Below are positions 1 through 64,000 of a stretch of DNA of 64,000 bases, in pieces. A program made the position numbers and the translations under genes. How positions within the stretch are numbered: position 1 is the first letter of the stretch; each line of letters opens with the position of its first letter. Below the pieces are notes generated by a model that saw only the letters and a program-made list of their open reading frames with translations, did no database searches and was not told the DNA's origin. Location: IMG/VR virus record IMGVR_UViG_3300028886_000065. One strand, 5' to 3'. Source of the stretch: a virus. Its lineage: Duplodnaviria > Heunggongvirae > Uroviricota > Caudoviricetes.

Positions 1-1348
1 AACGCTGACTGATAGTCTGCATGGTGCGGTCGGCTGTCAATGTTTGTGTCGTTACATCGTCAACGGCAATCACAATCGTACTCGTAAGGGAATCTTCGTT
101 CCATGCTGCAAGGTCAAACGTCAATTCCTCAAACTGGTTCACAGCAAGAGGCAAGGCGGTAGAACCGTATGCGTAAGTCAACGGCATATCGGACAACTGA
201 CTGACATCGGTATTCAGTCGAAGACCAAGATAGGGAGTCGTTGAACCTGCCTTCAATACGTCAACGCTGACGGCATTACTCAACAATCCGGCACTCTCGG
301 CGATTAACTGCACGTTGTGCCGTCCGGCGGCAAGGTTGCTCGCCGTGAGATAGACGTAGTTACGACCTGTGCCACTGATGGTTTCAGTAGCGTCAAGAAC
401 GCCGTCAACCCATATACGCAACGTTGTACCTGTAGGAACGGTGTAGGTGTAGGGAATAGCGATTTGACCTGCGGCATTGGTATAACCATTGCTCAACGAA
501 AGTTGTGATGCAGGGTCAAATGTCGTTGCCAAATCCATCGTTATGACGGTAATAGACTTCGAGCCACGACTTGTCTTAGTCTCTTCGTCAATAGGAGTCG
601 ATGCAACGACGCTGACACTAACAGTACCTGCCTGGTTGATAATGTCGGGGCTTAACGTCAGTGTGTTCGTTGTACCTGGGGCTACCTGTGCGTGAGTCTC
701 GGTATAGACGGTGGTCGTACCAATCTTCACCGTCACGACTACGGTCTGTGCTGGATAGTTCACCCGTTCTGAAGCACCCTCAAACTTTCTGAGACAGTCA
801 TAACCCCATCGGAAGTTAATGCTGTTACCAAGTTTGATACGCGACGCACTCAATAGCTCAGTAGTGATAACGGGCTGGATAATCTCGCCGATTTCCTGCG
901 CTGCGGGAATCATAACCGTCAAATCATCCAGCTTGTCACCAGCTGCATTGAAGAAGAGCAATTCCACCATGGAGCCGTCTTGACTGGTCTCACCCAACTG
1001 AATGTCAGCAATCAGGTTGCTGTTGATGGCATTGACCTGCTGTGCAACTGCTCCAGCTTGTGCCGCATTTGGATTGCTGGCATTGGTAACATCGGTGCTG
1101 ACGGTAGGTATGGTGATACTCACCTTTCCGTTGGCATCCTTAGCAACTTCGCTGTTGTTGACAAGCACACCACCAACTTTGTTGCCAATGTTTGTTTCCA
1201 TCGTAGCCACTTTCGCTTTGATAACACGCTCGACTTCACCGCGCGTCTTACCCCACTCCTTGCCAGCGTTTGGACCACTGGCATAAGTACCACCCCAATC
1301 GTCTTCAAAGTTCTGAATAGGGGTCTCGTCTTTAATCTTTTTTGCCAT
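1..1348 (-). CDS. Phage structural protein, 5'-complete and 3'-truncated by the window edge. Probable tail fibre or Ig-like-repeat fibre protein.
   Basis: Minus ATG at 1348..1346 (MAKKIKDETPIQNFEDDWGG...). The frame stays open to coordinate 1. It is not in the ORF track because it runs off the window. The product is Thr/Val/Ser-rich beta-repeat-like. It lies distal to the fibre genes in the tail operon. Confidence 0.5.
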   Translation of the reverse strand, partial: MAKKIKDETPIQNFEDDWGGTYASGPNAGKEWGKTRGEVERVIKAKVATMETNIGNKVGGVLVNNSEVAKDANGKVSITIPTVSTDVTNASNPNAAQAGAVAQQVNAINSNLIADIQLGETSQDGSMVELLFFNAAGDKLDDLTVMIPAAQEIGEIIQPVITTELLSASRIKLGNSINFRWGYDCLRKFEGASERVNYPAQTVVVTVKIGTTTVYTETHAQVAPGTTNTLTLSPDIINQAGTVSVSVVASTPIDEETKTSRGSKSITVITMDLATTFDPASQLSLSNGYTNAAGQIAIPYTYTVPTGTTLRIWVDGVLDATETISGTGRNYVYLTASNLAAGRHNVQLIAESAGLLSNAVSVDVLKAGSTTPYLGLRLNTDVSQLSDMPLTYAYGSTALPLAVNQFEELTFDLAAWNEDSLTSTIVIAVDDVTTQTLTADRTMQTISQR

Positions 1349-1430
1349 AAAGTTTTGTGTTTATGTTGTGGTTAAAAAAGTTTTATTCTGTGTAGTGTAC
1401 AGAACATTTCGATGCTCTGTTTTAGTTACC

Positions 1431-1530
1431 AAGGATCGTTTCTGAACCATCCCTCACTCCTGAACCAGTCAGAGAGCCTTTCAAGCAGTTCCTTTGCTGC
1501 CATCATAATCCTACGTCTGAAAGTACTCAT
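1431..1530 (-). CDS. Possible 33-aa micro-ORF (MSTFRRRIMMAAKELLERLSDWFRSEGWFRNDPW). Its start overlaps the stop of the upstream gene in an ATGA arrangement.
   Basis: ATG at 1530..1528 overlaps TGA at 1529..1527. It is basic and amphipathic. Too short to be confident. Confidence 0.15.
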
Positions 1531-3272
1531 ACCGTAGCGGCCTCCCATTCCGCATAGATTGCAAGATTGTCAACAATGCTGATCTGGTAGGTATAACCCG
1601 GTTGAGGTTCTAACTCGTAATCATCTGCCCATCTCAAACCAGACGGCAATGTCAGAACGGTTGCAGAATCAGTAGGACACGTAAATTGTATCATGTACTC
1701 ATCATCATACCTCGGATTACCAGCGGCAAAGGTAATTGTCAACTCAGATATAGGAGTGCGCCAAATGTTTTTGACATTTGGATTTATCACAACTTCGTTC
1801 TCCGTCTGTAAGACTATCTTTGTCCTGTTGAAGTCCGCAATGGCCTCGGCTACGTCTTCCTGCGCATCAGAAACAGCTTGACCAAGAGTTTCCTGATACT
1901 CTTCATGCTTCGCAGTAATCTGTGCTTCGATGCCGTCAATGGCAGCTTGGGTGTCATGCTGTCTTTGTTGTTCTGCTGCGGCACGCTGTTGCTCGGCATT
2001 GGCTCGTAAAGTTTCTGCTGCAACACGATCGTTTTCAGAACTGACCCTGCGCTGTTCAGCGGCTACACGTAAACTTTCAGATTCAGAGATAACATCGTCT
2101 TGCTGTAAACGAGACGTTTCTGCACGCTGACGCAATAGCTCATTCTGAACGCGCTCATCCTCTGCTGATGCCCTACGTGTTTCCTGTTGTCTGCGGTAAC
2201 TTTCGTTACTGTTACGGGTTGTCTCGCTCGCTTGACGGGTGTTTTCGTTCAAACGGCGTGTGGATTCGCTCGAAGAACGTTCACCTTCTGCAACCTCTCT
2301 GTCTGATTCGGCTTGGACTCGAAGACTTTCTGCATTGGTAACGTCGGAGATAACTTCTGTCAAACGGCTTTCTCTCCTACCCTCGTTGGTCTCAAATGCG
2401 TCTTGTCTTGCGGCTTCACTTTCACCAAAACTCTCTGTTCTTTGGGCTTCGCTACCAGCAAAGGTCTGTTGACGTTGCAGTTCTGAGGCTGCGAAACTTT
2501 CTTGGCGGGAAGCCTCGGAACGATTAAATGAAGCGGTACGTGAGTTCTCGCTGTCACCAAAGGCGGCGTTTCTTTGCTGTTCGGCAAGTTGTCTGGCTTG
2601 TTCTTGGCGGTCGCGTTCCGATTCATGGATTTGACGTAGCTGCTCGTTGTCACCTCTGGAGGTCTCTGCCAAAACACGCGATTGCTCATGCTCAATGCGC
2701 TCTTGTTCGTGTTCGGCAATTGGGCGAACTTCTTCCATCAATAGTTCGGTCTGTTGAAGAACGTGTTCAGCGCGCTCAACGCTCTCCACAACAATCTGTG
2801 TCGAACTAAGAACTGTGCGAAACTCTGACATCCATTGCTCTTCACTGCCCTCATAGCCATAGTTAACTGCTATCTCGTATGCACTCAATCCGTGGATGCC
2901 TACAACCATGTCAGCAGAGTCCAAGGGAAGTTCGTTGGTGCTCATGTCGGTTGGTATGTCACAACTATGCTCAACAAGTTTGAAGGCAAAGCAGTAGTCG
3001 CAACAAGTCTGATGCGCCACACCTTCGTTCTCAAACAGAGTAAGACTGTAAACACCAGTCTTGTATTGTTCAGAAGCAAAGAATGTGAAGACAATGACGT
3101 TTCCCTCTGTGCCGAAAGTTTCTACCCTCCTGTCGTTACCCCATTGGTCACTTAGGTAAAGGCTCAACTTTCGGCCATCAAGACTGACTTCCTCACCATT
3201 GGTCAAGATTGGCCAACGTATCTGTATCTCGTTGCCAATCCTGAAAGTTCTCATGTTTTCGTTTTTTGCCAT
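1527..3272 (-). CDS. Tail fibre-like protein. It has an N-terminal beta domain, a long coiled-coil with degenerate ~11-aa E/S/R/Q repeats, and a C-terminal domain shared with the next gene.
   Basis: 581 aa. The central part is a run of SExxRxxAE-type repeats. The C-terminus EYMIQFTCP...LPSGLRWADDYELEPQPGYTYQISIVDNLAIYAEWE is paralogous to the C-terminus of 3322..3834. Confidence 0.55.
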   Translation of the reverse strand: MAKNENMRTFRIGNEIQIRWPILTNGEEVSLDGRKLSLYLSDQWGNDRRVETFGTEGNVIVFTFFASEQYKTGVYSLTLFENEGVAHQTCCDYCFAFKLVEHSCDIPTDMSTNELPLDSADMVVGIHGLSAYEIAVNYGYEGSEEQWMSEFRTVLSSTQIVVESVERAEHVLQQTELLMEEVRPIAEHEQERIEHEQSRVLAETSRGDNEQLRQIHESERDRQEQARQLAEQQRNAAFGDSENSRTASFNRSEASRQESFAASELQRQQTFAGSEAQRTESFGESEAARQDAFETNEGRRESRLTEVISDVTNAESLRVQAESDREVAEGERSSSESTRRLNENTRQASETTRNSNESYRRQQETRRASAEDERVQNELLRQRAETSRLQQDDVISESESLRVAAEQRRVSSENDRVAAETLRANAEQQRAAAEQQRQHDTQAAIDGIEAQITAKHEEYQETLGQAVSDAQEDVAEAIADFNRTKIVLQTENEVVINPNVKNIWRTPISELTITFAAGNPRYDDEYMIQFTCPTDSATVLTLPSGLRWADDYELEPQPGYTYQISIVDNLAIYAEWEAATV

Positions 3273-3321
3273 ATCTTTCTTTTATTTTGTTCTGTATGTT
3301 GCGCTTTCTACGCAACCATTA

Positions 3322-3834
3322 TTAGTTCTCCCATCCACTATACACCGCAAGATTGTTTACGATGCTTACTTGATAGGTCATGCCCGCTTCTGGCTCAAGC
3401 ACATCATCATCTGCCCATTTCACACTCGGAGGCAAAGCCAGTGTTGTTCCCGATGCTACGGGGCATGTGAATTGAATCATATACTCGTTGACCTGTCCTG
3501 TTGCACCTGCAACAAAGTCTATTGCCAGAGAGGAAACAACACCCCATACATTCAACACGTTAGGTTTGATGCTCAACGTCGTGTCTGTTTGTTGAACCAT
3601 CTGCATACTTGTTGCCATTGTTTCTGTTCTCACACCACCGATGCAAAGATAACCGTCAGAGTCTATCGTGATGGAGAAACCAGCATTGAGGTAGGCGCGA
3701 AGAAGCTCGGCGGTAATCTTCGTAGCGCTCACTGTGCCATTTTGGTTTGCCGTAATCAGCAGTAGTTGGTCACTGTTCTTGATGGCCGATACCTGACTGA
3801 ATAGGTCTAATACTTCTGCTTGTGTTAATGCCAT
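3322..3834 (-). CDS. Tail fibre or receptor-binding-associated protein sharing its C-terminal domain with the 1527..3272 product.
   Basis: 170 aa. C-terminus NEYMIQFTCPVASGTTLALPPSVKWADDDVLEPEAGMTYQVSIVNNLAVYSGWEN, about 55 percent identical to the neighbouring C-terminus. Confidence 0.5.
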   Translation of the reverse strand: MALTQAEVLDLFSQVSAIKNSDQLLLITANQNGTVSATKITAELLRAYLNAGFSITIDSDGYLCIGGVRTETMATSMQMVQQTDTTLSIKPNVLNVWGVVSSLAIDFVAGATGQVNEYMIQFTCPVASGTTLALPPSVKWADDDVLEPEAGMTYQVSIVNNLAVYSGWEN

Positions 3835-3853
3835 ATCATTATATTTTTTTACT

Positions 3854-6800
3854 TTATCTTATATTACCTTTCTCAAATAGCCAATAGATGTCTTCATACC
3901 CGCCCGTAATCATGAATTGACAAGTTAAACAAGCACATTCATTGGGGGAGAGAACAATACTAACAGGTGATGAAGAAGGAGAGGCTTTTAATCTACCTGT
4001 CAAAGTAATGTTACCAGCACTTGCATTGTAAACAAGTATGGTATTTCCAATGAGGCTACGAACACGCTCCTTGTATGCAGAACTATATGTGGTCACATCT
4101 GGATATATGGATGGAAGCATAATAGATACTGTTTGAAGATTACCTTCAAAGTATAAAAATCCACCAACAAGTTCTAAATCAAGTTCATAAAATCCAAGTT
4201 CATTTGCTACAAGATAATCACTCAAATTCAAGTCTGACAATCTGACTTTCTTCTTGTAAACAAAACCTCTAAACACACCAGACTCGGCATAGACTGTACC
4301 CTTGATATTTGCCTTTAAAGCCGTTAACTCTCCAGTAGAACCATTCAGATGAAGATTCGGATTGTTCTGGCTATCCATTGACGTAGAGATGAGTTGTTGG
4401 GAACTCGCCATGAAACCACCGATATTCGCATTTGTGCCAAAGATGGTGTTAGCGATAATCGTACGTACTATCCCAGCTGACTCCCAATTGTCATCGCCGT
4501 TGGCAGAAGTTGGAGCTGCTGTAACAAGGGCTGTCTGAGAACGGCTCTTCACCAAGAAGCCATACATCACACCACCTATCTCATAATTAACCTTGTCACG
4601 GATAACCATGTCATTCACCTTTCTGTAGATGTAACCTGCATATCCGTATGTCTGATGTGTAGCTATATCTACATCATACATGCCGCAGTCACGGGGAAAT
4701 ACGCCGTCTGACCCATCGGAACCAGAATTTCCGTCAAGGGATTTGGGCAACTCTGATGAGATGGCGCGTTGAACACCATCCACGGTAATCACAAATTCTG
4801 CCCTAACTACAGCGGAGGAAGTGAGAGCGGTTTGAGCTGCGCTATCCGTAGTGCTCACATACACACACATATTATCTCCAGAAGAGAAACTATTTGAAAC
4901 ATTGCCTGTCACGGAACTTGGCATATCGCTTTCTACGCCGGAGGAATTAACACAGACAAGTTTCCCAGAACCACCACCAGTATAAATGGACGCTACATCA
5001 CCTTCCCTGCGATATAATGTTGCATATAATGGCAAACTCTTTGCTTGACCGCTATCGTAGCAACCCAAGACTGATACCTGACAGGAAGGATTTTTCCATT
5101 CAACGAAATATTCAACTGCAGGAGCACCTGTGTCACCATGCTTGATAACTGGAATTTCCTTGAAAGACAGATAACTGTCGGTCAAATTGCTACTACTATT
5201 GCTTATATAAACAACGATTGCGGCGATATCCGAACCTATGGCATGGGAACCTGTGCGGGAAATACTATACATGGAACTTTTGGTGGAAGTTCCATTATAA
5301 AGTAATGACAAAGTACCTGCATGGCTACGGGTATAGACCTGAGAATAACAGGAGAAAGAACTGCGTACACCACCCTTTTCTGTGAAGAATTTCAGAGACA
5401 GATAGAGGTCAACGCTGGCATCGTCACTCAGTATAGACAGGTGGTCACAGGCATCACCATCTTGATACGATTCGATGATATAACTCACACCATCCTCTCC
5501 GTTTGATAGGATATAAACACTTTGGGTGTCGTGAACAATAGACGTGTCAATGACACCGTTTGTGATTCCATATAGAGTAAACTTGACCTCTTTAACACTG
5601 CTGGTCACAGGGACGGCCGTGCCGACATAAGTAGTATAATTAGCATCGCTTGTACCATCTACATAGTATTTACGATACACCAATGACAATTTATGAGTCG
5701 AGAAGGTAGAACCAGGAATGATATAATGATTTTCATCTGATGAATCACATATAACATCGCAAGTAACACTATTAGCACTCAGTGTATTCGTGTTCTTGTC
5801 ATAGACAATTTCACCAACAGATGGGAGCAGTGAATATACATTCGTGTCAGTACTCTTGTTGATAGTATGTACCAACGTGCGCTCGTATGACACACCAGAA
5901 TACAATGCTGTAGTCGTGATATTGAGATTGGTTACAAGTGACAATGAAGCAGGCAAAGAGGCTATTTGAACACGACCAACAACATACGATGAACCATTCT
6001 CTGTGATGGTTACAAGGGAAGTTGTCATGGTGATGTTAACACCATTGACACTCACTGTGATTACTTTTGTTGTTTGTGTGCTGTCTGCACCTGATACACC
6101 ATTGACAGAAATTGCCGTTACATTAAGAGGATCAGCATTGTGCCACATACGCATATTTGTGCTGATAGGTAAACCTACGTAGGCTTGTGTCTTGGTGTTC
6201 CAAGAAACAGAACTAAACATATTATCAAGATGGGCATTGACAAATGGCTGGGAGTCATGCTTGATGCGGATTGGGAAATTCTTCTGAATACTGCCATTAC
6301 CCTCGCAGTCGATGATAATGTCAACACTACAACTATCCATTGCACGCATGGCATCATAGTCAAAGTTTGCATCATCAGGGCTACCCGGAACACCGTCTTT
6401 GATGTTTGTGATACCTGTAATGTATATGGTGGAGTTTTCGATTATACACGTACAGCCATGAGGCTCTGCATAAATCTTATATGTGCCTTCGCCTGCATCT
6501 TCATCGTCTGCAGCTATCGTCAAAAGGGTATCGTTCTTTCTTACGCTGATAGCTGAATGGATGCGGTAGTTTCGGTATTCGCCATTCTGTCCGCTCGCCG
6601 TCCACAAACCACCTATGCAATTCCCAACATCATCGACGGTAATCACATCTACATACCCAGAAAAGTCAATGTTATAGCTCTTCAGCGACTCTTCCAACTC
6701 GGCAAGAGTTTCGGGGTCAAGCTGAACAACGGCATTGCCGAAGTACACATTGTCCTGAACATACAGACCATAACCCTGCAACTGAGCTTCACGACCATTG

Positions 6801-9800
6801 TGCAACTCTACGGTCATATTGCCAAGATACCCCTTGCGGTAAACGACATTGGCAGACTGAATCTTCCAAGTGCTAACACCGTCCAATACCATTTCATAGT
6901 AGTGACCGATGCTTGTGGCGTAGGAACTACTGCGACGGTTGGCGTTGGTGAATGAACCGTATTGGGCAAACTTCATAAACACGCAGGGATGCGGGGTATT
7001 CGTGTTGCGCAACTCATACTGGAACTTACACTCACCACGTCTGTTGACTACCATGGCCTTTACCCAGAAGTATGACGTGAAGAAACCTGCCTTCGATGAG
7101 AAACCAAAACCGTCGCCCTCGCTCTGACTTGCATAAAGCGGGCTGTCATCATCAAGGCTTGCGGTCTCAAACTCGTTGGCTATGTCGTTGTAGATTCCAC
7201 GGCATATATCACCAACTGCTATACTCGCGTAGTCATTCTCTTCAAGCTTCAAGGTGATGTAACCTGTGGTTGCATCGGTAATCTCAACCTCCTGAATAGT
7301 TCCGTAGCCATTCGTACACCACTGCTCGCCATCGGTAACTGCAATCCTATTAAAGCGAAACTCTGGAGTTGAGATGAAGTTTCGGGTGTAGATGCTTTCA
7401 AACTCTGCGTTTCCTTCTTCGTCGATGAGAGCACCACTGCCTAACAGTCGGGAATTGAAGTTTCCTACTCTTAGACCTTTCTTGAACTTTGACACGGCTT
7501 GGTGCGTAACAACGTCATTAAAGGTAATCTTGCCCTCAGCAACATCATCTTGCTTCTTTGAGAGGAAGAGTTTGCCGCCCTCACTCTGGAGAATACTCAG
7601 CAAGGCAGCAGCGTTAGCACCTGTTCCAACACCGCCACTACCACTACTAAATAGACTGCCGTTATAAATGCGGTCTATGCTGGTGGTTAGTTTCTGTAAA
7701 GTTGTTTGTTGAACATCGTCGTTCAAGGTCATCTCAACCTTCGGAGTCAAACCATCACCCATACTGATCGTGACCTGCTTAATAGTAAGGTCGGCCAAGG
7801 GTAATGGGTCATTCGCACTGGATGGAATACCTCGGAAGGTAAACTTTAAACCTGCATACAAACGCCAGAAAATACTCTTCTCTGGAGTACCTGCTTCAAC
7901 CATCTTGTCATAGTTGCGTTGCAGGTATATATCATCTATATAGGGTTGATATGTGAACTGCGTCTCGCTGTTGTCGGAAAGATAGTCGCTCGCGGCACGC
8001 AACAAACGCACCTCAGCCATCTGAACGTATGCATCGGGCATCTGGATTCCCAATAGCACAAAGTGGTCGCCTGCGGCAATTGGATCTGTCTGACTCGGAT
8101 AGTAAGTACCCAAGCTGCTGTCTTCGGCACGTTTCAGAGTCAGCATATATCCTTTCTTATTACCATAAGTAACCTTCTCCACGTCTTCCAATATCTCAAA
8201 CTCCCTACCGACACAACTGCCACTCTTCATAGCAAGAACAGGAGTATCGTCGCTCCAACAAGCATCAAAATCAAATCCCATGTCCTGAACAAAGACATGG
8301 AAACGGTCAACAATGTTGTTGGAATCATCTACGGGGAACCATGTTATTTCAGGTTCGTTGGTAACATCATGGTTCAGGCGGGAGTTGCCAAGCTGATAGA
8401 CAATGGCAAAATTATCAGTGAATCCGCTTGGGACGGTGATATTACGGAGAACTGGAGCGAAAGTGATGGTGATGTCAGACAATGCGGTGACACGTATCTC
8501 ACTTACATTCTGCGTGGCATTGACATCACCGGGAATGGCAGGAATCTCGACCTCCTTGATGCCGTCTGCACGCGCGATGCTGACATAATAGGACTCATAG
8601 TTTGCAATTGTCGTTTCTGAGCCTGTCAGAACATTCTTCTGCTTTACTTTGATGATATAGCCCACATAACAGCTACAACCGTCACGGTGACAGGAGAGTT
8701 GAAACCCATAAATAACCGCACCCATCGTTGGTGATAGTCCGTATTTACCAGGCATGACACCTTTCTGTGTAAACAAGGTGCGTTCAGGGGCAACAAACAT
8801 ATTGCCAATATTATTGAAACTGCCGTAGGTGCTGGTGTTGTAGTAGAGACAGGTAGAACCGATGCTTGCTGAAAATGGAACACCCTTCGATGAGATTCCG
8901 CTTTCCGGCAAAATGCCGTCCCCTTGGTTGGCATCGTCAACAAGGGTGTTGCCGTCATTATAACCCACAGCAAGCAGTTTGTCGATGCGCTCATCATTGC
9001 CGTAGTTTGGGAATGAACCGTTTCCAGTATTGCCGTCTTGGTCTGCGACTGATGCACCACGTAAATCACCAAAAGTAGCCTCTTCGATAGTGGGGTAGAT
9101 TTCTGGTAGGTCACTGTTGCTGCCATCCCAACGAGCACTATCTTCTCTGATTCCATCTGAGCATGTATCAGCATCGTCGTTCTTGTCAATATATGCGTCG
9201 TTGGTGTCACCTTTGACATGACGAATATATGGAAGATTGGTAAGGGCATTGATGCCATACAACGTGTCTCGCGTGGCATTGTGAGTGTTCTTGACGGATG
9301 GCGTGGAAAATGTGTCTGGAAGCTGAAGATTGGTTGGAAACAACGTCTGAGGAAGGTTATACTTCCTATTGTAATAACGATAAGGCAAATTCTTCGTTGA
9401 TCCCAATGCCCTCAGACGTGTAACAATCTTCTGCTGGCTGTTGGCAATGCGCTTAATCTGAAACAATGCCTTGCCAGAGTCTTCGCGAGTTGGATAACCC
9501 TTACCATAACCAAAAACGAAAGTTTCATTGTCGTTGTCGCTCGTTAGGTTCTTGAGGTTATAACCGATATAGATGTTTCTACCTCTGATGCAATAGTCAA
9601 GGTCAAAGGTGTTGTGAACTTCTGCCAATGCCTGTGCAATGGTGTTTTTGTCAAAGCTCAAAACTTTATCCTCGGTATGAGTAACAAGAACGGTTCTGCC
9701 ACTGGCATTGACGTATGTAGAAGTAGTGTCAACGAATATCTTCCAGACATTAGTAGTGAAAGCACGGTCAAGGTTGGCTTGTATCTTGGCGGCAAGCGCG

Positions 9801-10231
9801 CAGACAGCCGTCAAAGTATCACCATTGGCAATGGTCTCGCCACAGAACAGCTGGAACTTACTGCTACCAGTGTAGTTCGTCCCCAAAGCAGCTACATAGT
9901 CGCCTGTAGTTGGAGTGATGTCAAGCATGATAATACGGGTCAGCTCTTCCTGATAACCCTCAAACTTCACACTTTCATACGTATAGGCATCTAAACGGTC
10001 GTTGGTACGGCCTTTCTGAGTAACGCTCGGAACATAGTTCAAAGTGAAGGTCTCGCCACGGAACACACAATAGTCACCTATCGCCCAAGGAATAGGTCTT
10101 TCGGAAGTGACGGTAAAAGTGATGAACTGTTCGCCCATCATCGAGTCTTGAAACTTCCACTTGTCTACTGTGCATCGAAGTTTCGCTTCGCTGTTCTCAT
10201 CATAGTATATCGGGAGTGCTATCTTGCTCAT
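3854..10231 (-). CDS. Giant tail protein (2125 aa). Probable tail-associated Tal/gpJ-like host-specificity or central tail-hub protein with multiple beta-rich, Ig-like segments.
   Basis: Single uninterrupted 6.4-kb ORF immediately downstream of the Dit-like gene in the tape-measure operon. It is Thr/Ser/Gly/Asn-rich, typical of siphovirus distal tail and adhesin proteins. Confidence 0.6.
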   Translation of the reverse strand: MSKIALPIYYDENSEAKLRCTVDKWKFQDSMMGEQFITFTVTSERPIPWAIGDYCVFRGETFTLNYVPSVTQKGRTNDRLDAYTYESVKFEGYQEELTRIIMLDITPTTGDYVAALGTNYTGSSKFQLFCGETIANGDTLTAVCALAAKIQANLDRAFTTNVWKIFVDTTSTYVNASGRTVLVTHTEDKVLSFDKNTIAQALAEVHNTFDLDYCIRGRNIYIGYNLKNLTSDNDNETFVFGYGKGYPTREDSGKALFQIKRIANSQQKIVTRLRALGSTKNLPYRYYNRKYNLPQTLFPTNLQLPDTFSTPSVKNTHNATRDTLYGINALTNLPYIRHVKGDTNDAYIDKNDDADTCSDGIREDSARWDGSNSDLPEIYPTIEEATFGDLRGASVADQDGNTGNGSFPNYGNDERIDKLLAVGYNDGNTLVDDANQGDGILPESGISSKGVPFSASIGSTCLYYNTSTYGSFNNIGNMFVAPERTLFTQKGVMPGKYGLSPTMGAVIYGFQLSCHRDGCSCYVGYIIKVKQKNVLTGSETTIANYESYYVSIARADGIKEVEIPAIPGDVNATQNVSEIRVTALSDITITFAPVLRNITVPSGFTDNFAIVYQLGNSRLNHDVTNEPEITWFPVDDSNNIVDRFHVFVQDMGFDFDACWSDDTPVLAMKSGSCVGREFEILEDVEKVTYGNKKGYMLTLKRAEDSSLGTYYPSQTDPIAAGDHFVLLGIQMPDAYVQMAEVRLLRAASDYLSDNSETQFTYQPYIDDIYLQRNYDKMVEAGTPEKSIFWRLYAGLKFTFRGIPSSANDPLPLADLTIKQVTISMGDGLTPKVEMTLNDDVQQTTLQKLTTSIDRIYNGSLFSSGSGGVGTGANAAALLSILQSEGGKLFLSKKQDDVAEGKITFNDVVTHQAVSKFKKGLRVGNFNSRLLGSGALIDEEGNAEFESIYTRNFISTPEFRFNRIAVTDGEQWCTNGYGTIQEVEITDATTGYITLKLEENDYASIAVGDICRGIYNDIANEFETASLDDDSPLYASQSEGDGFGFSSKAGFFTSYFWVKAMVVNRRGECKFQYELRNTNTPHPCVFMKFAQYGSFTNANRRSSSYATSIGHYYEMVLDGVSTWKIQSANVVYRKGYLGNMTVELHNGREAQLQGYGLYVQDNVYFGNAVVQLDPETLAELEESLKSYNIDFSGYVDVITVDDVGNCIGGLWTASGQNGEYRNYRIHSAISVRKNDTLLTIAADDEDAGEGTYKIYAEPHGCTCIIENSTIYITGITNIKDGVPGSPDDANFDYDAMRAMDSCSVDIIIDCEGNGSIQKNFPIRIKHDSQPFVNAHLDNMFSSVSWNTKTQAYVGLPISTNMRMWHNADPLNVTAISVNGVSGADSTQTTKVITVSVNGVNITMTTSLVTITENGSSYVVGRVQIASLPASLSLVTNLNITTTALYSGVSYERTLVHTINKSTDTNVYSLLPSVGEIVYDKNTNTLSANSVTCDVICDSSDENHYIIPGSTFSTHKLSLVYRKYYVDGTSDANYTTYVGTAVPVTSSVKEVKFTLYGITNGVIDTSIVHDTQSVYILSNGEDGVSYIIESYQDGDACDHLSILSDDASVDLYLSLKFFTEKGGVRSSFSCYSQVYTRSHAGTLSLLYNGTSTKSSMYSISRTGSHAIGSDIAAIVVYISNSSSNLTDSYLSFKEIPVIKHGDTGAPAVEYFVEWKNPSCQVSVLGCYDSGQAKSLPLYATLYRREGDVASIYTGGGSGKLVCVNSSGVESDMPSSVTGNVSNSFSSGDNMCVYVSTTDSAAQTALTSSAVVRAEFVITVDGVQRAISSELPKSLDGNSGSDGSDGVFPRDCGMYDVDIATHQTYGYAGYIYRKVNDMVIRDKVNYEIGGVMYGFLVKSRSQTALVTAAPTSANGDDNWESAGIVRTIIANTIFGTNANIGGFMASSQQLISTSMDSQNNPNLHLNGSTGELTALKANIKGTVYAESGVFRGFVYKKKVRLSDLNLSDYLVANELGFYELDLELVGGFLYFEGNLQTVSIMLPSIYPDVTTYSSAYKERVRSLIGNTILVYNASAGNITLTGRLKASPSSSPVSIVLSPNECACLTCQFMITGGYEDIYWLFEKGNIR

Positions 10232-10233
10232 CC

Positions 10234-10773
10234 TTACGAAAAGTTTAAGTTGGTTACTTTGGTGACACCGCTATAAATGCCTGTGACGGGAGTTACATCG
10301 GTAACGGGGTCATAGACGGTGAACTTGATCTTGAACTTGGCAATAGCGTCGGGGTCGCTATCCGTGAGGTAGAATATCTCATTATTGACCTCTGAAACTA
10401 CTACGTCTTTCCTGCCAATACCCGTGTATTCGTTGTAGATGGCAAGACGGCTACCTACGGCTCCTGAATTACGACCATAAAGATAGTCGATGAAAGAAGA
10501 TATATCACTGCGAATGTTTGCCATTGTTCCGACATACAGAAACTCCACGTCAATGTCATAATGCTTCACTGGTAAAGTGGTTGGAACATAGACATCAAGA
10601 CCATCTTCGCCTGCCCAATCGCGGGTAGGCAATTCTTTCGGCTTCGGATTCTTCATGAAAGGAAAGTCTTGACAGATGATATTGTACGTTTCAAACAAAT
10701 CAACAACACTGCCTTTCGTGTAAGACGTGCCGTCAAAACTTAGCTGCATAACGTAGGTGTTGTATATGGTCAT
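10234..10773 (-). CDS. Distal tail protein (Dit-like) or minor tail protein.
   Basis: 179 aa. It sits between the tape-measure gene and the Tal-like giant gene. The stop is 2 nt before the next start. Confidence 0.4.
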   Translation of the reverse strand: MTIYNTYVMQLSFDGTSYTKGSVVDLFETYNIICQDFPFMKNPKPKELPTRDWAGEDGLDVYVPTTLPVKHYDIDVEFLYVGTMANIRSDISSFIDYLYGRNSGAVGSRLAIYNEYTGIGRKDVVVSEVNNEIFYLTDSDPDAIAKFKIKFTVYDPVTDVTPVTGIYSGVTKVTNLNFS

Positions 10774-10865
10774 TTTGTAATAATTTTTTCTGCAAAGGTA
10801 TTTACGAATGCGGGTAGATTACAGCATAGTAAATGGAAATCTTTGTCAATCGGAATGATTTGACT

Positions 10866-10896
10866 TGTTTATAGTTTTGATATTGCTTATAAAACA
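10866..10896 (+). promoter_or_regulatory. Bacteroidota-type promoter for the plus-strand moron: TTTG (-33-like) followed by TActTTTG (TAnnTTTG -7 motif).
   Basis: Sequence gttTTGatattgcttataaaacataTActTTTGcg lies about 45 nt upstream of the ATG at 10939. Confidence 0.35.
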
Positions 10897-10938
10897 TATA
10901 CTTTTGCGCTCAAAAAATGCACTTCGTGGTTTACCGCG

Positions 10939-11466
10939 ATGAAAAAGACAAGAAAAATGAATGAACTGAACAAAGACCTGAGAAACCAGGCAATACACCT
11001 CGGACTATGCAACGAATGGCAGAAACTCTGGCAGAAAGGATGGAGCAAAGAGAAGATGGTGGAAATGATGTTTCGTGGACTCGATTTCTGCCTAAAGTTC
11101 CACTTTCCTGCAAACGAATACATACTGAAACATTTCGACAAAGACTTTCTGCGTAATGCTGGAATATTCGTCAACGACAAATACAGCGTACTGAATCCTA
11201 AGCAAATTCTTATACTCGGTACATCGGATATCACCATACGCTACAACACATGGAATCACGGGAATATACACATACGTGATAACTCTTCACTGAAACTGAC
11301 GGCACGCAACCGTAGCTTCGTGATAGTACACCTCTATGAAAACGCAAGCCTCACGGCTGAACAATTTGACAAGGCTCAAATCGTAGTGATAAAACATTCC
11401 ATCAAGGCGAATGTCATTGCAGACAAAAACGTCAAAGTTCGAGAAGAATTAGACTACCTCAAATAG
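10939..11466 (+). CDS. Moron gene: hypothetical protein on the opposite strand, inserted between the tape-measure and Dit genes.
   Basis: 175 aa (an alternative start MNELNKDL lies at 10957). It has its own promoter-like motif upstream and a hairpin terminator (aaaggcg...cgccttt) at about 11518-11552. I recognise no similarity. Confidence 0.5.
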   Translation: MKKTRKMNELNKDLRNQAIHLGLCNEWQKLWQKGWSKEKMVEMMFRGLDFCLKFHFPANEYILKHFDKDFLRNAGIFVNDKYSVLNPKQILILGTSDITIRYNTWNHGNIHIRDNSSLKLTARNRSFVIVHLYENASLTAEQFDKAQIVVIKHSIKANVIADKNVKVREELDYLK

Positions 11467-11600
11467 CGAACAACACAAACACAAAATATACTATTTTCTG
11501 ATTCATAATTCTGAAAAGAAAGGCGACCGTCCGTGATGGATAGCCGCCTTTCATCTTATCTATATTGGTTCTGTTTGTTGCTATTTGATAGCAACTAATC

Positions 11601-14600
11601 TTATCTCATTGCGAAAGTCTCTATTCCGTTAACCACATTGTCAATACGCGAACGCAGACTATGTATCTCATCATACATAGCACCGCGACCATCCCTCATC
11701 ATTTCCATCATCGCCTGAACGTTGCTGTCTATGTGATTCACGACTCGCACATGATTCACAAACGCAGAATAGTATTCCGGCCAAAGTTGTGCTACAAACT
11801 GATTCATGAGGATGCGCTGGATGGCAACATCTTGGCGCAAAGTGTTCACATAACCTGCCAGCAAGTCACTCGTCTCTTCACTCGTACCACGTATGCCGCT
11901 ACTCAAAGTATTGACACTTTCGTTCATCACGGAAAGTCCAGCGTTGTTCAATCCACGTTCAAAAGAGTTCATAAACGCCAAAGCTGACGTGATGGTTTCC
12001 TCGCCTTCACCACCTTTTCCAAAAAAGTCTGTGACGGTCTGGGTTACTGCAGCTGCACTGCTCTTTGGGTCTTTGACATTGAAGACACCATCATGCTTTT
12101 GACCATTCTCGTCGGTATATCCAAACAGTTTCTTTTCCAGATTATCAAACATCGGTTGAAGTATTGCCATCTGCATCATCTTGTTCATCACACTTTGCAA
12201 GATACTCTTCACGGTGTCCTGATATGCCTTCGCCGCACTCTCGCCATTTTCAAATGCGGTACATAAGGCATCACTTAGCTGGTCTGCCCAACTCTTGACA
12301 TCAATATCCCACAACTCTTTGGCAATGTCTTCGGCAAAGAAACGGATCTGCTCGTCCAACTCGGCTATCTTCTGCTTATATTGCAACAATGCTTCCTCGG
12401 AAGAGTTCTTCTTATCGTCTTCTTCGTTATACATATTCATATATGCATCACGGGTTGCACGGAGATTGGCAAGTTCCTGAGCATAGCCACTGCCGCCACC
12501 ATTCTGTTCATAGAACTGTTTCATCGCCTTGCTCGCGGCATCCAAACCGCTATAGGTGGATGCAAGATACTTGCGCAACTGACCCGTATCATAACCCAGA
12601 GTCCTATCACGGAACATTTTGATAGCGGAAGTATTCGCCTCCAACGCGGAAACATTACGCTCCAGTTCCTCTATGTGACGCTGGTTCTTCTTGTCATACA
12701 AATGCGCAAAAGCTGTAATGGGACTTACAATCATCTCAATAGGAGAACTTATAGCACTACTGACCAAACCGCCAATGTTTCCACTTAGAGCATTCTGAAC
12801 AAGATCGCCTACTGGCGTGAATACAGAACTTACAGCACCAATACCATCGGCGATGTCACTCCATGTATCTGAGGCACTACGATTGCCTAAAGCTTCAAAC
12901 ATTTCAGACAAACTCTTTGCAGATTTCTGGAAACCGTCAAGAACACCATTGACGGATTGCAGTATGGTTTGGAAAATATTGAGAACAGAAACAGCAGAGG
13001 TTAGTTTGGATTGCAGTTTCGTTAGATGTTCAAGTTCTTTCGCTTCTTCTGAGGTAAGACCATCTTCTGAGTTTTGCTTTGTACGCAAAGCGGAAATACG
13101 CTCATTGACTTTAGTTTGACTACCATTCAGACCACCATTCATGAACGATGTAAAGGGCGTACTCTTTCCAAAGAAACTACTCTCGTCAAACTTTTGTACG
13201 ATGTCATCCAGTTTCTTCATTTCTTCCGCATATTCCTTGGCTGTAATAACACCTACACGCAAACGTTCATTCAGATTGTTCTTGATGGCATCGGCGGCAG
13301 AATAAACTTCACGGCGCGTCATACCAAGGGAGTTATTCATCAGATTGACATAACCAGAAGAAAGTTTCAGCTTCTCTGTCATGGCGTTGACTTCTGCTAT
13401 ATCATTCGCGAGGTCTGCCATTTCCTGAGTTATCATCACACCTGTCTGCTCGTCAGTTTTCCCGACGAGAGACTGATTTGACTCTTTCTGTTTCTTCAAC
13501 TCATCATCTATCTTCCTCAACTGAGCTTCATAACTCACAACAGAACCTATCAACTTGGCAAAAGATGTCACATCATCCTTGATCACCTGTAGCTGTAACT
13601 TCTGCCACTCTTTATAAGCCTTCAGCAAACCTTCTATCTTTGTCCTATACGTTTCTATCTGCTCGATGCCATCAGCCATCGGAATCGCACCAACTAATTT
13701 TCTTCTCAGACTTTCCTCATCTATATGAACATCAAGTGAAATACCTGCTGCAAGTTCACCGCCAGCAAGACGTAACTGACGCAATAATTCATCTTTCAGC
13801 GCATCTGCAGAAGTACGCATACCAGACTCCGTAGTTCCCAAACCTGCAACCTGCGAAGACCAAGACACATTACCAGTAGCATCTCGGACACTATTGAAAA
13901 TATCCCATCTGTAAGTCAGGTCTTCTATCTGCTTTGTCAGTTCAGAGATAAATGCCGTACTCGAACGCTCAAACTCGCCCTTTTCAATGGAGTTCAAGGC
14001 GTTTGCCAACTCGCGTAAGTTCTTGATGTCATTCGCGATTTTCGTGTCTTTCTGCTTGCCATTCGGAAGTTTCTTGTCGGACTGATAACGGGCATCTATC
14101 TCCTTACGTATCAGCTTCAAGGCGTTGGCATAGTGCTCCAAATCGTCAAGGTCGCCCGGCTTCAACACCTTGTCAACACCAACCAAATTCGCGAATTGTT
14201 CCTTGACCTTTGCCTGAGCCGCATCTTTGCCTATCTTCTTTTCCCAATAGTCATACTCACGGCGAGCCTCCTGTATCAACTTGATACGCTGCTGCCACAC
14301 CTCTGACTCCTTATCCTTATAGCCACCCTTATCCTTGTCGGCATCGCCATATTGATTGGAATCTTTCTGGGATTGGCGAAGCATCTTTTCTTCTTCTGCA
14401 ATTTGTTTCAAGCGAGAGTCAACACGCGCTCTTTCTTCGGCATCACTACGGTAAAAGTCTGACTTCTGTTCATTTAACAGACGCTTGCGTTCCTCATCTA
14501 TTTCTTTAAGTCTCTTCTTTCCCTCATTACCAACATTACTTGCATCCAAACCGCTGAATGTACGCTTATACTTCTCAGCAGTTTTTCGCTGCTCCTCAGC

Positions 14601-17600
14601 AGTTTGCGCTCCATTTCGACTATGTTTTTCCCACTCGTAATAACCAAGCGGATTCTCTCTCTTGAAGTCTTCAAGAAACTCGCTGAACTTATCATCTTCT
14701 ACCTCGTAGTCGATAACAACACCAAACGTAAGTTTCAAGACTGTCTCGCGAGCCTTGTCCTGAGCCTCCTTGCTCGTGTTCTCAATAGAAGAGAAAAGAT
14801 TACGAAGGAACTTGTCAAACTCACGTTTCTGAGCGTCGGTAGCCTTGCTCAAATCAACGTTGAAAGCAGTCTCAAAAGCTTGCTGGAAATCAATAGCGGC
14901 AGATTCCATCTGGCTCGAATCGCTAATCTCCTGCAAGGCAATTAGCATCTTACTACGGGCATGAACGATGTCTTTAAGGGCGTTTCGCGTTGCAGCATCG
15001 GAATGACTGCTACTTAAAATCAAGAATTGCTGTTGCTGCTCTGAAGATAGTCCAAGGAACAATTCACGTCCCGTTTTCAAATCGTCACCTTCTGACGTTA
15101 AACCATTCCATTGCTTCCATTTCAGGATAGCTTGCTTGATCTGCTTACCATTCTTCGCTATCTCTGTCATATAAGCATCGTAGCGTTTCTGGTAATCCTG
15201 TATATCCGTCCTAACATTTTCGCCAAACACAAACCATGAACCACGACCCAAGCCATCATTGATAAGATTCTCAACAACAGGGCGGGTCTCTTCCTGTTTC
15301 GAGGCAACACCACCAATGGCGTTCTTCAATAATTCATACTTCGCCGCAAGAGTGTCAGCTGCTTCTACTTGCTTATGTAATTCATCAGTATATTCACCAG
15401 CAGTACGCAAAGCACTTGTCATTGTACTGATATTATCGCGCAAAGATTCATCAGACAACTTATTGGCATCGGCTAAGTTATTGGTTAGGTCGATTAACTC
15501 CTGATACTTACCATTGTACTTCGCGGCGGTCTTGGCTGTCTCGGCGGTGGCTTCTTTGTTCTCCTGCCAACGATTAAACATTTCAAAAACAGCCGTCATT
15601 GCTAACAATGGCCACAATGTAGCAAATAGAGATTTCAAGGCTGTACCAGCAGCTCGAATACCCTCACCAGCCAAGAACCAACTCCTACGCCAGAAACCCA
15701 AAACACGCACATTGTTGATAAGGGCTGCGTCATAACCTGCCTGACTCACAGCGGCTGCGGCAACGGCTTTATCGACTTTACCCAAGGCTACGGCACGTTG
15801 CAACTCTTCTATCGTAAGTTTCTTTTCGACAATAGCAACCTTCAAACTCGAAGCAGTATAAGTCTGGTTAGTGGTAAGTTGTCTGTATTCTGCCTCTGTC
15901 ACAACACCAGATGCGCGAGCCAGACGCAAATTAGCCTGTTCTCTCGCTACGGTTGCTTTGATTGTCGAAAGGGTTGCTACTGTATTTTGACCAAGGGCGG
16001 TGTTTGTCAGAATTGTTGCAGCGCGCATAGCACCGAAGGAAACTGAGGCAAGCAAAACGTCCTTTCCTATGCGCTCCCAATGTTTGGCCATTTCGGTAAG
16101 CGTCGTGGCAAGAGACTTCAATGCGTCGCCAACACCACCTTCTGCGATCTCGCCATACATGATATCAAAGGCATCACGCAGGTTCTTGAACTTCGCATTC
16201 AGGGCTTCGGACATCGTTTCCTGCGCATTGTAGAACATACCACCGTCATTCGTCAGCTGCTCCAAGATGTCCTTTACATCGTCGTAAGAAACTTCTTTCT
16301 TACGCACACGCTCACGCACTTCTTTGGCTGAAATTCCCATGTTCTCACTAAGCATCCTCAAGACGGGAACATTCGCCATTGCAAATTGACGCAACGTGTA
16401 ACCACTTAATGCGCCCTCACTACGTACATGACCAAGTGCTAACGATAAACGGCTGACTTCCGTACCAGTAGCAGCGGATATGTCGGCCAAACGCTTCGTC
16501 CATTCGTAAAGTTCCTTATATTCAAAGCCGTAAGCAGTCAACTGCTTTGACATCTTATCCAACTCTACGACACCGAATGGCGACTTAATAGCCAATGCCT
16601 TGATCTGGTCAAACAACGTCGTAGCCTGTTCCATGTCACCAAGAATAGCACCGATGCTTAATCGTTGCTGTTCAAGCAAACCACCAGTCTCAATGATACT
16701 GTTCACAAATTGCTGTGCGCCCCATACGCTCAAATACTGCATCGCCATGCTCTTCAAGTCGCTCAACACCTGACTCTGATTACTACCTGCATGGCTGACT
16801 TCATTCATCGTTTGCAACAAACGCTGTTCTTCTGCGGTCAAGGAAGAGGCTGCTTTTGCGGCGGCTTGGTTGGCTTTCTCTATCTGGTATGCAGCATCAG
16901 CACGGGAACGCAACTCAGCACCTGTAGCACGCGCATTGAGATAGCTGGGAGTGCGCATATTGAAAACGTTTAGACCATTGTAGTTACCACCAGATTCTAC
17001 AATCTGTTGTAACATTCGGCGGTATTGGCTAAGTAGTTCAATGCTTTGACGCAACTGGTTCGTATCAAGACCGATACCATTAGCCTTGATTTCGGTACGT
17101 TGCATGGCTGAAATCTGTTTCAGCAAAGAAGCATATTCCTTCTTTGCCTCTATAGCGGGATCTTTCGCACTATTCTTACGATGCTCACGAACTTGTTTGT
17201 TAAGGTTGCTCATCGCGTAGTCGGCCAGCTTGATATATTGACCGTATTCGCGCATCACATTCTTCAAACTCTGACCACTATCTGTCTGACCGCCATTCCT
17301 GCGTATCTGCTCCAGCAAGGTCTTCAACTCTTCAACCTTTGCCTTCTGAGCATCCAGTTCTGTTGTTGGAATGGGAGTTCCTGCGGCATTGGATAAGGCT
17401 TGACGATATTTGTCTATCTTGATGGAAACTTCTGCAATCTTGGTCGAAGACAACTCAAAACTATTCCTCAATTCATTCTGCAAACGATGTTCTTCTCTCG
17501 ACGTTTCACTGACTTCCTTACGTAGCGATTGAAGTGCATTGGAGGCTGACTTGTTCGCATCGGCCAAACCCATATTCCTCACTATCTCATTCGCAGAAGA

Positions 17601-18593
17601 ACCATAGGCAGATGAACCAGTCTTCGCAAAGTGCTGCAATTCTTGCTGTATGGAACGGATGCGTTGGATTGCACCGTCAAGTGCTGTCATATCCATTCCA
17701 CGGAAATCTACCTTTTGAGCATTTAACTTGTCAATCAGTTTTCCAAGATTCTCTGCGGTAGTAACAGCCGGACGAAGGTTCCTTGTATAGCTGTCAATAT
17801 ACTTCTGGAAATCACCTGCATTGCTTAATAGATGTTTGAATAGCGTACCGAAAGTTTGAGTCTGCCAACCGCTACTATACATCATATCCTTGTCATTTTT
17901 GATGGCCTGCAACTTCTTTTCATAAGCATCCAACTGCTGCAAGTAAAACTTCATGCCATGAACATTCATGCCTAAGTCTGTCGCTTCCTTGATGGCTATG
18001 CTGACTTTCGCACGGGCTTCCTGTATGCGGTACAGGGCATCTTCCATCTTCTCAACGTTACGCAAATGGACGCTTGCTGGAGATGTATTCATCTGACCAA
18101 AGCCATTCAACTGATTCATCGTTGTACGGACATTACGAATGACTTCACCCAAACCCGTCATAAAGTTACGCAAACCCTCGTCACTCCCTATCGTGACCTG
18201 AAACTTCTTGAAAGCTTCATTGAGGATATTCACGGATTCTGCACATTTCTCAATGCGCTTGGAATAAGACGTGAAGTTGTCGTTCTGGATAGAGGTCTTG
18301 ATGAGAGTGAGGTCTTCGGCTAACCTGCGCAAAGATTCCCTAACGGCATCCTGTGCTGCCTGTTGCAAACCAGAGGTAGCCTCCTTCAAACCTGCTGCAA
18401 CATCCTTTCCGATATTCTGAACTTGCTGATGCTGCAATGCGGACAAAAGGTTTTGAAGGTCGGTAAGACCATCAACCCTAACGCTGATGGTCTTGTCTTT
18501 GAGCTTCTGAAGCTCTTGCTCTATTTTGTTTAGCTGTCCCGTCGCTTCGTCTTGGATAGCTACATGGAACTTTAGTGGATTTAAATCAGCCAT
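11601..18593 (-). CDS. Tail tape measure protein (2330 aa), TP901/TIGR01760-type.
   Basis: Extensive coiled-coil. It carries the conserved tape-measure core GFEYKELYEWTKRLADISAATGTEVSRLSLALGHVRSEGALSGYTLRQFAMANVPVLRMLSE. It lies downstream of the G/GT chaperones and the major tail protein. Confidence 0.9.
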   Translation of the reverse strand: MADLNPLKFHVAIQDEATGQLNKIEQELQKLKDKTISVRVDGLTDLQNLLSALQHQQVQNIGKDVAAGLKEATSGLQQAAQDAVRESLRRLAEDLTLIKTSIQNDNFTSYSKRIEKCAESVNILNEAFKKFQVTIGSDEGLRNFMTGLGEVIRNVRTTMNQLNGFGQMNTSPASVHLRNVEKMEDALYRIQEARAKVSIAIKEATDLGMNVHGMKFYLQQLDAYEKKLQAIKNDKDMMYSSGWQTQTFGTLFKHLLSNAGDFQKYIDSYTRNLRPAVTTAENLGKLIDKLNAQKVDFRGMDMTALDGAIQRIRSIQQELQHFAKTGSSAYGSSANEIVRNMGLADANKSASNALQSLRKEVSETSREEHRLQNELRNSFELSSTKIAEVSIKIDKYRQALSNAAGTPIPTTELDAQKAKVEELKTLLEQIRRNGGQTDSGQSLKNVMREYGQYIKLADYAMSNLNKQVREHRKNSAKDPAIEAKKEYASLLKQISAMQRTEIKANGIGLDTNQLRQSIELLSQYRRMLQQIVESGGNYNGLNVFNMRTPSYLNARATGAELRSRADAAYQIEKANQAAAKAASSLTAEEQRLLQTMNEVSHAGSNQSQVLSDLKSMAMQYLSVWGAQQFVNSIIETGGLLEQQRLSIGAILGDMEQATTLFDQIKALAIKSPFGVVELDKMSKQLTAYGFEYKELYEWTKRLADISAATGTEVSRLSLALGHVRSEGALSGYTLRQFAMANVPVLRMLSENMGISAKEVRERVRKKEVSYDDVKDILEQLTNDGGMFYNAQETMSEALNAKFKNLRDAFDIMYGEIAEGGVGDALKSLATTLTEMAKHWERIGKDVLLASVSFGAMRAATILTNTALGQNTVATLSTIKATVAREQANLRLARASGVVTEAEYRQLTTNQTYTASSLKVAIVEKKLTIEELQRAVALGKVDKAVAAAAVSQAGYDAALINNVRVLGFWRRSWFLAGEGIRAAGTALKSLFATLWPLLAMTAVFEMFNRWQENKEATAETAKTAAKYNGKYQELIDLTNNLADANKLSDESLRDNISTMTSALRTAGEYTDELHKQVEAADTLAAKYELLKNAIGGVASKQEETRPVVENLINDGLGRGSWFVFGENVRTDIQDYQKRYDAYMTEIAKNGKQIKQAILKWKQWNGLTSEGDDLKTGRELFLGLSSEQQQQFLILSSSHSDAATRNALKDIVHARSKMLIALQEISDSSQMESAAIDFQQAFETAFNVDLSKATDAQKREFDKFLRNLFSSIENTSKEAQDKARETVLKLTFGVVIDYEVEDDKFSEFLEDFKRENPLGYYEWEKHSRNGAQTAEEQRKTAEKYKRTFSGLDASNVGNEGKKRLKEIDEERKRLLNEQKSDFYRSDAEERARVDSRLKQIAEEEKMLRQSQKDSNQYGDADKDKGGYKDKESEVWQQRIKLIQEARREYDYWEKKIGKDAAQAKVKEQFANLVGVDKVLKPGDLDDLEHYANALKLIRKEIDARYQSDKKLPNGKQKDTKIANDIKNLRELANALNSIEKGEFERSSTAFISELTKQIEDLTYRWDIFNSVRDATGNVSWSSQVAGLGTTESGMRTSADALKDELLRQLRLAGGELAAGISLDVHIDEESLRRKLVGAIPMADGIEQIETYRTKIEGLLKAYKEWQKLQLQVIKDDVTSFAKLIGSVVSYEAQLRKIDDELKKQKESNQSLVGKTDEQTGVMITQEMADLANDIAEVNAMTEKLKLSSGYVNLMNNSLGMTRREVYSAADAIKNNLNERLRVGVITAKEYAEEMKKLDDIVQKFDESSFFGKSTPFTSFMNGGLNGSQTKVNERISALRTKQNSEDGLTSEEAKELEHLTKLQSKLTSAVSVLNIFQTILQSVNGVLDGFQKSAKSLSEMFEALGNRSASDTWSDIADGIGAVSSVFTPVGDLVQNALSGNIGGLVSSAISSPIEMIVSPITAFAHLYDKKNQRHIEELERNVSALEANTSAIKMFRDRTLGYDTGQLRKYLASTYSGLDAASKAMKQFYEQNGGGSGYAQELANLRATRDAYMNMYNEEDDKKNSSEEALLQYKQKIAELDEQIRFFAEDIAKELWDIDVKSWADQLSDALCTAFENGESAAKAYQDTVKSILQSVMNKMMQMAILQPMFDNLEKKLFGYTDENGQKHDGVFNVKDPKSSAAAVTQTVTDFFGKGGEGEETITSALAFMNSFERGLNNAGLSVMNESVNTLSSGIRGTSEETSDLLAGYVNTLRQDVAIQRILMNQFVAQLWPEYYSAFVNHVRVVNHIDSNVQAMMEMMRDGRGAMYDEIHSLRSRIDNVVNGIETFAMR

Positions 18594-18650
18594 AATCTAT
18601 ATGTTCTATTTTGTGTTTGTGTTGTCATTTCTGTTCTGTATGTCGCATTG

Positions 18651-18950
18651 TTATTGCGACTGGCTGTTTACCGGAACTTTCTCACCAGTGGCAAGCAGGG
18701 TGTCTAAGCGGAACCCCCTTGCCTCACGCGCCGCCTTTCGCTGCTCCCACTTCTTGACGGCGGCATCAAGTTTCTTCGGATTTGGAACGTAGCCTTTGTC
18801 GCCGGGCCTCAGACCTTTGTTATTGTCATGCTTCTCATAGCACACGATTGGAGCGTCTATGTCTATCAAATCAATCTGAGCCGCTGTGTGCCCCCAATAC
18901 CATTCGTACATGGGGATGCGGTACAGACCAAAGAAGAGATACCTTGGCAT
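18651..18950 (-). CDS. Tail assembly chaperone T-segment ORF. It is probably expressed mainly as the C-terminal part of a G-T fusion made by -1 frameshifting.
   Basis: 99-aa ORF that shares its ATG with the stop of the upstream ORF (TGATG arrangement). The -1 frame from the A9 slippery run in the upstream gene is open all the way into this ORF. Confidence 0.45.
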   Translation of the reverse strand: MPRYLFFGLYRIPMYEWYWGHTAAQIDLIDIDAPIVCYEKHDNNKGLRPGDKGYVPNPKKLDAAVKKWEQRKAAREARGFRLDTLLATGEKVPVNSQSQ

Positions 18951-19510
18951 TACGAGCCATTGGCGTTGTTTGCGGTCTGAGAACGCTCCACCAAACTTTG
19001 TCCTTGAAGGATAGCTTCTACTTCCTCTGTCCGCATCCTCATCAACGTATCCTTTGCCTCGGTCAACGATGTGATAGTACCGTAGAATTGTTTCAGCGGA
19101 ACTTTTTTTTTGCCAACTTCGAGAATCTTGATAAGCTGAATGTTGTCGTACTGCTTAACATAGTAGAACCAACGCCACAACAGCCAATAGCGAAACTTCA
19201 GTTTCCAATACCCATCAAGGATGATTATGGCTGCTGCCTTGCAAGCCAGCTTGCAGTCTTCCAAGATGGCATCATACACATCACCAGCAACCGTGCCAGT
19301 GGCGTTAGCCGATGGTCTGTTCCCTATCAATAGTTTTGTCAGTCTCTCCAACTGACCATTCTTCAACCAGCGAATCTTATACTTCTTATTCGTCCTCAGT
19401 ATCTCTACCTCATCGGGGTCGTTGCTGACCAACGAGAGATAGAGTTGCTGAATGTCAATTGAAGGCTGATCAACCTGCGGCTCTAAGTTTTCTGTATTGC
19501 TGTTTTCCAT
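18651..19510 (-). CDS. Predicted G-T fusion tail chaperone produced by a programmed -1 ribosomal frameshift at the A9 run (plus coordinates 19103-19111).
   Basis: Translating the -1 frame by hand from the slip site gives SSAETILRYYHIVDRGKGYVDEDADRGSRSYPSRTKFGGAFSDRKQRQWLV and then MPRYLFF..., with no stop, running into the 99-aa ORF. This is the conserved G/GT architecture between the major tail and tape-measure genes. Confidence 0.45.
18950..19510 (-). CDS. Tail assembly chaperone (gpG-like).
   Basis: 186 aa, lying between the major tail protein gene and the tape-measure gene. It contains a minus-strand A9 run (plus-strand T9 at 19103-19111) in the context GGC AAA AAA AAA G. Confidence 0.5.
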   Translation of the reverse strand: MENSNTENLEPQVDQPSIDIQQLYLSLVSNDPDEVEILRTNKKYKIRWLKNGQLERLTKLLIGNRPSANATGTVAGDVYDAILEDCKLACKAAAIIILDGYWKLKFRYWLLWRWFYYVKQYDNIQLIKILEVGKKKVPLKQFYGTITSLTEAKDTLMRMRTEEVEAILQGQSLVERSQTANNANGS

Positions 19511-19646
19511 AAACTTTTATATCCGTTAATATGGTTAGGTGTAGCGCGCTTTCGCGCGATAATTAGAAAAAAGGCAGTGGCAGCACTTTCACTACCACTG
19601 CCATTCAGTGTGCCTTGCGGTTTGCAAGCAAGGATTATTCGTCTGC

Positions 19647-20228
19647 CTATACAGCGGCAAGGGTGCAGATACCAAAGGCATCAGTGGATGCACCATTGGC
19701 GATAGCACCAGTAAGTACAACACACAGAGGCTTGTTAGAGCCGTCGAAGATGACCTGAGCCATGAACTTCGCTTTCTTGATGAACAGAAGCATGTCTTCG
19801 GTGTCATTCAGAATGAGCAGACCGAGATAGACAGCCTTCTGAGTCAGAGGATAGGACTTGCCTGTACCTACGGTTGCACCTGCGGAAACAGCAGAAACGC
19901 CAGCGGGGAGTTTGGGAGCGGCGGAAACGCCTTCCATGCCTACCAACTGGAGAATGTTCGTGTTGTGGCAGGGGACTTCCAGCTTGATCTCGCCGTCGCC
20001 GGGAGTGAAGGTGTTGACCCAATCGGTGTTCAGACCCTTGACCTTGAAGTGGTTGATGCTGGGCTGACCTGTGTCGAAGTTGAAGCCCGAATCGTCAGAG
20101 ACGGGAAACTCTACACCATCCGAGGTTGAACAGTCAAGACCTTCGGGAAGACCGCCAGCAATGCCAAATACAGAGCTGATGCCACTGAAGACATCGCTCT
20201 GGAGGTTGATTTTCTTCGTAAATGCCAT
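19647..20228 (-). CDS. Major tail protein (tail tube).
   Basis: 193 aa. It is immediately upstream of the G/GT chaperones. GC-rich hairpins flank the gene on both sides. Confidence 0.55.
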   Translation of the reverse strand: MAFTKKINLQSDVFSGISSVFGIAGGLPEGLDCSTSDGVEFPVSDDSGFNFDTGQPSINHFKVKGLNTDWVNTFTPGDGEIKLEVPCHNTNILQLVGMEGVSAAPKLPAGVSAVSAGATVGTGKSYPLTQKAVYLGLLILNDTEDMLLFIKKAKFMAQVIFDGSNKPLCVVLTGAIANGASTDAFGICTLAAV

Positions 20229-20302
20229 AGTTGTCTAAGTTTTTATGGTTGTGTTTGTTTTGTGTGAATGCTTGAGTGAAGCGCGTATTCGCGCAATTTC
20301 CG

Positions 20303-20722
20303 TTACCTCTCTCGCGCATTGAACTTCGTTCGTAGCTTGAAAGAGATTGATGTAACTTGATAGCCTGTCTCGTCAAAACCTTGCATCAAGACGCGAGGAT
20401 TGCTGGCGGTGACACTCTTTCCGTTGACGGGAAACACGTCTAAGACTTTCTGGATGAGTTCGCTCTGAGAAACGATGTTCAAAGTGCGGTCGGTCTTCGA
20501 TTTGCAGAATACAGAGAAAGTGCCATAGCTATCTACCATCGTATCGCAACTGCCCTTTACCATGCCACGGAGTTCCGTGGGAAGGTCAATGACGATAAAG
20601 TTTGCAATGTCCTCGCCAATAGGTTCGGGGCGACCGAGGAAAGTCTTCTTACCGATGCCCTTAACAGCATTTACAAGGTCATTGTAAATAAGGTATATCA
20701 ATGGTTTCTTTGTAACTGACAT
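20303..20722 (-). CDS. Tail completion, tail terminator or neck protein.
   Basis: 139 aa, placed between the connector genes and the major tail protein gene. Confidence 0.35.
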   Translation of the reverse strand: MSVTKKPLIYLIYNDLVNAVKGIGKKTFLGRPEPIGEDIANFIVIDLPTELRGMVKGSCDTMVDSYGTFSVFCKSKTDRTLNIVSQSELIQKVLDVFPVNGKSVTASNPRVLMQGFDETGYQVTSISFKLRTKFNARER

Positions 20723-20723
20723 A

Positions 20724-21272
20724 TTATTTCCTTATCAACTTCAAATATTGAACACCTACAGACTCCGCATGGGCGTATGACTGCAAGATACCAGTCGTGG
20801 CACGATGTTGCTCTACCCACTTTCCGTATTCAACGGGATAGGCGACAACAATGTCAAACAAGTTGTTTCCGGCAGGAACATAGTCCTGAAAGAAATGACG
20901 CGCATCGTCTTCTCCCCAACCACCATTGGTCTGAACTTCTGGCAGGTAATGACTTTTATCGCCATCATAATCGGGATTGAAACGATAATGTTTGCGAGTA
21001 CGCTTGCGCATCTTTACTTGAATGGCTTTCGGCACATACTGTGCTGCGTAGTAAGCATTGATAGGTTCTTTCTCCCTGTAAAGGCAAACAACTATTGAGT
21101 TCAATAGATTGCCCGTGAAGTTATGTGCGCCCTCTGCGTTTCTGCGCGCATTGATCGCCTCTTGACACAAGTCTGTGCAAAACTTTCGGCATCGCTTTTC
21201 AACTGCATCGAAGATAGCTACCCTATAGTTTGCAATGGCATTGTGAACAATCTGTGCGTTAGTTCCGGGCAT
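20724..21272 (-). CDS. Head-tail joining or neck protein (HK97 gp10-like size and position).
   Basis: 182 aa. Assignment rests on operon position only. Confidence 0.3.
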   Translation of the reverse strand: MPGTNAQIVHNAIANYRVAIFDAVEKRCRKFCTDLCQEAINARRNAEGAHNFTGNLLNSIVVCLYREKEPINAYYAAQYVPKAIQVKMRKRTRKHYRFNPDYDGDKSHYLPEVQTNGGWGEDDARHFFQDYVPAGNNLFDIVVAYPVEYGKWVEQHRATTGILQSYAHAESVGVQYLKLIRK

Positions 21273-21690
21273 ACTTCCAGAGAATATGAGTTCCTAAATT
21301 GCTTGGGCGTTTGTCAACCACAATTCCGTATTCCTTGTAACCGATGCGTTGAAGTTCAACCCTGTCACCCTCACGCGGTAGAGTTCCCTCAGTCCATTCG
21401 TCCTGTTTCAGAGGCAACGCGAGCGTCCTATATGAGACATTGTATTCTCCATTGTCCGACGTAACGGATTTGTTGTCACTACGGCAAACTCCCTCGTAAA
21501 TCACAGAACCACCAACAGAAGTTTCGGTCTCTTGTGTAGTGTGCTCAACGGTTTCGCCGTCGAGACTATCTGTGACTTCATCCTGCATAGGATCGTCTTC
21601 GTCAACAACTTGGTCAACCAGAGGGTTGTCATTGCTGAATCGGACTATCCTGCAGGTATGAGGAAAGCGTGGGTTCTTGATTCGTGCCAT
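21259..21690 (-). CDS. Head closure or head-tail adaptor protein.
   Basis: 143 aa. Assignment rests on operon position only. Confidence 0.3.
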   Translation of the reverse strand: MARIKNPRFPHTCRIVRFSNDNPLVDQVVDEDDPMQDEVTDSLDGETVEHTTQETETSVGGSVIYEGVCRSDNKSVTSDNGEYNVSYRTLALPLKQDEWTEGTLPREGDRVELQRIGYKEYGIVVDKRPSNLGTHILWKYARN

Positions 21691-21723
21691 AACTTTTCAG
21701 CTACCGTGACCGAAGCATCAGCT

Positions 21724-22119
21724 TCAGGTCTCATATTTACGGATTTTATGAAAACCACTGCCCTTAAAGCCCCATCGGTTGCTGCCGAGCAGTGGCAAAT
21801 CATATTTCTTGTAGATGGCATTGGCCATACGCAGATAACGTTCCAGTGCGGATGCCGACATCTGTTCACCACCCTCAGAATGAGACCAGTCACCGTCTTC
21901 ATCGGAAACTTTTGCGGACTGAGTTGGACTCGTCCATATCCAAGCATACAAACCTGCCAAAGCAAGGTCTTTCTGCTTCTGACTCAGACGGGAAAACTCT
22001 GTACCCTCTGTAATCTCCAACTCTGCCAGAATACTCTGAATGGCATCGTCCGTAACTTCAATGTTACGGACTTTGCCTCTCAGATAGGTCTCTATCGTGT
22101 AGTTACATGCTATCGGCAT
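21724..22119 (-). CDS. Head-tail connector protein (gp6-like).
   Basis: 131 aa, immediately downstream of the major capsid gene. Confidence 0.35.
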   Translation of the reverse strand: MPIACNYTIETYLRGKVRNIEVTDDAIQSILAELEITEGTEFSRLSQKQKDLALAGLYAWIWTSPTQSAKVSDEDGDWSHSEGGEQMSASALERYLRMANAIYKKYDLPLLGSNRWGFKGSGFHKIRKYET

Positions 22120-22140
22120 AGTATCAAGTCACTTTGTGGG

Positions 22141-23277
22141 TTACTGTTCAGTCCAGACCGTAGCGATTCCGTAGTCATGGACGTTGTTGAACACGGGACC
22201 TGCATACAGCTCGCAGTCAACCACATTCATGATGGGGTCTTCCTGCCAACTGTTGCGAACTGCAATGCGACCTTCAACGAAGGAATAACGGGTAGAGGGG
22301 TCGAGACCGCCCATCTTCACACGGTCAACCAAGATGCTGTTCATGCACTTCATTTCAAACAAACGATATGCACGGCTGGCAGCAACAAGGTTGTGTTCGT
22401 CGAAGGCGGGGGCATCGGCAACGGGCTTGCCGTCTTCCTCGTGGCGGGACTTGAAGTCTATGACCTGGAAAGGCCAAATCTTCATGTCGTTGTGAAGCCA
22501 TTCAAGAACCTCACTGCGGTTAACCTTCACATTGGAAGGATTGTAGTAGTTCTTGCTGGCCTTGTAAGCCGAAAGGACGCTGGGGTGCAAGAGAATCTTG
22601 TCGAGCAGATTCTTCGAGAGCTTCCAGTGGTCAACACCAAGACTGAGCGTGTCGGTGTAGTAACGCTGGAAGGTGATGAAGTCCTCAATCACGTCGGCAC
22701 TGCTGTTGGCTGTGCCATCGGTGTTGAACCAATTCTTGCCTGCGTCGGGCTGGACGAAGTTCTCATCGGGAATCTGGAACTTGAAGTCGTAGCGAGCACC
22801 GTCAACAGCAACATCGTGAATCTCGCCAGTTGACATGGCCTGCATGACCATGTAGGTGAGTTCGTTGTGAACACCACCAAGCATGTTGCTTGAGTTCTGG
22901 ATGAAGCAGTCAACAAGAGACTCGCCAAAGGTGATGTCATTCAGCTTTGACACGCGGCGAAGTTCAATCAGGTCATCCTTCGTCACGTTGAAACCGTGAC
23001 CAACCTGCGGAAGAGTACCGCCGTAGAACTCCCAGCCTTGAGTGCTGCGCTGAGGCTTACCAGAATGAGTACCGATAACGCTGGCACGCACCAGAATCGG
23101 GGTCTTCTTGATACCCTGTTTCCATTCACGTTCGTTGGTAGGCTTACCCCACGAAGCAAACTGACGCCACAACGCACCGTTGTACTTGGCGTTCACATTG
23201 TCGAGGATCAGACCAAAGCTTTCAGAGTCAACATACTGATGAAGACCGCTGATACCGTAAAGATTTGTGTCTCTCAT
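22141..23277 (-). CDS. Major capsid protein (HK97-fold size class).
   Basis: 378 aa, between the scaffold/decoration genes and the connector genes. Size and position are typical. Confidence 0.7.
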   Translation of the reverse strand: MRDTNLYGISGLHQYVDSESFGLILDNVNAKYNGALWRQFASWGKPTNEREWKQGIKKTPILVRASVIGTHSGKPQRSTQGWEFYGGTLPQVGHGFNVTKDDLIELRRVSKLNDITFGESLVDCFIQNSSNMLGGVHNELTYMVMQAMSTGEIHDVAVDGARYDFKFQIPDENFVQPDAGKNWFNTDGTANSSADVIEDFITFQRYYTDTLSLGVDHWKLSKNLLDKILLHPSVLSAYKASKNYYNPSNVKVNRSEVLEWLHNDMKIWPFQVIDFKSRHEEDGKPVADAPAFDEHNLVAASRAYRLFEMKCMNSILVDRVKMGGLDPSTRYSFVEGRIAVRNSWQEDPIMNVVDCELYAGPVFNNVHDYGIATVWTEQ

Positions 23278-23297
23278 AATCTAATTCTCCTTTCTGT

Positions 23298-24020
23298 TTA
23301 CTTGCGGTTTGAGAAACGGAAATAACACTCGTTGTCACGAAGTGCCTTCTTCAGACTCGATGTGAGAGGAGGCATACGACGCTCCAAAACGGGCTTCTCC
23401 ATGCAGTTCCAAACGTAGTCGATGTCGATGGCATAGGCATCGGGATCAAGTACGTTATCGCAATAGGTGAGACCATTGGGAATGGCCTTGATTTTCTTTA
23501 CAGCGTCCGACTTGGCTTCTGCAAGTACGTCACCCTCTGCAATGAAGGCGTGGCTGTCTGCGACAACCTCATCCATCGTCAAGAGGTCGTAACCCGCATT
23601 GCTTGAATCAATAGCTGTCACGGTGGCGATGTTGGTCACAGCCTGACTGAGGTCGTCACCAACAACAAGAAGCTTCATTCCAACCTTGGCAATGCTGCCA
23701 GTCTCGTACTTCTCCACCTTGACGGTCTTGGCTACAGTGTCAACAGCCAAAACCTTGAAAGTGTAGATGGGAACGATGGTGCGAGCCGTCTCGTCGGCGA
23801 AGATAAGAGTTCCTGCGGCCATGGCTGCACCGTTCAAAGGCATCAAGTCCTTATCACACATGAAACCACCAACGGCAATCGTCGGCTTACCCTCGTAGCA
23901 CTTGCGAACACCACCAAAGTTCTTGCTAAACTTCACGTAGTTGTTAATTGTTCCTGTACGCATGTTACTTTGTTTTGTGTTGTGAATTTTCTGTTTGTCA
24001 AGGCTCTTTGTAGTGCGCAC
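23298..24020 (-). CDS. Head decoration or capsid-associated protein. The real start is possibly the internal Met at 23963.
   Basis: About 220-240 aa, between the scaffold and major capsid genes. Confidence 0.4.
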   Translation of the reverse strand: MRTTKSLDKQKIHNTKQSNMRTGTINNYVKFSKNFGGVRKCYEGKPTIAVGGFMCDKDLMPLNGAAMAAGTLIFADETARTIVPIYTFKVLAVDTVAKTVKVEKYETGSIAKVGMKLLVVGDDLSQAVTNIATVTAIDSSNAGYDLLTMDEVVADSHAFIAEGDVLAEAKSDAVKKIKAIPNGLTYCDNVLDPDAYAIDIDYVWNCMEKPVLERRMPPLTSSLKKALRDNECYFRFSNRK

Positions 24021-24038
24021 GGCGGTTTTTCCGTCGCG

Positions 24039-24863
24039 TTATACGAAGTCCTTTGCAATTGTGGCGGCATAATTCGCGCTGTCCTCGGCCTCTTTCTTCA
24101 AGGCTTCGATGCGGTCTTTTACAAAACCGCTATCACCACCACCATCACCTGAACCCTTACCACCGAAGGGCTTACCACCATCGGCATAGTAACGCTTGTA
24201 GCGTTTCTCATAGGCTGATATGGCGGTCTGCTTCAAAGCATCAAAGGTGGGATTGTCACCATATTCGATGTCATCCAAAGCATCGTCAATGCAAGCCTCG
24301 TTGTTCGCTTTCAGGGCAAGAAGATGTTTCTTGAGGTCGGATTTCACGCGAAGAAGGGCTGCGGTCTTCTCCCGCTCACTCTGATTCTTGACAAAAGCAC
24401 TGATGGTGGCAAGTGACTTTCCAAGTTCGCTTTCTGCGCCAGTCAAGCCTTGCAGGGCTTTGGCCACTGCATCGTTGACTTTCTGTTCAAGGTCGGCATC
24501 ACTGCTGCCGCCGCTACCATCACCACTCTTTTCGGGATGAGCCTTCTTGTATTCCTCGATGGCCTTTTCCGTTGCTACACGAATACGTTCTGCAACATCT
24601 TTCTCATGCTGCGTCGCATACTCCTGGGCGTAATCGGATTTGAACCTTTCCGTGAATACACGTTCGTCGTGGCGTTTCTGTCCTGCAAACTCGGTAAGAG
24701 CGGCGACAGGAAACTTCCACGTATCGTCGGTAATCTTGGAATCGTCGGCGAACAGAGGAAGGTACACGTTGGCGATACCCTCAAAGGTTTTGTCGCTGAT
24801 GGACTTGCAATTGTCTTCTCCAACGCGAGTCCTGAGATTTTGAATGAGAATGTCTTTCTCCAT
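24039..24863 (-). CDS. Scaffolding protein.
   Basis: 274 aa. Acidic, with coiled-coil-type KEAE-rich stretches and a Gly-rich tail. It is the first gene of the late minus-strand operon. Confidence 0.55.
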   Translation of the reverse strand: MEKDILIQNLRTRVGEDNCKSISDKTFEGIANVYLPLFADDSKITDDTWKFPVAALTEFAGQKRHDERVFTERFKSDYAQEYATQHEKDVAERIRVATEKAIEEYKKAHPEKSGDGSGGSSDADLEQKVNDAVAKALQGLTGAESELGKSLATISAFVKNQSEREKTAALLRVKSDLKKHLLALKANNEACIDDALDDIEYGDNPTFDALKQTAISAYEKRYKRYYADGGKPFGGKGSGDGGGDSGFVKDRIEALKKEAEDSANYAATIAKDFV

Positions 24864-24925
24864 AGTGTGTTTTGTTTTGTGTTAATTTTGGTGGCTTTTC
24901 TCGCCACTTTGTCATGAATTTTCCG

Positions 24926-24944
24926 CAAATGTATAGTAGATTTG
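24926..24944. promoter_or_regulatory. Divergent promoter region between the scaffold gene (minus) and the terminase gene (plus). CAAAtgTA (reverse-strand TAcaTTTG) overlaps TAgaTTTG on the plus strand.
   Basis: Both match the Bacteroidota -7 motif TAnnTTTG in the appropriate orientations. Confidence 0.3.
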
Positions 24945-24965
24945 CCTTTGTGAAAATATTTTATT

Positions 24966-27791
24966 TTGGAAATGTTTTGTTTTCCAAGTAAAAAATATTT
25001 GTATGAATACTTTACGAACTACCTTTGCGTCAAAAATGTAAAGATTATGACCAAACAAAACGACTATGCAGGCATTTGTGCCATTGACGGAAAACGTATT
25101 TATACGCAGGAATATGTAAGTCAACTCCGCACAAGGGAAGGAAACAAGAAGGACTCAAACTATTTCATCGCCCAGCAAGGAGCACAGGAATTTGGATTGA
25201 GCAGCGTCGCGGACATCATTGTATTCGGTGGAAATCGCGGAGGTGGAAAGGCAAATCCTTATTCAACACCTGTTGCTACACCGTCTGGACTCAGAAAAAT
25301 GGGCGACCTTGAAGTGGGCGATTTGATTTGCACGCCATACAACGGCGTTCAGAAAGTGAGCGAAATCTTTGAGCAGGGAGTGAACACGGTATATGTCTTA
25401 CACTTCGACGATGGATCAACCGTAAACTGCATGGATAACCACAGGTTCTGGGCGAGGACAAATCCAACTGAGGACTTCCACGAAATGACGGCAAGAGAAA
25501 TCATCGATTTATATAAGATTGGTGCGCCATTTCCTCTTTCATTGAGAAAAGGAGTAAAGAGTTTCGTGGAGTTCCCGCTGTGTGGAGAGGTCGAAATGAA
25601 CGAGAAAATGACAGCTATTGACCTGCCGATACACCCGTTCTTGCTCGGATATATCAGTGGAACTGGTTTCTGGAACTTCGCACTGACAGGTGTCAAACTT
25701 ACCAAAGACCAATTCCTCGTACGGAGATTTTGTTCGTTCGGCTACAAGGTGAGAAAAAACAGACAAAACGGATTCTACTACCTCAGGGGTTTGTCGGACG
25801 ATAACAGGAAACGGATAACGTGTAGCCGTCAGGAACAACCTGCAAGAATACCTGCGGAATATAAGACCGCATCCATTGCTGCAAGGTGGGAATACCTGCG
25901 AGGGGTCATGTTCCAGAAAGGGCGTTCAATGCACAAGCACCCATATCTCGCGCTACCGAACAAAGAACTGATTGAAGACGTTGCAGAGGTCGCTCGCTCG
26001 CTCGGTATATGGGCAAAAGTTTCGCAGATTGAAGATGATCCTGAAAGAATAGGATTCTGGAAAGTTTCGTTCGTTGCACCTAATGACGGAGATTTGTTCG
26101 CAAGAGTGAACTTCAAGCAGAGAGCACATATCAACGCGGAAGTTCCAAAGAAACCAAACGCAAGGAATGTACTCACGAAAAAACTCCAGTGCATCACAAA
26201 ATCGAAACACCGACAGAATTGCCGCTGCATAACAGTGACGGGAAGAGACCATCTTTACTTGACAGACGCTTTCACCATCAACCACAACACGGTTACGATG
26301 TTGATGGAACCAATGTATGACATCAAGAACAAACATTTCAACGGAATCATCTTCCGAAAGAACAAAGACGATTTCGAGAATATCATCAACGAAAGCAAAA
26401 GATGGTTCTCTGACATCGGACGTTACAACAAGTCCAAGGACGATATGACGTGGAACTTCAAGTCGGGGGCAAAACTCGGACTGACAATCTACGACATGCC
26501 AATGCACGACTTCGACATAAAATATAGAGGACAACAGTTTGCATACATAGGGATTGACGAACTGCCTCAGATGCCGTTTGAAATGTTCAAGTTCCTTATG
26601 ACGGCAAACAGAAACACGGTGGGAGTTCATTCAAGGATTCTTGGAACGTGCAACCCAGACCCGCTTTCGTGGCTCAGAAAGTTTATTGACTGGTGGATAG
26701 GAAAGGAAGATACCATCTACGCCGACGGTCTCATGCACCCCGAACGCAAAGGTTTTGCAATTCCTGAACGCGATGGCGTCGTTCGATATTGCTACATGCC
26801 GGATGATTCCGTTGACAACATCATTTGGGGAGATACACCAGAAGAAGTTTACGAACAGTGCAAAGACATGATTGACGATGCGTGGGATCCTGAATGGGAG
26901 CAATATGGCTACACTAAGACATCATTTTTCGTCAAGTCTGTAACTTTCATCAAAGCAAGTTTGAAAGACAACAAGGCACTTCTGAAAAACGACCCAGGTT
27001 ATATCGCCTCTCTACTCAACCAGCCGCCAGAGATTCGGGCGAGAGAGTTTGACGGGAATTGGGATATTGTCAAAATGGGAGATGATATAATTCAGGCATA
27101 CCACCTTGACAAAATTTTCCAGAATGCACAGATGATTGGCGATGGAGTGAGAAGGGCAACGTGTGACGTGGCAGGTACGGGAGGTGACAACTGCGTGACG
27201 TGGTTCTGGATAGGACACCATGTAGCTGATGTATATGTATGCCGTCGAGACCCATATACAACCGTGGATTTGCTCAAAGCAAAACTACAGGAATGGGGAG
27301 TTTTGGAACAGAACTTCGCTTACGACCTAAATGGTATGGGACAAGTTCTGAAGGGGGCTTTCCCAAAAGCAATACCGTTCAACAACCAAGAAGCAGTAGA
27401 TCTCAAAGACAAGCACCTCTACGACAACAAGAAGTCGCAATGCGCATACAAGTTCGCAGAACGTACACAGCAAACAGGATGGAGTATTGAGCAAACACTT
27501 CTCAAGAAGAAATACAAAATAGGCAATGAAACAAAAACTCTTTACGACATTCTTCAACTGGAACGGAAATGCGTGAAACAGGATATGTCGAAAGAAGACA
27601 AGGGATGGTGTCTTATCCACAAGGAACAGATGAAAAACAAAGCCGTCGTAGGACATTCACCAGACTTCTTCGAGGCTCTGTTCATGCGAGAAATCTTCGA
27701 CATCAAACACACACAAGCCGTCATACCTTCGTGGTTACACAGGTCAAACCGTGTAAAATCAATCAGGAGATTAACAACACATAAATCCTAA
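24966..27791 (+). CDS. terL: Terminase large subunit interrupted by an intein. The precursor is 941 aa (an alternative start at 25047 gives 914 aa). The predicted spliced product is about 570-595 aa.
   Basis: The N-extein ends ...FGGNRGGGK and the C-extein starts TVTMLMEP..., which restores the Walker A motif GGNRGGGKT. Walker B is AYIGIDELPQ and motif III is GTCNP. A C-terminal RNaseH-like nuclease region carries ATCDVAGTGGDNCVTWFW. Confidence 0.85.
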   Translation: MEMFCFPSKKYLYEYFTNYLCVKNVKIMTKQNDYAGICAIDGKRIYTQEYVSQLRTREGNKKDSNYFIAQQGAQEFGLSSVADIIVFGGNRGGGKANPYSTPVATPSGLRKMGDLEVGDLICTPYNGVQKVSEIFEQGVNTVYVLHFDDGSTVNCMDNHRFWARTNPTEDFHEMTAREIIDLYKIGAPFPLSLRKGVKSFVEFPLCGEVEMNEKMTAIDLPIHPFLLGYISGTGFWNFALTGVKLTKDQFLVRRFCSFGYKVRKNRQNGFYYLRGLSDDNRKRITCSRQEQPARIPAEYKTASIAARWEYLRGVMFQKGRSMHKHPYLALPNKELIEDVAEVARSLGIWAKVSQIEDDPERIGFWKVSFVAPNDGDLFARVNFKQRAHINAEVPKKPNARNVLTKKLQCITKSKHRQNCRCITVTGRDHLYLTDAFTINHNTVTMLMEPMYDIKNKHFNGIIFRKNKDDFENIINESKRWFSDIGRYNKSKDDMTWNFKSGAKLGLTIYDMPMHDFDIKYRGQQFAYIGIDELPQMPFEMFKFLMTANRNTVGVHSRILGTCNPDPLSWLRKFIDWWIGKEDTIYADGLMHPERKGFAIPERDGVVRYCYMPDDSVDNIIWGDTPEEVYEQCKDMIDDAWDPEWEQYGYTKTSFFVKSVTFIKASLKDNKALLKNDPGYIASLLNQPPEIRAREFDGNWDIVKMGDDIIQAYHLDKIFQNAQMIGDGVRRATCDVAGTGGDNCVTWFWIGHHVADVYVCRRDPYTTVDLLKAKLQEWGVLEQNFAYDLNGMGQVLKGAFPKAIPFNNQEAVDLKDKHLYDNKKSQCAYKFAERTQQTGWSIEQTLLKKKYKIGNETKTLYDILQLERKCVKQDMSKEDKGWCLIHKEQMKNKAVVGHSPDFFEALFMREIFDIKHTQAVIPSWLHRSNRVKSIRRLTTHKS
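25251..26288 (+). mobile_element. Intein (346 aa) inserted in the terminase P-loop between Lys and Thr. It has Hint blocks and a LAGLIDADG-type homing endonuclease domain. The N-terminal residue is Ala, as in class-3 inteins.
   Basis: Block A/B: ...VYVLHFDDGSTVNCMDNHRFWA. LAGLIDADG-like motifs: FLLGYISGTGF and WEYLRGVMFQKG. Block F/G: CRCITVTGRDHLYLTDAFTINHN, followed by the +1 residue Thr. Trp (block B), Cys (block F) and Thr (block G) are in the WCT positions. Confidence 0.7.
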
Positions 27792-27804
27792 CATACCTTA
27801 AAAT

Positions 27805-29586
27805 ATGGCAGACAACATCACACAAACACAGTTCAAGGTAAGAGACCTTCTCACGAAGAAACCTTTTACCCGTATCATGCCCGATGGCCACTATGACCAC
27901 GGCTACACTTGGAATGAAGTGTCAGAAGTGCCACTCACACAAGACAGACTGCGACGCAAAATAGTTACGCAGGAGGATTTCATGCGAGAACTTGACCCTG
28001 CCGGACACCTCATCAATGACAGAGAACTTTTCCCTGACATCTGGCAGAAAAATGAGGAAGACGGGAAATGGTACGTACAGGAGATTCCCAGATATGCCTT
28101 CTCGTACCAGCAAATCATACTCGTAAAGCATCTGACACACCTTTGCGGAAACGACATTCAGTTTGAATTGTCGGACAAGAGAGTAACGGACGATACCAGA
28201 AATGTTTTCAACCAACACCGTAACGGGTGGGCGAACAAAAACATGGAAACGGCATGGTATCAACTGGCAAAGTCAGTCAAGGCAACGGGCGACGGCGCAT
28301 TTGTAGGTTTCCTTGACAAAGGTAAGTTCGGATGGAAAGTTTTGTCTTTCCTCAATGGCGACAAACTTTTCCCTCACTATGACCTGCGAACAGGAAAACT
28401 CAGCACGTTCGCACGAACATATTCCAACTACGCAGAAGATGGGACAGTCACAAAAAGGTACATTGATGTATGGGATGAAACATACTACTACCGATTCGTG
28501 GCAGATGGTGATCCAACCTCATTGCTCGATAAGGCAAAGCAGATTATATTCAAACTATTCTCTACCGATGGCTACAAACTGGAATGGATGGAACAGCATG
28601 GGTTCGATGATATTCCAGTAGCATACCATCGTGACGATAACGGACCGTGTTGGACGTTCTCGGAAGAGAGCATAGAAAACTATGAGATTGCTTTCTCAAA
28701 CCTCGCTCACAGCAACCATGACTTCGGACTTCCTATCATGTATGTAAAGGGCGAAGGTAGTGAGGAACTGACCACAAACGATATGTCCTATGCCTCGAAG
28801 ATTATGATTCTGCCGTCGGACGGAGAAATAGGATTCCTCAATCGTCAGGATGCAAGCAGCGCATACAAAGCAGAACTTGACAAACTGGAAGACAATATCT
28901 ACAAGCAGTCTTTCGCTGTCAAGACACCTGAACTGAAGTCGGGTGACACACCGGGCGTATCACTCAAAATCATGTATTCGGATGCCTACGAAAAGGCAAT
29001 GAACGATTCACAGGAATACGACGGTGCTGTTGACAAGATTATTGATATTTTCACTTGGGGCTACGGCATCGAATGTGAACAGCGACTTGCGTTCATCAAC
29101 ACAAACATTCGCCACTACATTGAACCGTATATCCACCTCAACATGACGGAACTCACGACCAACCTCAATACTGCCGTTGTCGGTGGTTTCCTATCCAAGC
29201 AGACAGCATCAGAAAAACTACCCTACTCTACCCCACAGGAATGGGAACGCATACTGGCTGAGAAGAAGGAAGAACAGGCACAAGACCTACTGCTGACAGA
29301 GCAGAAACTTGAAATCCAATCCGACATTACCATCAAACAGTCTGAGGCTCTCGCGGAAATCGAAGCTGACCATACACAAGAGACTACCACAACGACGGGT
29401 GTGGATGAAAGTGGAAATAAGACGACCACGAAAGGCAGTTCACGGAAACGTACCAAAGGCAGCGTAGCTACTGGCCATGGTAGGAAGAATAAGTCTGGTA
29501 AGACGTGGGATGAAAACGGAAACGAGGTCGATCCTGCTACGGGTAAGGCTAAGTCGAAGTGGGATAAGTGGGATGCAACTCATTAA
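27805..29586 (+). CDS. Portal protein.
   Basis: 593 aa, immediately downstream of terL, with an acidic/basic C-terminal tail. Size and synteny are typical. Confidence 0.75.
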   Translation: MADNITQTQFKVRDLLTKKPFTRIMPDGHYDHGYTWNEVSEVPLTQDRLRRKIVTQEDFMRELDPAGHLINDRELFPDIWQKNEEDGKWYVQEIPRYAFSYQQIILVKHLTHLCGNDIQFELSDKRVTDDTRNVFNQHRNGWANKNMETAWYQLAKSVKATGDGAFVGFLDKGKFGWKVLSFLNGDKLFPHYDLRTGKLSTFARTYSNYAEDGTVTKRYIDVWDETYYYRFVADGDPTSLLDKAKQIIFKLFSTDGYKLEWMEQHGFDDIPVAYHRDDNGPCWTFSEESIENYEIAFSNLAHSNHDFGLPIMYVKGEGSEELTTNDMSYASKIMILPSDGEIGFLNRQDASSAYKAELDKLEDNIYKQSFAVKTPELKSGDTPGVSLKIMYSDAYEKAMNDSQEYDGAVDKIIDIFTWGYGIECEQRLAFINTNIRHYIEPYIHLNMTELTTNLNTAVVGGFLSKQTASEKLPYSTPQEWERILAEKKEEQAQDLLLTEQKLEIQSDITIKQSEALAEIEADHTQETTTTTGVDESGNKTTTKGSSRKRTKGSVATGHGRKNKSGKTWDENGNEVDPATGKAKSKWDKWDATH

Positions 29587-29611
29587 GTAGTGTGCCAGGC
29601 GGTTTCCCCGC

Positions 29612-31036
29612 TTGGAAAAGAATATGGCTAATTCAATCAAAATAAAACTTGATACGTCGCAGTATAGATTGCCAACACAGGAAGAAATTACTTCTGCAAA
29701 GCAATTTATATTGCGGCGCAACGATTATGCAAGGCTTTTAGAGTCAAAAGTGGATGACAGCCTTGAAGACGCAGCACAGAACATCGTGAGGATTTGCTAT
29801 AAGTACAACGTTGACCCGAAGGAGTTTGCCATCAACAGCAAGTACAATGAGAAGATGATGGAAGAGATTGCCGCCGTCATGGATGAACTCGAAGAAGAAA
29901 TCCTAAACCTCATCTTCGACTACTCTACAGCCACTGTGCCCGAAGCATCAGATTCGGGAAAGAAAGCATTACTCGCATGGATAGCCACGCTCGGAAGAGG
30001 AAACCGCAACCTCCAAGAAACGCTCGATACATACCTATACAAAACGCTCAAAGATTGGGAGGCTGCAATAGCCGCTCTTCGGTTCGCTAATGTAGCAATG
30101 GCAGAGGCGGTAACAAAAGTGAAGTCCAACCTACATTCCATCTATACCATGCCAGAGGTGACGGAGGCTTTCAAAAATGCAGACGATTTCAATGCAACAT
30201 ACATTCAAAGTCATGGGGTCATGGCTGGAGGTGTCGGTCTTTCCAATAACGGAAGCACGAATGTAACCAACATGGCACGGCTTACCCTTCAAATGGCTTG
30301 GATGAGAGAACAGGGCATAGAGTTTGACGAAAGCGGAGCAGCCGGATATTATCAGCTCAGAGGTAGTTCCTACCCTTGCTCAATATGTGACGATGAGGTT
30401 GGATTTCACAAAGGACTGGAAGACATATACACAAAACCATATCCGCACCCGCATTGCTGCTGTTACAGAATACCAATATTTCCCTTGGGAACAGAAGGTG
30501 TCATTGAAGATGATGAGGAATCATTATCGGAAGTTCAAGTACACACACCAGATGATCTGCCAGACGAACTTTTTGATATTTATAATGACCCTGCAAATGG
30601 TGTTTCATTCAAAATAGCAAAGGATATTGATACAAGTAAAAGCGACTATCAAGACTTGTTGATGATTGCATCCGAATTTGCAAAGATGGGCGAATCTGTT
30701 GCTATCCTAAGACCTTATCACGTTAAAAGCAATGAGTACAGTATTGTTTTTGGCGCATTACAGGGAACAAAATATTGGGGAAAGAACCCAGACCTTCTCG
30801 TTGGAGATAAATTCTATGAATATGAGAGCTATGTCAGACCTTATACCAACAAAAAAATAAGTCGTATGCTTTCACATGGGATGGCTCAATCAGACAAAAT
30901 CATTATCGACAACAAAGATAAACAGGAAGATTGGTATATACAAAAACTTATTGAAGCACGGCTAAGGGTTGGTGCAACAATCAATGAAGTTTGGCTTTTG
31001 GAGAGTACAGGAATACGAATCTTATTCCAACAATAA
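29612..31036 (+). CDS. Head morphogenesis protein of the MuF/SPP1 gp7 family, with a C-terminal extension domain of about 130 aa.
   Basis: It carries the conserved YPCSICDDEVGFHKGLEDIYTKPYPHPHCCCYR (HP-x-CRC-like) MuF motif. It is downstream of the portal. C-terminal residues about 340-474 form an extra globular domain. Confidence 0.75.
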   Translation: MEKNMANSIKIKLDTSQYRLPTQEEITSAKQFILRRNDYARLLESKVDDSLEDAAQNIVRICYKYNVDPKEFAINSKYNEKMMEEIAAVMDELEEEILNLIFDYSTATVPEASDSGKKALLAWIATLGRGNRNLQETLDTYLYKTLKDWEAAIAALRFANVAMAEAVTKVKSNLHSIYTMPEVTEAFKNADDFNATYIQSHGVMAGGVGLSNNGSTNVTNMARLTLQMAWMREQGIEFDESGAAGYYQLRGSSYPCSICDDEVGFHKGLEDIYTKPYPHPHCCCYRIPIFPLGTEGVIEDDEESLSEVQVHTPDDLPDELFDIYNDPANGVSFKIAKDIDTSKSDYQDLLMIASEFAKMGESVAILRPYHVKSNEYSIVFGALQGTKYWGKNPDLLVGDKFYEYESYVRPYTNKKISRMLSHGMAQSDKIIIDNKDKQEDWYIQKLIEARLRVGATINEVWLLESTGIRILFQQ

Positions 31037-31175
31037 AAGGGAACCTTTCGATTCCCTTTATTGAGGCGACGTGCCGTGGCACACGCTAACTTCTTATGAA
31101 GCTGCTGCAAAAGTACATCTTTTATCTGAACCTACAAAATAAAATTGAAGGAAAATAACAAAAACACATAAAATT

Positions 31176-31754
31176 ATGGATTTATCTAAGCAAAAACAGA
31201 CAGAAGCAAAGAAATTGAATGTCACTATGCAGTATCTTGTCATGGCTGACCTCATGTCCGTTGGATATTCCGAAAGCGACGCTTATGCCATCGCATACCC
31301 GGAAAACGTGGCTCTCGCCATGCAACAGAACAACAGCATACGAAACAACATCGTTGAAAGCGTAAAGTTCAAGAAACTGCTTGAAGCAAGACGAACGAGA
31401 ATCAAAGACGGCATCGCAACACCTATACAACTCGAAGAGGTGGAACTGGTCGGAACTGAAGAAGTGCTCAAGGAGATTCTGCGCTCGGCAAAGCAACAGC
31501 CCATTGGCTCAAAGGAACGTGCTGACCTATACGCCAAGTACAACGAGATAAAGAAGGAAAGCGAGCAGGAAGCAACAGACGAAACGGACACCATAAACTT
31601 CGTCCTGCCACTCAAATGCAACCAATGTCCATTGCTCTACGCCTACAACGACTACCTGCGCGAGCACGACCTGCAAGAAGTAAGACCCGTGGAAATGGGA
31701 CGTATCATGTCACTCTCACATACAATCATTCAAGCGGCCATGGATGCTGAATAG
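31176..31754 (+). CDS. Putative DNA-binding protein, possibly a terminase small subunit. It has an N-terminal HTH-like segment and a CxxC...C zinc-ribbon-like segment.
   Basis: The N-terminus MQYLVMADLMSVGYSESDAYAIAYPE resembles TerS HTH regions. It is followed immediately by a GGTGGTCA direct-repeat array. Confidence 0.3.
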   Translation: MDLSKQKQTEAKKLNVTMQYLVMADLMSVGYSESDAYAIAYPENVALAMQQNNSIRNNIVESVKFKKLLEARRTRIKDGIATPIQLEEVELVGTEEVLKEILRSAKQQPIGSKERADLYAKYNEIKKESEQEATDETDTINFVLPLKCNQCPLLYAYNDYLREHDLQEVRPVEMGRIMSLSHTIIQAAMDAE

Positions 31755-31764
31755 CTTTCAAATT

Positions 31765-31806
31765 GGTGGTCAAAAGGTGGTCATAAACCCTTCAAAAAGG
31801 TGGTCA
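31765..31806 (+). repeat. Three tandem direct repeats of GGTGGTCA (31765-72, 31776-83, 31799-806). A fourth copy lies in the downstream terminator stem.
   Basis: Read directly from the sequence: aattGGTGGTCAaaaGGTGGTCAtaaacccttcaaaaaGGTGGTCAaaag. Confidence 0.6.
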
Positions 31807-31849
31807 AAAGATTCTTTCGGTTAAGTAAATAGCATACTTTCGCGCATCA

Positions 31850-31882
31850 AAAAAAGTGGTCAATTTCGACCACTTTTCTTTT
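31850..31882. terminator. Bidirectional intrinsic terminator between convergent genes.
   Basis: aaaaaAGTGGTCaatttcGACCACTtttcttttt. It has a 7-bp stem, an A-run upstream and a T-run downstream. A second hairpin TTCGCGGttttcCCGCGAA lies at 31895-31913, just past the stop of the glycosyltransferase gene. Confidence 0.6.
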
Positions 31883-31915
31883 TATCGTCTGTGTTTCGCG
31901 GTTTTCCCGCGAAAA

Positions 31916-33595
31916 TCATTCCCACAATTCCCGATTAGCCTCTAACCATTCATCTTCTTGCGCCACATTCCAGCTACCGTGCTTCAAATGCAGGATATAT
32001 TCATTGATGTTCAAATGATTCTCCGGCAAAACAAGATTGTGACAAGCCTCATAGAACCAGCACCCCGTATCATAGAGCATATTAGGACGCTGACGGCTCA
32101 AGAACCACATCTTTTCACCATTGAAATACCTTACACCTTGCTCTGACAGCATCCTGACATTGAGATAGCACAGATAAGGCAACACACGCGGAGTATTATA
32201 GTTCCAACGATTCCTATGCAACTCGGTCTGTCCTACCCATGCACAGCTATCGTCGAAGAACAGGCTGATGTCTTTCCTCACCAACACATCACTATCCATG
32301 AGCAAGAAGCCTTCTGGGAACAGGTCAAAGCAATAATCAATAGTCCTGCAGTGTTTCGCGCTGCCGTAATTATTCTCAGGACAAGGATATTTGTCGGGAT
32401 ATTCAGCCAGCATCTTATCGAAGTCTATCAACTGACCTTTCGTGTTATCTATCACCTCAACATTGTCAAAAGCGACCGTGCCTGCCGCGTCAGCGGAAGG
32501 TATCACAAACGCCTCCTTGTCACTATTGTCAAACACCACTACCCTGCAACCAGGAGTGTGCTTGTTCAACGACCGTATAGCAGCCTCAGTAAGCTTCTGT
32601 GTGTTGAAGTTCACGATGACAACCGTCTTCTGGCTTGGAGTAATCCTCGGTTGCAGACCAATAATCTCACGCATGACATCTTCCTTCTCCTGCGTCCATT
32701 CATTGTACGTCCAGAAACGTCCGGCATAGCGCATTTCAAAGTGAGCACGATTCAAATTGTTTCCCGTGCCTTTCTGCCACTTGTTACCGAACCATTCCTC
32801 AACAGTCTTGGTTGCATAGTGTTTCAGATAGGCTACTGAGAAGTCGTAGGGCTGGAACGGACGCTGGGAGCATGGATCACCAGAGGCATTACAGCAACGC
32901 AGACGATTTGATGGCAAATGAGGATTGTCACAGAACTCAACAAGAGGAAGACCTCCGCGAACAATACATTTGACATGGTTATTGTCGGGCATACCCTCAT
33001 ACTGAGCTACGTGGTCAAAAGGTAGAGGTTCTGTGAATCGCTCACACAAATCACGACCATCATCCCGAACCAAGCCGTTATCGCCGTAATTCATCCAGTT
33101 AAACAACACGCAGTCATAACCCTCATAACCACCCATCAACTCCCCTATTGCCACTGTACCCGTCGCATTTGCGGCGGGAAACACCAGAAACTCGTCAAAG
33201 TCGAAGAAGGCTATCCATCTATAATATCCACCATACTTGCGATAAACATCTTCATAGCACTCGCGTTGTACGCCTGTCCTATTGCGATAATCAAGGACTT
33301 CGAAATAGCCGTCCTTTATGAAGTCGCCAATAACGCTTTCAAAACGTTCCTCACCGTCGAAGTTGTTATCACAGAGAATAATCTTGTTGAAGCCAAGATG
33401 CAGATAGTGTAACACAAACTCACGGGCGTAACGGTTTTCACGCCGTCCGATAACGCACAACGCTATGCCGTCGCCCGTGATATGAGGTATGGTATATGGT
33501 CTTTCCTTACGCCCTATCTCCATCGCTATCTGCTTTTTCCTGTTGCTGTTCCAACTCGTCAAGCATTTCCTCGGCAACCTGTTCTTGATGAACAT
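31916..33595 (-). CDS. Two-domain glycosyltransferase. The N-terminal half is GT92/DUF23-like and the C-terminal half is GT2-like.
   Basis: 559 aa (a likely start at the internal Met MEIGRK is at 33523). N-terminal motifs: CVIGRRENRYAREFVLHYLHLGFNKIILCDNN and FFDFDEF (DxD-like). C-terminal: VVIVNFNTQKLTEAAIRSLNKHTPGCRVVVFDNSDKE, a GT2-like Rossmann start. Confidence 0.6.
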   Translation of the reverse strand: MFIKNRLPRKCLTSWNSNRKKQIAMEIGRKERPYTIPHITGDGIALCVIGRRENRYAREFVLHYLHLGFNKIILCDNNFDGEERFESVIGDFIKDGYFEVLDYRNRTGVQRECYEDVYRKYGGYYRWIAFFDFDEFLVFPAANATGTVAIGELMGGYEGYDCVLFNWMNYGDNGLVRDDGRDLCERFTEPLPFDHVAQYEGMPDNNHVKCIVRGGLPLVEFCDNPHLPSNRLRCCNASGDPCSQRPFQPYDFSVAYLKHYATKTVEEWFGNKWQKGTGNNLNRAHFEMRYAGRFWTYNEWTQEKEDVMREIIGLQPRITPSQKTVVIVNFNTQKLTEAAIRSLNKHTPGCRVVVFDNSDKEAFVIPSADAAGTVAFDNVEVIDNTKGQLIDFDKMLAEYPDKYPCPENNYGSAKHCRTIDYCFDLFPEGFLLMDSDVLVRKDISLFFDDSCAWVGQTELHRNRWNYNTPRVLPYLCYLNVRMLSEQGVRYFNGEKMWFLSRQRPNMLYDTGCWFYEACHNLVLPENHLNINEYILHLKHGSWNVAQEDEWLEANRELWE

Positions 33596-34142
33596 CTTCC
33601 TCGGTAGGCTTATTGGAGGCTACATGAGCGTCATAGTCCTTACGCCATGCAAGGAAGCCTTGAACCAATGCCTTCACGTCTTTCATAAAAACATCATGGT
33701 TCTTGTCTTCTTCCTTTAGCAGGTCGGGATTGGCATAAAGCGTAGCACACATGTTGATAGCCTGCTGGAAATAGCCATTGGCGATACAGGACGCATACAG
33801 CATATTACCAAAGAGGGTTGTCAACTGACCTGCGCGCCTGTCAAGCATCGAAACGCCACCACCATCGGGCTTAGAGTACATTTGCGTGAACAACTCACGA
33901 ATCATCCCGTACATGTCGAAAGTGGCGGGTATCTTAATCTGCCAGCTCTCGTCAAGGGTGCTGATGTTGATCTGGTCTATCTCAACCTTATCCTTACCCT
34001 TGCCAACGACCTTCTTGGCGCGCCAGACCTTGTAGTTACCTACCCTCGCAGGCTTGCCGAAAGGTATCTCCGGCTGTGCCGTATGTTTAGATTGCATTGC
34101 AACCTTATTGCCTTTCTTTTCCATTGCCGAAAATGTTTTCAA
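33507..34142 (-). CDS. Hypothetical protein with an acidic C-terminus.
   Basis: 211-aa ORF. I recognise no motif. It overlaps the glycosyltransferase 5' end unless the latter starts at 33523. Confidence 0.45.
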   Translation of the reverse strand: MKTFSAMEKKGNKVAMQSKHTAQPEIPFGKPARVGNYKVWRAKKVVGKGKDKVEIDQINISTLDESWQIKIPATFDMYGMIRELFTQMYSKPDGGGVSMLDRRAGQLTTLFGNMLYASCIANGYFQQAINMCATLYANPDLLKEEDKNHDVFMKDVKALVQGFLAWRKDYDAHVASNKPTEEDVHQEQVAEEMLDELEQQQEKADSDGDRA

Positions 34143-34531
34143 CGTAAAAACACGTATAACATTCTTTTCCTAACAGGAGAGTATATCTCACGGAACTTTT
34201 CAAGCTTTTCAGCGAAATCGTTGATGCGCTTGATGGTCTCCGAATTATCAACGTCAGCACCATTGGTGGTTCTGTCACCTTTCCGCTCTTTCTCCTGCTG
34301 GTTGAGAAGGTCAAGTTCCTCACGTACTTTCTTGCACTGATAGAACAGTTCAAGGTCGGAGGAGAAACCATTATCGACCATGAAAACGGGTTGCACGTCG
34401 TAACCACGTAGAACCTGCCTGCAACGTTCCATCTGGATATAGCAAGATATCAGTTGCTCACGAAGTTCTTCTTTTGTCAACTGTTCTACAAATGCGGTGA
34501 GACTTCTTCTGAATGTTTTTTTCTTACTCAT
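34139..34531 (-). CDS. Hypothetical protein.
   Basis: 130 aa. Its start/stop overlaps the neighbouring gene by 4 nt, consistent with translational coupling. Confidence 0.45.
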   Translation of the reverse strand: MSKKKTFRRSLTAFVEQLTKEELREQLISCYIQMERCRQVLRGYDVQPVFMVDNGFSSDLELFYQCKKVREELDLLNQQEKERKGDRTTNGADVDNSETIKRINDFAEKLEKFREIYSPVRKRMLYVFLR

Positions 34532-34610
34532 ACTTTTCGTTTTTTAGTTTTGAAGTTTGCGTATTTGATAAAACTTTTGGTTAGGTGTTGTGCATATTCA
34601 CGCGCTGCAA

Positions 34611-34889
34611 TCACCTTTTTGCCCTGCGACCGCCACGCTTCGGAGTAGCCTTCTCAGAAGGTTCATCCTTCGAGCCAACCACATCGGGAGATGCGCCGTT
34701 GTCGGATTCTTCCTCAACAGGATTATCGCCACCGACAACATCGGTCACACCAGTTTCCTCGGTGTTTTCATTTTCACCATCCGTAGCCACCGTGCCTGCA
34801 GATTCTGCGGAAGGCAACAGCGTCGTGAATCCATTGGAAACAACCCGCTTCGGGTTCTTCTGTCCTACTCTAATAGTTCCCATAATCAA
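34611..34889 (-). CDS. Small hypothetical protein with an acidic middle and a basic RRAKR tail. It shares a PSAxSAGTVA motif with the glycosyltransferase.
   Basis: 92 aa. The motif PSAESAGTVATDGE matches IPSADAAGTVAFDN and PAANATGTVAIGE in the glycosyltransferase. Confidence 0.35.
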   Translation of the reverse strand: MIMGTIRVGQKNPKRVVSNGFTTLLPSAESAGTVATDGENENTEETGVTDVVGGDNPVEEESDNGASPDVVGSKDEPSEKATPKRGGRRAKR

Positions 34890-34892
34890 TAG

Positions 34893-35750
34893 TTATTTAA
34901 TGTTCCACATTTTGTTTGCTCCATCGGCGTTGAAAAGCACATCAATGTTAGCACCTTGTTTCTGTGCTATAATATCCCATGCTTTCAACTGAATAAACTG
35001 CTGTGCCGACAATCCCATTTCCTGTTGATATGCTTTGTCAGCAATGGCACGTTGACGCTCGGCTTTCTCACGGGCTAACTGAACCTCAACCTCACGTTCT
35101 TGGGTTTGCTTCGCCTGAACAGCCTTTGCCGTCTTGTTCATTTCCGCTAACTGTTCAGCATTTGGAATAGCCTTTCCGATTACAACATTCTTAATCTCTA
35201 CGGGAAAGTCTTTCTCCTTTGACAGTTCAGCAACATATTCGCGCATTTCATTCAATACCTTTGTATCAATCTCATTTAGAACCTCTCGGTTACTCATAAG
35301 GTCAAAGGGCGAGTGCTGAGAAACGTAGTCACGGACACGATTGCAATAATGGTTGTAAATATTCGTATTGAACCAGTCAACACCGTAATTCTCCAACAGC
35401 ACAGGCGACTTACCAGCCTTAATCTGAGTGATAATGACAGTATGGAAGTCAAGAGGGGTGTTGTCGTTGCTAACGAGGTCTTCCATATCCACCTGCTGTT
35501 TCTGAGGTATGATCTTGAAAGTTTCGCTCGAAGTTGACCACCAACACCAAGTCAGACCAGTCTCAACGGGGTCTTTATCGACACCGCCATGACCAAAGAA
35601 CCAAGGCTTGTAAATCAAAACAGCCTCTTCACCTGCCTCTGGACGAACACCATGACAGGACATCATTGCAATGCTTACACAAGCGACTGCCAGAAGATAA
35701 ATACACTTTTTCATAAACGTATAAAGTTTTAGTGAAACAATATATCTCAT
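34893..35750 (-). CDS. SPFH/band-7 (prohibitin/HflC-like) domain lipoprotein.
   Basis: 285 aa. Signal peptide with lipobox (a likely start at MKKCIYLLAVACVSIAMMSC). SPFH-like core followed by a coiled-coil tail (AKQTQEREVEVQLAREKAERQRAIADKAYQQE). Confidence 0.65.
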   Translation of the reverse strand: MRYIVSLKLYTFMKKCIYLLAVACVSIAMMSCHGVRPEAGEEAVLIYKPWFFGHGGVDKDPVETGLTWCWWSTSSETFKIIPQKQQVDMEDLVSNDNTPLDFHTVIITQIKAGKSPVLLENYGVDWFNTNIYNHYCNRVRDYVSQHSPFDLMSNREVLNEIDTKVLNEMREYVAELSKEKDFPVEIKNVVIGKAIPNAEQLAEMNKTAKAVQAKQTQEREVEVQLAREKAERQRAIADKAYQQEMGLSAQQFIQLKAWDIIAQKQGANIDVLFNADGANKMWNIK

Positions 35751-35810
35751 AGTTTTGTGTTCATTTCAGTTCTTTCCAATTCTTGCAACTCTTTAAAGAA
35801 TTAGCAAGAT

Positions 35811-36323
35811 TTAGCAGGTTAGGAAATCATCAACATCAAGATAGTCTATGCCAAAGTTCTCGGCACATTTCTTGTCAGAGTCAGAAAACTGCCCGGGCTT
35901 ACCGCTTGCATCGCCAATCATAAGCATATTTGCCTTGTCTTTGAGCCATTTCGCGGCAAAACGCAACCTTTTATCAAAAAATGCCTGTAGCATTCCAGTG
36001 TTAGGCTTGCGATTCGGGTTGTCTTTATCCTGCGACATGCAGTAGTCAAATGAAACTTCCACGTCACCCATGTAGGCGTGAATGAATGATACTATACCCC
36101 ACAGTTTTGTTTCAAAATCCTTCTTTGATATGTACTGCGGTATTCCACCTTGGTTCGTCACTATGTGCAAGAATGACAGATTATCCATGCACTTAATCTT
36201 ATCCAGCACGTCCTTCCTTATGCGAAAGTCCGTGCAATCCTCGGCAAAGGTCTTGCCGCTTGCAGTAGTGATCAACGTGCCGTCTAAGTCGGCAAACAAA
36301 ATCTTCTTCTCGTTCAAATTCAT
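35811..36323 (-). CDS. HAD-IIIA family phosphatase, resembling polynucleotide 3'-phosphatase or GmhB.
   Basis: Motif I FADLDGTLI, motif II HIVTNQGG, motif III KPNTGM and motif IV MIGDASG...DSD. Confidence 0.7.
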   Translation of the reverse strand: MNLNEKKILFADLDGTLITTASGKTFAEDCTDFRIRKDVLDKIKCMDNLSFLHIVTNQGGIPQYISKKDFETKLWGIVSFIHAYMGDVEVSFDYCMSQDKDNPNRKPNTGMLQAFFDKRLRFAAKWLKDKANMLMIGDASGKPGQFSDSDKKCAENFGIDYLDVDDFLTC

Positions 36324-36700
36324 AATGTACTCGGTGTATAATTGTGATAGAGTTTCTGATAAATACGCAGTTGGGTAAGTCTTCCCAACGTCTCGTAGTG
36401 GATGGATTCAAACTTCATGGCTCGGCGAAGCACCAAAGGCTTCATAAACCAGAAACTACGCTCGGCCATGGAACGGTAGTATTCGCTACATGTGATGCTG
36501 TAACGCATCCTGTCCTCCAGCAGACGGGCGTAGCAGATGCAGAACGGAAGAGAAAGAAGATTATCGTCTGCCTCGAACTTCTTCAAAATATCAAGTTCGC
36601 TCTCGAACAAAGACGTGAAAGCCTTGACAAACTCCCTGAACTGCTTGGGCGTGAGGGACGCACCATTTACTCTTGCGGATGATTTATACATATCGTTCAT
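36320..36700 (-). CDS. Hypothetical protein.
   Basis: 126 aa, overlapping the HAD gene start by 4 nt. Confidence 0.45.
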   Translation of the reverse strand: MNDMYKSSARVNGASLTPKQFREFVKAFTSLFESELDILKKFEADDNLLSLPFCICYARLLEDRMRYSITCSEYYRSMAERSFWFMKPLVLRRAMKFESIHYETLGRLTQLRIYQKLYHNYTPSTL

Positions 36701-36703
36701 TTT

Positions 36704-36925
36704 TTATAGTTCTGCCTGCCAAATCATTTCACATATCTCGTCCAACGTCTCTGTCACATCGAGAGCTGAACCAGAATAGACAATCTGCCTGCAAGCAGGC
36801 TTAACACCATAATCAACACGCTCCTGAGCGTTGTCAAGAACAGCAATGATGCTTTCGGCACGTATCAGTGCCTTCTTTCCGTCGTACAACGACGTGACTT
36901 CGATGAATCCTTTAATGTTCTTCAT
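36704..36925 (-). CDS. Hypothetical small protein.
   Basis: 73 aa, overlapping the primase/helicase gene stop by 4 nt. Confidence 0.4.
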   Translation of the reverse strand: MKNIKGFIEVTSLYDGKKALIRAESIIAVLDNAQERVDYGVKPACRQIVYSGSALDVTETLDEICEMIWQAEL

Positions 36926-38397
36926 ATCTTCAATGCGTATTCGATAGTTTTTTCACAGAATATCCCATAGACATAGCCTGTTCCTGTCCGCTTCCTGTTA
37001 CCGTTGCCGTCATGCCAGCCCAACCTCGACATTTCACCACCGAAACTGCGCTGGTTCATCGGCTCCTGCAACCACTTGTCACAGAAAGAGACGTAATCAG
37101 CATAGAGGGAAGTCGCGGAAACCCACTGAACCTTGTCATCCCAATGACCCGTCCGGCGGTCGCAGTTATAGCCGCTCTTGTTCAGGAACACCTGAACCGT
37201 CTGACCATTCTCCAGCATATAGTCCGTCATCTCATCGTCACCGTCCTTGGTCGAATTGAACTGATAGCCGTCACGCATGAGCATCTTGTAGCCCTCTATC
37301 ATCCAGTTACGGATGCCGGACAACTCACCAAGCAACTCAGTACCTAACTCCCTGTTCATGTCCTCTGCACGAACAGAGGTCTTGAAGGGAATGAACAGCA
37401 AACGACGTAGAAAAGCCTTATCCATGTTCTTGTTCGTCGGTCGCCTGTTCATGTTGAACACCAGGAAAGGTATGTCATACGTAGTCTCTGGATTCCGACC
37501 CAGCAAGCGTATCGTCTGAGGCTCACCACTGCACAACGACTTGAACGTGTCGGCATACCTCGATATATCGTCGCTCTGTATCTCGCCGCAATAATTGAAC
37601 AGCTTGCCGACAATACTGCCAATGAACCGCGCACGCGCCTCGGACGAACCACTCAGCAACGTGTCAAGACCAACATTAGATATATTGTCTGCTCCATAGA
37701 CACAACGGACTATATCGAAGATGGTGGTCTTGCCATTAGCACCACTGCCAATGAGCCACAACGTCTCTTCTATCTTATGAGACATATTCTTACGGCTGGC
37801 ACAACCAAGACCAAGGTACTTCTGCAACTTCATTATCTCACCCTTCGGCAATATCGACTGAAGAAAAGCAAGCCACTTCGGACAACCTGCCGACGGGTCG
37901 TAGGCATAAGGCAATATGCTGACTATCGGCATACGGTCTTCAAAGGAATGGTAAACAGGATGCTCAATGTCCGTGAAATCCCATACACCATTGCTGAAAC
38001 CTATCACCGAAGCGGACAACTCCAAGGAAGACATCGAAGCACCACCACGGGCTGAATACATCAACTTACTACGAGAATTTATCAAGTCTGACTTCGGAAC
38101 ACCACCACGTACCATAGCCTTGTTCAAGGCATTCTCCAATACAATGTCAGCCAAAGGACACCATACCTTGCCGTCAAAGTAATACACATCACCCATATAT
38201 GTCTTGAAACAAACAGCACAGGATTTCAGTACTACCTCCTGATAACCATACACACGATCACCAAAACGAGCCTGCTGATAAGCAGCACGCAACAGCTTCA
38301 AGTCAAGAGAACGATATATAGCACCACTCAACTCGTCTATCAATGACAACTTGTCATTCCTGTATGTTTTATCCTTTGACATATCTGAACTTAGCAC
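36922..38397 (-). CDS. Phage/plasmid primase-helicase of the P4/D5 type (D5_N-like region plus an SF3 helicase NTPase domain).
   Basis: 491 aa. Walker A LIGSGANGKTT. A D5_N-like segment contains YDPSAGCPKWLAFL. A C-terminal winged-helix-like region follows. Confidence 0.8.
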   Translation of the reverse strand: MLSSDMSKDKTYRNDKLSLIDELSGAIYRSLDLKLLRAAYQQARFGDRVYGYQEVVLKSCAVCFKTYMGDVYYFDGKVWCPLADIVLENALNKAMVRGGVPKSDLINSRSKLMYSARGGASMSSLELSASVIGFSNGVWDFTDIEHPVYHSFEDRMPIVSILPYAYDPSAGCPKWLAFLQSILPKGEIMKLQKYLGLGCASRKNMSHKIEETLWLIGSGANGKTTIFDIVRCVYGADNISNVGLDTLLSGSSEARARFIGSIVGKLFNYCGEIQSDDISRYADTFKSLCSGEPQTIRLLGRNPETTYDIPFLVFNMNRRPTNKNMDKAFLRRLLFIPFKTSVRAEDMNRELGTELLGELSGIRNWMIEGYKMLMRDGYQFNSTKDGDDEMTDYMLENGQTVQVFLNKSGYNCDRRTGHWDDKVQWVSATSLYADYVSFCDKWLQEPMNQRSFGGEMSRLGWHDGNGNRKRTGTGYVYGIFCEKTIEYALKI

Positions 38398-39908
38398 TTA
38401 ACATTGACTACAAATTAAACCTAACACCTACTCGATAACTACTTATCACCATTTATGCGAAGCTCAATGCCGAAATACACAACCTGAGCCATCCCTCGAA
38501 AACAAAACAATATCAACAACAACAGAACAATGTCTGATACAACATTCAAGGGCATCAAACTACAAGCATCGATTCCGTGAATAATGAGCATATATAAAAA
38601 CAATAAATAAAATATCATCATTACCAATGTAGGAAATTTTGTTCATTTTGTTCATTTGGTTCATTGCGCTGCAAAGATACAACCTAATTTTCAGCATGTT
38701 AACTACATCACTGGAAATCTTGACTTTTTTCAAAAAACTTGCAATTATCGTACATTTATATACATTTTTTGTACACAAAAGACCAAAATAACATACATGT
38801 AACACTAATTAACTCGATTTTTACACTTTTTTAACGCCATTTTCACTCAAAATCAATATATCATACACTATACTACTTAACAACATTCATTACAATGACT
38901 TACAATAACAAAAAACATGGAAAAATAAACATTATAACATAAGAAAAAATTAAAAATAAAATTCAAAAAATAAAAAATCTCGGCGATAGGTCAGCATGGG
39001 TACCCAATCACGTTAAAAGGGGGTGTACCCCATGCAAAACGACAACACAACACACAAAATTTGGTCACATTATACATATAATGAGACCTATTATAATCGC
39101 TTAAATATCAGCAAGTTATCGTACTTTGTCCGAAGTCATTTTTCTTTAAATATTTTTTGTTTAATTTTTCTCTTTTTCTTATTTTTGTTATCTTTGTATT
39201 ATTTTTTATGTTATTTCCTATTATTACCTATTATATATATTATGTACCTTATTATTTCGTTTTGTACATGTTATTTATTCATTCATGCCATGCCATGCCA
39301 TAAACAGATGAGAACACACAACAATACAACAACACACAACAACACGCGCGACAGCTACGACAACACGCGCACACAATAAATATAAATTATATTCCTCATG
39401 TGCTCATGTTGACAATAAAAAAGAAGAATAATATATATATATACCTTATTATATAAATTTACTTCGACAATAAAAAAACAAGTTCCTTTTTATTTATTCT
39501 CTGTTATCCTCTTTTATTCTCTGTTATAATAATACATGCTGCATGTGTTTTTGATATTATTTGGTTCTGGTTATTTCATCGACTTTTGTATCTGGTAAAA
39601 TACCATGCCATACCAAATAATATATAGTATATATAATAAGGTAAACCGAATTAAAAAACCGAGCTTTTCGCCCTGCTTAAATGCTTTGCCCTGGTTATTA
39701 CCTGGAATCAATCAAAGAGGGCAAAACATGTATATAATATATAGGTATAATATTGTGCGCTGCATGATATAGAATCAATCAATAAAGGACAGATAAATGA
39801 AATACCTTTCTTTTGTCTGTTTAACTGTTATACCTTATTTTGTCAGATCTGCCGATTTATCAGATCGACACAAATCAACTGGAAATAAATATACCTTATA
39901 TATATTAT
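38398..39908. other. 1.5-kb AT-rich non-coding region with multiple direct and inverted repeats. It is the candidate origin of replication and regulatory hub.
   Basis: It has no credible ORF. It contains the tandem repeats gttcatt x3 (38640-38665) and ccatgccatgccatgccat. It has acaacacgcgc x2 and ttattctctgttat x2. It has the iteron-like gaatcaatcaa(a/t)a(g/a)agg(g/a)ca x2 at about 39706 and 39772. It has the 8-bp inverted repeat tttgccct/agggcaaa at 39683-39725. It has the palindrome-like gtcaGATCtgccgatttatcaGATCgac at about 39849-39876. It lies between the primase-helicase gene and the repressor gene. Confidence 0.45.
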
Positions 39909-40364
39909 TTACTCTGCTGATATTTTGATGTATTTACCACAATGGGGACACCTGAAGACGTTTTCATGTGTTGTGCTTTCGTTAGGGTTAAAGATAGTCA
40001 TTCCGAGTGCTTGGAAAATATCGCCAAATAGATATGAAGGTAGTGTTTTCTCTTTTAGTGCCTGCATGATGTCCTTTTCGTAGTTGATGGCTTTTTGCAG
40101 TTCTTGTATGTTTGTTTTGTGCTCTGTAATATACCTTAATGTGTCATCATATATATCTGTTATAGGTTTGTCTGCTGGTTGCAATAGGTCGATAACGTTG
40201 CAACCGATGGCGTTTGCAATGCGTTCTATGGTATTTAGTTGTATTCCTTCTTTATGGATGGTAATGGATAATGATTCGCGAGTGACATTTAATTTAATCG
40301 CCAAATCCTTTAAAGATAAACCGTGTATCTTTGCAACTCTCTTTATATTTTGTGAAATATCCAT
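39909..40364 (-). CDS. XRE-family HTH transcriptional regulator (putative phage repressor) with a C-terminal CPHC zinc-ribbon.
   Basis: HTH segment LSLKDLAIKLNVTRESLSITIHKEGIQLNTIERIANAIGCNVIDLL. It is divergent from the early plus-strand genes. Confidence 0.75.
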   Translation of the reverse strand: MDISQNIKRVAKIHGLSLKDLAIKLNVTRESLSITIHKEGIQLNTIERIANAIGCNVIDLLQPADKPITDIYDDTLRYITEHKTNIQELQKAINYEKDIMQALKEKTLPSYLFGDIFQALGMTIFNPNESTTHENVFRCPHCGKYIKISAE

Positions 40365-40383
40365 ATTTTTGTATTTTGATGGC

Positions 40384-40544
40384 GCAAAAGTAATACATTT
40401 ATTTTAAACCACCTAATTTCCCTCAAAATGTTAACAAGTTTTTAATATTATAATGTTACGCGATTATTATGTTAAAATTTATATAATGATATTACTTTTT
40501 ATCCCTTAATGCTTGCTCATATAATATAATTATATTACTTTTGC
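40384..40544. promoter_or_regulatory. Immunity-region operator candidates. These are inverted copies of GCAAAAGTAAT/ATTACTTTTGC plus a third half-site ATTACTTTTT in the divergent promoter region.
   Basis: gcgcAAAAGTAATacat at 40384-40394, gatATTACTTTTTat at 40491-40500 and tatATTACTTTTGCacc at 40534-40544. Confidence 0.4.
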
Positions 40545-40594
40545 ACCAGATTTAAGAAAGCAAGCGTGCATTCAACCTTTTAAAGGTTTATCAT

Positions 40595-41467
40595 TTGACA
40601 TATTTTGTAACACTAATTAAAAAGCAAAGCAACATGGCAACAAAAAAGACCATCGTGAATGTTGAGAAGGAAAGTATCGACATTCAGAACCAGAACACCC
40701 AAAACCTTCCTCCCGTGGAGGTCAAAGATGTAACGACAACAAAGGGCAAAGTTTCCGCAAAGTTAAACATTGTGGAACAAACATCTACAGAAGCACAACT
40801 GCAGAAGGTTGACAAAAACCAGCTTTTCAGTGTTGAACTTGTGGACTACTTTTGCCCTGTTAAATTCGATTCTTCTGCGCTGGAGCAGGCTCTTTCCCAG
40901 TTGGTCGCTTCTGGATTGATGAGCGAAGACTCAAAGACTGCCGCAATAGACAAAGCAAAGAGGGAATTTTTAGAGGCTCACGATTCAGAGATAAAAGCCT
41001 CCCAGAATCTCACCTTTGAGGAAGTTGTGGCAAAGCTCATGGAAAATGAGGCTCTGTTTAAAAAAGTCCTTATCGCTTGCAATGTTTCCGACCTTGACAA
41101 GAGTCGATACATCAAAGAAGGAAAAGTCCAAATCTTTCGTGCAAATCAATGTCAAGACAAAGACGGAAACGACCGCTATCAAGACGCGACTCTTTCCAGA
41201 ACTGAAAACGGTGTTGTTTTCTCTGTTCCTCTTTTCGTAGAATACAGAGAGGTAACAACGGGGAATGTTCTCCTTGCAATCCGTTACCATCAAAGCTACT
41301 TGGACGCCGCAAAACGTCTGCTTAATAAGATAGCAGACTATAAACGGATATTGACACAAGTCTTTGAGGCTGCAAAGAAAGCGAAAGACAACGGATTCAA
41401 TCTTGAGCAAGTGACAGAGCAAGTAAAGAAGGCTTTTGAGGAAACGACAGAAACGGAAACAAAGTAA
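40595..41467 (+). CDS. Hypothetical early protein (likely start at 40634, MATKKTIVNV). It is the first gene rightward of the immunity switch.
   Basis: About 278 aa, lysine- and glutamate-rich. It is followed by a strong terminator. Confidence 0.5.
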   Translation: MTYFVTLIKKQSNMATKKTIVNVEKESIDIQNQNTQNLPPVEVKDVTTTKGKVSAKLNIVEQTSTEAQLQKVDKNQLFSVELVDYFCPVKFDSSALEQALSQLVASGLMSEDSKTAAIDKAKREFLEAHDSEIKASQNLTFEEVVAKLMENEALFKKVLIACNVSDLDKSRYIKEGKVQIFRANQCQDKDGNDRYQDATLSRTENGVVFSVPLFVEYREVTTGNVLLAIRYHQSYLDAAKRLLNKIADYKRILTQVFEAAKKAKDNGFNLEQVTEQVKKAFEETTETETK

Positions 41468-41501
41468 CAAAGCAAAAAGTTTCCAGTCCATCACGCAAAC
41501 G

Positions 41502-41556
41502 AGTGGAGGCGAGTCTTTCAAAGATTCACCTCCACTTTTTTCATGCTTTTTTTTTA
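41502..41556 (+). terminator. Rho-independent terminator.
   Basis: AGTGGAGGcgagtctttcaaagattcaCCTCCACTtttttcatgcttttttttt. Confidence 0.65.
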
Positions 41557-42182
41557 GTTGTTACAAAATTTCGGATATTTGGAAAACAGACGAAAGTCTT
41601 TTGTCTGTTATACGTTCGATTCGTATCATTCCACAAAGGAAAGTCTTTTGTTTCTGGAATCCTTGAAAGATAGGATGAATGAAACAAAGGACTTTCGCCA
41701 TTCTTTGACTTATTTAAGCCTCCTCAAAAGTACAAAAGTTAGTTTGACTCTTTCGCCATCTGGTTAAAGAGTTGAACAAACGAGACATGAAACGTTAAGA
41801 GGTTGGAATCCTGCTAACGTCTGCAAATGTTTACGCGATAGATAAACGCTGTAATAAAGTCGTATGACTTCCTTCATCCAGAAAGTTTTCTTTCTCTCTG
41901 GTGAAAAGTTTTCGTGTATCTTTAAACGACTGCAAAGGAAATGTCTTGTCACATAAACTTTCAAGGCTTTTGGGTTTGTGTCCGAAAAGGAAGGCACAAA
42001 GAGTCTATAACACCGAGGCACGAAAAGATATGTCCATAATTGAATTTTATCATTTGGTTCTGGACGGATGGAGAGAGTTTTGCTTTTGCATACTTTCATC
42101 CTTTCGTCCGGGGTAATCTGGCGGGTGAGTTTGAAAGACAACTTTCCCGCTGCAAGTTTCATCTACAAAAGACTTTATCATC

Positions 42183-42647
42183 ATGGAACAAGTTAGAGCA
42201 ATTCCTTCCTCTCTCATGCAACAATGGGAAGAGGAAGCCATGCAGCAAGGACTTTCTTATCTTGAAGTTGGAAACTTCTTCAAGATGAAGGAAAGACTCT
42301 ACTGGCAGAGCAGAGAGGAAAAGAAAGAACGTCCTCACATCTTTGCCAATGCAGCGCGTAACAAGCTCACTGAATATGGTCGTGAGTTTGTTGTGAACTA
42401 CTTTCTTTCCATCCCCGTTGTCGAGCGTACTTGCAAGATAGCAAGGTTTGACATGGAAGATCTGAAAAGAAAGTTACGGAATGGTTTTGCCGATGACCTT
42501 CAACGGCAGAACTTCAACGAAGAGCGTGAACGCTGGTTCATGCATCTGAAGGAAAGGATGAGAGACCTCAGAATCTCAAAAGAGACGATGGAAAGTTTCG
42601 GTCTTTCTTGGAAAGATGCCAAGGCTTTCGCCTTCCAGACTGTTTGA
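42183..42647 (+). CDS. Hypothetical early protein.
   Basis: 154-aa ORF, the first gene of the long plus-strand early operon. Confidence 0.5.
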   Translation: MEQVRAIPSSLMQQWEEEAMQQGLSYLEVGNFFKMKERLYWQSREEKKERPHIFANAARNKLTEYGREFVVNYFLSIPVVERTCKIARFDMEDLKRKLRNGFADDLQRQNFNEERERWFMHLKERMRDLRISKETMESFGLSWKDAKAFAFQTV

Positions 42648-42688
42648 TTACAGACTGGAAGACCAACACACTAAACAAAAGATTCATT

Positions 42689-42865
42689 ATGAAAGACAAA
42701 GTTTTGACCATCATCGCTGCAGCTGGTCTGGTTGCACTCATCATCATTGTTCTGATAAGTAACAGTTCGCTGTTCACTTTGTTCATCCTCTTCTGTTTCT
42801 CTCTGATGGTTCCAGTCAGAAAGTCTGGCCGGAAAGAAGAGAAGCAGAGTACGAGAACGGAATAA
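42689..42865 (+). CDS. Small membrane protein (two predicted TM helices).
   Basis: MKDKVLTIIAAAGLVALIIIVLISNSSLFTLFILFCFSLMVPVRKSGRKEEK. The track ORF 42608..42865 is trimmed here to the likely start. Confidence 0.4.
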   Translation: MKDKVLTIIAAAGLVALIIIVLISNSSLFTLFILFCFSLMVPVRKSGRKEEKQSTRTE

Positions 42866-42903
42866 AGTTCTACTAAAGACGAAAGAAACGATGCTGCATT
42901 GCT

Positions 42904-42939
42904 CTGGAAAGCCTTGTCACTTTCCAGAGTACGAGAACC
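42904..42939 (+). promoter_or_regulatory. Intergenic hairpin-TACGA element 1: CTGGAAAGccttgtcaCTTTCCAG-AGTACGAGAACC.
   Basis: 8-bp stem whose 3' arm ends GGAAAG/CCAG and is followed by AGTACGA, 37 nt upstream of the ATG at 42970. Confidence 0.5.
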
Positions 42940-42969
42940 CTATGTTTAACCCTAAAAAAACTTTCAATT

Positions 42970-43281
42970 ATGATTACCAATGCAGAAAACGCTTACGATG
43001 TTCTAAAAGTTGGAACAAAACTTTATCGCCTCTCGAAAGGCGGTAGAATCATCATCCGCGAGTTCACCATCGTCGGCTCTCATCTTTCCGTTATTCCTTC
43101 CGGCAAGGAAGGTTACGTAGACAGAGACGTACGATATGAAATCGATGGAGATAGCATCTCCTACGTCATAGACTTTGACGAGCGAGAGATTGGCAAGAAC
43201 TATTTCACCACCAAGGCAGAAGTCATCGAGAACTTTGCAGCGCAGAACGGTCTTCGCGTTAAAGTCTTAGAAGATGCATAA
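42970..43281 (+). CDS. Hypothetical early protein.
   Basis: 103-aa ORF, preceded by a hairpin-TACGA element and the A-rich start context. Confidence 0.5.
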   Translation: MITNAENAYDVLKVGTKLYRLSKGGRIIIREFTIVGSHLSVIPSGKEGYVDRDVRYEIDGDSISYVIDFDEREIGKNYFTTKAEVIENFAAQNGLRVKVLEDA

Positions 43282-43288
43282 TGAAAAA

Positions 43289-43328
43289 AACTTCCTGCAT
43301 CCCTACGACCCTTGGAAGTACGAGAACC
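43289..43328 (+). promoter_or_regulatory. Hairpin-TACGA element 2: aACTTCCtgcatccctacgacccttGGAAGT-ACGAGAACC.
   Basis: The stem is CTTCC/GGAAG. TACGA lies 26 nt upstream of the ATG at 43349. Confidence 0.5.
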
Positions 43329-43348
43329 AAACCCTAATCACAAAAAAA

Positions 43349-43588
43349 GATTCAATCATGAAAGATTCAGTCATCATCTGCATCTTGGCTGTTGCCCTTG
43401 CTGGTTCAGCCTTAACAAACATCGGTCTCGCCCGTCAGTCACAGAAGTGGCATGACAGGTTGATAACGACCGCCAAGACTCTCGGCGAAGTACGAGAAGA
43501 GAACAGAGTCCTGCGGCAGAATGCCGAAGGAGAAAAAGCGAGCACGGAACAGAGTCTCGAAGTCCAAGCTTACGAGGCTTTCAAGTGA
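43349..43588 (+). CDS. Small membrane-anchored coiled-coil protein.
   Basis: MKDSVIICILAVALAGSALTNIGLA..., a trimmed form of the track ORF 43274..43588. Confidence 0.4.
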   Translation, partial: DSIMKDSVIICILAVALAGSALTNIGLARQSQKWHDRLITTAKTLGEVREENRVLRQNAEGEKASTEQSLEVQAYEAFK

Positions 43589-43590
43589 AA

Positions 43591-43630
43591 ACAGACTTCC
43601 AGCAGATTAGCGTCTGTTGGAAGTACGATT
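43591..43630 (+). promoter_or_regulatory. Hairpin-TACGA element 3: ACAGACttccagcagattagcGTCTGTtGGAAG-TACGATTATT.
   Basis: 6-bp stem ACAGAC/GTCTGT (the same stem sequence occurs at 41586-41608), with CTTCC...GGAAG flanking and then TACGA. Confidence 0.45.
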
Positions 43631-43653
43631 ATTAAGAACCAAAAGAAATCGCC

Positions 43654-43878
43654 ATGCAGTACTCTTATCTAAGCAACGATGAAAAGAAACTTCTTCGCGA
43701 GCACAAGAGCGTCAAGTTTCAGCCATGGCCAATGACAAAACTCCTGAAGATTAAGAAGGTCTTCATTGGCCAGCCCTTACCTAAGTGGTGCATTTTCTTT
43801 TCGGGTGACTTTGTAGGATATGCCGACACCTACGGCGAATCCCTTGCACTCCGAAAGAAGATGTGGAACAACTGTTAA
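43654..43878 (+). CDS. Hypothetical early protein.
   Basis: 74-aa ORF preceded by a hairpin-TACGA element. Confidence 0.4.
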   Translation: MQYSYLSNDEKKLLREHKSVKFQPWPMTKLLKIKKVFIGQPLPKWCIFFSGDFVGYADTYGESLALRKKMWNNC

Positions 43879-43883
43879 TCCAT

Positions 43884-43920
43884 CTTCCCGCGAACCGATC
43901 TTTGCGGGAAGTACGATATT
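43884..43920 (+). promoter_or_regulatory. Hairpin-TACGA element 4: CTTCCCGCgaaccgatctttGCGGGAAG-TACGATATTATTCAC.
   Basis: 8-bp stem with compensatory inner base pairs. TACGA lies 21 nt upstream of the ATG at 43937. Confidence 0.5.
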
Positions 43921-43936
43921 ATTCACACTAAAAGAT

Positions 43937-44380
43937 TATGGCATTATGGAAGACTACAAAGTTGTAAACGGAATCAGTTTCGACCAGAGGACACCTGACC
44001 AGGTGTGCAACATTCTGGCAAAGTATTCTGGTAACAGAAACCAGAGAGTACGACTATTCTACGGAGATACCACAACGGGAAAAGACTGGTTTGAATCTTA
44101 CGACACAATCGGCTACGTTGGCAGGAGTACGGGAACGGTAAAGATTCCCTTGCTCGTTGCTACTTCAAGAAGTCTTGGCGGCGGCGCGATTCTTGACCAC
44201 TGCATCGTGAGGATAACTGTTGACAAGCAGACCGTCTATCAGCATCCAAACTATCATGCACCCATTGAGAAGCGAGGAAACGAACTCTACGACACTGAGA
44301 AGAATATCTGCATCTACCGCAACCCGAAAGGCGTTGAGCGTGAACTCCAGTTCTTTCTCGGCTCGCGCAACTCCCACTAA
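43937..44380 (+). CDS. Hypothetical early protein.
   Basis: Start MEDYKVVNG, about 148 aa (a trimmed form of the track ORF 43820..44380). Preceded by a hairpin-TACGA element. Confidence 0.45.
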   Translation, partial: YGIMEDYKVVNGISFDQRTPDQVCNILAKYSGNRNQRVRLFYGDTTTGKDWFESYDTIGYVGRSTGTVKIPLLVATSRSLGGGAILDHCIVRITVDKQTVYQHPNYHAPIEKRGNELYDTEKNICIYRNPKGVERELQFFLGSRNSH

Positions 44381-44416
44381 CTTTCCGGGGAAAGAGATTT
44401 CCCCCGAAAGAACGAC
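44381..44416 (+). promoter_or_regulatory. Variant hairpin element: CTTTCCGGGGaaagagatttCCCCCGAAAG-AACGACAAACC.
   Basis: Same architecture as the other elements, but AACGA replaces TACGA. Confidence 0.35.
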
Positions 44417-44439
44417 AAACCAATAAAAACTTTCAACTA

Positions 44440-44604
44440 TGACAGACTACTTTGTTATAACTCCCTACGAGGCTATGCCAAAAGAGGAATTTATCCAGAG
44501 AAAAGAAGAACTTGCAAGCGCAGGAAGAAAGGTTATGGCAGTTGTCTTCAACTGCAAAGACCGAAAAGACTTCCAGCGCAAATACTTTGGCGAGAAATTT
44601 TGTT
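44440..44604 (+). CDS. Hypothetical 54-aa protein, not in the ORF track because it is under 60 aa.
   Basis: MTDYFVITPYEAMPKEEFIQRKEELASAGRKVMAVVFNCKDRKDFQRKYFGEKFC. Preceded by the variant hairpin element and the conserved start context. Confidence 0.35.
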
Positions 44605-44686
44605 AGCGTTGCTTTTTTTAGTGTGTTTGGGTGCGGCCATTTTGATGAATGGACGCACCTTCTATAAACCAAAATTCAATAAGACT

Positions 44687-44920
44687 ATGGAAAGAATAGA
44701 AATGCGTTTCAAGGTCGATTACAAAGGATGGATTGACCGAACGCGAAGGACTTTTGACGATGTGAAAAGTATCTTCGGCGATAGCGACCGCGAGAAGTTC
44801 ACGGCATGGGCTGATAACGCAAAGTATGGTGCAAAGACTAATATCGGAGGTATAAACATTGAACTTGTTCCATCTGAATACGAGATTAGCCAAAGATGTA
44901 GGTATTTCATCAACTTCTGA
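44687..44920 (+). CDS. Hypothetical early protein (start chosen at the conserved aaaattca..ATGGAAAG context).
   Basis: MERIEMRFKVDYKGW..., a trimmed form of the track ORF 44600..44920. Confidence 0.4.
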   Translation: MERIEMRFKVDYKGWIDRTRRTFDDVKSIFGDSDREKFTAWADNAKYGAKTNIGGINIELVPSEYEISQRCRYFINF

Positions 44921-44994
44921 CACTCTCCATCCCATCTGAAACCGAAACTTTCAGGTGGGAACAATGATATTATTCACCTAAAAAATAAACAATT

Positions 44995-45492
44995 ATGGAA
45001 CCGAATGAAAGACTTATTGTAAACCGCTTCAATAATGAGTGTTTTACAATGTGCAAGATTGAAGAAGTTGACGCAGAGATCAACCGCGCAAGAGAGCATT
45101 ATCAGAATGATGTGGAAATATACAAACACCATCTGATATACTATCCCAACATGTCCGACCACTGGCAAAAGCAACTTGAAGTTTGTGAGTCTGTGTTGAA
45201 TGCAGGCTTTGAGGCCATCACTTGGGAAGAGTTTGAAAAGCGTCAGCGAGAAAAGTGGCTGTCAAAAGAGCCGAAAGAAATCACAAGGGAAGAATACTAC
45301 TATGCGCTGAATGTTTTGCCGCCATTAAGATGGATTCAGAATGAGCGCTACTCCATGTTCTTCATAGGAGAGTGTACTACAATGACTTTCTACGGTCAAT
45401 ATCTCTACGACAAAGCCAGCGGCAAATTCTATTATGCTATGGCTGACATCTACGATGAATCCACTTGGCTTGACAAGATGCTCAATCTCTGA
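44995..45492 (+). CDS. Hypothetical early protein.
   Basis: 165-aa ORF with the conserved start context. Confidence 0.5.
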   Translation: MEPNERLIVNRFNNECFTMCKIEEVDAEINRAREHYQNDVEIYKHHLIYYPNMSDHWQKQLEVCESVLNAGFEAITWEEFEKRQREKWLSKEPKEITREEYYYALNVLPPLRWIQNERYSMFFIGECTTMTFYGQYLYDKASGKFYYAMADIYDESTWLDKMLNL

Positions 45493-45556
45493 ACTTATGG
45501 GCGACCTACAATCGCCCACAAGCACCAACTATTAACGAAACATAAAGATTACAACT

Positions 45557-45895
45557 ATGGTAGAAATTCAAAAGAAAGAGTTGAGCCGGGCTATCTATCA
45601 CCACAAGTTAGATGCCAAGTATTCGTGTGAGTGGGTAAGCCACCACGAATGTCGTGGAGAATGGAAACTTGGCTATGAAGTCTTCGGCAAGGAAACTCAC
45701 ATAATCGACTACAAGAATGGTGACACGTTCAAGGTAATTGTCACGGAATACTTCAAGCAAAGATACATCGACACCATACCTGACAATGTGTGGAGGTGTA
45801 GAACCTGCGCCATGCTGCATGGATGCAAACACGTCAGGAAAGACATGGAATGTTTCTGCCCGCTATGGCATACCCAAAAGACTCACACAGCCTAA
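45557..45895 (+). CDS. Hypothetical Cys/His-rich early protein.
   Basis: 112 aa containing CRTCAMLHGCKH and CFCPLWH. Confidence 0.45.
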   Translation: MVEIQKKELSRAIYHHKLDAKYSCEWVSHHECRGEWKLGYEVFGKETHIIDYKNGDTFKVIVTEYFKQRYIDTIPDNVWRCRTCAMLHGCKHVRKDMECFCPLWHTQKTHTA

Positions 45896-45960
45896 AAACT
45901 GTGTGTGTCACAACTTATGATAAAAACATTTTAAGTCTAACCCCCTAAAATTATTCAATT

Positions 45961-46932
45961 ATGACAAACGTTTTATTTGGTAGCAGAAATTCTGCACCCG
46001 TGGCAACTATGCCAACCGTGACCGAGACAACAACCGTTGACAGCACCAAGTTCTTTGACTGGAACGAGAAAGGCTACGGCACACAGCCGCTGACTCTCGA
46101 AATGTTGGAGAGGACTCAGCATGAGAACGATGTGCAAGGAAAGCCCCTCAAGGGTATCTATCACTTCCAACTCATTAACGAGATACTTTCCGCTTGCAAC
46201 GAGTACGGCTATCAGACAGAAGTCTATGACCTCTTTGCCGCACAGAACCGCGACAAGAACATGCCTGGTGTGACAGTTATCCGTCAGGTTGAGGAAAAGT
46301 ATGGCGACAACGCCGTTGAAGCCCATATCCTCAGAAGAGTCTTTGCCAACATTCGCATCAAGGACTTCGACAACTCCGAAACTACCACTGGCTTGGCTAT
46401 TGCCTACCATCAGAAAGGTATTCAGGTAGGTTTCGGCCCGCAGGTAATCATCTGTCACAATCAGTGTATGCTCTCTCCAGAACTTTACATCGCCTCCTAT
46501 GGCGACCGTGGTACTGGTCGTGGCAATGGCTCAGACATCGAAACTATCATCCGCACCGTCCGCGCATGGTTGCAGGATGCACGAAACTTGATCGAGACCG
46601 ACCGCGCAAGGATTGAGCGACTAAAGAACATTGTCGTGACTCCCGAACAGATGTTGATGATTATCGGTCAACTCACGGCAATGCGCGTCAAGTCAGACAC
46701 TTCGCGCAAGACTATCCGCGCCAACATGACCTATCCGCTGAATCAGTCACAGATTACAACTTTCACGGAGGATATGCTGGAGGCTTACGAACTGCATGAC
46801 AGAGTTACGGCATGGGACATCTACAACAGCGCGACGGAGATGTATAAAGCCGACCGCATGGATATTCCACAACTCCTGCCCCAGAACCGCGCAATGGTTG
46901 CCTTCCTCAACGACTGGTTTAATGTCGCTTAA
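45961..46932 (+). CDS. Hypothetical early protein (323 aa).
   Basis: The largest ORF of the first half of the early operon. I recognise no motif. Confidence 0.5.
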   Translation: MTNVLFGSRNSAPVATMPTVTETTTVDSTKFFDWNEKGYGTQPLTLEMLERTQHENDVQGKPLKGIYHFQLINEILSACNEYGYQTEVYDLFAAQNRDKNMPGVTVIRQVEEKYGDNAVEAHILRRVFANIRIKDFDNSETTTGLAIAYHQKGIQVGFGPQVIICHNQCMLSPELYIASYGDRGTGRGNGSDIETIIRTVRAWLQDARNLIETDRARIERLKNIVVTPEQMLMIIGQLTAMRVKSDTSRKTIRANMTYPLNQSQITTFTEDMLEAYELHDRVTAWDIYNSATEMYKADRMDIPQLLPQNRAMVAFLNDWFNVA

Positions 46933-46953
46933 TCTCTATGAGCATGTGAGGAC

Positions 46954-47151
46954 ATGCGAAATCTAACTCTTATGGTTGCTGCGAACCAACCTTCACAGCA
47001 ACCGCACAAACTTTTATATTTTATGCTTATGGAAGAACTAAGATTTTGTTCAGATTGCACGTACTACGTACCTGCGAGATACGAAGTTTGCGCCACCTGC
47101 AGTATTGGTGGCTATGCTAATCACCCTTGTAAGAAATTTAAACACAAGTAA
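46954..47151 (+). CDS. Small zinc-ribbon protein (CSDC...CATC).
   Basis: 65-aa ORF. A likely internal start gives MEELRFCSDCTYYVPARYEVCATCSIGGYANHPC. Confidence 0.3.
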   Translation: MRNLTLMVAANQPSQQPHKLLYFMLMEELRFCSDCTYYVPARYEVCATCSIGGYANHPCKKFKHK

Positions 47152-47156
47152 TATTA

Positions 47157-47560
47157 TGGCAATTATTGAAAACATCTTCGTCAATACGTCTGAAATCGTA
47201 AAGACTCTGAATGACATAGGAGAGCGAAGCCATTCTTCTGACTGGAAAGAAGGTGACGGAGCGAAACTGTACGAACTTCAAGAGGAACTGAAGAAAGAAC
47301 GTGACTTCCTGCAATCTTTCTGGATAACGGAAAAAGGAGAGTCATCACCGCACATTCCGCTTGGAGGCTTGGCTTGCTGGAAATGGGAATCAGCTCTCTA
47401 TGACTTGCCTCTATACCTTCAAGAGTATGCGCTGAAACGATGTGACGGAAAGTTTGGCATCTTCCATGAGCGCGAAAGATGGCTTGAAGAGCTTCAAAAC
47501 GACATCGTACATCTGTTCCACATGTGGCATTTCGACACAAAAGGCTGGACAGCCCTTTAG
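47157..47560 (+). CDS. Hypothetical early protein.
   Basis: MAIIENIFVNTSEIVKTLND..., a trimmed form of the track ORF 47105..47560. Confidence 0.45.
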
Positions 47561-47641
47561 AATCCTCCTTATTGCATACACCTCCACTTGCAAGAACCAA
47601 ACCATTCTTGCAAGCACAACTAACCAAAAAAACATTCAACA

Positions 47642-47841
47642 TTATGGCAAAAAGACAAAAAGAAAACTTCCGATTTCGTTACCTCAAATCGGAAGAAAAG
47701 TTCGTGATTACATTCCTGCGAGGTGAATCACCGCAAGAATGCCATCGTTGCTCGTCATTGGGCGAAGCCTTGGACTACCTACGTGAATGGATAGAACGTC
47801 TTCAACTCACGCAGGAAACATTCACAGTCAAATACTCATAA
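47642..47841 (+). CDS. Hypothetical small protein.
   Basis: MAKRQKENFRFRYLKSEEKFVITFLRGESPQECHRCSSLGEALDYLREWIERLQLTQETFTVKYS. Confidence 0.4.
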
Positions 47842-47852
47842 CATCGGTTACT

Positions 47853-48044
47853 ATGACAATCGGCTACTTTTACAAAGAGTACGAGATAAACGGAACAAAG
47901 TATTATGTAGCTCAGTATGCAAACAAGCCATATTTCGTGAAACTCTGGGAATATGGCTACGTTTATCCTCCACCATGTTACAATGTCGCCATCAGTCGTG
48001 GCTTACGCTCACGCCCAAATCTCAAAAGACTATTTGGAGCATAA
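47853..48044 (+). CDS. Small protein, paralogue A (63 aa).
   Basis: MTIGYFYKEYEINGTKYYVAQYANKPYFVKLWEYGYVYPPPCYNVAISRGLRSRPNLKRLFGA. Confidence 0.45.
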   Translation: MTIGYFYKEYEINGTKYYVAQYANKPYFVKLWEYGYVYPPPCYNVAISRGLRSRPNLKRLFGA

Positions 48045-48087
48045 CAACTCCAATAGTCGCCTCACCTAACCCTAAAATTCAGCAATT

Positions 48088-48615
48088 ATGGAAAAGTATC
48101 TCAAAAGATTGTGCAGGGCTATCCTTGCAGACAGATTCAAAGACGAAAACTTTCGTCAGCGAAAGTTATGGTATGGCAAATACATTCAGACTGAACCTCT
48201 TTTTACGTCATACGGAGCAATCGGTTTCACCGTCGCAGTCTATGACTGTTGGGAACACTTTTGCACCGTGCAATGGGATGGAGATTTACACGAACTTACC
48301 ATTGACGATGAACCTTGGAAAGATTACATCAACGAACTCTACCTTGAAGACTTCGACATCACATCGAATGGCGACGGAGAACTTGAGTGTTATACCGATG
48401 CAGGCGAAGACATGATTATCTCGCTTGACAAGGTACGGAAAAAGAATCTGCAAGAGTACATTGACAATTTCGACATCAACGATACAGTTCTTTCGTGGTG
48501 GCAAAACGGACAGCCTGGCAATGGAGTACCATTCGACAACGTGAAAGAGCACTACGAAGACTACGAAGCCTATCTTAAATGGCTCCAAGGTATCTGTGAC
48601 AAAATGCCGTTCTAA
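48088..48615 (+). CDS. Hypothetical acidic early protein (175 aa).
   Basis: Strongly Asp/Glu-rich. It begins MEKYLKR with the conserved start context. Confidence 0.5.
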   Translation: MEKYLKRLCRAILADRFKDENFRQRKLWYGKYIQTEPLFTSYGAIGFTVAVYDCWEHFCTVQWDGDLHELTIDDEPWKDYINELYLEDFDITSNGDGELECYTDAGEDMIISLDKVRKKNLQEYIDNFDINDTVLSWWQNGQPGNGVPFDNVKEHYEDYEAYLKWLQGICDKMPF

Positions 48616-48617
48616 CT

Positions 48618-48818
48618 ATGACCATCGTAAAGAACTCTAAAGACTACGAGATCAACGGAGAAAAGTATTTCGTAGAGAAGTATGCAGACAAGCCACACTT
48701 CCGTTGGTTCTGGAGGTATGGTAAGTATGGGAACTACGGTCATGGAGCAACCGCGAGAGTTATCAAAGACGGTTTGCTATCACGTCCGAACCTCAAAAGA
48801 CTATTTGCAGCGTCATAA
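48618..48818 (+). CDS. Small protein, paralogue B (66 aa).
   Basis: MTIVKNSKDYEINGEKYFVEKYADKPHFRWFWRYGKYGNYGHGATARVIKDGLLSRPNLKRLFAAS. It matches 47853..48044 through to the stop, and the similarity continues into the downstream intergenic sequence. Confidence 0.5.
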   Translation: MTIVKNSKDYEINGEKYFVEKYADKPHFRWFWRYGKYGNYGHGATARVIKDGLLSRPNLKRLFAAS

Positions 48819-48849
48819 CTGCAGTAGTCGCAAACTAATTCAGATAATT

Positions 48850-49263
48850 ATGGAAAAGAATCTAATTGAATGTCCTATCGACAACAAGAATCTCATGGAA
48901 GACCCATTTGAGGATTCAGAAGAGTTGTTTGGTAATTTCTTTGTTGGAAGAAACCACCGTGTAGGCAGTGAACGCCACTTTGTCGGAGTCGTAGAAGTCT
49001 ATGACGAAGAGTTTCCAAAGTGTGTTAATTCCTCTGGTATTGTAGATGCGTCTTGGAACTATGGCAGCAACACAGTTACAATACATCTGCTTGCTGTTTC
49101 TCCTTGCGAAGACTTTGACACACAACGAGACGAGATTTTCGAGCATTACAAGAAGATTTTCAAGTCTTGGGAATGTGAGGAAAACCCCGGACTCGTTGTA
49201 AGATTTGGCTCAGAGAATGATAAACTCTACGTCCATTTCTATTACGATACTGAAAAGTGCTAA
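48850..49263 (+). CDS. Hypothetical early protein.
   Basis: MEKNLIECPIDNKNLMEDPFEDSEELFGNFF..., a trimmed form of the track ORF 48682..49263. Confidence 0.45.
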   Translation: MEKNLIECPIDNKNLMEDPFEDSEELFGNFFVGRNHRVGSERHFVGVVEVYDEEFPKCVNSSGIVDASWNYGSNTVTIHLLAVSPCEDFDTQRDEIFEHYKKIFKSWECEENPGLVVRFGSENDKLYVHFYYDTEKC

Positions 49264-49327
49264 CTCTCTCACTTGCATTGTCTCTGTAAACGATGCAAGT
49301 ACAATATTCACCAAACATTATTCAGTT

Positions 49328-49504
49328 ATGACCTATCAGGAAAGAAAAGAAGCTGCCCGTCAGGAAGCAATCGACTGGCAGCTGAACGATGCCGACTACC
49401 CCTATTCTTACGAGGGCTTGGCAATCATTGGCAACTACTTCTACAAACTTTCCCGTCGCTTCGGTTTGATACGCGAGTTTCGTGAGAACGGAATCCCCTG
49501 CTAA
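49328..49504 (+). CDS. Hypothetical small protein.
   Basis: MTYQERKEAARQEAIDWQLNDADYPYSYEGLAIIGNYFYKLSRRFGLIREFRENGIPC. Confidence 0.35.
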   Translation: MTYQERKEAARQEAIDWQLNDADYPYSYEGLAIIGNYFYKLSRRFGLIREFRENGIPC

Positions 49505-49510
49505 CTCTAT

Positions 49511-49538
49511 GGTAAGTACGATTGACACCGTGCTTACC
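49511..49538 (+). promoter_or_regulatory. Hairpin GGTAAGTACGattgacacCGTGCTTACC with the GTACGA motif inside the stem. It is followed by the GCTATTGTCT box, which is also found at 49803-49812.
   Basis: 9/10-bp stem. The downstream ccgGCTATTGTCTtattaaaattcag parallels ccctGCTATTGTCTaacaaataaaattcag, which follows the hairpin at 49781-49798. Confidence 0.35.
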
Positions 49539-49567
49539 GGCTATTGTCTTATTAAAATTCAGTTATT

Positions 49568-49774
49568 ATGGAAAGTCAAGAGATTACATTAGAGTTTATG
49601 AAAGTCATTGCTCCTGTCATTGTTCAGGAAGGTCTCAAACTTCAGAACCGTCTTGCAGACATCGGAAGCGACCCAGCAAACTGTACCGTAGGCGGCAAAG
49701 ACATTCCTCATGCCTATGCAGAAAGCGCAAAAGAGTGGGCTATTGCATTTGCAGAAGTCTGGATGAACGACTAA
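49568..49774 (+). CDS. Hypothetical small protein.
   Basis: 68-aa ORF, starting MESQEI with the conserved start context. Confidence 0.4.
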   Translation: MESQEITLEFMKVIAPVIVQEGLKLQNRLADIGSDPANCTVGGKDIPHAYAESAKEWAIAFAEVWMND

Positions 49775-49835
49775 GGGAATTGCGGATTTGCATCCGCACC
49801 CCTGCTATTGTCTAACAAATAAAATTCAGTAAATT

Positions 49836-50588
49836 ATGGAAAGAAAAGATTATGCAGAGAAATTCATGGCTATCAAGAATGAGATTCTTGCTGAAATCCG
49901 CGAGATTATTCCAGTGAACAGCGCACACCATTTCAGAGACAAGTTCTACGTCCACTATGTTGATGGCGAAGTCGCTACAACTGAAATATGTTCTGCCGTG
50001 GAAGTCTGGAGCGATGGGATGGTAGCATTTACCGTAAATAGCGAAACTTGCGCCAAGGATGATGTCATTGGAGGCGAGTCCGTTTTCAATTACGACCCAG
50101 AATCATTCCTTGACATTCTCGCCAACTTGAAGAAAGAAGTACGGGAAAAGAAACTTGCTCTACTGCGTGACATCGTGAAGCGTAACAACGGGCTGCACTT
50201 CGACGGCAGTTTCAAACTTAACATTGACGATGGCAGCGATGGCGCAAACGGCTGTACTATTGCCGAGAATTGCCAGTTGACAAGTCTGGAACTCATGCAC
50301 GATGGCACTCTGGCTATTCACAACAACTTCGAGGGCGAGGCTTTCGTCAACGAGGAAAGTTCATTGCTTTTTGAGGACATTGACAGACTCCTTGCCTATG
50401 CAAGAAGTCAGACGTATCGAAAATTCGTCATTCGAGTGTCCGGCTCATTCTCCAGAACATTCGACGTCAATGCCTCATCTTACGAAGAAGCACTGGCACT
50501 GGCAAAGAAAGATTGGGAAATCAACCCTCTTTACTTTGGAGATTCAAACTGTGAAGATTGGGAAGACTACACCGCACTTGCTCATTGA
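49836..50588 (+). CDS. Hypothetical early protein.
   Basis: 250-aa ORF, starting MERKDY with the conserved start context. Confidence 0.5.
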   Translation: MERKDYAEKFMAIKNEILAEIREIIPVNSAHHFRDKFYVHYVDGEVATTEICSAVEVWSDGMVAFTVNSETCAKDDVIGGESVFNYDPESFLDILANLKKEVREKKLALLRDIVKRNNGLHFDGSFKLNIDDGSDGANGCTIAENCQLTSLELMHDGTLAIHNNFEGEAFVNEESSLLFEDIDRLLAYARSQTYRKFVIRVSGSFSRTFDVNASSYEEALALAKKDWEINPLYFGDSNCEDWEDYTALAH

Positions 50589-50655
50589 CATTCAGACCAT
50601 TTTTCGTCCAACGACGAAGGTGGTCACTATTATTTAACCCAAAAAACAATTCATT

Positions 50656-51330
50656 ATGGAAAGAAAAGAAATGATCTACAACACGCTCATCCAACTATTT
50701 CAGTGGATGGATGCATCAGAGGTAGAAGACCTTGACAAACTATTAGGTGACGATGTAGCCCTGATACTCAAATGCGAGAAAAAAAGACCAACGAAAGCAA
50801 ACACTATTGATGCTATCAAGAATGTCTTGTTTTCAAAAATCAGACTTGGAATCGCAGAAGAGAAATGTCCTACTGACGGCTTCTTGTCTATTCAATCATC
50901 ATTGATTCAAGACAAATGGCTGCGAACAACACAACTGCTGAAGTTCATCAAGAAGTGGAAACAAAAAGGCTACTTCGACCCTGTTTGTACAGATTTCTAC
51001 ATGAGGGATATTCGTCAAGCTCTGGAGAAAAAAGACAAGGAAAGATTGCTCAACATCAAAATCAATCTCGTAGAAAGAATCATGCGGCAATGCCTTATCA
51101 GTGAGGAATTGCGTATCGACCTGCAACATTCATTCGGGCAGTTCGACGGAGCACAAATCTGCCAATACTGTGGAAACATCATGTGGGATGGATATTCATG
51201 GAACGGGACAACTTACTGCGATGATTCATGTGTCCTCGAAGGAGAGTGTATTGACAGAAAACAGTTCAACAAAGAACTTGAAGACGCAGAAGACCCAGAC
51301 TGTCCTTGCTACTGGACTTCATGGTTCTAA
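50656..51330 (+). CDS. Hypothetical early protein with a C-terminal zinc-ribbon (CQYCGNIMWDGYSWNGTTYCDDSC).
   Basis: 224-aa ORF. Confidence 0.5.
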   Translation: MERKEMIYNTLIQLFQWMDASEVEDLDKLLGDDVALILKCEKKRPTKANTIDAIKNVLFSKIRLGIAEEKCPTDGFLSIQSSLIQDKWLRTTQLLKFIKKWKQKGYFDPVCTDFYMRDIRQALEKKDKERLLNIKINLVERIMRQCLISEELRIDLQHSFGQFDGAQICQYCGNIMWDGYSWNGTTYCDDSCVLEGECIDRKQFNKELEDAEDPDCPCYWTSWF

Positions 51331-51419
51331 GTTCCGTATGTTGCAATTCTGTTGAAACCAATTATCAGCAAGCCGCATGACAACGGCTGCTGAACTACAA
51401 ACCAATAAACTTTCATATT

Positions 51420-51989
51420 ATGGCTATTACAAGAAAATGCGCCATTTGTGGCAAACACGTCACATCTGGCTATCTATTCGATGGTACGACATGCCTTTGT
51501 TCAGAAGATTGTGCAACGACCTTCTTTGACAACGACAAAGAGTGTGTTGAAATTCTCGTTGACGATGGCGACCGTCTGGAATGGCACGACAAGTTTCCTC
51601 AGAGAGAACATTTCCGAGTAAACATCGGACACTATTCTCCAGACTGCTTTCACCACTTCGACAACGAACAAAAAATGTTCAGTTGGATAAGCGAGAAAGT
51701 TGGTGAAGAAATCCACTCATTCGATGACTGCGAGGAATGGACGCGAAGACAAGACGATGAACATGGCTCATACATCGAAATCCTGTACTTCAACGACATC
51801 AAAGAGTTCTACAAAATCCGCAGAGAGTACATTCAGTGCCTACGTGACACGCAGGACTACTTCGACAAAGCGCTCGTGCTTCCTCCAGGAATCAAGCGCG
51901 ACTATCTCATGCGACTTGCAGGCAAAAGGTACGAGGATGCAAACTGGTATTGGGATATGTACCCCGAAGTCTGGCAGGGAGAGATTTAA
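51420..51989 (+). CDS. Hypothetical early protein with an N-terminal zinc-ribbon (CAICGKHVTSGYLFDGTTCLCSEDC) like the C-terminus of the preceding gene.
   Basis: 189-aa ORF. Confidence 0.5.
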   Translation: MAITRKCAICGKHVTSGYLFDGTTCLCSEDCATTFFDNDKECVEILVDDGDRLEWHDKFPQREHFRVNIGHYSPDCFHHFDNEQKMFSWISEKVGEEIHSFDDCEEWTRRQDDEHGSYIEILYFNDIKEFYKIRREYIQCLRDTQDYFDKALVLPPGIKRDYLMRLAGKRYEDANWYWDMYPEVWQGEI

Positions 51990-52016
51990 CCATCTCCCCC
52001 ATGCACGATTATTCAT
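51977..52016 (+). promoter_or_regulatory. Variant hairpin element: GGGAGAgatttaaccaTCTCCC-ccaTGCACGATTATTCATTTTC, upstream of the clamp gene.
   Basis: ACGATTATT is shared with element 3 and ACGATATTATTCA with element 4. Confidence 0.35.
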
Positions 52017-52044
52017 TTTCTAACCAACTTAAAATTCATCAATT

Positions 52045-53250
52045 ATGACAGACTTACAGAAAGACCAAGCCATCTATCAGGCTTTGTGCGAAATCGCAGA
52101 CAAGTATTTCAACAAGGCCATCGAGTGTAACAAAATGTTCCGCAAGTTCATGGCAGAGAAGAACATCGTGACTCCAAAGGAAATCACAGAACTGCCTCAG
52201 TACAGAAGTGCCGTAGGTGGGTATGAGAATGTTCACAACACGCCATTCTACGAAGAAGAGGAAATCATCGTTGACACCTTCAAATGTCACTTTGACGGAG
52301 AAAACGTGTTCCGAATCATGCAGCACTTCAAGAGTCTGGCCAAGGCAAAGGGCGAACACTGCTTCACCTACGAAGAAGTTATTCCAAATGACTTCATAGG
52401 CACAGTCGAAATCACATTCGACAATCCAGCAAACGCCAAGAACCTTGTAAACCATGCAGAGCATGATGAATCTCTGAAACCCATACTTGAACATATCCTT
52501 CTGGAGATTAACACACTCTCAGGCGACATCAACTTTATCGCAACAGATGGGAAAACGCTCGCAGTAATCTCCAACGACATCAAGAGCGCGAAGAAGCAAC
52601 CGAAAGACGAAGGACACCTCATCCAAGCTCTCTTCACAAAGGCAGACTGGAAACGAATCTGCGACTATGCACGCAAATCAAAGTCGAGAGTCACCTTTGA
52701 AATGTACCGCCGCAGGAAGGTGGTCAACAAAGACACCAAAAGTCTCGTAGAAGAGAAGCAGGACACCATGTGCGCTATATTGGGCGACGTAAAAGTACGT
52801 AGCATCGTCATGAGATGTAGTTATCCTACTTGGCGTAGTGTAGTACAGAATAACACAAACAAACACTTCGCCATACACCCAGACGATGTAAAGGTAGCTC
52901 AGAGTTTCATTCAAGGAATCAAAGTACCAGGTTCGGAGAAAGATAGCAAGAACATCTTTGTATCGTTCTACCATGGCTCCGATATCGCCTACTTCGACTT
53001 CTTTGACCGCGGAAACGAAGTATCGAAGACAGTAACTTTCCGGCTGGCTGAACCTGCAACTATCACCATCGGAACAAATTACAACATCAAACGCCTACAG
53101 AGGGTGAAGTTCACAGGATTCAACATCGAAGAATCAACACGACCGTCACTGCTTGATAGCGAAGACACTGACCTCATGCTGATAATGCCCATGCTCTCTG
53201 ATGGTGGATATGTGTTCAACGCCAAAGAACGTGAGAACGTGGCAGCATGA
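52045..53250 (+). CDS. Probable DNA polymerase III beta sliding clamp homologue (DnaN-like).
   Basis: 401 aa. The domain-II start TLSGDINFIATDGKTLAV resembles E. coli LRTVATDGHRLAV. The C-terminal block ITIGTNYNIKRLQRV...DLMLIMPM resembles DnaN EIGFNVSYVLDVL...YVVMPM. The similarity was judged by eye. Confidence 0.5.
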   Translation: MTDLQKDQAIYQALCEIADKYFNKAIECNKMFRKFMAEKNIVTPKEITELPQYRSAVGGYENVHNTPFYEEEEIIVDTFKCHFDGENVFRIMQHFKSLAKAKGEHCFTYEEVIPNDFIGTVEITFDNPANAKNLVNHAEHDESLKPILEHILLEINTLSGDINFIATDGKTLAVISNDIKSAKKQPKDEGHLIQALFTKADWKRICDYARKSKSRVTFEMYRRRKVVNKDTKSLVEEKQDTMCAILGDVKVRSIVMRCSYPTWRSVVQNNTNKHFAIHPDDVKVAQSFIQGIKVPGSEKDSKNIFVSFYHGSDIAYFDFFDRGNEVSKTVTFRLAEPATITIGTNYNIKRLQRVKFTGFNIEESTRPSLLDSEDTDLMLIMPMLSDGGYVFNAKERENVAA

Positions 53251-53392
53251 TACTGTCCTGAATGTTACGCCATTAAACAGAAAGTGTTTGGGAACCTAAC
53301 CTCCCAAACACGCCAACCACACAATAAATTTCAAATTTTTACGTTATGGTATTAAACGAGTCCTATCATTAAAAAAGACATGAAGAGACAAG

Positions 53393-53638
53393 ATGACAAA
53401 AGAACAGGCTTTACGCATCCCAGAACTACAAATCACGCCAAATGATTTGATAGAGGATTGTTTCTACTACCGACTCGCACAAGTAGGGAAACTATCTTCA
53501 GAAAAAGGACAGAAAGCACTTGACAGACTGAAAGGCAAAGAATCTGACCCGTGCTACAAAGGAGCGTTCATCGTCGCAGACCTCATGATCGCCAACATCG
53601 AAAAGTATGGCGTGCCGTGCGCCGCATGGTGTCCGTAG
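53393..53638 (+). CDS. Hypothetical small protein.
   Basis: 81-aa ORF. Confidence 0.4.
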   Translation: MTKEQALRIPELQITPNDLIEDCFYYRLAQVGKLSSEKGQKALDRLKGKESDPCYKGAFIVADLMIANIEKYGVPCAAWCP

Positions 53639-53670
53639 TGGTCTGGTACTGCGCGTATTCACGCGAACAA

Positions 53671-53705
53671 CTTCCATCCTCTTTGCAAAAGATGGAAGTA
53701 CGACA
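53671..53705 (+). promoter_or_regulatory. Hairpin-TACGA element 5: CTTCCATCctctttgcaaaaGATGGAAG-TACGACAAATC, upstream of the FtsK-like gene.
   Basis: 8-bp stem. TACGA lies 19 nt upstream of the ATG at 53724. Confidence 0.5.
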
Positions 53706-53723
53706 AATCAAATTTAATTTATT

Positions 53724-55091
53724 ATGAACGAACAGTTTTCAAGGAAAGACCTCATCAACGCGCTGCTGTTGTCTTTCCAAATAACCTATTACGATTTCCA
53801 AGAGGTGCATGGGCCGACCGTGACCCTCTATAAGCTACGTCCAAAGATAGGTGTTCGCGTCAACAAGATACGAAACCTAAAAGACGAACTTGCTGCAACT
53901 CTTGGAGTGCCGTCGGTACGCATCATAGCACCGATGGAAGATGGCAGCGTCGGCATCGAAGTTCCAAACGTGCAACGCGCCACAATTCCCGTGTCAGAAA
54001 TCTTCAAGGAAGAACAATTCCAGAACACAGACATGGCTTTGCCTCTGTGCATCGGTCGTAAGGTCGATAACGAAGTATTCATCTCAGACCTTGCAGAAAT
54101 GCCACACCTCCTTGTGGCGGGTGCTACAGGACAGGGAAAGTCCGTCTGTCTCAACGTCATCATCCTTTCACTTCTCCAGAAGAAGTCACCAGATGAAATG
54201 AAACTGGTGCTGATAGACCCTAAGCAGGTGGAACTAAGCATCTATTCACGCATCGAAGATTCCTACCTCGCTTGCCCAGTAATTACCGAAACAGACGAAG
54301 CGGAAAGTAAGTTGGAAGCGATTTGCGATCTAATGGATGAACGCTACGAACTTCTTTCTTCTGTAGGAGTGAGAAACATCAAGGAGTACAACGCACTTTC
54401 CTTCGTTGAGCCTATGCCGTACATCGTCACCATCATTGACGAATACGGCGACCTCATTATGACTGCAGACACGAAGATTGAACGTACCATCTGCCGAATA
54501 GCACAGAAAGCCCGGGCGGTTGGCATACATCTGATTATCGCCACCCAACGCCCAGACGCAAAAATTGTCACAGGTAACATCAAGGCAAACTTCCCCACAC
54601 GAATAGCATTCCGTACAACAACGGGGGTTGATTCACGTGTCATTATCGACCAGAGTGGAGCAGAGAAACTTACAGGCCGTGGTGACATGATATTATTCGG
54701 TAGCAATGGCACTACAAGAATGCAGTGCGCATACGCCTCAATCGAAGATGTCAATGAAATCTGTGAGTCCATAGCGGAAAGGTATGAAGACTACAAGAAT
54801 ACTCCAGTGGTCAAAGAGCCAGAGGTTGTGAAGCCTATACACATTGTGAGACTGAGAGAACCAATGCACAAATTTACAAAAGTTGCTGCCTTGGCAGTCG
54901 CCGACCAGACGGAAGTCTCTGAAGCATGGGTGCATTGTACTACAAACTTGAGTTTCCCAGATGCACGAATGGTGTTCAACCAGTTGATTCAACTTGGAAT
55001 ACTTGAAATACACTCACAAGGAAAGGGAAGACACAGCGTTCTCATGCACAACAAGGACGAAATAGAAAGTCTCATAGAAAAATACTCTTGA
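53724..55091 (+). CDS. FtsK/SpoIIIE-family DNA translocase ATPase. It is soluble, with alpha-beta motor domains and a gamma-like winged helix but no membrane domain.
   Basis: Walker A LLVAGATGQGKS. Walker B IVTIIDEYGDL. GIHLIIATQRPDAKIVTGNIKANFPTRIAFRTTTGVDSRVIID. A C-terminal winged-helix carries NQLIQLGILEIHSQGKGRHSVL. Confidence 0.85.
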   Translation: MNEQFSRKDLINALLLSFQITYYDFQEVHGPTVTLYKLRPKIGVRVNKIRNLKDELAATLGVPSVRIIAPMEDGSVGIEVPNVQRATIPVSEIFKEEQFQNTDMALPLCIGRKVDNEVFISDLAEMPHLLVAGATGQGKSVCLNVIILSLLQKKSPDEMKLVLIDPKQVELSIYSRIEDSYLACPVITETDEAESKLEAICDLMDERYELLSSVGVRNIKEYNALSFVEPMPYIVTIIDEYGDLIMTADTKIERTICRIAQKARAVGIHLIIATQRPDAKIVTGNIKANFPTRIAFRTTTGVDSRVIIDQSGAEKLTGRGDMILFGSNGTTRMQCAYASIEDVNEICESIAERYEDYKNTPVVKEPEVVKPIHIVRLREPMHKFTKVAALAVADQTEVSEAWVHCTTNLSFPDARMVFNQLIQLGILEIHSQGKGRHSVLMHNKDEIESLIEKYS

Positions 55092-55197
55092 AAATCGAGA
55101 GTTTCCAAACAGATTACTTGGAGACATCGGGTAAAATACATACCTTTGCACCGATGTTTTTACCAAGCTTTTATTTAGAGTTTTTGGGGGTTAGACA

Positions 55198-56157
55198 ATG
55201 GGATATTGTTTAACCCCTCTTTCATTCCGTAATTGGATGTTTTTTTTGGTTAGACTGGCACATCTGAACGAAAATTCAGGTGTGCTTCTATTTTTCGTGA
55301 AACATATTAAAAAAAGAGAACGTATGAATATTTTATCATTTGAACAGGAATTTACACGGAAGAATCCGGGTAGAGTCCAAGTCCTACGCTTCATGCGAGA
55401 AGCGATAGGGGTAACAGAAGTAAACTGGCAGGACATCACTACACTAAACCTCAACAAGGTACGGGAACTAATCTGTGAACGTGTGGCGGGTAACTCCGCT
55501 TGCACCTATCTCGCCATACTGAAGGCGTTTCTTTCTGCCTACATCGACGAGAACTTGTTTCCATGCAAGAACCCACACAAAGAGTTGAAGGCTAAACGTG
55601 TGCCGTCTGAGCAAGTCGTACTGACTGCCGAAGAGATTGCGCTGATAGAGCGTTACAGACCAAGGACAGAGAAAGAGAAATGGGTCAAAGCCCAATTCCT
55701 CTGTGAGTATTATTGTCTGGCTCGTTCATCAGACATTCAGCAACTTACCACAGAGAACATTCAGGGCGACTTCATCACCTACGTTTCCCAGAAGACCCGT
55801 GTAGCAACCACCGTTCCTTTGCACAAGAACTTCATAAAGTACTTTAAGCAACGAGGTAAGACGCTCGACCGTAGCGTTTACAACCGAATCATCAAGCGCA
55901 TCTGCAAGAACTGCGGCATTGACGAACCCGTGAAACTCTTCTATCACGGAAAAGTACAGACACGACCAAAGTACGAACTGGTTGGTTCGCACACAGCCCG
56001 TCGTAGCGGAGCAACAGAACTGGCAAAGCGTAATGTACCTATTGCCACAATCAGCAGACTTATGAATCACCAAAATCAAATGATTACGAGCAGATATATC
56101 TTTGCAAATACTCGTAATCTTGGTGAAGAAGCAATGTCATTCTTCAACGGAGAATAA
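55198..56157 (+). CDS. int: Tyrosine-type site-specific integrase (likely start at 55324, MNILSFEQEF).
   Basis: C-terminal catalytic motifs: LARSSDIQQL (Arg box), VGSHTARRSGATELAKRNVPIATISRLMNHQN...RY (H-x-x-R ... Y). Confidence 0.85.
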   Translation: MGYCLTPLSFRNWMFFLVRLAHLNENSGVLLFFVKHIKKRERMNILSFEQEFTRKNPGRVQVLRFMREAIGVTEVNWQDITTLNLNKVRELICERVAGNSACTYLAILKAFLSAYIDENLFPCKNPHKELKAKRVPSEQVVLTAEEIALIERYRPRTEKEKWVKAQFLCEYYCLARSSDIQQLTTENIQGDFITYVSQKTRVATTVPLHKNFIKYFKQRGKTLDRSVYNRIIKRICKNCGIDEPVKLFYHGKVQTRPKYELVGSHTARRSGATELAKRNVPIATISRLMNHQNQMITSRYIFANTRNLGEEAMSFFNGE

Positions 56158-56172
56158 AAATTTATTAGGATT

Positions 56173-56208
56173 GCGCATTTTTTCATTTATTTTGGCGCAA
56201 TCCACAAA
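56173..56208. terminator. Perfect 9-bp inverted repeat hairpin downstream of int. Possible terminator or recombination-site component.
   Basis: GGATTGCGCattttttcatttattttgGCGCAATCC, flanked by A-runs. Confidence 0.4.
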
Positions 56209-56341
56209 AAAAATCGTATCTTTGCAGCGAGGATAGGACGGAGTAGCTACCATCTGAAAAGGCCAAGTCAACGGGCTTTCCTCGTTTTACAAATCGTTGA
56301 CTCATTAAAAATCGTTGACAACTATGACATACAAAAAAAGT

Positions 56342-56375
56342 TGGGGAGCAGCCTGAAAACTACTCCCCATCCATT
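56342..56375 (-). terminator. Intrinsic terminator for the minus-strand operon ending at 56413.
   Basis: The minus strand reads GGGGAGtagttttcaggctgCTCCCC followed by AACTTTTTTTG. Confidence 0.55.
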
Positions 56376-56412
56376 TTCGGCCATTGTTCCGTTTGTTGCA
56401 ATGACATTGCAA

Positions 56413-57351
56413 CTAAAAGTCTATCTCTGGTTGTATCGCGCGCCATTTGCAGGGTTTCTTTCTTTCTCCGTTATCATACCACCGCAAATACGTTGTGGCA
56501 TACGCGCTGCAACCCTTTGGATTTCTTTTCTGCAATTCTTTATATCCCAACCAGGCATAGAAGAAATCACATTCCCCTCTCAACCCAAACTGTCTTATGG
56601 CATCATCAATAGAACCGATACGATTGTAATCGGGAAACCATGTCTTGATGAAGTCTCGAAGACCGTATGCAAGCGGACATTTCAACTGATCTTTGGGAAT
56701 CTCCCATACACCAAGACCAAAGCCATCGCCAGTACCAAGAACCAACAGCAACACCCTCAACTTATAGAAAAATTGACCGATACAGCAATCTTCAAGAAGG
56801 TAGGTCATGACATCGAAGTAAGAACACAGCTGAACAGAGGATAATCTGCGCAAGGTATCTTCGATTCCGCTGAACTGGATAATAGGGTAATTATGTTCAT
56901 TCCATAGAATGTCCATCAATTTAGCTATCTTCCAATTCTCAATGCCGCCAGTACGTTTGTTTTGTTCGTTTCCCATGGAAAGACAGACAAAATCACGACG
57001 CAAGAACCATTCCCAAGGATGATTACCAAGAAGTCCTCGAAACGTCAATACACTATCCAGCTGGTGCGATACGGTTTCCCCGTATCGTCCTTCATCGCGT
57101 ATCAGCAAGCTCGCAAAAGCAGCAATCTCCCTGTCTCTCTTGTCTGTGTAGTACGACGGCAAAACAGCCATCGGTATCAACGGAGCAGCCACCGTTCCTG
57201 TTCGCAAACCATCCTTATACCTGTCTGCCAACTCTTGCATCCATGGCCGATGATACTTGGACTGGTTGAGGAAATAATTGGCGATATTATGCTTTCTGAT
57301 TTCCTCAAGTTCCTTCAGCTTTAAAGCATGTTCAAAGTTTTTCTTCTTCAT
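56413..57351 (-). CDS. Hypothetical protein (312 aa). Last gene of the minus-strand accessory operon.
   Basis: I recognise no motif. Trp/Tyr-rich. Confidence 0.5.
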   Translation of the reverse strand: MKKKNFEHALKLKELEEIRKHNIANYFLNQSKYHRPWMQELADRYKDGLRTGTVAAPLIPMAVLPSYYTDKRDREIAAFASLLIRDEGRYGETVSHQLDSVLTFRGLLGNHPWEWFLRRDFVCLSMGNEQNKRTGGIENWKIAKLMDILWNEHNYPIIQFSGIEDTLRRLSSVQLCSYFDVMTYLLEDCCIGQFFYKLRVLLLVLGTGDGFGLGVWEIPKDQLKCPLAYGLRDFIKTWFPDYNRIGSIDDAIRQFGLRGECDFFYAWLGYKELQKRNPKGCSAYATTYLRWYDNGERKKPCKWRAIQPEIDF

Positions 57352-57520
57352 TTCTCAGCTCATATTCTTCACAACATACACGGGCATTTACAGGAAACTC
57401 GTTCTGTGTGCAAAACAGGCGGTCTATCCGTTTCCCGTTATCAATGTAGAAAGGTTGAGTGTGCGAACAGGTGGTGCAGTTGGGTTCTTGCACCCACTTC
57501 AAGTTATCGTGTTCATCCAT
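57332..57520 (-). CDS. Small Cys-rich hypothetical protein (62 aa).
   Basis: CTTCSH...CTQNE...CCEEY. Overlaps the downstream gene by 20 nt. Confidence 0.3.
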   Translation of the reverse strand: MDEHDNLKWVQEPNCTTCSHTQPFYIDNGKRIDRLFCTQNEFPVNARVCCEEYELRNEEEKL

Positions 57521-57554
57521 GTTTCTTCAATTCGCTTTCGGATAGCACATGCCA

Positions 57555-58331
57555 CTACCTATTTATCCATTTCAGTTTCGTAGTCATTTGAACCATCAGG
57601 CTCACATTCTTTTCCTTGACGTAAGCCTCCAAGTTCTTGTAATGAACATTGTCTTTGAACACAGGCAGTACGGCATATAGGAAGTTCTTGTTGTGAGTTT
57701 GCAGATGCTCGAACATTTTCAGAACCTCGGTGTAGGTGAACCTCCTCGCTGCGTCTGATGTGTTGACAAGACGAAGACGATTATCCTCAAGACGGGCAAA
57801 GTATTTCGTCTCTTCCTTGCCTCTCTTGCTCGTACAGGTAATCATCATTATCGGTGTCAGCAGTTGGTTTACAAGATTCAAATAGACAGACCTGAGCCCG
57901 ACACGCGCACCTAATCCACAAAGTTTTCTGATATTATCGGAACTGGCACTTGCGCTTTCAAGGTCAAAACTTATCTCTGCGTCATCAATGTCATTCGTCC
58001 ACATCGCTCTCTTTCCTGCGACATGTGATAAATAACCTGCAACATTGCCCTTCTCGTCGTATGTACAGATGACCCAGACCTTGTGAGTTCTGAATGTCTT
58101 TTCAAACTCTAAACGTTCCGTGCAGAAAATCTTTGCATTGGGATAGTCTTTCCTGATTCGTTCACACACCTTGTCAATAACTTCATTGTTGGTGAAAGGT
58201 GTGCATTCAATAGAAGACAAAGAGTATTCGATACGCTCTTTCCTAAACCAGCCTTTCTTCTGGAAGTCTTTCACAAAACGGACGACGCAACTGCATTTAT
58301 GCGTCTCTTCAAAATAGATGATTGTTCCCAT
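57555..58331 (-). CDS. Hypothetical protein (258 aa).
   Basis: ORF with no recognisable motif. Confidence 0.5.
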   Translation of the reverse strand: MGTIIYFEETHKCSCVVRFVKDFQKKGWFRKERIEYSLSSIECTPFTNNEVIDKVCERIRKDYPNAKIFCTERLEFEKTFRTHKVWVICTYDEKGNVAGYLSHVAGKRAMWTNDIDDAEISFDLESASASSDNIRKLCGLGARVGLRSVYLNLVNQLLTPIMMITCTSKRGKEETKYFARLEDNRLRLVNTSDAARRFTYTEVLKMFEHLQTHNKNFLYAVLPVFKDNVHYKNLEAYVKEKNVSLMVQMTTKLKWINR

Positions 58332-58399
58332 AATTTTTTGTTTGATATTGATGAAGTTTATGTATAGCTTACTTTGGATTACGATTTCTGAAACGTTGA

Positions 58400-59086
58400 T
58401 TATTTAACATCTATGGCATTGCCAAGAAAGTTTGGATTCTTCTTGTGTGCTTCTGCCATACAAGCGTCTATATATGAGCCTTCGGCAAACTTCATGCACA
58501 TCTTATTGAACATACAGGTGACTTGTTCAGAGTTCAGATCTATGTCAAAACCCTTATACAACTCTTCACACATCTTGTTCCAATGCCCTGAGACTTCGCC
58601 TATACGATACTCCAGAAAGTCCTTCTTGTAGTCACGTCCCCACCTGTCTTTGGCTTTCTTCATGATGCAGTCAAATTGCGTGATGCTCATTTCAAGCAAC
58701 ACTCTTGCACATTCGATGAACGCATATAAATCGGAGTCCGGGAACTTTACCCTGTCAAGTTCTGACTTGATTGAGACCCTGAAAAGAGTGATGTCAGATT
58801 CGGCCACGTCGATAACACGGTCTGAGTAGTCAGACCAGAACGATTGATCTTTCATGTTGCTCTTGATATAGACTTCACGCCGACTGGCAGCACTGACGGC
58901 AAGGTTGCCAAAACGCTTGGCAGTTTGACGAAACAGGTCTGGACGGTCAAGGAGCATACTATGAGCTGAATACAACTCATTGATGGCGGCTATGACGGAT
59001 AAACTAACACCGAAATCAACAGTGCGAGCAGTCCACCTCATTCCTTGGAGGTCTTTCTCACCGTAATAATAAATTTTCTTAGGCAT
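58400..59086 (-). CDS. Hypothetical protein (228 aa).
   Basis: ORF with no recognisable motif. Confidence 0.5.
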   Translation of the reverse strand: MPKKIYYYGEKDLQGMRWTARTVDFGVSLSVIAAINELYSAHSMLLDRPDLFRQTAKRFGNLAVSAASRREVYIKSNMKDQSFWSDYSDRVIDVAESDITLFRVSIKSELDRVKFPDSDLYAFIECARVLLEMSITQFDCIMKKAKDRWGRDYKKDFLEYRIGEVSGHWNKMCEELYKGFDIDLNSEQVTCMFNKMCMKFAEGSYIDACMAEAHKKNPNFLGNAIDVK

Positions 59087-59131
59087 GGCTTGGGGTCATT
59101 TAAATGATTTGCTCAAGATAGAACTTTGCTT

Positions 59132-59407
59132 TTAACTTTTAACTCTCAACTCATTCATGCGTGCATGAATATATCGCCGACCTCCGTGTTTCCATAGAAG
59201 GTTATAGCGTTTTGTCGTGGGCTTTATGGCTTCGTCAGGACTAAGGTCGTACATCTTCAATCTCAGCAGGGCAATATCATCTTCACTAAAAGTCTTACGA
59301 CCATTTTCACCAACATTGAAGCCCACTATGCCAGCATTTGCGTAACGCAAAATTGTAGCACGGTTGACACAAAGAATCTTACCGACCTCTGTGATACCAT
59401 AATTCAT
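59132..59407 (-). CDS. Small HTH DNA-binding protein (excisionase/AlpA/MerR-like).
   Basis: ITEVGKILCVNRATILRYANAGIVGF, a typical HTH with an aromatic wing. Confidence 0.45.
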   Translation of the reverse strand: MNYGITEVGKILCVNRATILRYANAGIVGFNVGENGRKTFSEDDIALLRLKMYDLSPDEAIKPTTKRYNLLWKHGGRRYIHARMNELRVKS

Positions 59408-59464
59408 AATCCAATAGTTTTTTTTTTATTGTAGATAGTGTGCCTTGCAGTTTTTACAGAAAGG

Positions 59465-60292
59465 TTAAAACAACATCGGCTCCCTCAATTCATCTTCTAT
59501 CCTCTTCTTCGATATCGCATAATACTTTGGGTCTTTCTCCATCAACACATACTTACGCTTCTCCCTAATGGCGGCTATTCCCAAAGTTCCGGAGCCGCAA
59601 CAGTTATCAAGAACGATTTCACCTTCATCGGTGTAAGTCCTGATCAGCCAGCGTATCAATTCCACAGGTTTCTGTGTAGGATGGAACACCGTACTTTCGT
59701 GTTCCTTCTTGATGGCAATGATACTACGAGGTAGTTTCTTCCCGTCTGGAACAGTTGACTCCACTCTCGGAACACTATCATAAGTCCTGCCTTGGTAGTC
59801 CTGTTTATACTTGCCGTAGCAGGTATTGGTGTGTTTGTGCTTGCCGGTACCGCGAGGGTGATTGGGTTTACCATCGACATACTGAGGATGGTATGTTGGA
59901 AGACTCTTATAGAACACGCAAATGTCTTCGTGACACCTCAGAGGCATACGATTGGCGTTGAGAAATGCCGTCGTTCTCTGCTTATCCCATACCAAGTTGT
60001 ATCTCCAGAGTTTTTCGTTACTCAGCATCAGTTTAGCCGTAAACATACCCTGTGCGAATAGTACGATTGCACCGTTATCTTTGATGATTCTCTCGTACTG
60101 CGCCCAAAGAGGTTCAAAAGGTATGATATTATCCCACTTCGCATGTGGATTGTTTCTGTGAAGAACTTGGTATGGATTGTCTGCAATGATACAGTCTATA
60201 CTTCCAGATGGAATTTTAGGAAGCAAATCAAGACAATCACCAAACAGTAGTTGATTCTCAAAGTTCATAAATATTTCCAATAATAGCCACAA
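59465..60292 (-). CDS. DNA methyltransferase, beta-class N6-adenine or N4-cytosine type (PF01555-like).
   Basis: Motif IV IIADNPYQ. Motif I region FHPTQKPVELIRWLIRTYTDEGEIVLDNCCGSGT. The likely start at 60268 overlaps the HNH stop in an ATGA arrangement. Confidence 0.8.
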   Translation of the reverse strand: MWLLLEIFMNFENQLLFGDCLDLLPKIPSGSIDCIIADNPYQVLHRNNPHAKWDNIIPFEPLWAQYERIIKDNGAIVLFAQGMFTAKLMLSNEKLWRYNLVWDKQRTTAFLNANRMPLRCHEDICVFYKSLPTYHPQYVDGKPNHPRGTGKHKHTNTCYGKYKQDYQGRTYDSVPRVESTVPDGKKLPRSIIAIKKEHESTVFHPTQKPVELIRWLIRTYTDEGEIVLDNCCGSGTLGIAAIREKRKYVLMEKDPKYYAISKKRIEDELREPMLF

Positions 60293-60894
60293 CTTTTTCT
60301 ACCCTCTCTTGCCGCTTTGCCTATTGCAGCAAGTGACTTTGCTTTCATAGCCATAGCTGCAGCTGTTAGACTTGGATAAACGCAAATTACTTCCTTGTTT
60401 TTAGATAGACAAGCAATCCTTTTTTTATTAGATATTTTTGCAGATTCTATCATTTTTGGAAGGTCTCTCAATCCAGAAATCTTCCTCATTGTCTCTCTTC
60501 TATTAGTCGAATCTAATTGCCTCCACGCATGAATAGCATTTTGCCGATTTGTAACCATTTCAAGATTCTCAACTCGGTTATCGTGTTTGATTCCATTCTT
60601 GTGATTAACCTGCAAATCCTCAGAGTAATCAGGAAGATAGATTAACGCCACAAGCCGATGCACCTTAAATGGTCTTCTCCCGTCTTTGTTTGTTGAATCG
60701 GGATATGGCAGTCTTAGTATTTTATACCCTTTCTTGTCAAATGAAGATACATATTCATGTCCTGTCATTTTATTAAAAATACGGCCATCCGCAGTAATAT
60801 TATACAAAGAGCAAAATACGTCTTTATTCAGTTTGTTGTATTTCCTTTTCATAGTAACATTCTGAAGGTAATGTGGTAGTTCGTTTGTTCCCAT
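60265..60894 (-). CDS. HNH homing-type endonuclease with a C-terminal DNA-binding module.
   Basis: HNH motif VHRLVALIYLPDYSEDLQVNHKNGIKHDNRVENLEMVTNRQN. The C-terminus ends GYYWKYL. Confidence 0.7.
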   Translation of the reverse strand: MGTNELPHYLQNVTMKRKYNKLNKDVFCSLYNITADGRIFNKMTGHEYVSSFDKKGYKILRLPYPDSTNKDGRRPFKVHRLVALIYLPDYSEDLQVNHKNGIKHDNRVENLEMVTNRQNAIHAWRQLDSTNRRETMRKISGLRDLPKMIESAKISNKKRIACLSKNKEVICVYPSLTAAAMAMKAKSLAAIGKAAREGRKSCGYYWKYL

Positions 60895-60907
60895 TATTCG
60901 TGTAATA

Positions 60908-61573
60908 TTATGCGAAAATGTCTAACTGCTTTGCCACTCTACCATCTTTCATCACGTACTCACCAAGACATTCCCTTCTGAATCTCTCTTCCTGTTGGTC
61001 GTAATATTCCTTACTTATTTCACAAGCGTAGAAGTCTAAGCCCATCTGATAGGCTGCAATTCTGCTTGAACCGCTACCAAGATGGCTGTCAAAGATGGTT
61101 TCACCCGCTTTGGCAAAGGTTCTCAACAGATATTTGTATAGTTCTATCGGCTTGCAGGTAGGATGCCAGTTCACTTTATCAATGTGACCACCGCGATTGG
61201 ATGCAGTGAAGAGTTTTGCAGGTTTGTCGAATGAAGTCCAAGCCATTTCGCATTGACTGAAATTCTCCCAAACCTGTTCTTTATCCCAAATCACGAAACA
61301 ACGACATGGCGGCAATGGAAAGTAGTTACCGCCCCAAACTATCTGATTCTTGCTGATTCTGAAAAGTTCCTGCCAATACTCAGGTGGTGGCGCAATATCC
61401 CAACTCATATCGTGCTTGTTCAGAGTGCGGTTTTTTAGTTTACCACTTCCTGATACAGACGATTTCTTTAATTGGTACGGTGGATCACAGATTGCCAAAT
61501 CGAAATAGTTGTCTGGCAATGACCGCATATATTCCAGACAATCACAATTATAAACTTCACTTATCGGATTCAT
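60908..61573 (-). CDS. DNA methyltransferase, beta-class (DPPY), probably N6-adenine.
   Basis: Motif IV LAICDPPYQ. Motif I region WHPTCKPIELYKYLLRTFAKAGETIFDSHLGSGSS. Confidence 0.8.
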   Translation of the reverse strand: MNPISEVYNCDCLEYMRSLPDNYFDLAICDPPYQLKKSSVSGSGKLKNRTLNKHDMSWDIAPPPEYWQELFRISKNQIVWGGNYFPLPPCRCFVIWDKEQVWENFSQCEMAWTSFDKPAKLFTASNRGGHIDKVNWHPTCKPIELYKYLLRTFAKAGETIFDSHLGSGSSRIAAYQMGLDFYACEISKEYYDQQEERFRRECLGEYVMKDGRVAKQLDIFA

Positions 61574-61642
61574 CTTTCAAAGTCACATTACCTTCATAAT
61601 GTTGCAAGACAAAAGACCACATTCTTTTCCTAATGTGGTATT

Positions 61643-62560
61643 ATGGATGAAAATAAGAACATTCAACTGAATCTTTTTGGCGAACCAATAGAACAGCAAC
61701 CAAAAGAAGAGAATTTGCAAAAGAAGATTGACAGGGCTTTGCGGCTGTTACGTTCAGCAGAAAGGAACGCCACAAAGAATGGTGGAATACTTGAAATCAG
61801 TTATAGCGGAGGTAAGGATTCAGACGTGATATTGGAGTTGGCACGAATGGCAGGTGTCAAGTACAGAGCCATATATAAAAATACAACCATTGATCCGCCC
61901 GGCACTATTAAGCATTGTCGTGACAATGGTGTAGAAATCGTCAGACCAGAAAAGAGTTTCTTCGCTATTATCAGACAAAGAGGTTTCCCAACATTTTACA
62001 GGCGTTTTTGTTGCGAAATACTGAAAGAGTATAAGATATTAGATAACGCCGTTCAAGGAATCCGACGTGCTGAAAGTAGCAAACGAGCGAAACGATATGA
62101 TGCAAACGAACCCGTAATCTGCCGTATTTATGGTTCAAAGAAGAATCATGTCAATGTAATACTTCCAATCTTATCATGGACTGATAAAGACGTTGAAGAC
62201 TTTATTGCCATGAGAGGTATTAGATGCCACCCATTATACTACGACAAAGATGGAAAGTTCAATGTAAAGTGTCGTTTGGGTTGTATGGGATGCCCACTTC
62301 CAAGTGATAGAAGTGTTGAAGACTTCAAGACTCATCCTGCATTACTTCGTGAATGGCTTCGTAACGGTTTGTACTGGTGGAACTCACACAAATTGAAGAA
62401 ACTCAAGAAAAAGTACCACAACATATATGAATTGTTCATTGGTAATACTTTCTTTCACTCTTATCGAGAGTTTCGAGATTGGCAAAAGAATCCTCTATTT
62501 GGTGAGATTGATTGCAAGAAATTTCTGGAAGACTACTTCAATACCAAAATCAACTTTTAA
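61643..62560 (+). CDS. PAPS-reductase-like PP-loop ATP pyrophosphatase (DndC/CysH-like phage protein).
   Basis: PP-loop ISYSGGKDSDVILELA. Downstream FPTFYRRFCCEILK and a Cys-rich C-terminus (CRLGCMGCP). Confidence 0.7.
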   Translation: MDENKNIQLNLFGEPIEQQPKEENLQKKIDRALRLLRSAERNATKNGGILEISYSGGKDSDVILELARMAGVKYRAIYKNTTIDPPGTIKHCRDNGVEIVRPEKSFFAIIRQRGFPTFYRRFCCEILKEYKILDNAVQGIRRAESSKRAKRYDANEPVICRIYGSKKNHVNVILPILSWTDKDVEDFIAMRGIRCHPLYYDKDGKFNVKCRLGCMGCPLPSDRSVEDFKTHPALLREWLRNGLYWWNSHKLKKLKKKYHNIYELFIGNTFFHSYREFRDWQKNPLFGEIDCKKFLEDYFNTKINF

Positions 62561-62585
62561 GCCACATTAGGAAAATAATGTTACC

Positions 62586-62903
62586 TCATTCGTATTTATA
62601 AGGTTTGCCGTTGATTTCTCTAATATCCGTTTGCGACACCCTGTTATCATCGGCATCACGTTTTACAGGTTCGCCCTTCTTGCTTAACCGAGTACCACGA
62701 TAATACATACAAGGGAAACGAGAGCCAAAATCATAACCCCACGAAAACTTCTCTACACGAATAGTCTTGTAATGGTCGGTTATAATATCACCAATCTTTA
62801 CAGGATTGTTTGTGCTGGCAAATTCTCTTGCAATTACTTTCATCTTTGCCTCATGTTCTTCTTCAAGAACATTCTTTGCTTTCAAATACTCTTCTCTGTT
62901 CAT
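62586..62903 (-). CDS. Hypothetical protein (likely start MNREEYLKAKN at 62903).
   Basis: A trimmed form of the track ORF 62586..63008, chosen to avoid overlap with the radical-SAM gene start. Confidence 0.35.
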   Translation of the reverse strand: MNREEYLKAKNVLEEEHEAKMKVIAREFASTNNPVKIGDIITDHYKTIRVEKFSWGYDFGSRFPCMYYRGTRLSKKGEPVKRDADDNRVSQTDIREINGKPYKYE

Positions 62904-62938
62904 AATATTATTTGTTACGTTATAGCGATAATGTGGCA

Positions 62939-63871
62939 ATGAATATCGGGCTAATAGATGTTGACGGTCACGGATTCCCAAATTTAGCCTTGATGAAGAT
63001 TTCAGCATACCACAAGCGTTGTGGTGATACGGTAGATTGGTATTCCATCTTTGACCACTACGACATTGTATATATGAGCAAGGTGTTTACCCACAAGCCA
63101 GACTATGATCAAGTGATACCAAATGCAGACAGGATAGAGAAAGGTGGTACGGGTTATTCCATTACCAAGCAACTTCCGACAGAGATAGACATGTTGCAGC
63201 CGGACTACTCGATATACCCTACCATTGACAAACGCACCGCATACGGTTTCCTTACCAGAGGTTGCCCGAATAAATGCAAATGGTGTGTTGTACCAAAGAA
63301 AGAGGGTCTTATCCGTCCGTATATGGACGTTGACGAGATAGCCATTGAAGGCAGAAGCAGGCTTATCCTCATGGATAACAACATAGTAGCTTGCGACTAC
63401 GGATTGCAACAGATTGACAAGATTATCAGTCGCCGTTACAGGGTTGACTTCAACCAAGCCATTGATGCCCGTCTGATAACCGATGATGTTGCAAAGCAAC
63501 TTGTTAAGGTGCGTTGGCTTGACGGTTACATTCGTCTCGGCTGTGATACCAGGCAGCAGGTCGAAGTGTGTGAAGATGTCATTGAACGCATGTTTGCATT
63601 TGGCTATACTGGCGGATTCTTGCTCTATACGATGCTTCACGGCTCGTTAGATGAGTGCTATGAACGTGTATCGCACTGGAGAACAAAATATGCTTCAAAG
63701 GTAAGATGTCAGGCTCAACCGATGCTGGACTTCAACAAGCAGAAACAGGACATTCCAAAGTGGCAGCAAGACATGGCTCGTTGGTGCAACAAGCGTTGGA
63801 TATATGGTGCATGTGACTTCAAGGACTATGAGCCACGAAAGGGATTTCATTGCGCAGAATACTTCAAGTAA
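62939..63871 (+). CDS. Radical SAM domain protein (CxxxCxxC). The N-terminal region resembles a cobalamin-binding-like fold.
   Basis: GCPNKCKWCVVP matches CX3CX2C. The N-terminus MNIGLIDVDGHGFPNLALMKISAYHKRCGDTV. The start is taken at the Met 9 codons into the track ORF 62912..63871. Confidence 0.55.
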   Translation: MNIGLIDVDGHGFPNLALMKISAYHKRCGDTVDWYSIFDHYDIVYMSKVFTHKPDYDQVIPNADRIEKGGTGYSITKQLPTEIDMLQPDYSIYPTIDKRTAYGFLTRGCPNKCKWCVVPKKEGLIRPYMDVDEIAIEGRSRLILMDNNIVACDYGLQQIDKIISRRYRVDFNQAIDARLITDDVAKQLVKVRWLDGYIRLGCDTRQQVEVCEDVIERMFAFGYTGGFLLYTMLHGSLDECYERVSHWRTKYASKVRCQAQPMLDFNKQKQDIPKWQQDMARWCNKRWIYGACDFKDYEPRKGFHCAEYFK

Positions 63872-64000
63872 CGTCACATTATCGCTATAATGTTTGTTCC
63901 GTATGCTACAATGACATTGCAGCAGCAGTTCTCTCTGCTTTTATATTGATTCTTACGACTTTCCCGTTCTTGTCTCGCTCGTAGAAAGCAATAAGTTGGC

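Follow-up and report, generated by a model that had tools for sequence, protein, structure and literature searches.

A class-3-lineage intein with a Phe-Cys-Asn signature and a degenerate LAGLIDADG domain in the terminase P-loop of Bacteroidales phages

The large terminase subunit (TerL) gene in the stretch of phage DNA analysed here (64,000 nucleotides of the Caudoviricetes record IMGVR_UViG_3300028886_000065, hereafter the window) is interrupted by a genuine intein of 346 amino acids, and homology supports its placement in the class-3 lineage. That class-3 inteins occur in terminase P-loops has been established since 2009 and was already pointed out in the definition of the class (PMC2807308), and TerL inteins have been described in crAss-like phages of Bacteroidota (PMC7886860). 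What is new is a sub-type in which two of the three signature residues are changed, so that the Trp-Cys-Thr (WCT) triplet reads Phe-Cys-Asn (FCN), together with a homing nuclease that is probably disabled; this is mildly novel and is not a new kind of system. In our favoured reading, to which we assign a probability of roughly 0.78, the element is a vertically inherited and no longer mobile class-3-type intein of the TerL P-loop, which splices by the class-3 route through a Cys326-His64-Asn344 triad.

The longest open reading frame at this locus (positions 24966-27791, plus strand) has 941 codons when counted from a TTG at 24966, and the first-pass annotation, which used this count, had correctly placed the insert at residues 96-441. 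Because the N termini of homologous proteins line up with M28, the true start is likely to be the ATG at 25047; the terL precursor gene, which matches Pfam Terminase_6N, would then occupy 25047-27791 (plus strand) and encode a precursor of 914 amino acids and a mature TerL of 568, with a portal gene following at 27805. The N-extein (25047-25250, plus strand; 68 amino acids) ends in the Walker A residues GGNRGGGK, and the C-extein (26289-27791, plus strand; 500 amino acids and the stop codon) begins with Thr+1 (TVTMLMEP...), the Walker A threonine. The flanks of the insert read ...GGNRGGGK/ANPYSTP... and ...FTINHN/TVTMLMEP, which places the insertion point between the Lys and the Thr of the motif, and excision restores GGNRGGGK-T, as had been noticed from the sequence at the outset. 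A comparison with intein-free terminases, also proposed at that stage, bears this out: the P-loop is uninterrupted in homologues from gut metagenomes (GGNRGGGKT) and in LoVEphage (GGCRGGSKT), and the C-extein aligns in one piece with the intein-free LoVEphage TerL, a single tblastn piece spanning the junction. When the insert is removed, the Terminase_6N match spans profile positions 2-200 instead of 11-200 and its E value improves from 2e-11 to 5e-15. The terL reading frame of the window is intact, and the GC content of the intein equals that of the rest of the gene. Splicing is predicted to yield the junction peptide GGGK-TVTMLMEPMYDIK from a precursor of 105 kDa.

The insert was recognized as an intein by several comparisons. 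In tblastn searches it matched hundreds of phage inteins over its full length, with E values down to 1e-23, and the profile of its family matched solved inteins (E 1e-9). An AlphaFold2 (AF2) model of the intein (pLDDT 93.8) comprises a HINT domain and a LAGLIDADG domain, and Foldseek searches with this model retrieved PI-SceI and TliVMA (E 1e-12) as well as I-DmoI and PI-PfuI. The earlier proposal of a Hint-type intein in the terminase Walker A motif is thus upheld. The Pfam families Intein_splicing, Hint_2 and Hom_end all matched the insert below their gathering cut-offs; because neither gene callers nor Pfam yield more than sub-threshold matches, the terL of this clade looks like an odd protein of 900 amino acids. 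The HINT fold has blocks A, B, F and G, the insertion is in frame within a conserved motif that intein-free homologues carry uninterrupted, and the downstream splice site, His345-Asn346/Thr+1, is invariant in all relatives.

The intein extends from Ala1 to Asn346 (25251-26288, plus strand). Its N-terminal HINT lobe (approximately residues 1-120; 25251-25610, plus strand), delimited by alignment to gp41-1 and Msm DnaBi1 and by the β-strands of the AF2 model, contains block A (ANPYSTPVATPSG) and block B (CMDNHRFWA), in which His64 (B:10), Arg65 and Phe66 (B:12) are encoded at 25440-25448 (plus strand). After an approximate boundary, a LAGLIDADG-type domain resembling homing endonucleases follows (approximately residues 121-300; 25611-26150, plus strand), identified by alignment to canonical class-3 phage inteins and by Foldseek. 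The C-terminal HINT lobe (residues 301-346; 26151-26288, plus strand) contains block F (CRCITVTGRDHLYL) and block G (AFTINHN). Within it, Cys326 at F:4 (26226-26228, plus strand), the proposed initiating nucleophile, aligns with the class-3 catalytic cysteine (Cys118 of Msm DnaBi1), and Asn344 (G:5), His345 (G:6) and the cyclising residue Asn346 (G:7) lie at 26280-26288 (plus strand).

Homology with canonical class-3 phage inteins, that is, those with a block-F cysteine, extends over the full length of the insert. A comparison of the intein family with 48 of the best-scoring class-3 matches from outside the family gave an hhalign probability of 100% (E 2.7e-60), and tblastn identities to canonical class-3 inteins located after the GK of phage helicases and terminases were 26-28%. 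The outgroup inteins came from a profile search run exhaustively against 1.84 billion representatives, and among its full-length matches outside the family with both ends aligned, the best-scoring ones without exception combine Ala1 and Cys F:4 with a Thr-His-Asn end. These matches point to common descent with the class-3 clade, which has been reported to be monophyletic and of phage origin, and the class-3 affinity first proposed for the insert is borne out. About 160 relatives were found in phages of Bacteroidales and Prevotella (119 protein clusters and 38 IMG/VR loci), with intein identities to that of the window down to 47%. Ala1, which means that no Cys, Ser or Thr stands at position 1, and Cys326 are present in 119/119 clusters and 38/38 loci; a 2020 census used only Cys F:4 (C2:4) and the absence of Cys1 as sequence criteria for class 3 (PMC7891396). 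Thr+1, which agrees with the Ser or Thr (rarely Cys) of the class, is equally invariant, as are His64, Phe66, Asn344, His345 and Asn346.

The first-pass annotation was right about the initial Ala, the block-F Cys and the terminal Asn, but its register for the remaining signature residues, a Trp in block B and a Thr in block G, was wrong. Gapless alignments to canonical class-3 inteins and gp41-1 set the block register, in which Phe66 occupies B:12 (N3:12) in place of the signature Trp (F66 = W in the gapless profile-profile alignment) and Asn344 occupies G:5 (C1:5), where class-3 inteins have Thr. The nearby Trp67 is B:13 and varies across the family (W/L/F/Y/N/T), and Thr342 is G:3. About 6% of the known class-3 inteins, by sequence-weighted count, deviate at B:12 (PMC7891396), and the FCN triplet, like Asn at G:5, is absent from the 1702 class-3 inteins of the published census (PMC7891396, Table S1). 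We also considered Trp at B:13 as a recurrent class-3 variant and rejected it: the 'LCT' triplets of the outgroup are an artefact of the HMM register, and block B there reads H-L-W.

We propose that the packaging ATPase cannot bind ATP until the intein has been spliced out. Ala1 would be incapable of the usual first acyl shift, and Cys326 would instead attack the Lys95-Ala96 peptide bond, activated by His64, which Asn344 would orient. A papain-like Cys-His-Asn triad would thereby replace the Cys-His-Thr triad of canonical class-3 inteins, the Cys(F:4)-His(B:10)-Thr(G:5) arrangement that is seen in published structures and has itself been likened to papain (PMC7664689), while Phe66 may fill the hydrophobic pocket taken by Trp B:12 in canonical members. 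The N-extein would be held as a thioester on Cys326 and then transferred to the hydroxyl of Thr+1, cyclisation of Asn346 assisted by His345 would free the intein, and a final O-to-N shift would produce GGNRGGGK-T. Splicing through a block-F thioester has been reported for class-3 inteins with Thr+1 (PMC2807308). Against this mechanism stands the replacement of two of the three class-defining residues, Trp B:12 and Thr G:5. Changing Thr G:5 to Ala slows splicing about ten-fold in other inteins (PMC7891396), and His or Asp at this position abolishes C-cleavage in gp41-1 (PMC12245125). In addition, W, C and T grafted onto a class-1 intein did not create a class-3 splicer (PMC7664689), and therefore the signature residues alone are no proof of mechanism.

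The LAGLIDADG endonuclease initially proposed for the insert stands as a fold but probably not as an enzyme. Both LAGLIDADG-like helices are present, motif 1 as LLGYISGTG (residues 131-139; 25641-25667, plus strand) and motif 2 as YLRGVMFQKG (residues 215-224; 25893-25922, plus strand); in an active nuclease each helix ends in a metal-binding Asp or Glu, and here Thr138 and Lys223 occupy these positions. Across the family the motif 1 position holds T/S/K/D/N and the motif 2 position N/K/S/A/G/C, versus Asp at both in 6/6 canonical relatives, and 39/50 of the nearest outgroup inteins have DD. The motif 1 acid is absent in about 90% of the family, Asp being kept in 8/119 protein clusters and 7/38 IMG/VR loci, and the motif 2 residue is never acidic in the 119 + 38 members. 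Because both metal-binding acids have been lost, the domain probably no longer cuts DNA. Its retention may reflect that loss or misfolding of the intein would kill TerL. All of the relatives' inteins are intact in-frame open reading frames apart from those noted below; dN/dS is 0.02-0.07 for the HINT portion and 0.02-0.3 for the nuclease-like domain, the latter also indicating purifying selection.

The intein is carried by every relative whose intein or extein is at least 47% identical to that of the window; as it was found in every close TerL relative, it appears to be fixed in the clade and vertically inherited. A degenerate-DNA scan of IMG/VR for GNRGGGKT[VI]TMLM recovered no empty allele within the clade, and a looser metagenome scan recovered only distant intein-free homologues (46-47% identity). 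Divergence of the intein is correlated with that of the extein (Spearman 0.66-0.76), and no locus pair has an intein clearly closer than its extein, the largest excess being 2 percentage points. These data bear on whether the LAGLIDADG domain might still cleave intein-free terL alleles and spread the intein horizontally, for which one could cite the intact fold under purifying selection, the few members retaining the motif 1 Asp and the presence of such nucleases in 82.5% of class-3 inteins (PMC7891396). Given the universal loss of the motif 2 acid, the lack of an empty target site in the clade, the absence of any visible recent transfer and a GC content like that of the host gene, we regard active homing as distinctly unlikely. 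It is extremely improbable that the insert is instead a constitutive, non-splicing part of TerL, or that terL is a pseudogene. Such a reading would accommodate the occurrence of the insert in all close homologues and the single in-frame TAG that replaces a Glu codon inside the intein of one relative (L064, positions 4931-4933). A 40-kDa domain between the P-loop Lys and Thr, however, is incompatible with nucleotide binding, and disruption of ATPase function by P-loop inteins has been reported (see the discussion in PMC6195587). Moreover, no splice-site residue changes even though the remainder of the intein does, dN/dS values lie far below 1, the terL reading frame of the window is unbroken, and members of the clade abound in viromes of gut and rumen, one of them being a prophage of a Prevotella in culture (Prevotella sp. 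oral taxon 376 F0043). We infer that the TerL precursor undergoes protein splicing.

As to the route, Ala1 is shared with the class-2 KlbA inteins, and the WCT triplet, which originally discriminated class 3 from class 2 (PMC2807308), is incomplete here, so a class-2-like mechanism deserves consideration. We find it very improbable, since every class-2 intein known belongs to a KlbA orthologue and has Cys+1 and Ser G:6 (PMC4031507) as opposed to the Thr+1 and His G:6 of this intein, chemistry disfavours the attack of a hydroxyl on an amide that is not activated, Cys F:4 never varies, and the nearest relatives are all class-3 inteins. These KlbA inteins also have Asp F:4 rather than Cys and occur only in archaeal KlbA orthologues rather than in TerL, and no homology signal was found between them and the intein of the window. 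A further reading is that the intein is retained as a post-translational switch, which would splice only in the reduced cytoplasm of an anaerobic Bacteroidales host and so gate the TerL ATPase and packaging by redox state or oxygen, with the LAGLIDADG domain kept for the switch or for another non-nuclease role such as DNA binding. Redox control has a precedent in the class-3 DnaBi1 intein of M. smegmatis (PMC7664689, PMC6195587), and besides the catalytic Cys326 the intein has conserved cysteines at C27, C60, C111 and C324; the redox partner of DnaBi1, Cys48, is not conserved and aligns with Val47. We consider such a switch speculative and rather unlikely. A related chemical point is that a natural Cys-His-Asn triad would directly support the cysteine-protease-like model of class-3 splicing.

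The closest known counterparts of the intein are the canonical WCT LAGLIDADG inteins, for which we compared the MP-Be DnaB prototype, the TerL inteins of Bacteroides phage BS-TP3 and Klebsiella phage N1M2, the terminase intein of mycobacteriophage Phrappuccino and the Cane17 helicase intein. They share with the FCN family Ala1, insertion between GK and T/S, His B:10, Cys F:4, DHLY in block F, the terminal His-Asn and the position of the LAGLIDADG domain, and their +1 residue is Thr, Ser or Cys; whereas they keep Trp B:12, Thr G:5 and both LAGLIDADG Asp residues, the FCN family has Phe and Asn and has lost the acids. As BS-TP3 (PQ571276) already carries a class-3 intein with the canonical WCT triplet in this position of the TerL P-loop, the case for a notable host range, made in the first-pass annotation, is weak. 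Msm DnaBi1 and Mch DnaB1 (PDB 6BS8, 6RIX, 6RIY), the source of the Cys-His-Thr triad model (PMC7664689, PMC6195587), match the HINT lobes in sequence and fold, and their catalytic Cys aligns (VRCVEV...HLYL versus CRCITV...HLYL), but they are WCT mini-inteins of bacterial DnaB that lack a nuclease domain. Tolerance of class-3 splicing for the loss of Trp B:12 is illustrated by the AceL NrdHF split intein (MCT), by experiment, and by the FCV and FCS inteins of the census, in which Phe B:12 co-occurs with a non-Thr G:5 (7/1702 and 1/1702, respectively; PMC7891396, Table S1); none of these has Asn at G:5, and the two C-terminal His residues are missing from AceL NrdHF, which is moreover split.

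Further comparisons concern class-1 inteins. Among PDB sequences, the cyanophage-like gp41-1 (PDB 6QAZ) matches the N-terminal lobe best (E 1e-9), and it resembles the intein of the window in its Phe at B:12, with a T-H-N end like that of class 3; unlike it, gp41-1 has Cys1 and Asp F:4 (class-1 chemistry), is naturally split and has no nuclease, and it does not splice when WCT and C1A are grafted (PMC7664689). The best structural matches to the whole model, PI-SceI, PI-PfuI, TliVMA and PhoVMA (Foldseek E 1e-12 to 1e-10, TM 0.6), likewise combine HINT and LAGLIDADG domains, but they are class-1 (Cys1) inteins with active nucleases that retain both acids, and they are only 13-15% identical to the intein of the window.

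The general picture of inteins is unchanged by the FCN sub-type. Its large natural family (>150 clusters and loci, with intein identities to that of the window down to 47%) nevertheless provides a ready-made test of the roles of Trp B:12 and Thr G:5 and, because Cys-His-Asn is the triad of papain, of the cysteine-protease-like proposal for class-3 inteins. Annotation by motif rules in which WCT is obligatory would overlook FCN inteins or put them in the wrong class. For phage biology, the clade offers an example of an intein fixed clade-wide after the apparent death of its nuclease, which bears on the homing-cycle model.

A few relatives have irregular sequences. Two relatives called as two genes on long contigs (P0004 and P0008) were considered as naturally split inteins, and neither is one: one of them has the in-frame TAG of L064 described above, and the other (L065) contains a scaffold gap of 10 N at which the frame changes. 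In P0006, the N-terminal part of the intein is joined to an HD-domain protein, which would suggest residence in another host protein; the contig is only 3.7 kb long and its sequence changes abruptly within the nuclease-like domain, so that P0006 is most likely a chimeric assembly.

The longest open reading frame covering the intein (24966-27791, + strand) encodes 941 aa from a TTG codon, and the intein (25251-26288, + strand; 346 aa, Ala1 to Asn346) matches its residues 96-441 exactly. The translated frame reads ...IIVFGGNRGGGK and then ANPYSTPVATPSG... at the N-side junction, and ...DHLYLTDAFTINHN and then TVTMLMEPMYDIK... at the C-side junction. Because the N-termini of terL homologues lie near the ATG at 25047 (M28), the true precursor is probably 914 aa long and mature TerL 568 aa. 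Pfam Terminase_6N matches the precursor only from residue 442 onward, whereas in the spliced sequence the match runs from profile position 2 and its E-value improves from 2e-11 to 5e-15. The GC content is constant across the insert. The portal gene is next after terL, and a major head protein lies in a divergent module upstream; the low-GC (0.34-0.40) intergenic stretch at 24864-25046, which separates the leftward head-protein module from the rightward terL-portal module, is likely to be a divergent promoter region.

All Pfam matches to the insert (Intein_splicing, Hint_2 and Hom_end) fell below the gathering thresholds, so that curated models by themselves would not call an intein. Outside Pfam, the evidence for this identity is strong. 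A phmmer search of the PDB matched gp41-1 and, from class 3, the Msm DnaBi1 intein, in alignments that pair blocks A, B and F; with the family profile, matches to solved inteins reached E 1e-9. In tblastn, the insert matched 646 GenBank phage records, and in 473 of them the match extends over 80% or more of it. With 26 family sequences as input, AlphaFold2 gave a model of mean pLDDT 93.8 and pTM 0.91. Its best Foldseek matches in the PDB were the nuclease-bearing inteins TliVMA, PI-SceI and PI-PfuI (E 1e-12 to 1e-10); next came I-DmoI, matching the middle domain, and the class-3 mini-inteins 6BS8 and 6RIX, matching the HINT lobes.

The first-pass annotation had proposed that this intein splits the TerL P-loop, and natural intein-free homologues bear this out, as they carry the motif uninterrupted; the case that would have refuted this reading, a constitutive domain with no restored GKT, is thus not what the homologues show. 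TerL of LoVEphage-type Bacteroides and Phocaeicola phages, which is intein-free and 48.7% identical to the spliced sequence, gives one tblastn piece that spans the junction, with the sequence GGCRGGSKTFTLLME. Five human-gut contigs with intein-free TerL came from a degenerate-DNA scan of metagenomes; four encode long proteins (452-553 aa, with 46-47% identity to the spliced sequence) and one a 182-aa fragment (53%), and in all five the motif GGNRGGGKTYAMLLE is unbroken.

In its original definition, class 3 groups inteins in which the lack of an N-terminal nucleophile co-varies with Trp B:12, Cys F:4 and Thr G:5 and which have Ser or Thr at +1; the defining paper already places them in helicases and in the large subunits of phage terminases, for the most part within the P-loop (PMC2807308). 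Six annotated phage inteins among the tblastn matches are textbook members: those of Bacteroides phage BS-TP3 TerL, Klebsiella phage N1M2 TerL, the mycobacteriophage Phrappuccino terminase, the Cane17 helicase, Vibrio phage 1.161.O and Clostridium phage phi8074-B1. They share the start GK/AQPL..., block B ..EHLW.V, block F ..C.CI.V...HLY.T and block G ..VTHN followed by T, S or C, and they align with the window intein end to end, nuclease domain included. The block B register was gapless and identical in MAFFT, HMMER (against gp41-1) and hhalign alignments, and hhalign matched the family to 48 canonical class-3 inteins with a probability of 100% (E 2.7e-60). In this register, His64 (B:10), Cys326 (F:4), His345 (G:6) and Asn346 (G:7) coincide with the canonical residues, Phe66 (B:12) and Asn344 (G:5) stand in place of the canonical Trp and Thr, and Trp67 (B:13) and Thr342 (G:3) occupy variable positions. 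Because the agreed register puts Phe66, Cys326 and Asn344 at B:12, F:4 and G:5, the signature triplet is F-C-N and not WCT; the earlier assignment of WCT had taken the adjacent Trp (B:13) and a Thr two positions too early (G:3). Ala1, His64, Phe66, Cys326, Asn344, His345, Asn346 and Thr+1 are invariant in 119 family clusters, in which residue 67 varies (W 93, L 17, F 6, N 2, Y 1), and 38 IMG/VR loci show the same pattern. A more distant family member, P0135, has Thr at B:13 and still F-C-N.

An exhaustive profile search of 1.84 billion representatives separated the family (356-587 bits) from all other sequences (227 bits or less). Outside the family, the best-scoring matches with both ends aligned all had Ala1, Cys F:4 and Thr-His-Asn, mostly after GK; apparent 'LCT' variants among the outgroup inteins were rejected as an alignment artefact. 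The 2020 census, which requires no Cys1 and a Cys at C2:4, counted 1702 members with the triplets WCT (1685), FCV (7), WCS (3), NCT (3) and MCT, WCC, HCT and FCS (1 each); FCN is not among them (PMC7891396, Table S1). The window intein is class 3 by descent and by the census criterion, and it lacks two features of the original WCT definition; it is therefore filed as a variant sub-family of class 3.

For Mch DnaB1, crystal structures led to the proposal of a protease-like triad made up of Cys F:4, His B:10 and Thr G:5, explicitly likened by the authors to papain (Cys-His-Asn) (PMC7664689), and in AceL NrdHF His B:10 is hydrogen-bonded by the G:5 Thr, whose mutation to Ala slows splicing about ten-fold (PMC7891396). 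We infer all steps of the family's mechanism by analogy: the invariant Asn344 could give His64 the same hydrogen bond as the canonical Thr, and Cys326-His64-Asn344 would be a literal papain-type triad; the N-extein would then be transferred to Thr+1, Asn346 would cyclise with the help of His345 and an O-N shift would complete splicing, as in the established class-3 pathway. Class-1 inteins such as gp41-1 likewise have Phe at B:12 in the same hydrophobic pocket, and the FCV and FCS census entries suggest that Phe B:12 tends to accompany a non-Thr residue at G:5. C27, C60, C111 and C324 are invariant or nearly so, beside the catalytic Cys326, with which one of them makes a C-x-C in block F; these four may serve as redox partners. 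The block-F C-x-C and a Cys at B:6 recur in several canonical class-3 phage inteins.

A search with the spliced extein gave 1340 matches, the best 120 of which are 71-94% identical and nearly all 900-940 aa long. Among these 120, every site-spanning protein carries an insert with GGGK/AN...NHN/T, and three short proteins are contig-truncated with intein remnants still visible. IMG/VR added 48 further loci (intein identity 47-88%), with an uninterrupted frame through the intein where the whole gene is spanned; the IMG/VR scan found no empty allele of the clade. The hosts are Bacteroidales, as indicated by a prophage in Prevotella sp. oral taxon 376 F0043, two Bacteroidales/Bacteroidaceae MAGs and an NCBI fragment from Prevotella corporis. 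Apparent split genes among the relatives were rejected, one being a TAG and the other a scaffold gap. In the ENA scaffold XIEF21-1 scaffold_1494 (L064), a lone in-frame TAG (4931-4933) replaces the Glu that is conserved in ...IEDVAEVARSLG..., within the nuclease-like domain, and the frame is otherwise intact across the gene. A sequencing error, a recent nonsense mutation and stop-codon read-through are all possible explanations, and the neighbouring genes show no sign of recoding. A 3.7-kb ENA contig (P0006) encodes the first 190 residues of a family intein joined to an unrelated HD-domain (PF01966) protein; the contig is probably an assembly chimera, and a second intein-bearing host protein is the less likely reading.

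Canonical relatives have DPYILGvLiGDG and LLRGLmDTDG where the window intein has its two LAGLIDADG helices. Metal-binding acids of this nuclease family include D218/D326 of PI-SceI, D20 of I-CreI and D21/E117 of I-DmoI. The corresponding Asp positions hold Thr138 in motif 1 (family: T 73, S 17, K 11, D 8, N 5) and Lys223 in motif 2 (family: N, K, S, A, G or C, never acidic), and 39 of the 50 nearest outgroup inteins have the Asp/Asp pair. Because these acids of established role are replaced, it is most likely that the domain does not act as a double-strand nuclease. The length of the domain hardly varies (whole intein 342-354 aa), and its pairwise Nei-Gojobori dN/dS is 0.02-0.3, typically 0.06-0.1, compared with 0.02-0.07 in the HINT lobes and 0.02-0.06 in the extein. 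To account for this constraint it suffices that misfolding of an essential precursor is selected against; a co-opted function is possible.

The nuclease-like domain diverges faster than the extein, down to 36% identity to the window where the extein retains 69%. Between the IMG/VR loci L046 and L047 (extein 94%, nuclease-like domain 55%) and between L047 and L049, identities are 92-94% for the extein, 77-80% for the HINT lobes and 51-55% for the nuclease-like domain, with synonymous sites of the intein part saturated; recombination may have homogenised the extein, or different intein lineages may reside in near-identical terL genes. Because intein and extein divergence are correlated (Spearman 0.66-0.76), the intein is more similar than the extein by at most two percentage points in any pair and occupancy of the clade is 100%, the evidence speaks for an old insertion which went to fixation, has lost its nuclease and is vertically inherited today.

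Class-3 inteins and their preference for the GK/T site of phage ATPases, terminases included, were already known, as were LAGLIDADG domains in 82.5% of class-3 inteins (PMC7891396) and TerL inteins in Bacteroidota phages, in the crAss-like Delta group (PMC7886860). BS-TP3, a cultured phage of Bacteroides salyersiae, is another such case: its terminase large subunit (PQ571276.1, gp36, 1417-3384) carries a WCT class-3 intein, GQPGMGK/AQPL...VTHN/T, unannotated in the record and with its catalytic LAGLIDADG Asp residues intact. Apparently new are the F-C-N triplet and the N-H-N end, both invariant, the confinement of FCN inteins to one large Bacteroidales-phage TerL clade and the combination of a probably dead nuclease with fixation across that clade. 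The family is no surprise at the level of biological principle; it is useful for annotation and offers intein specialists a natural test of the WCT residues and of the protease-like model.

Elsewhere in the window, a 2330-aa frame (11601-18593, - strand) matches the Pfam tape measure family TMP_3 (E 1e-16), implying a tail of great length, and a 2125-aa frame (3854-10231, - strand) has zero Pfam matches. Many intein-bearing phage helicases and terminases, including those of Cane17 (gp179), Alice (gp175), Phrappuccino (gp2), N1M2, phi8074-B1 and Vibrio phage YC, are named 'DarB-like antirestriction' in RefSeq and DNA helicase or terminase in the GenBank versions; the name looks to have been propagated via the shared intein.
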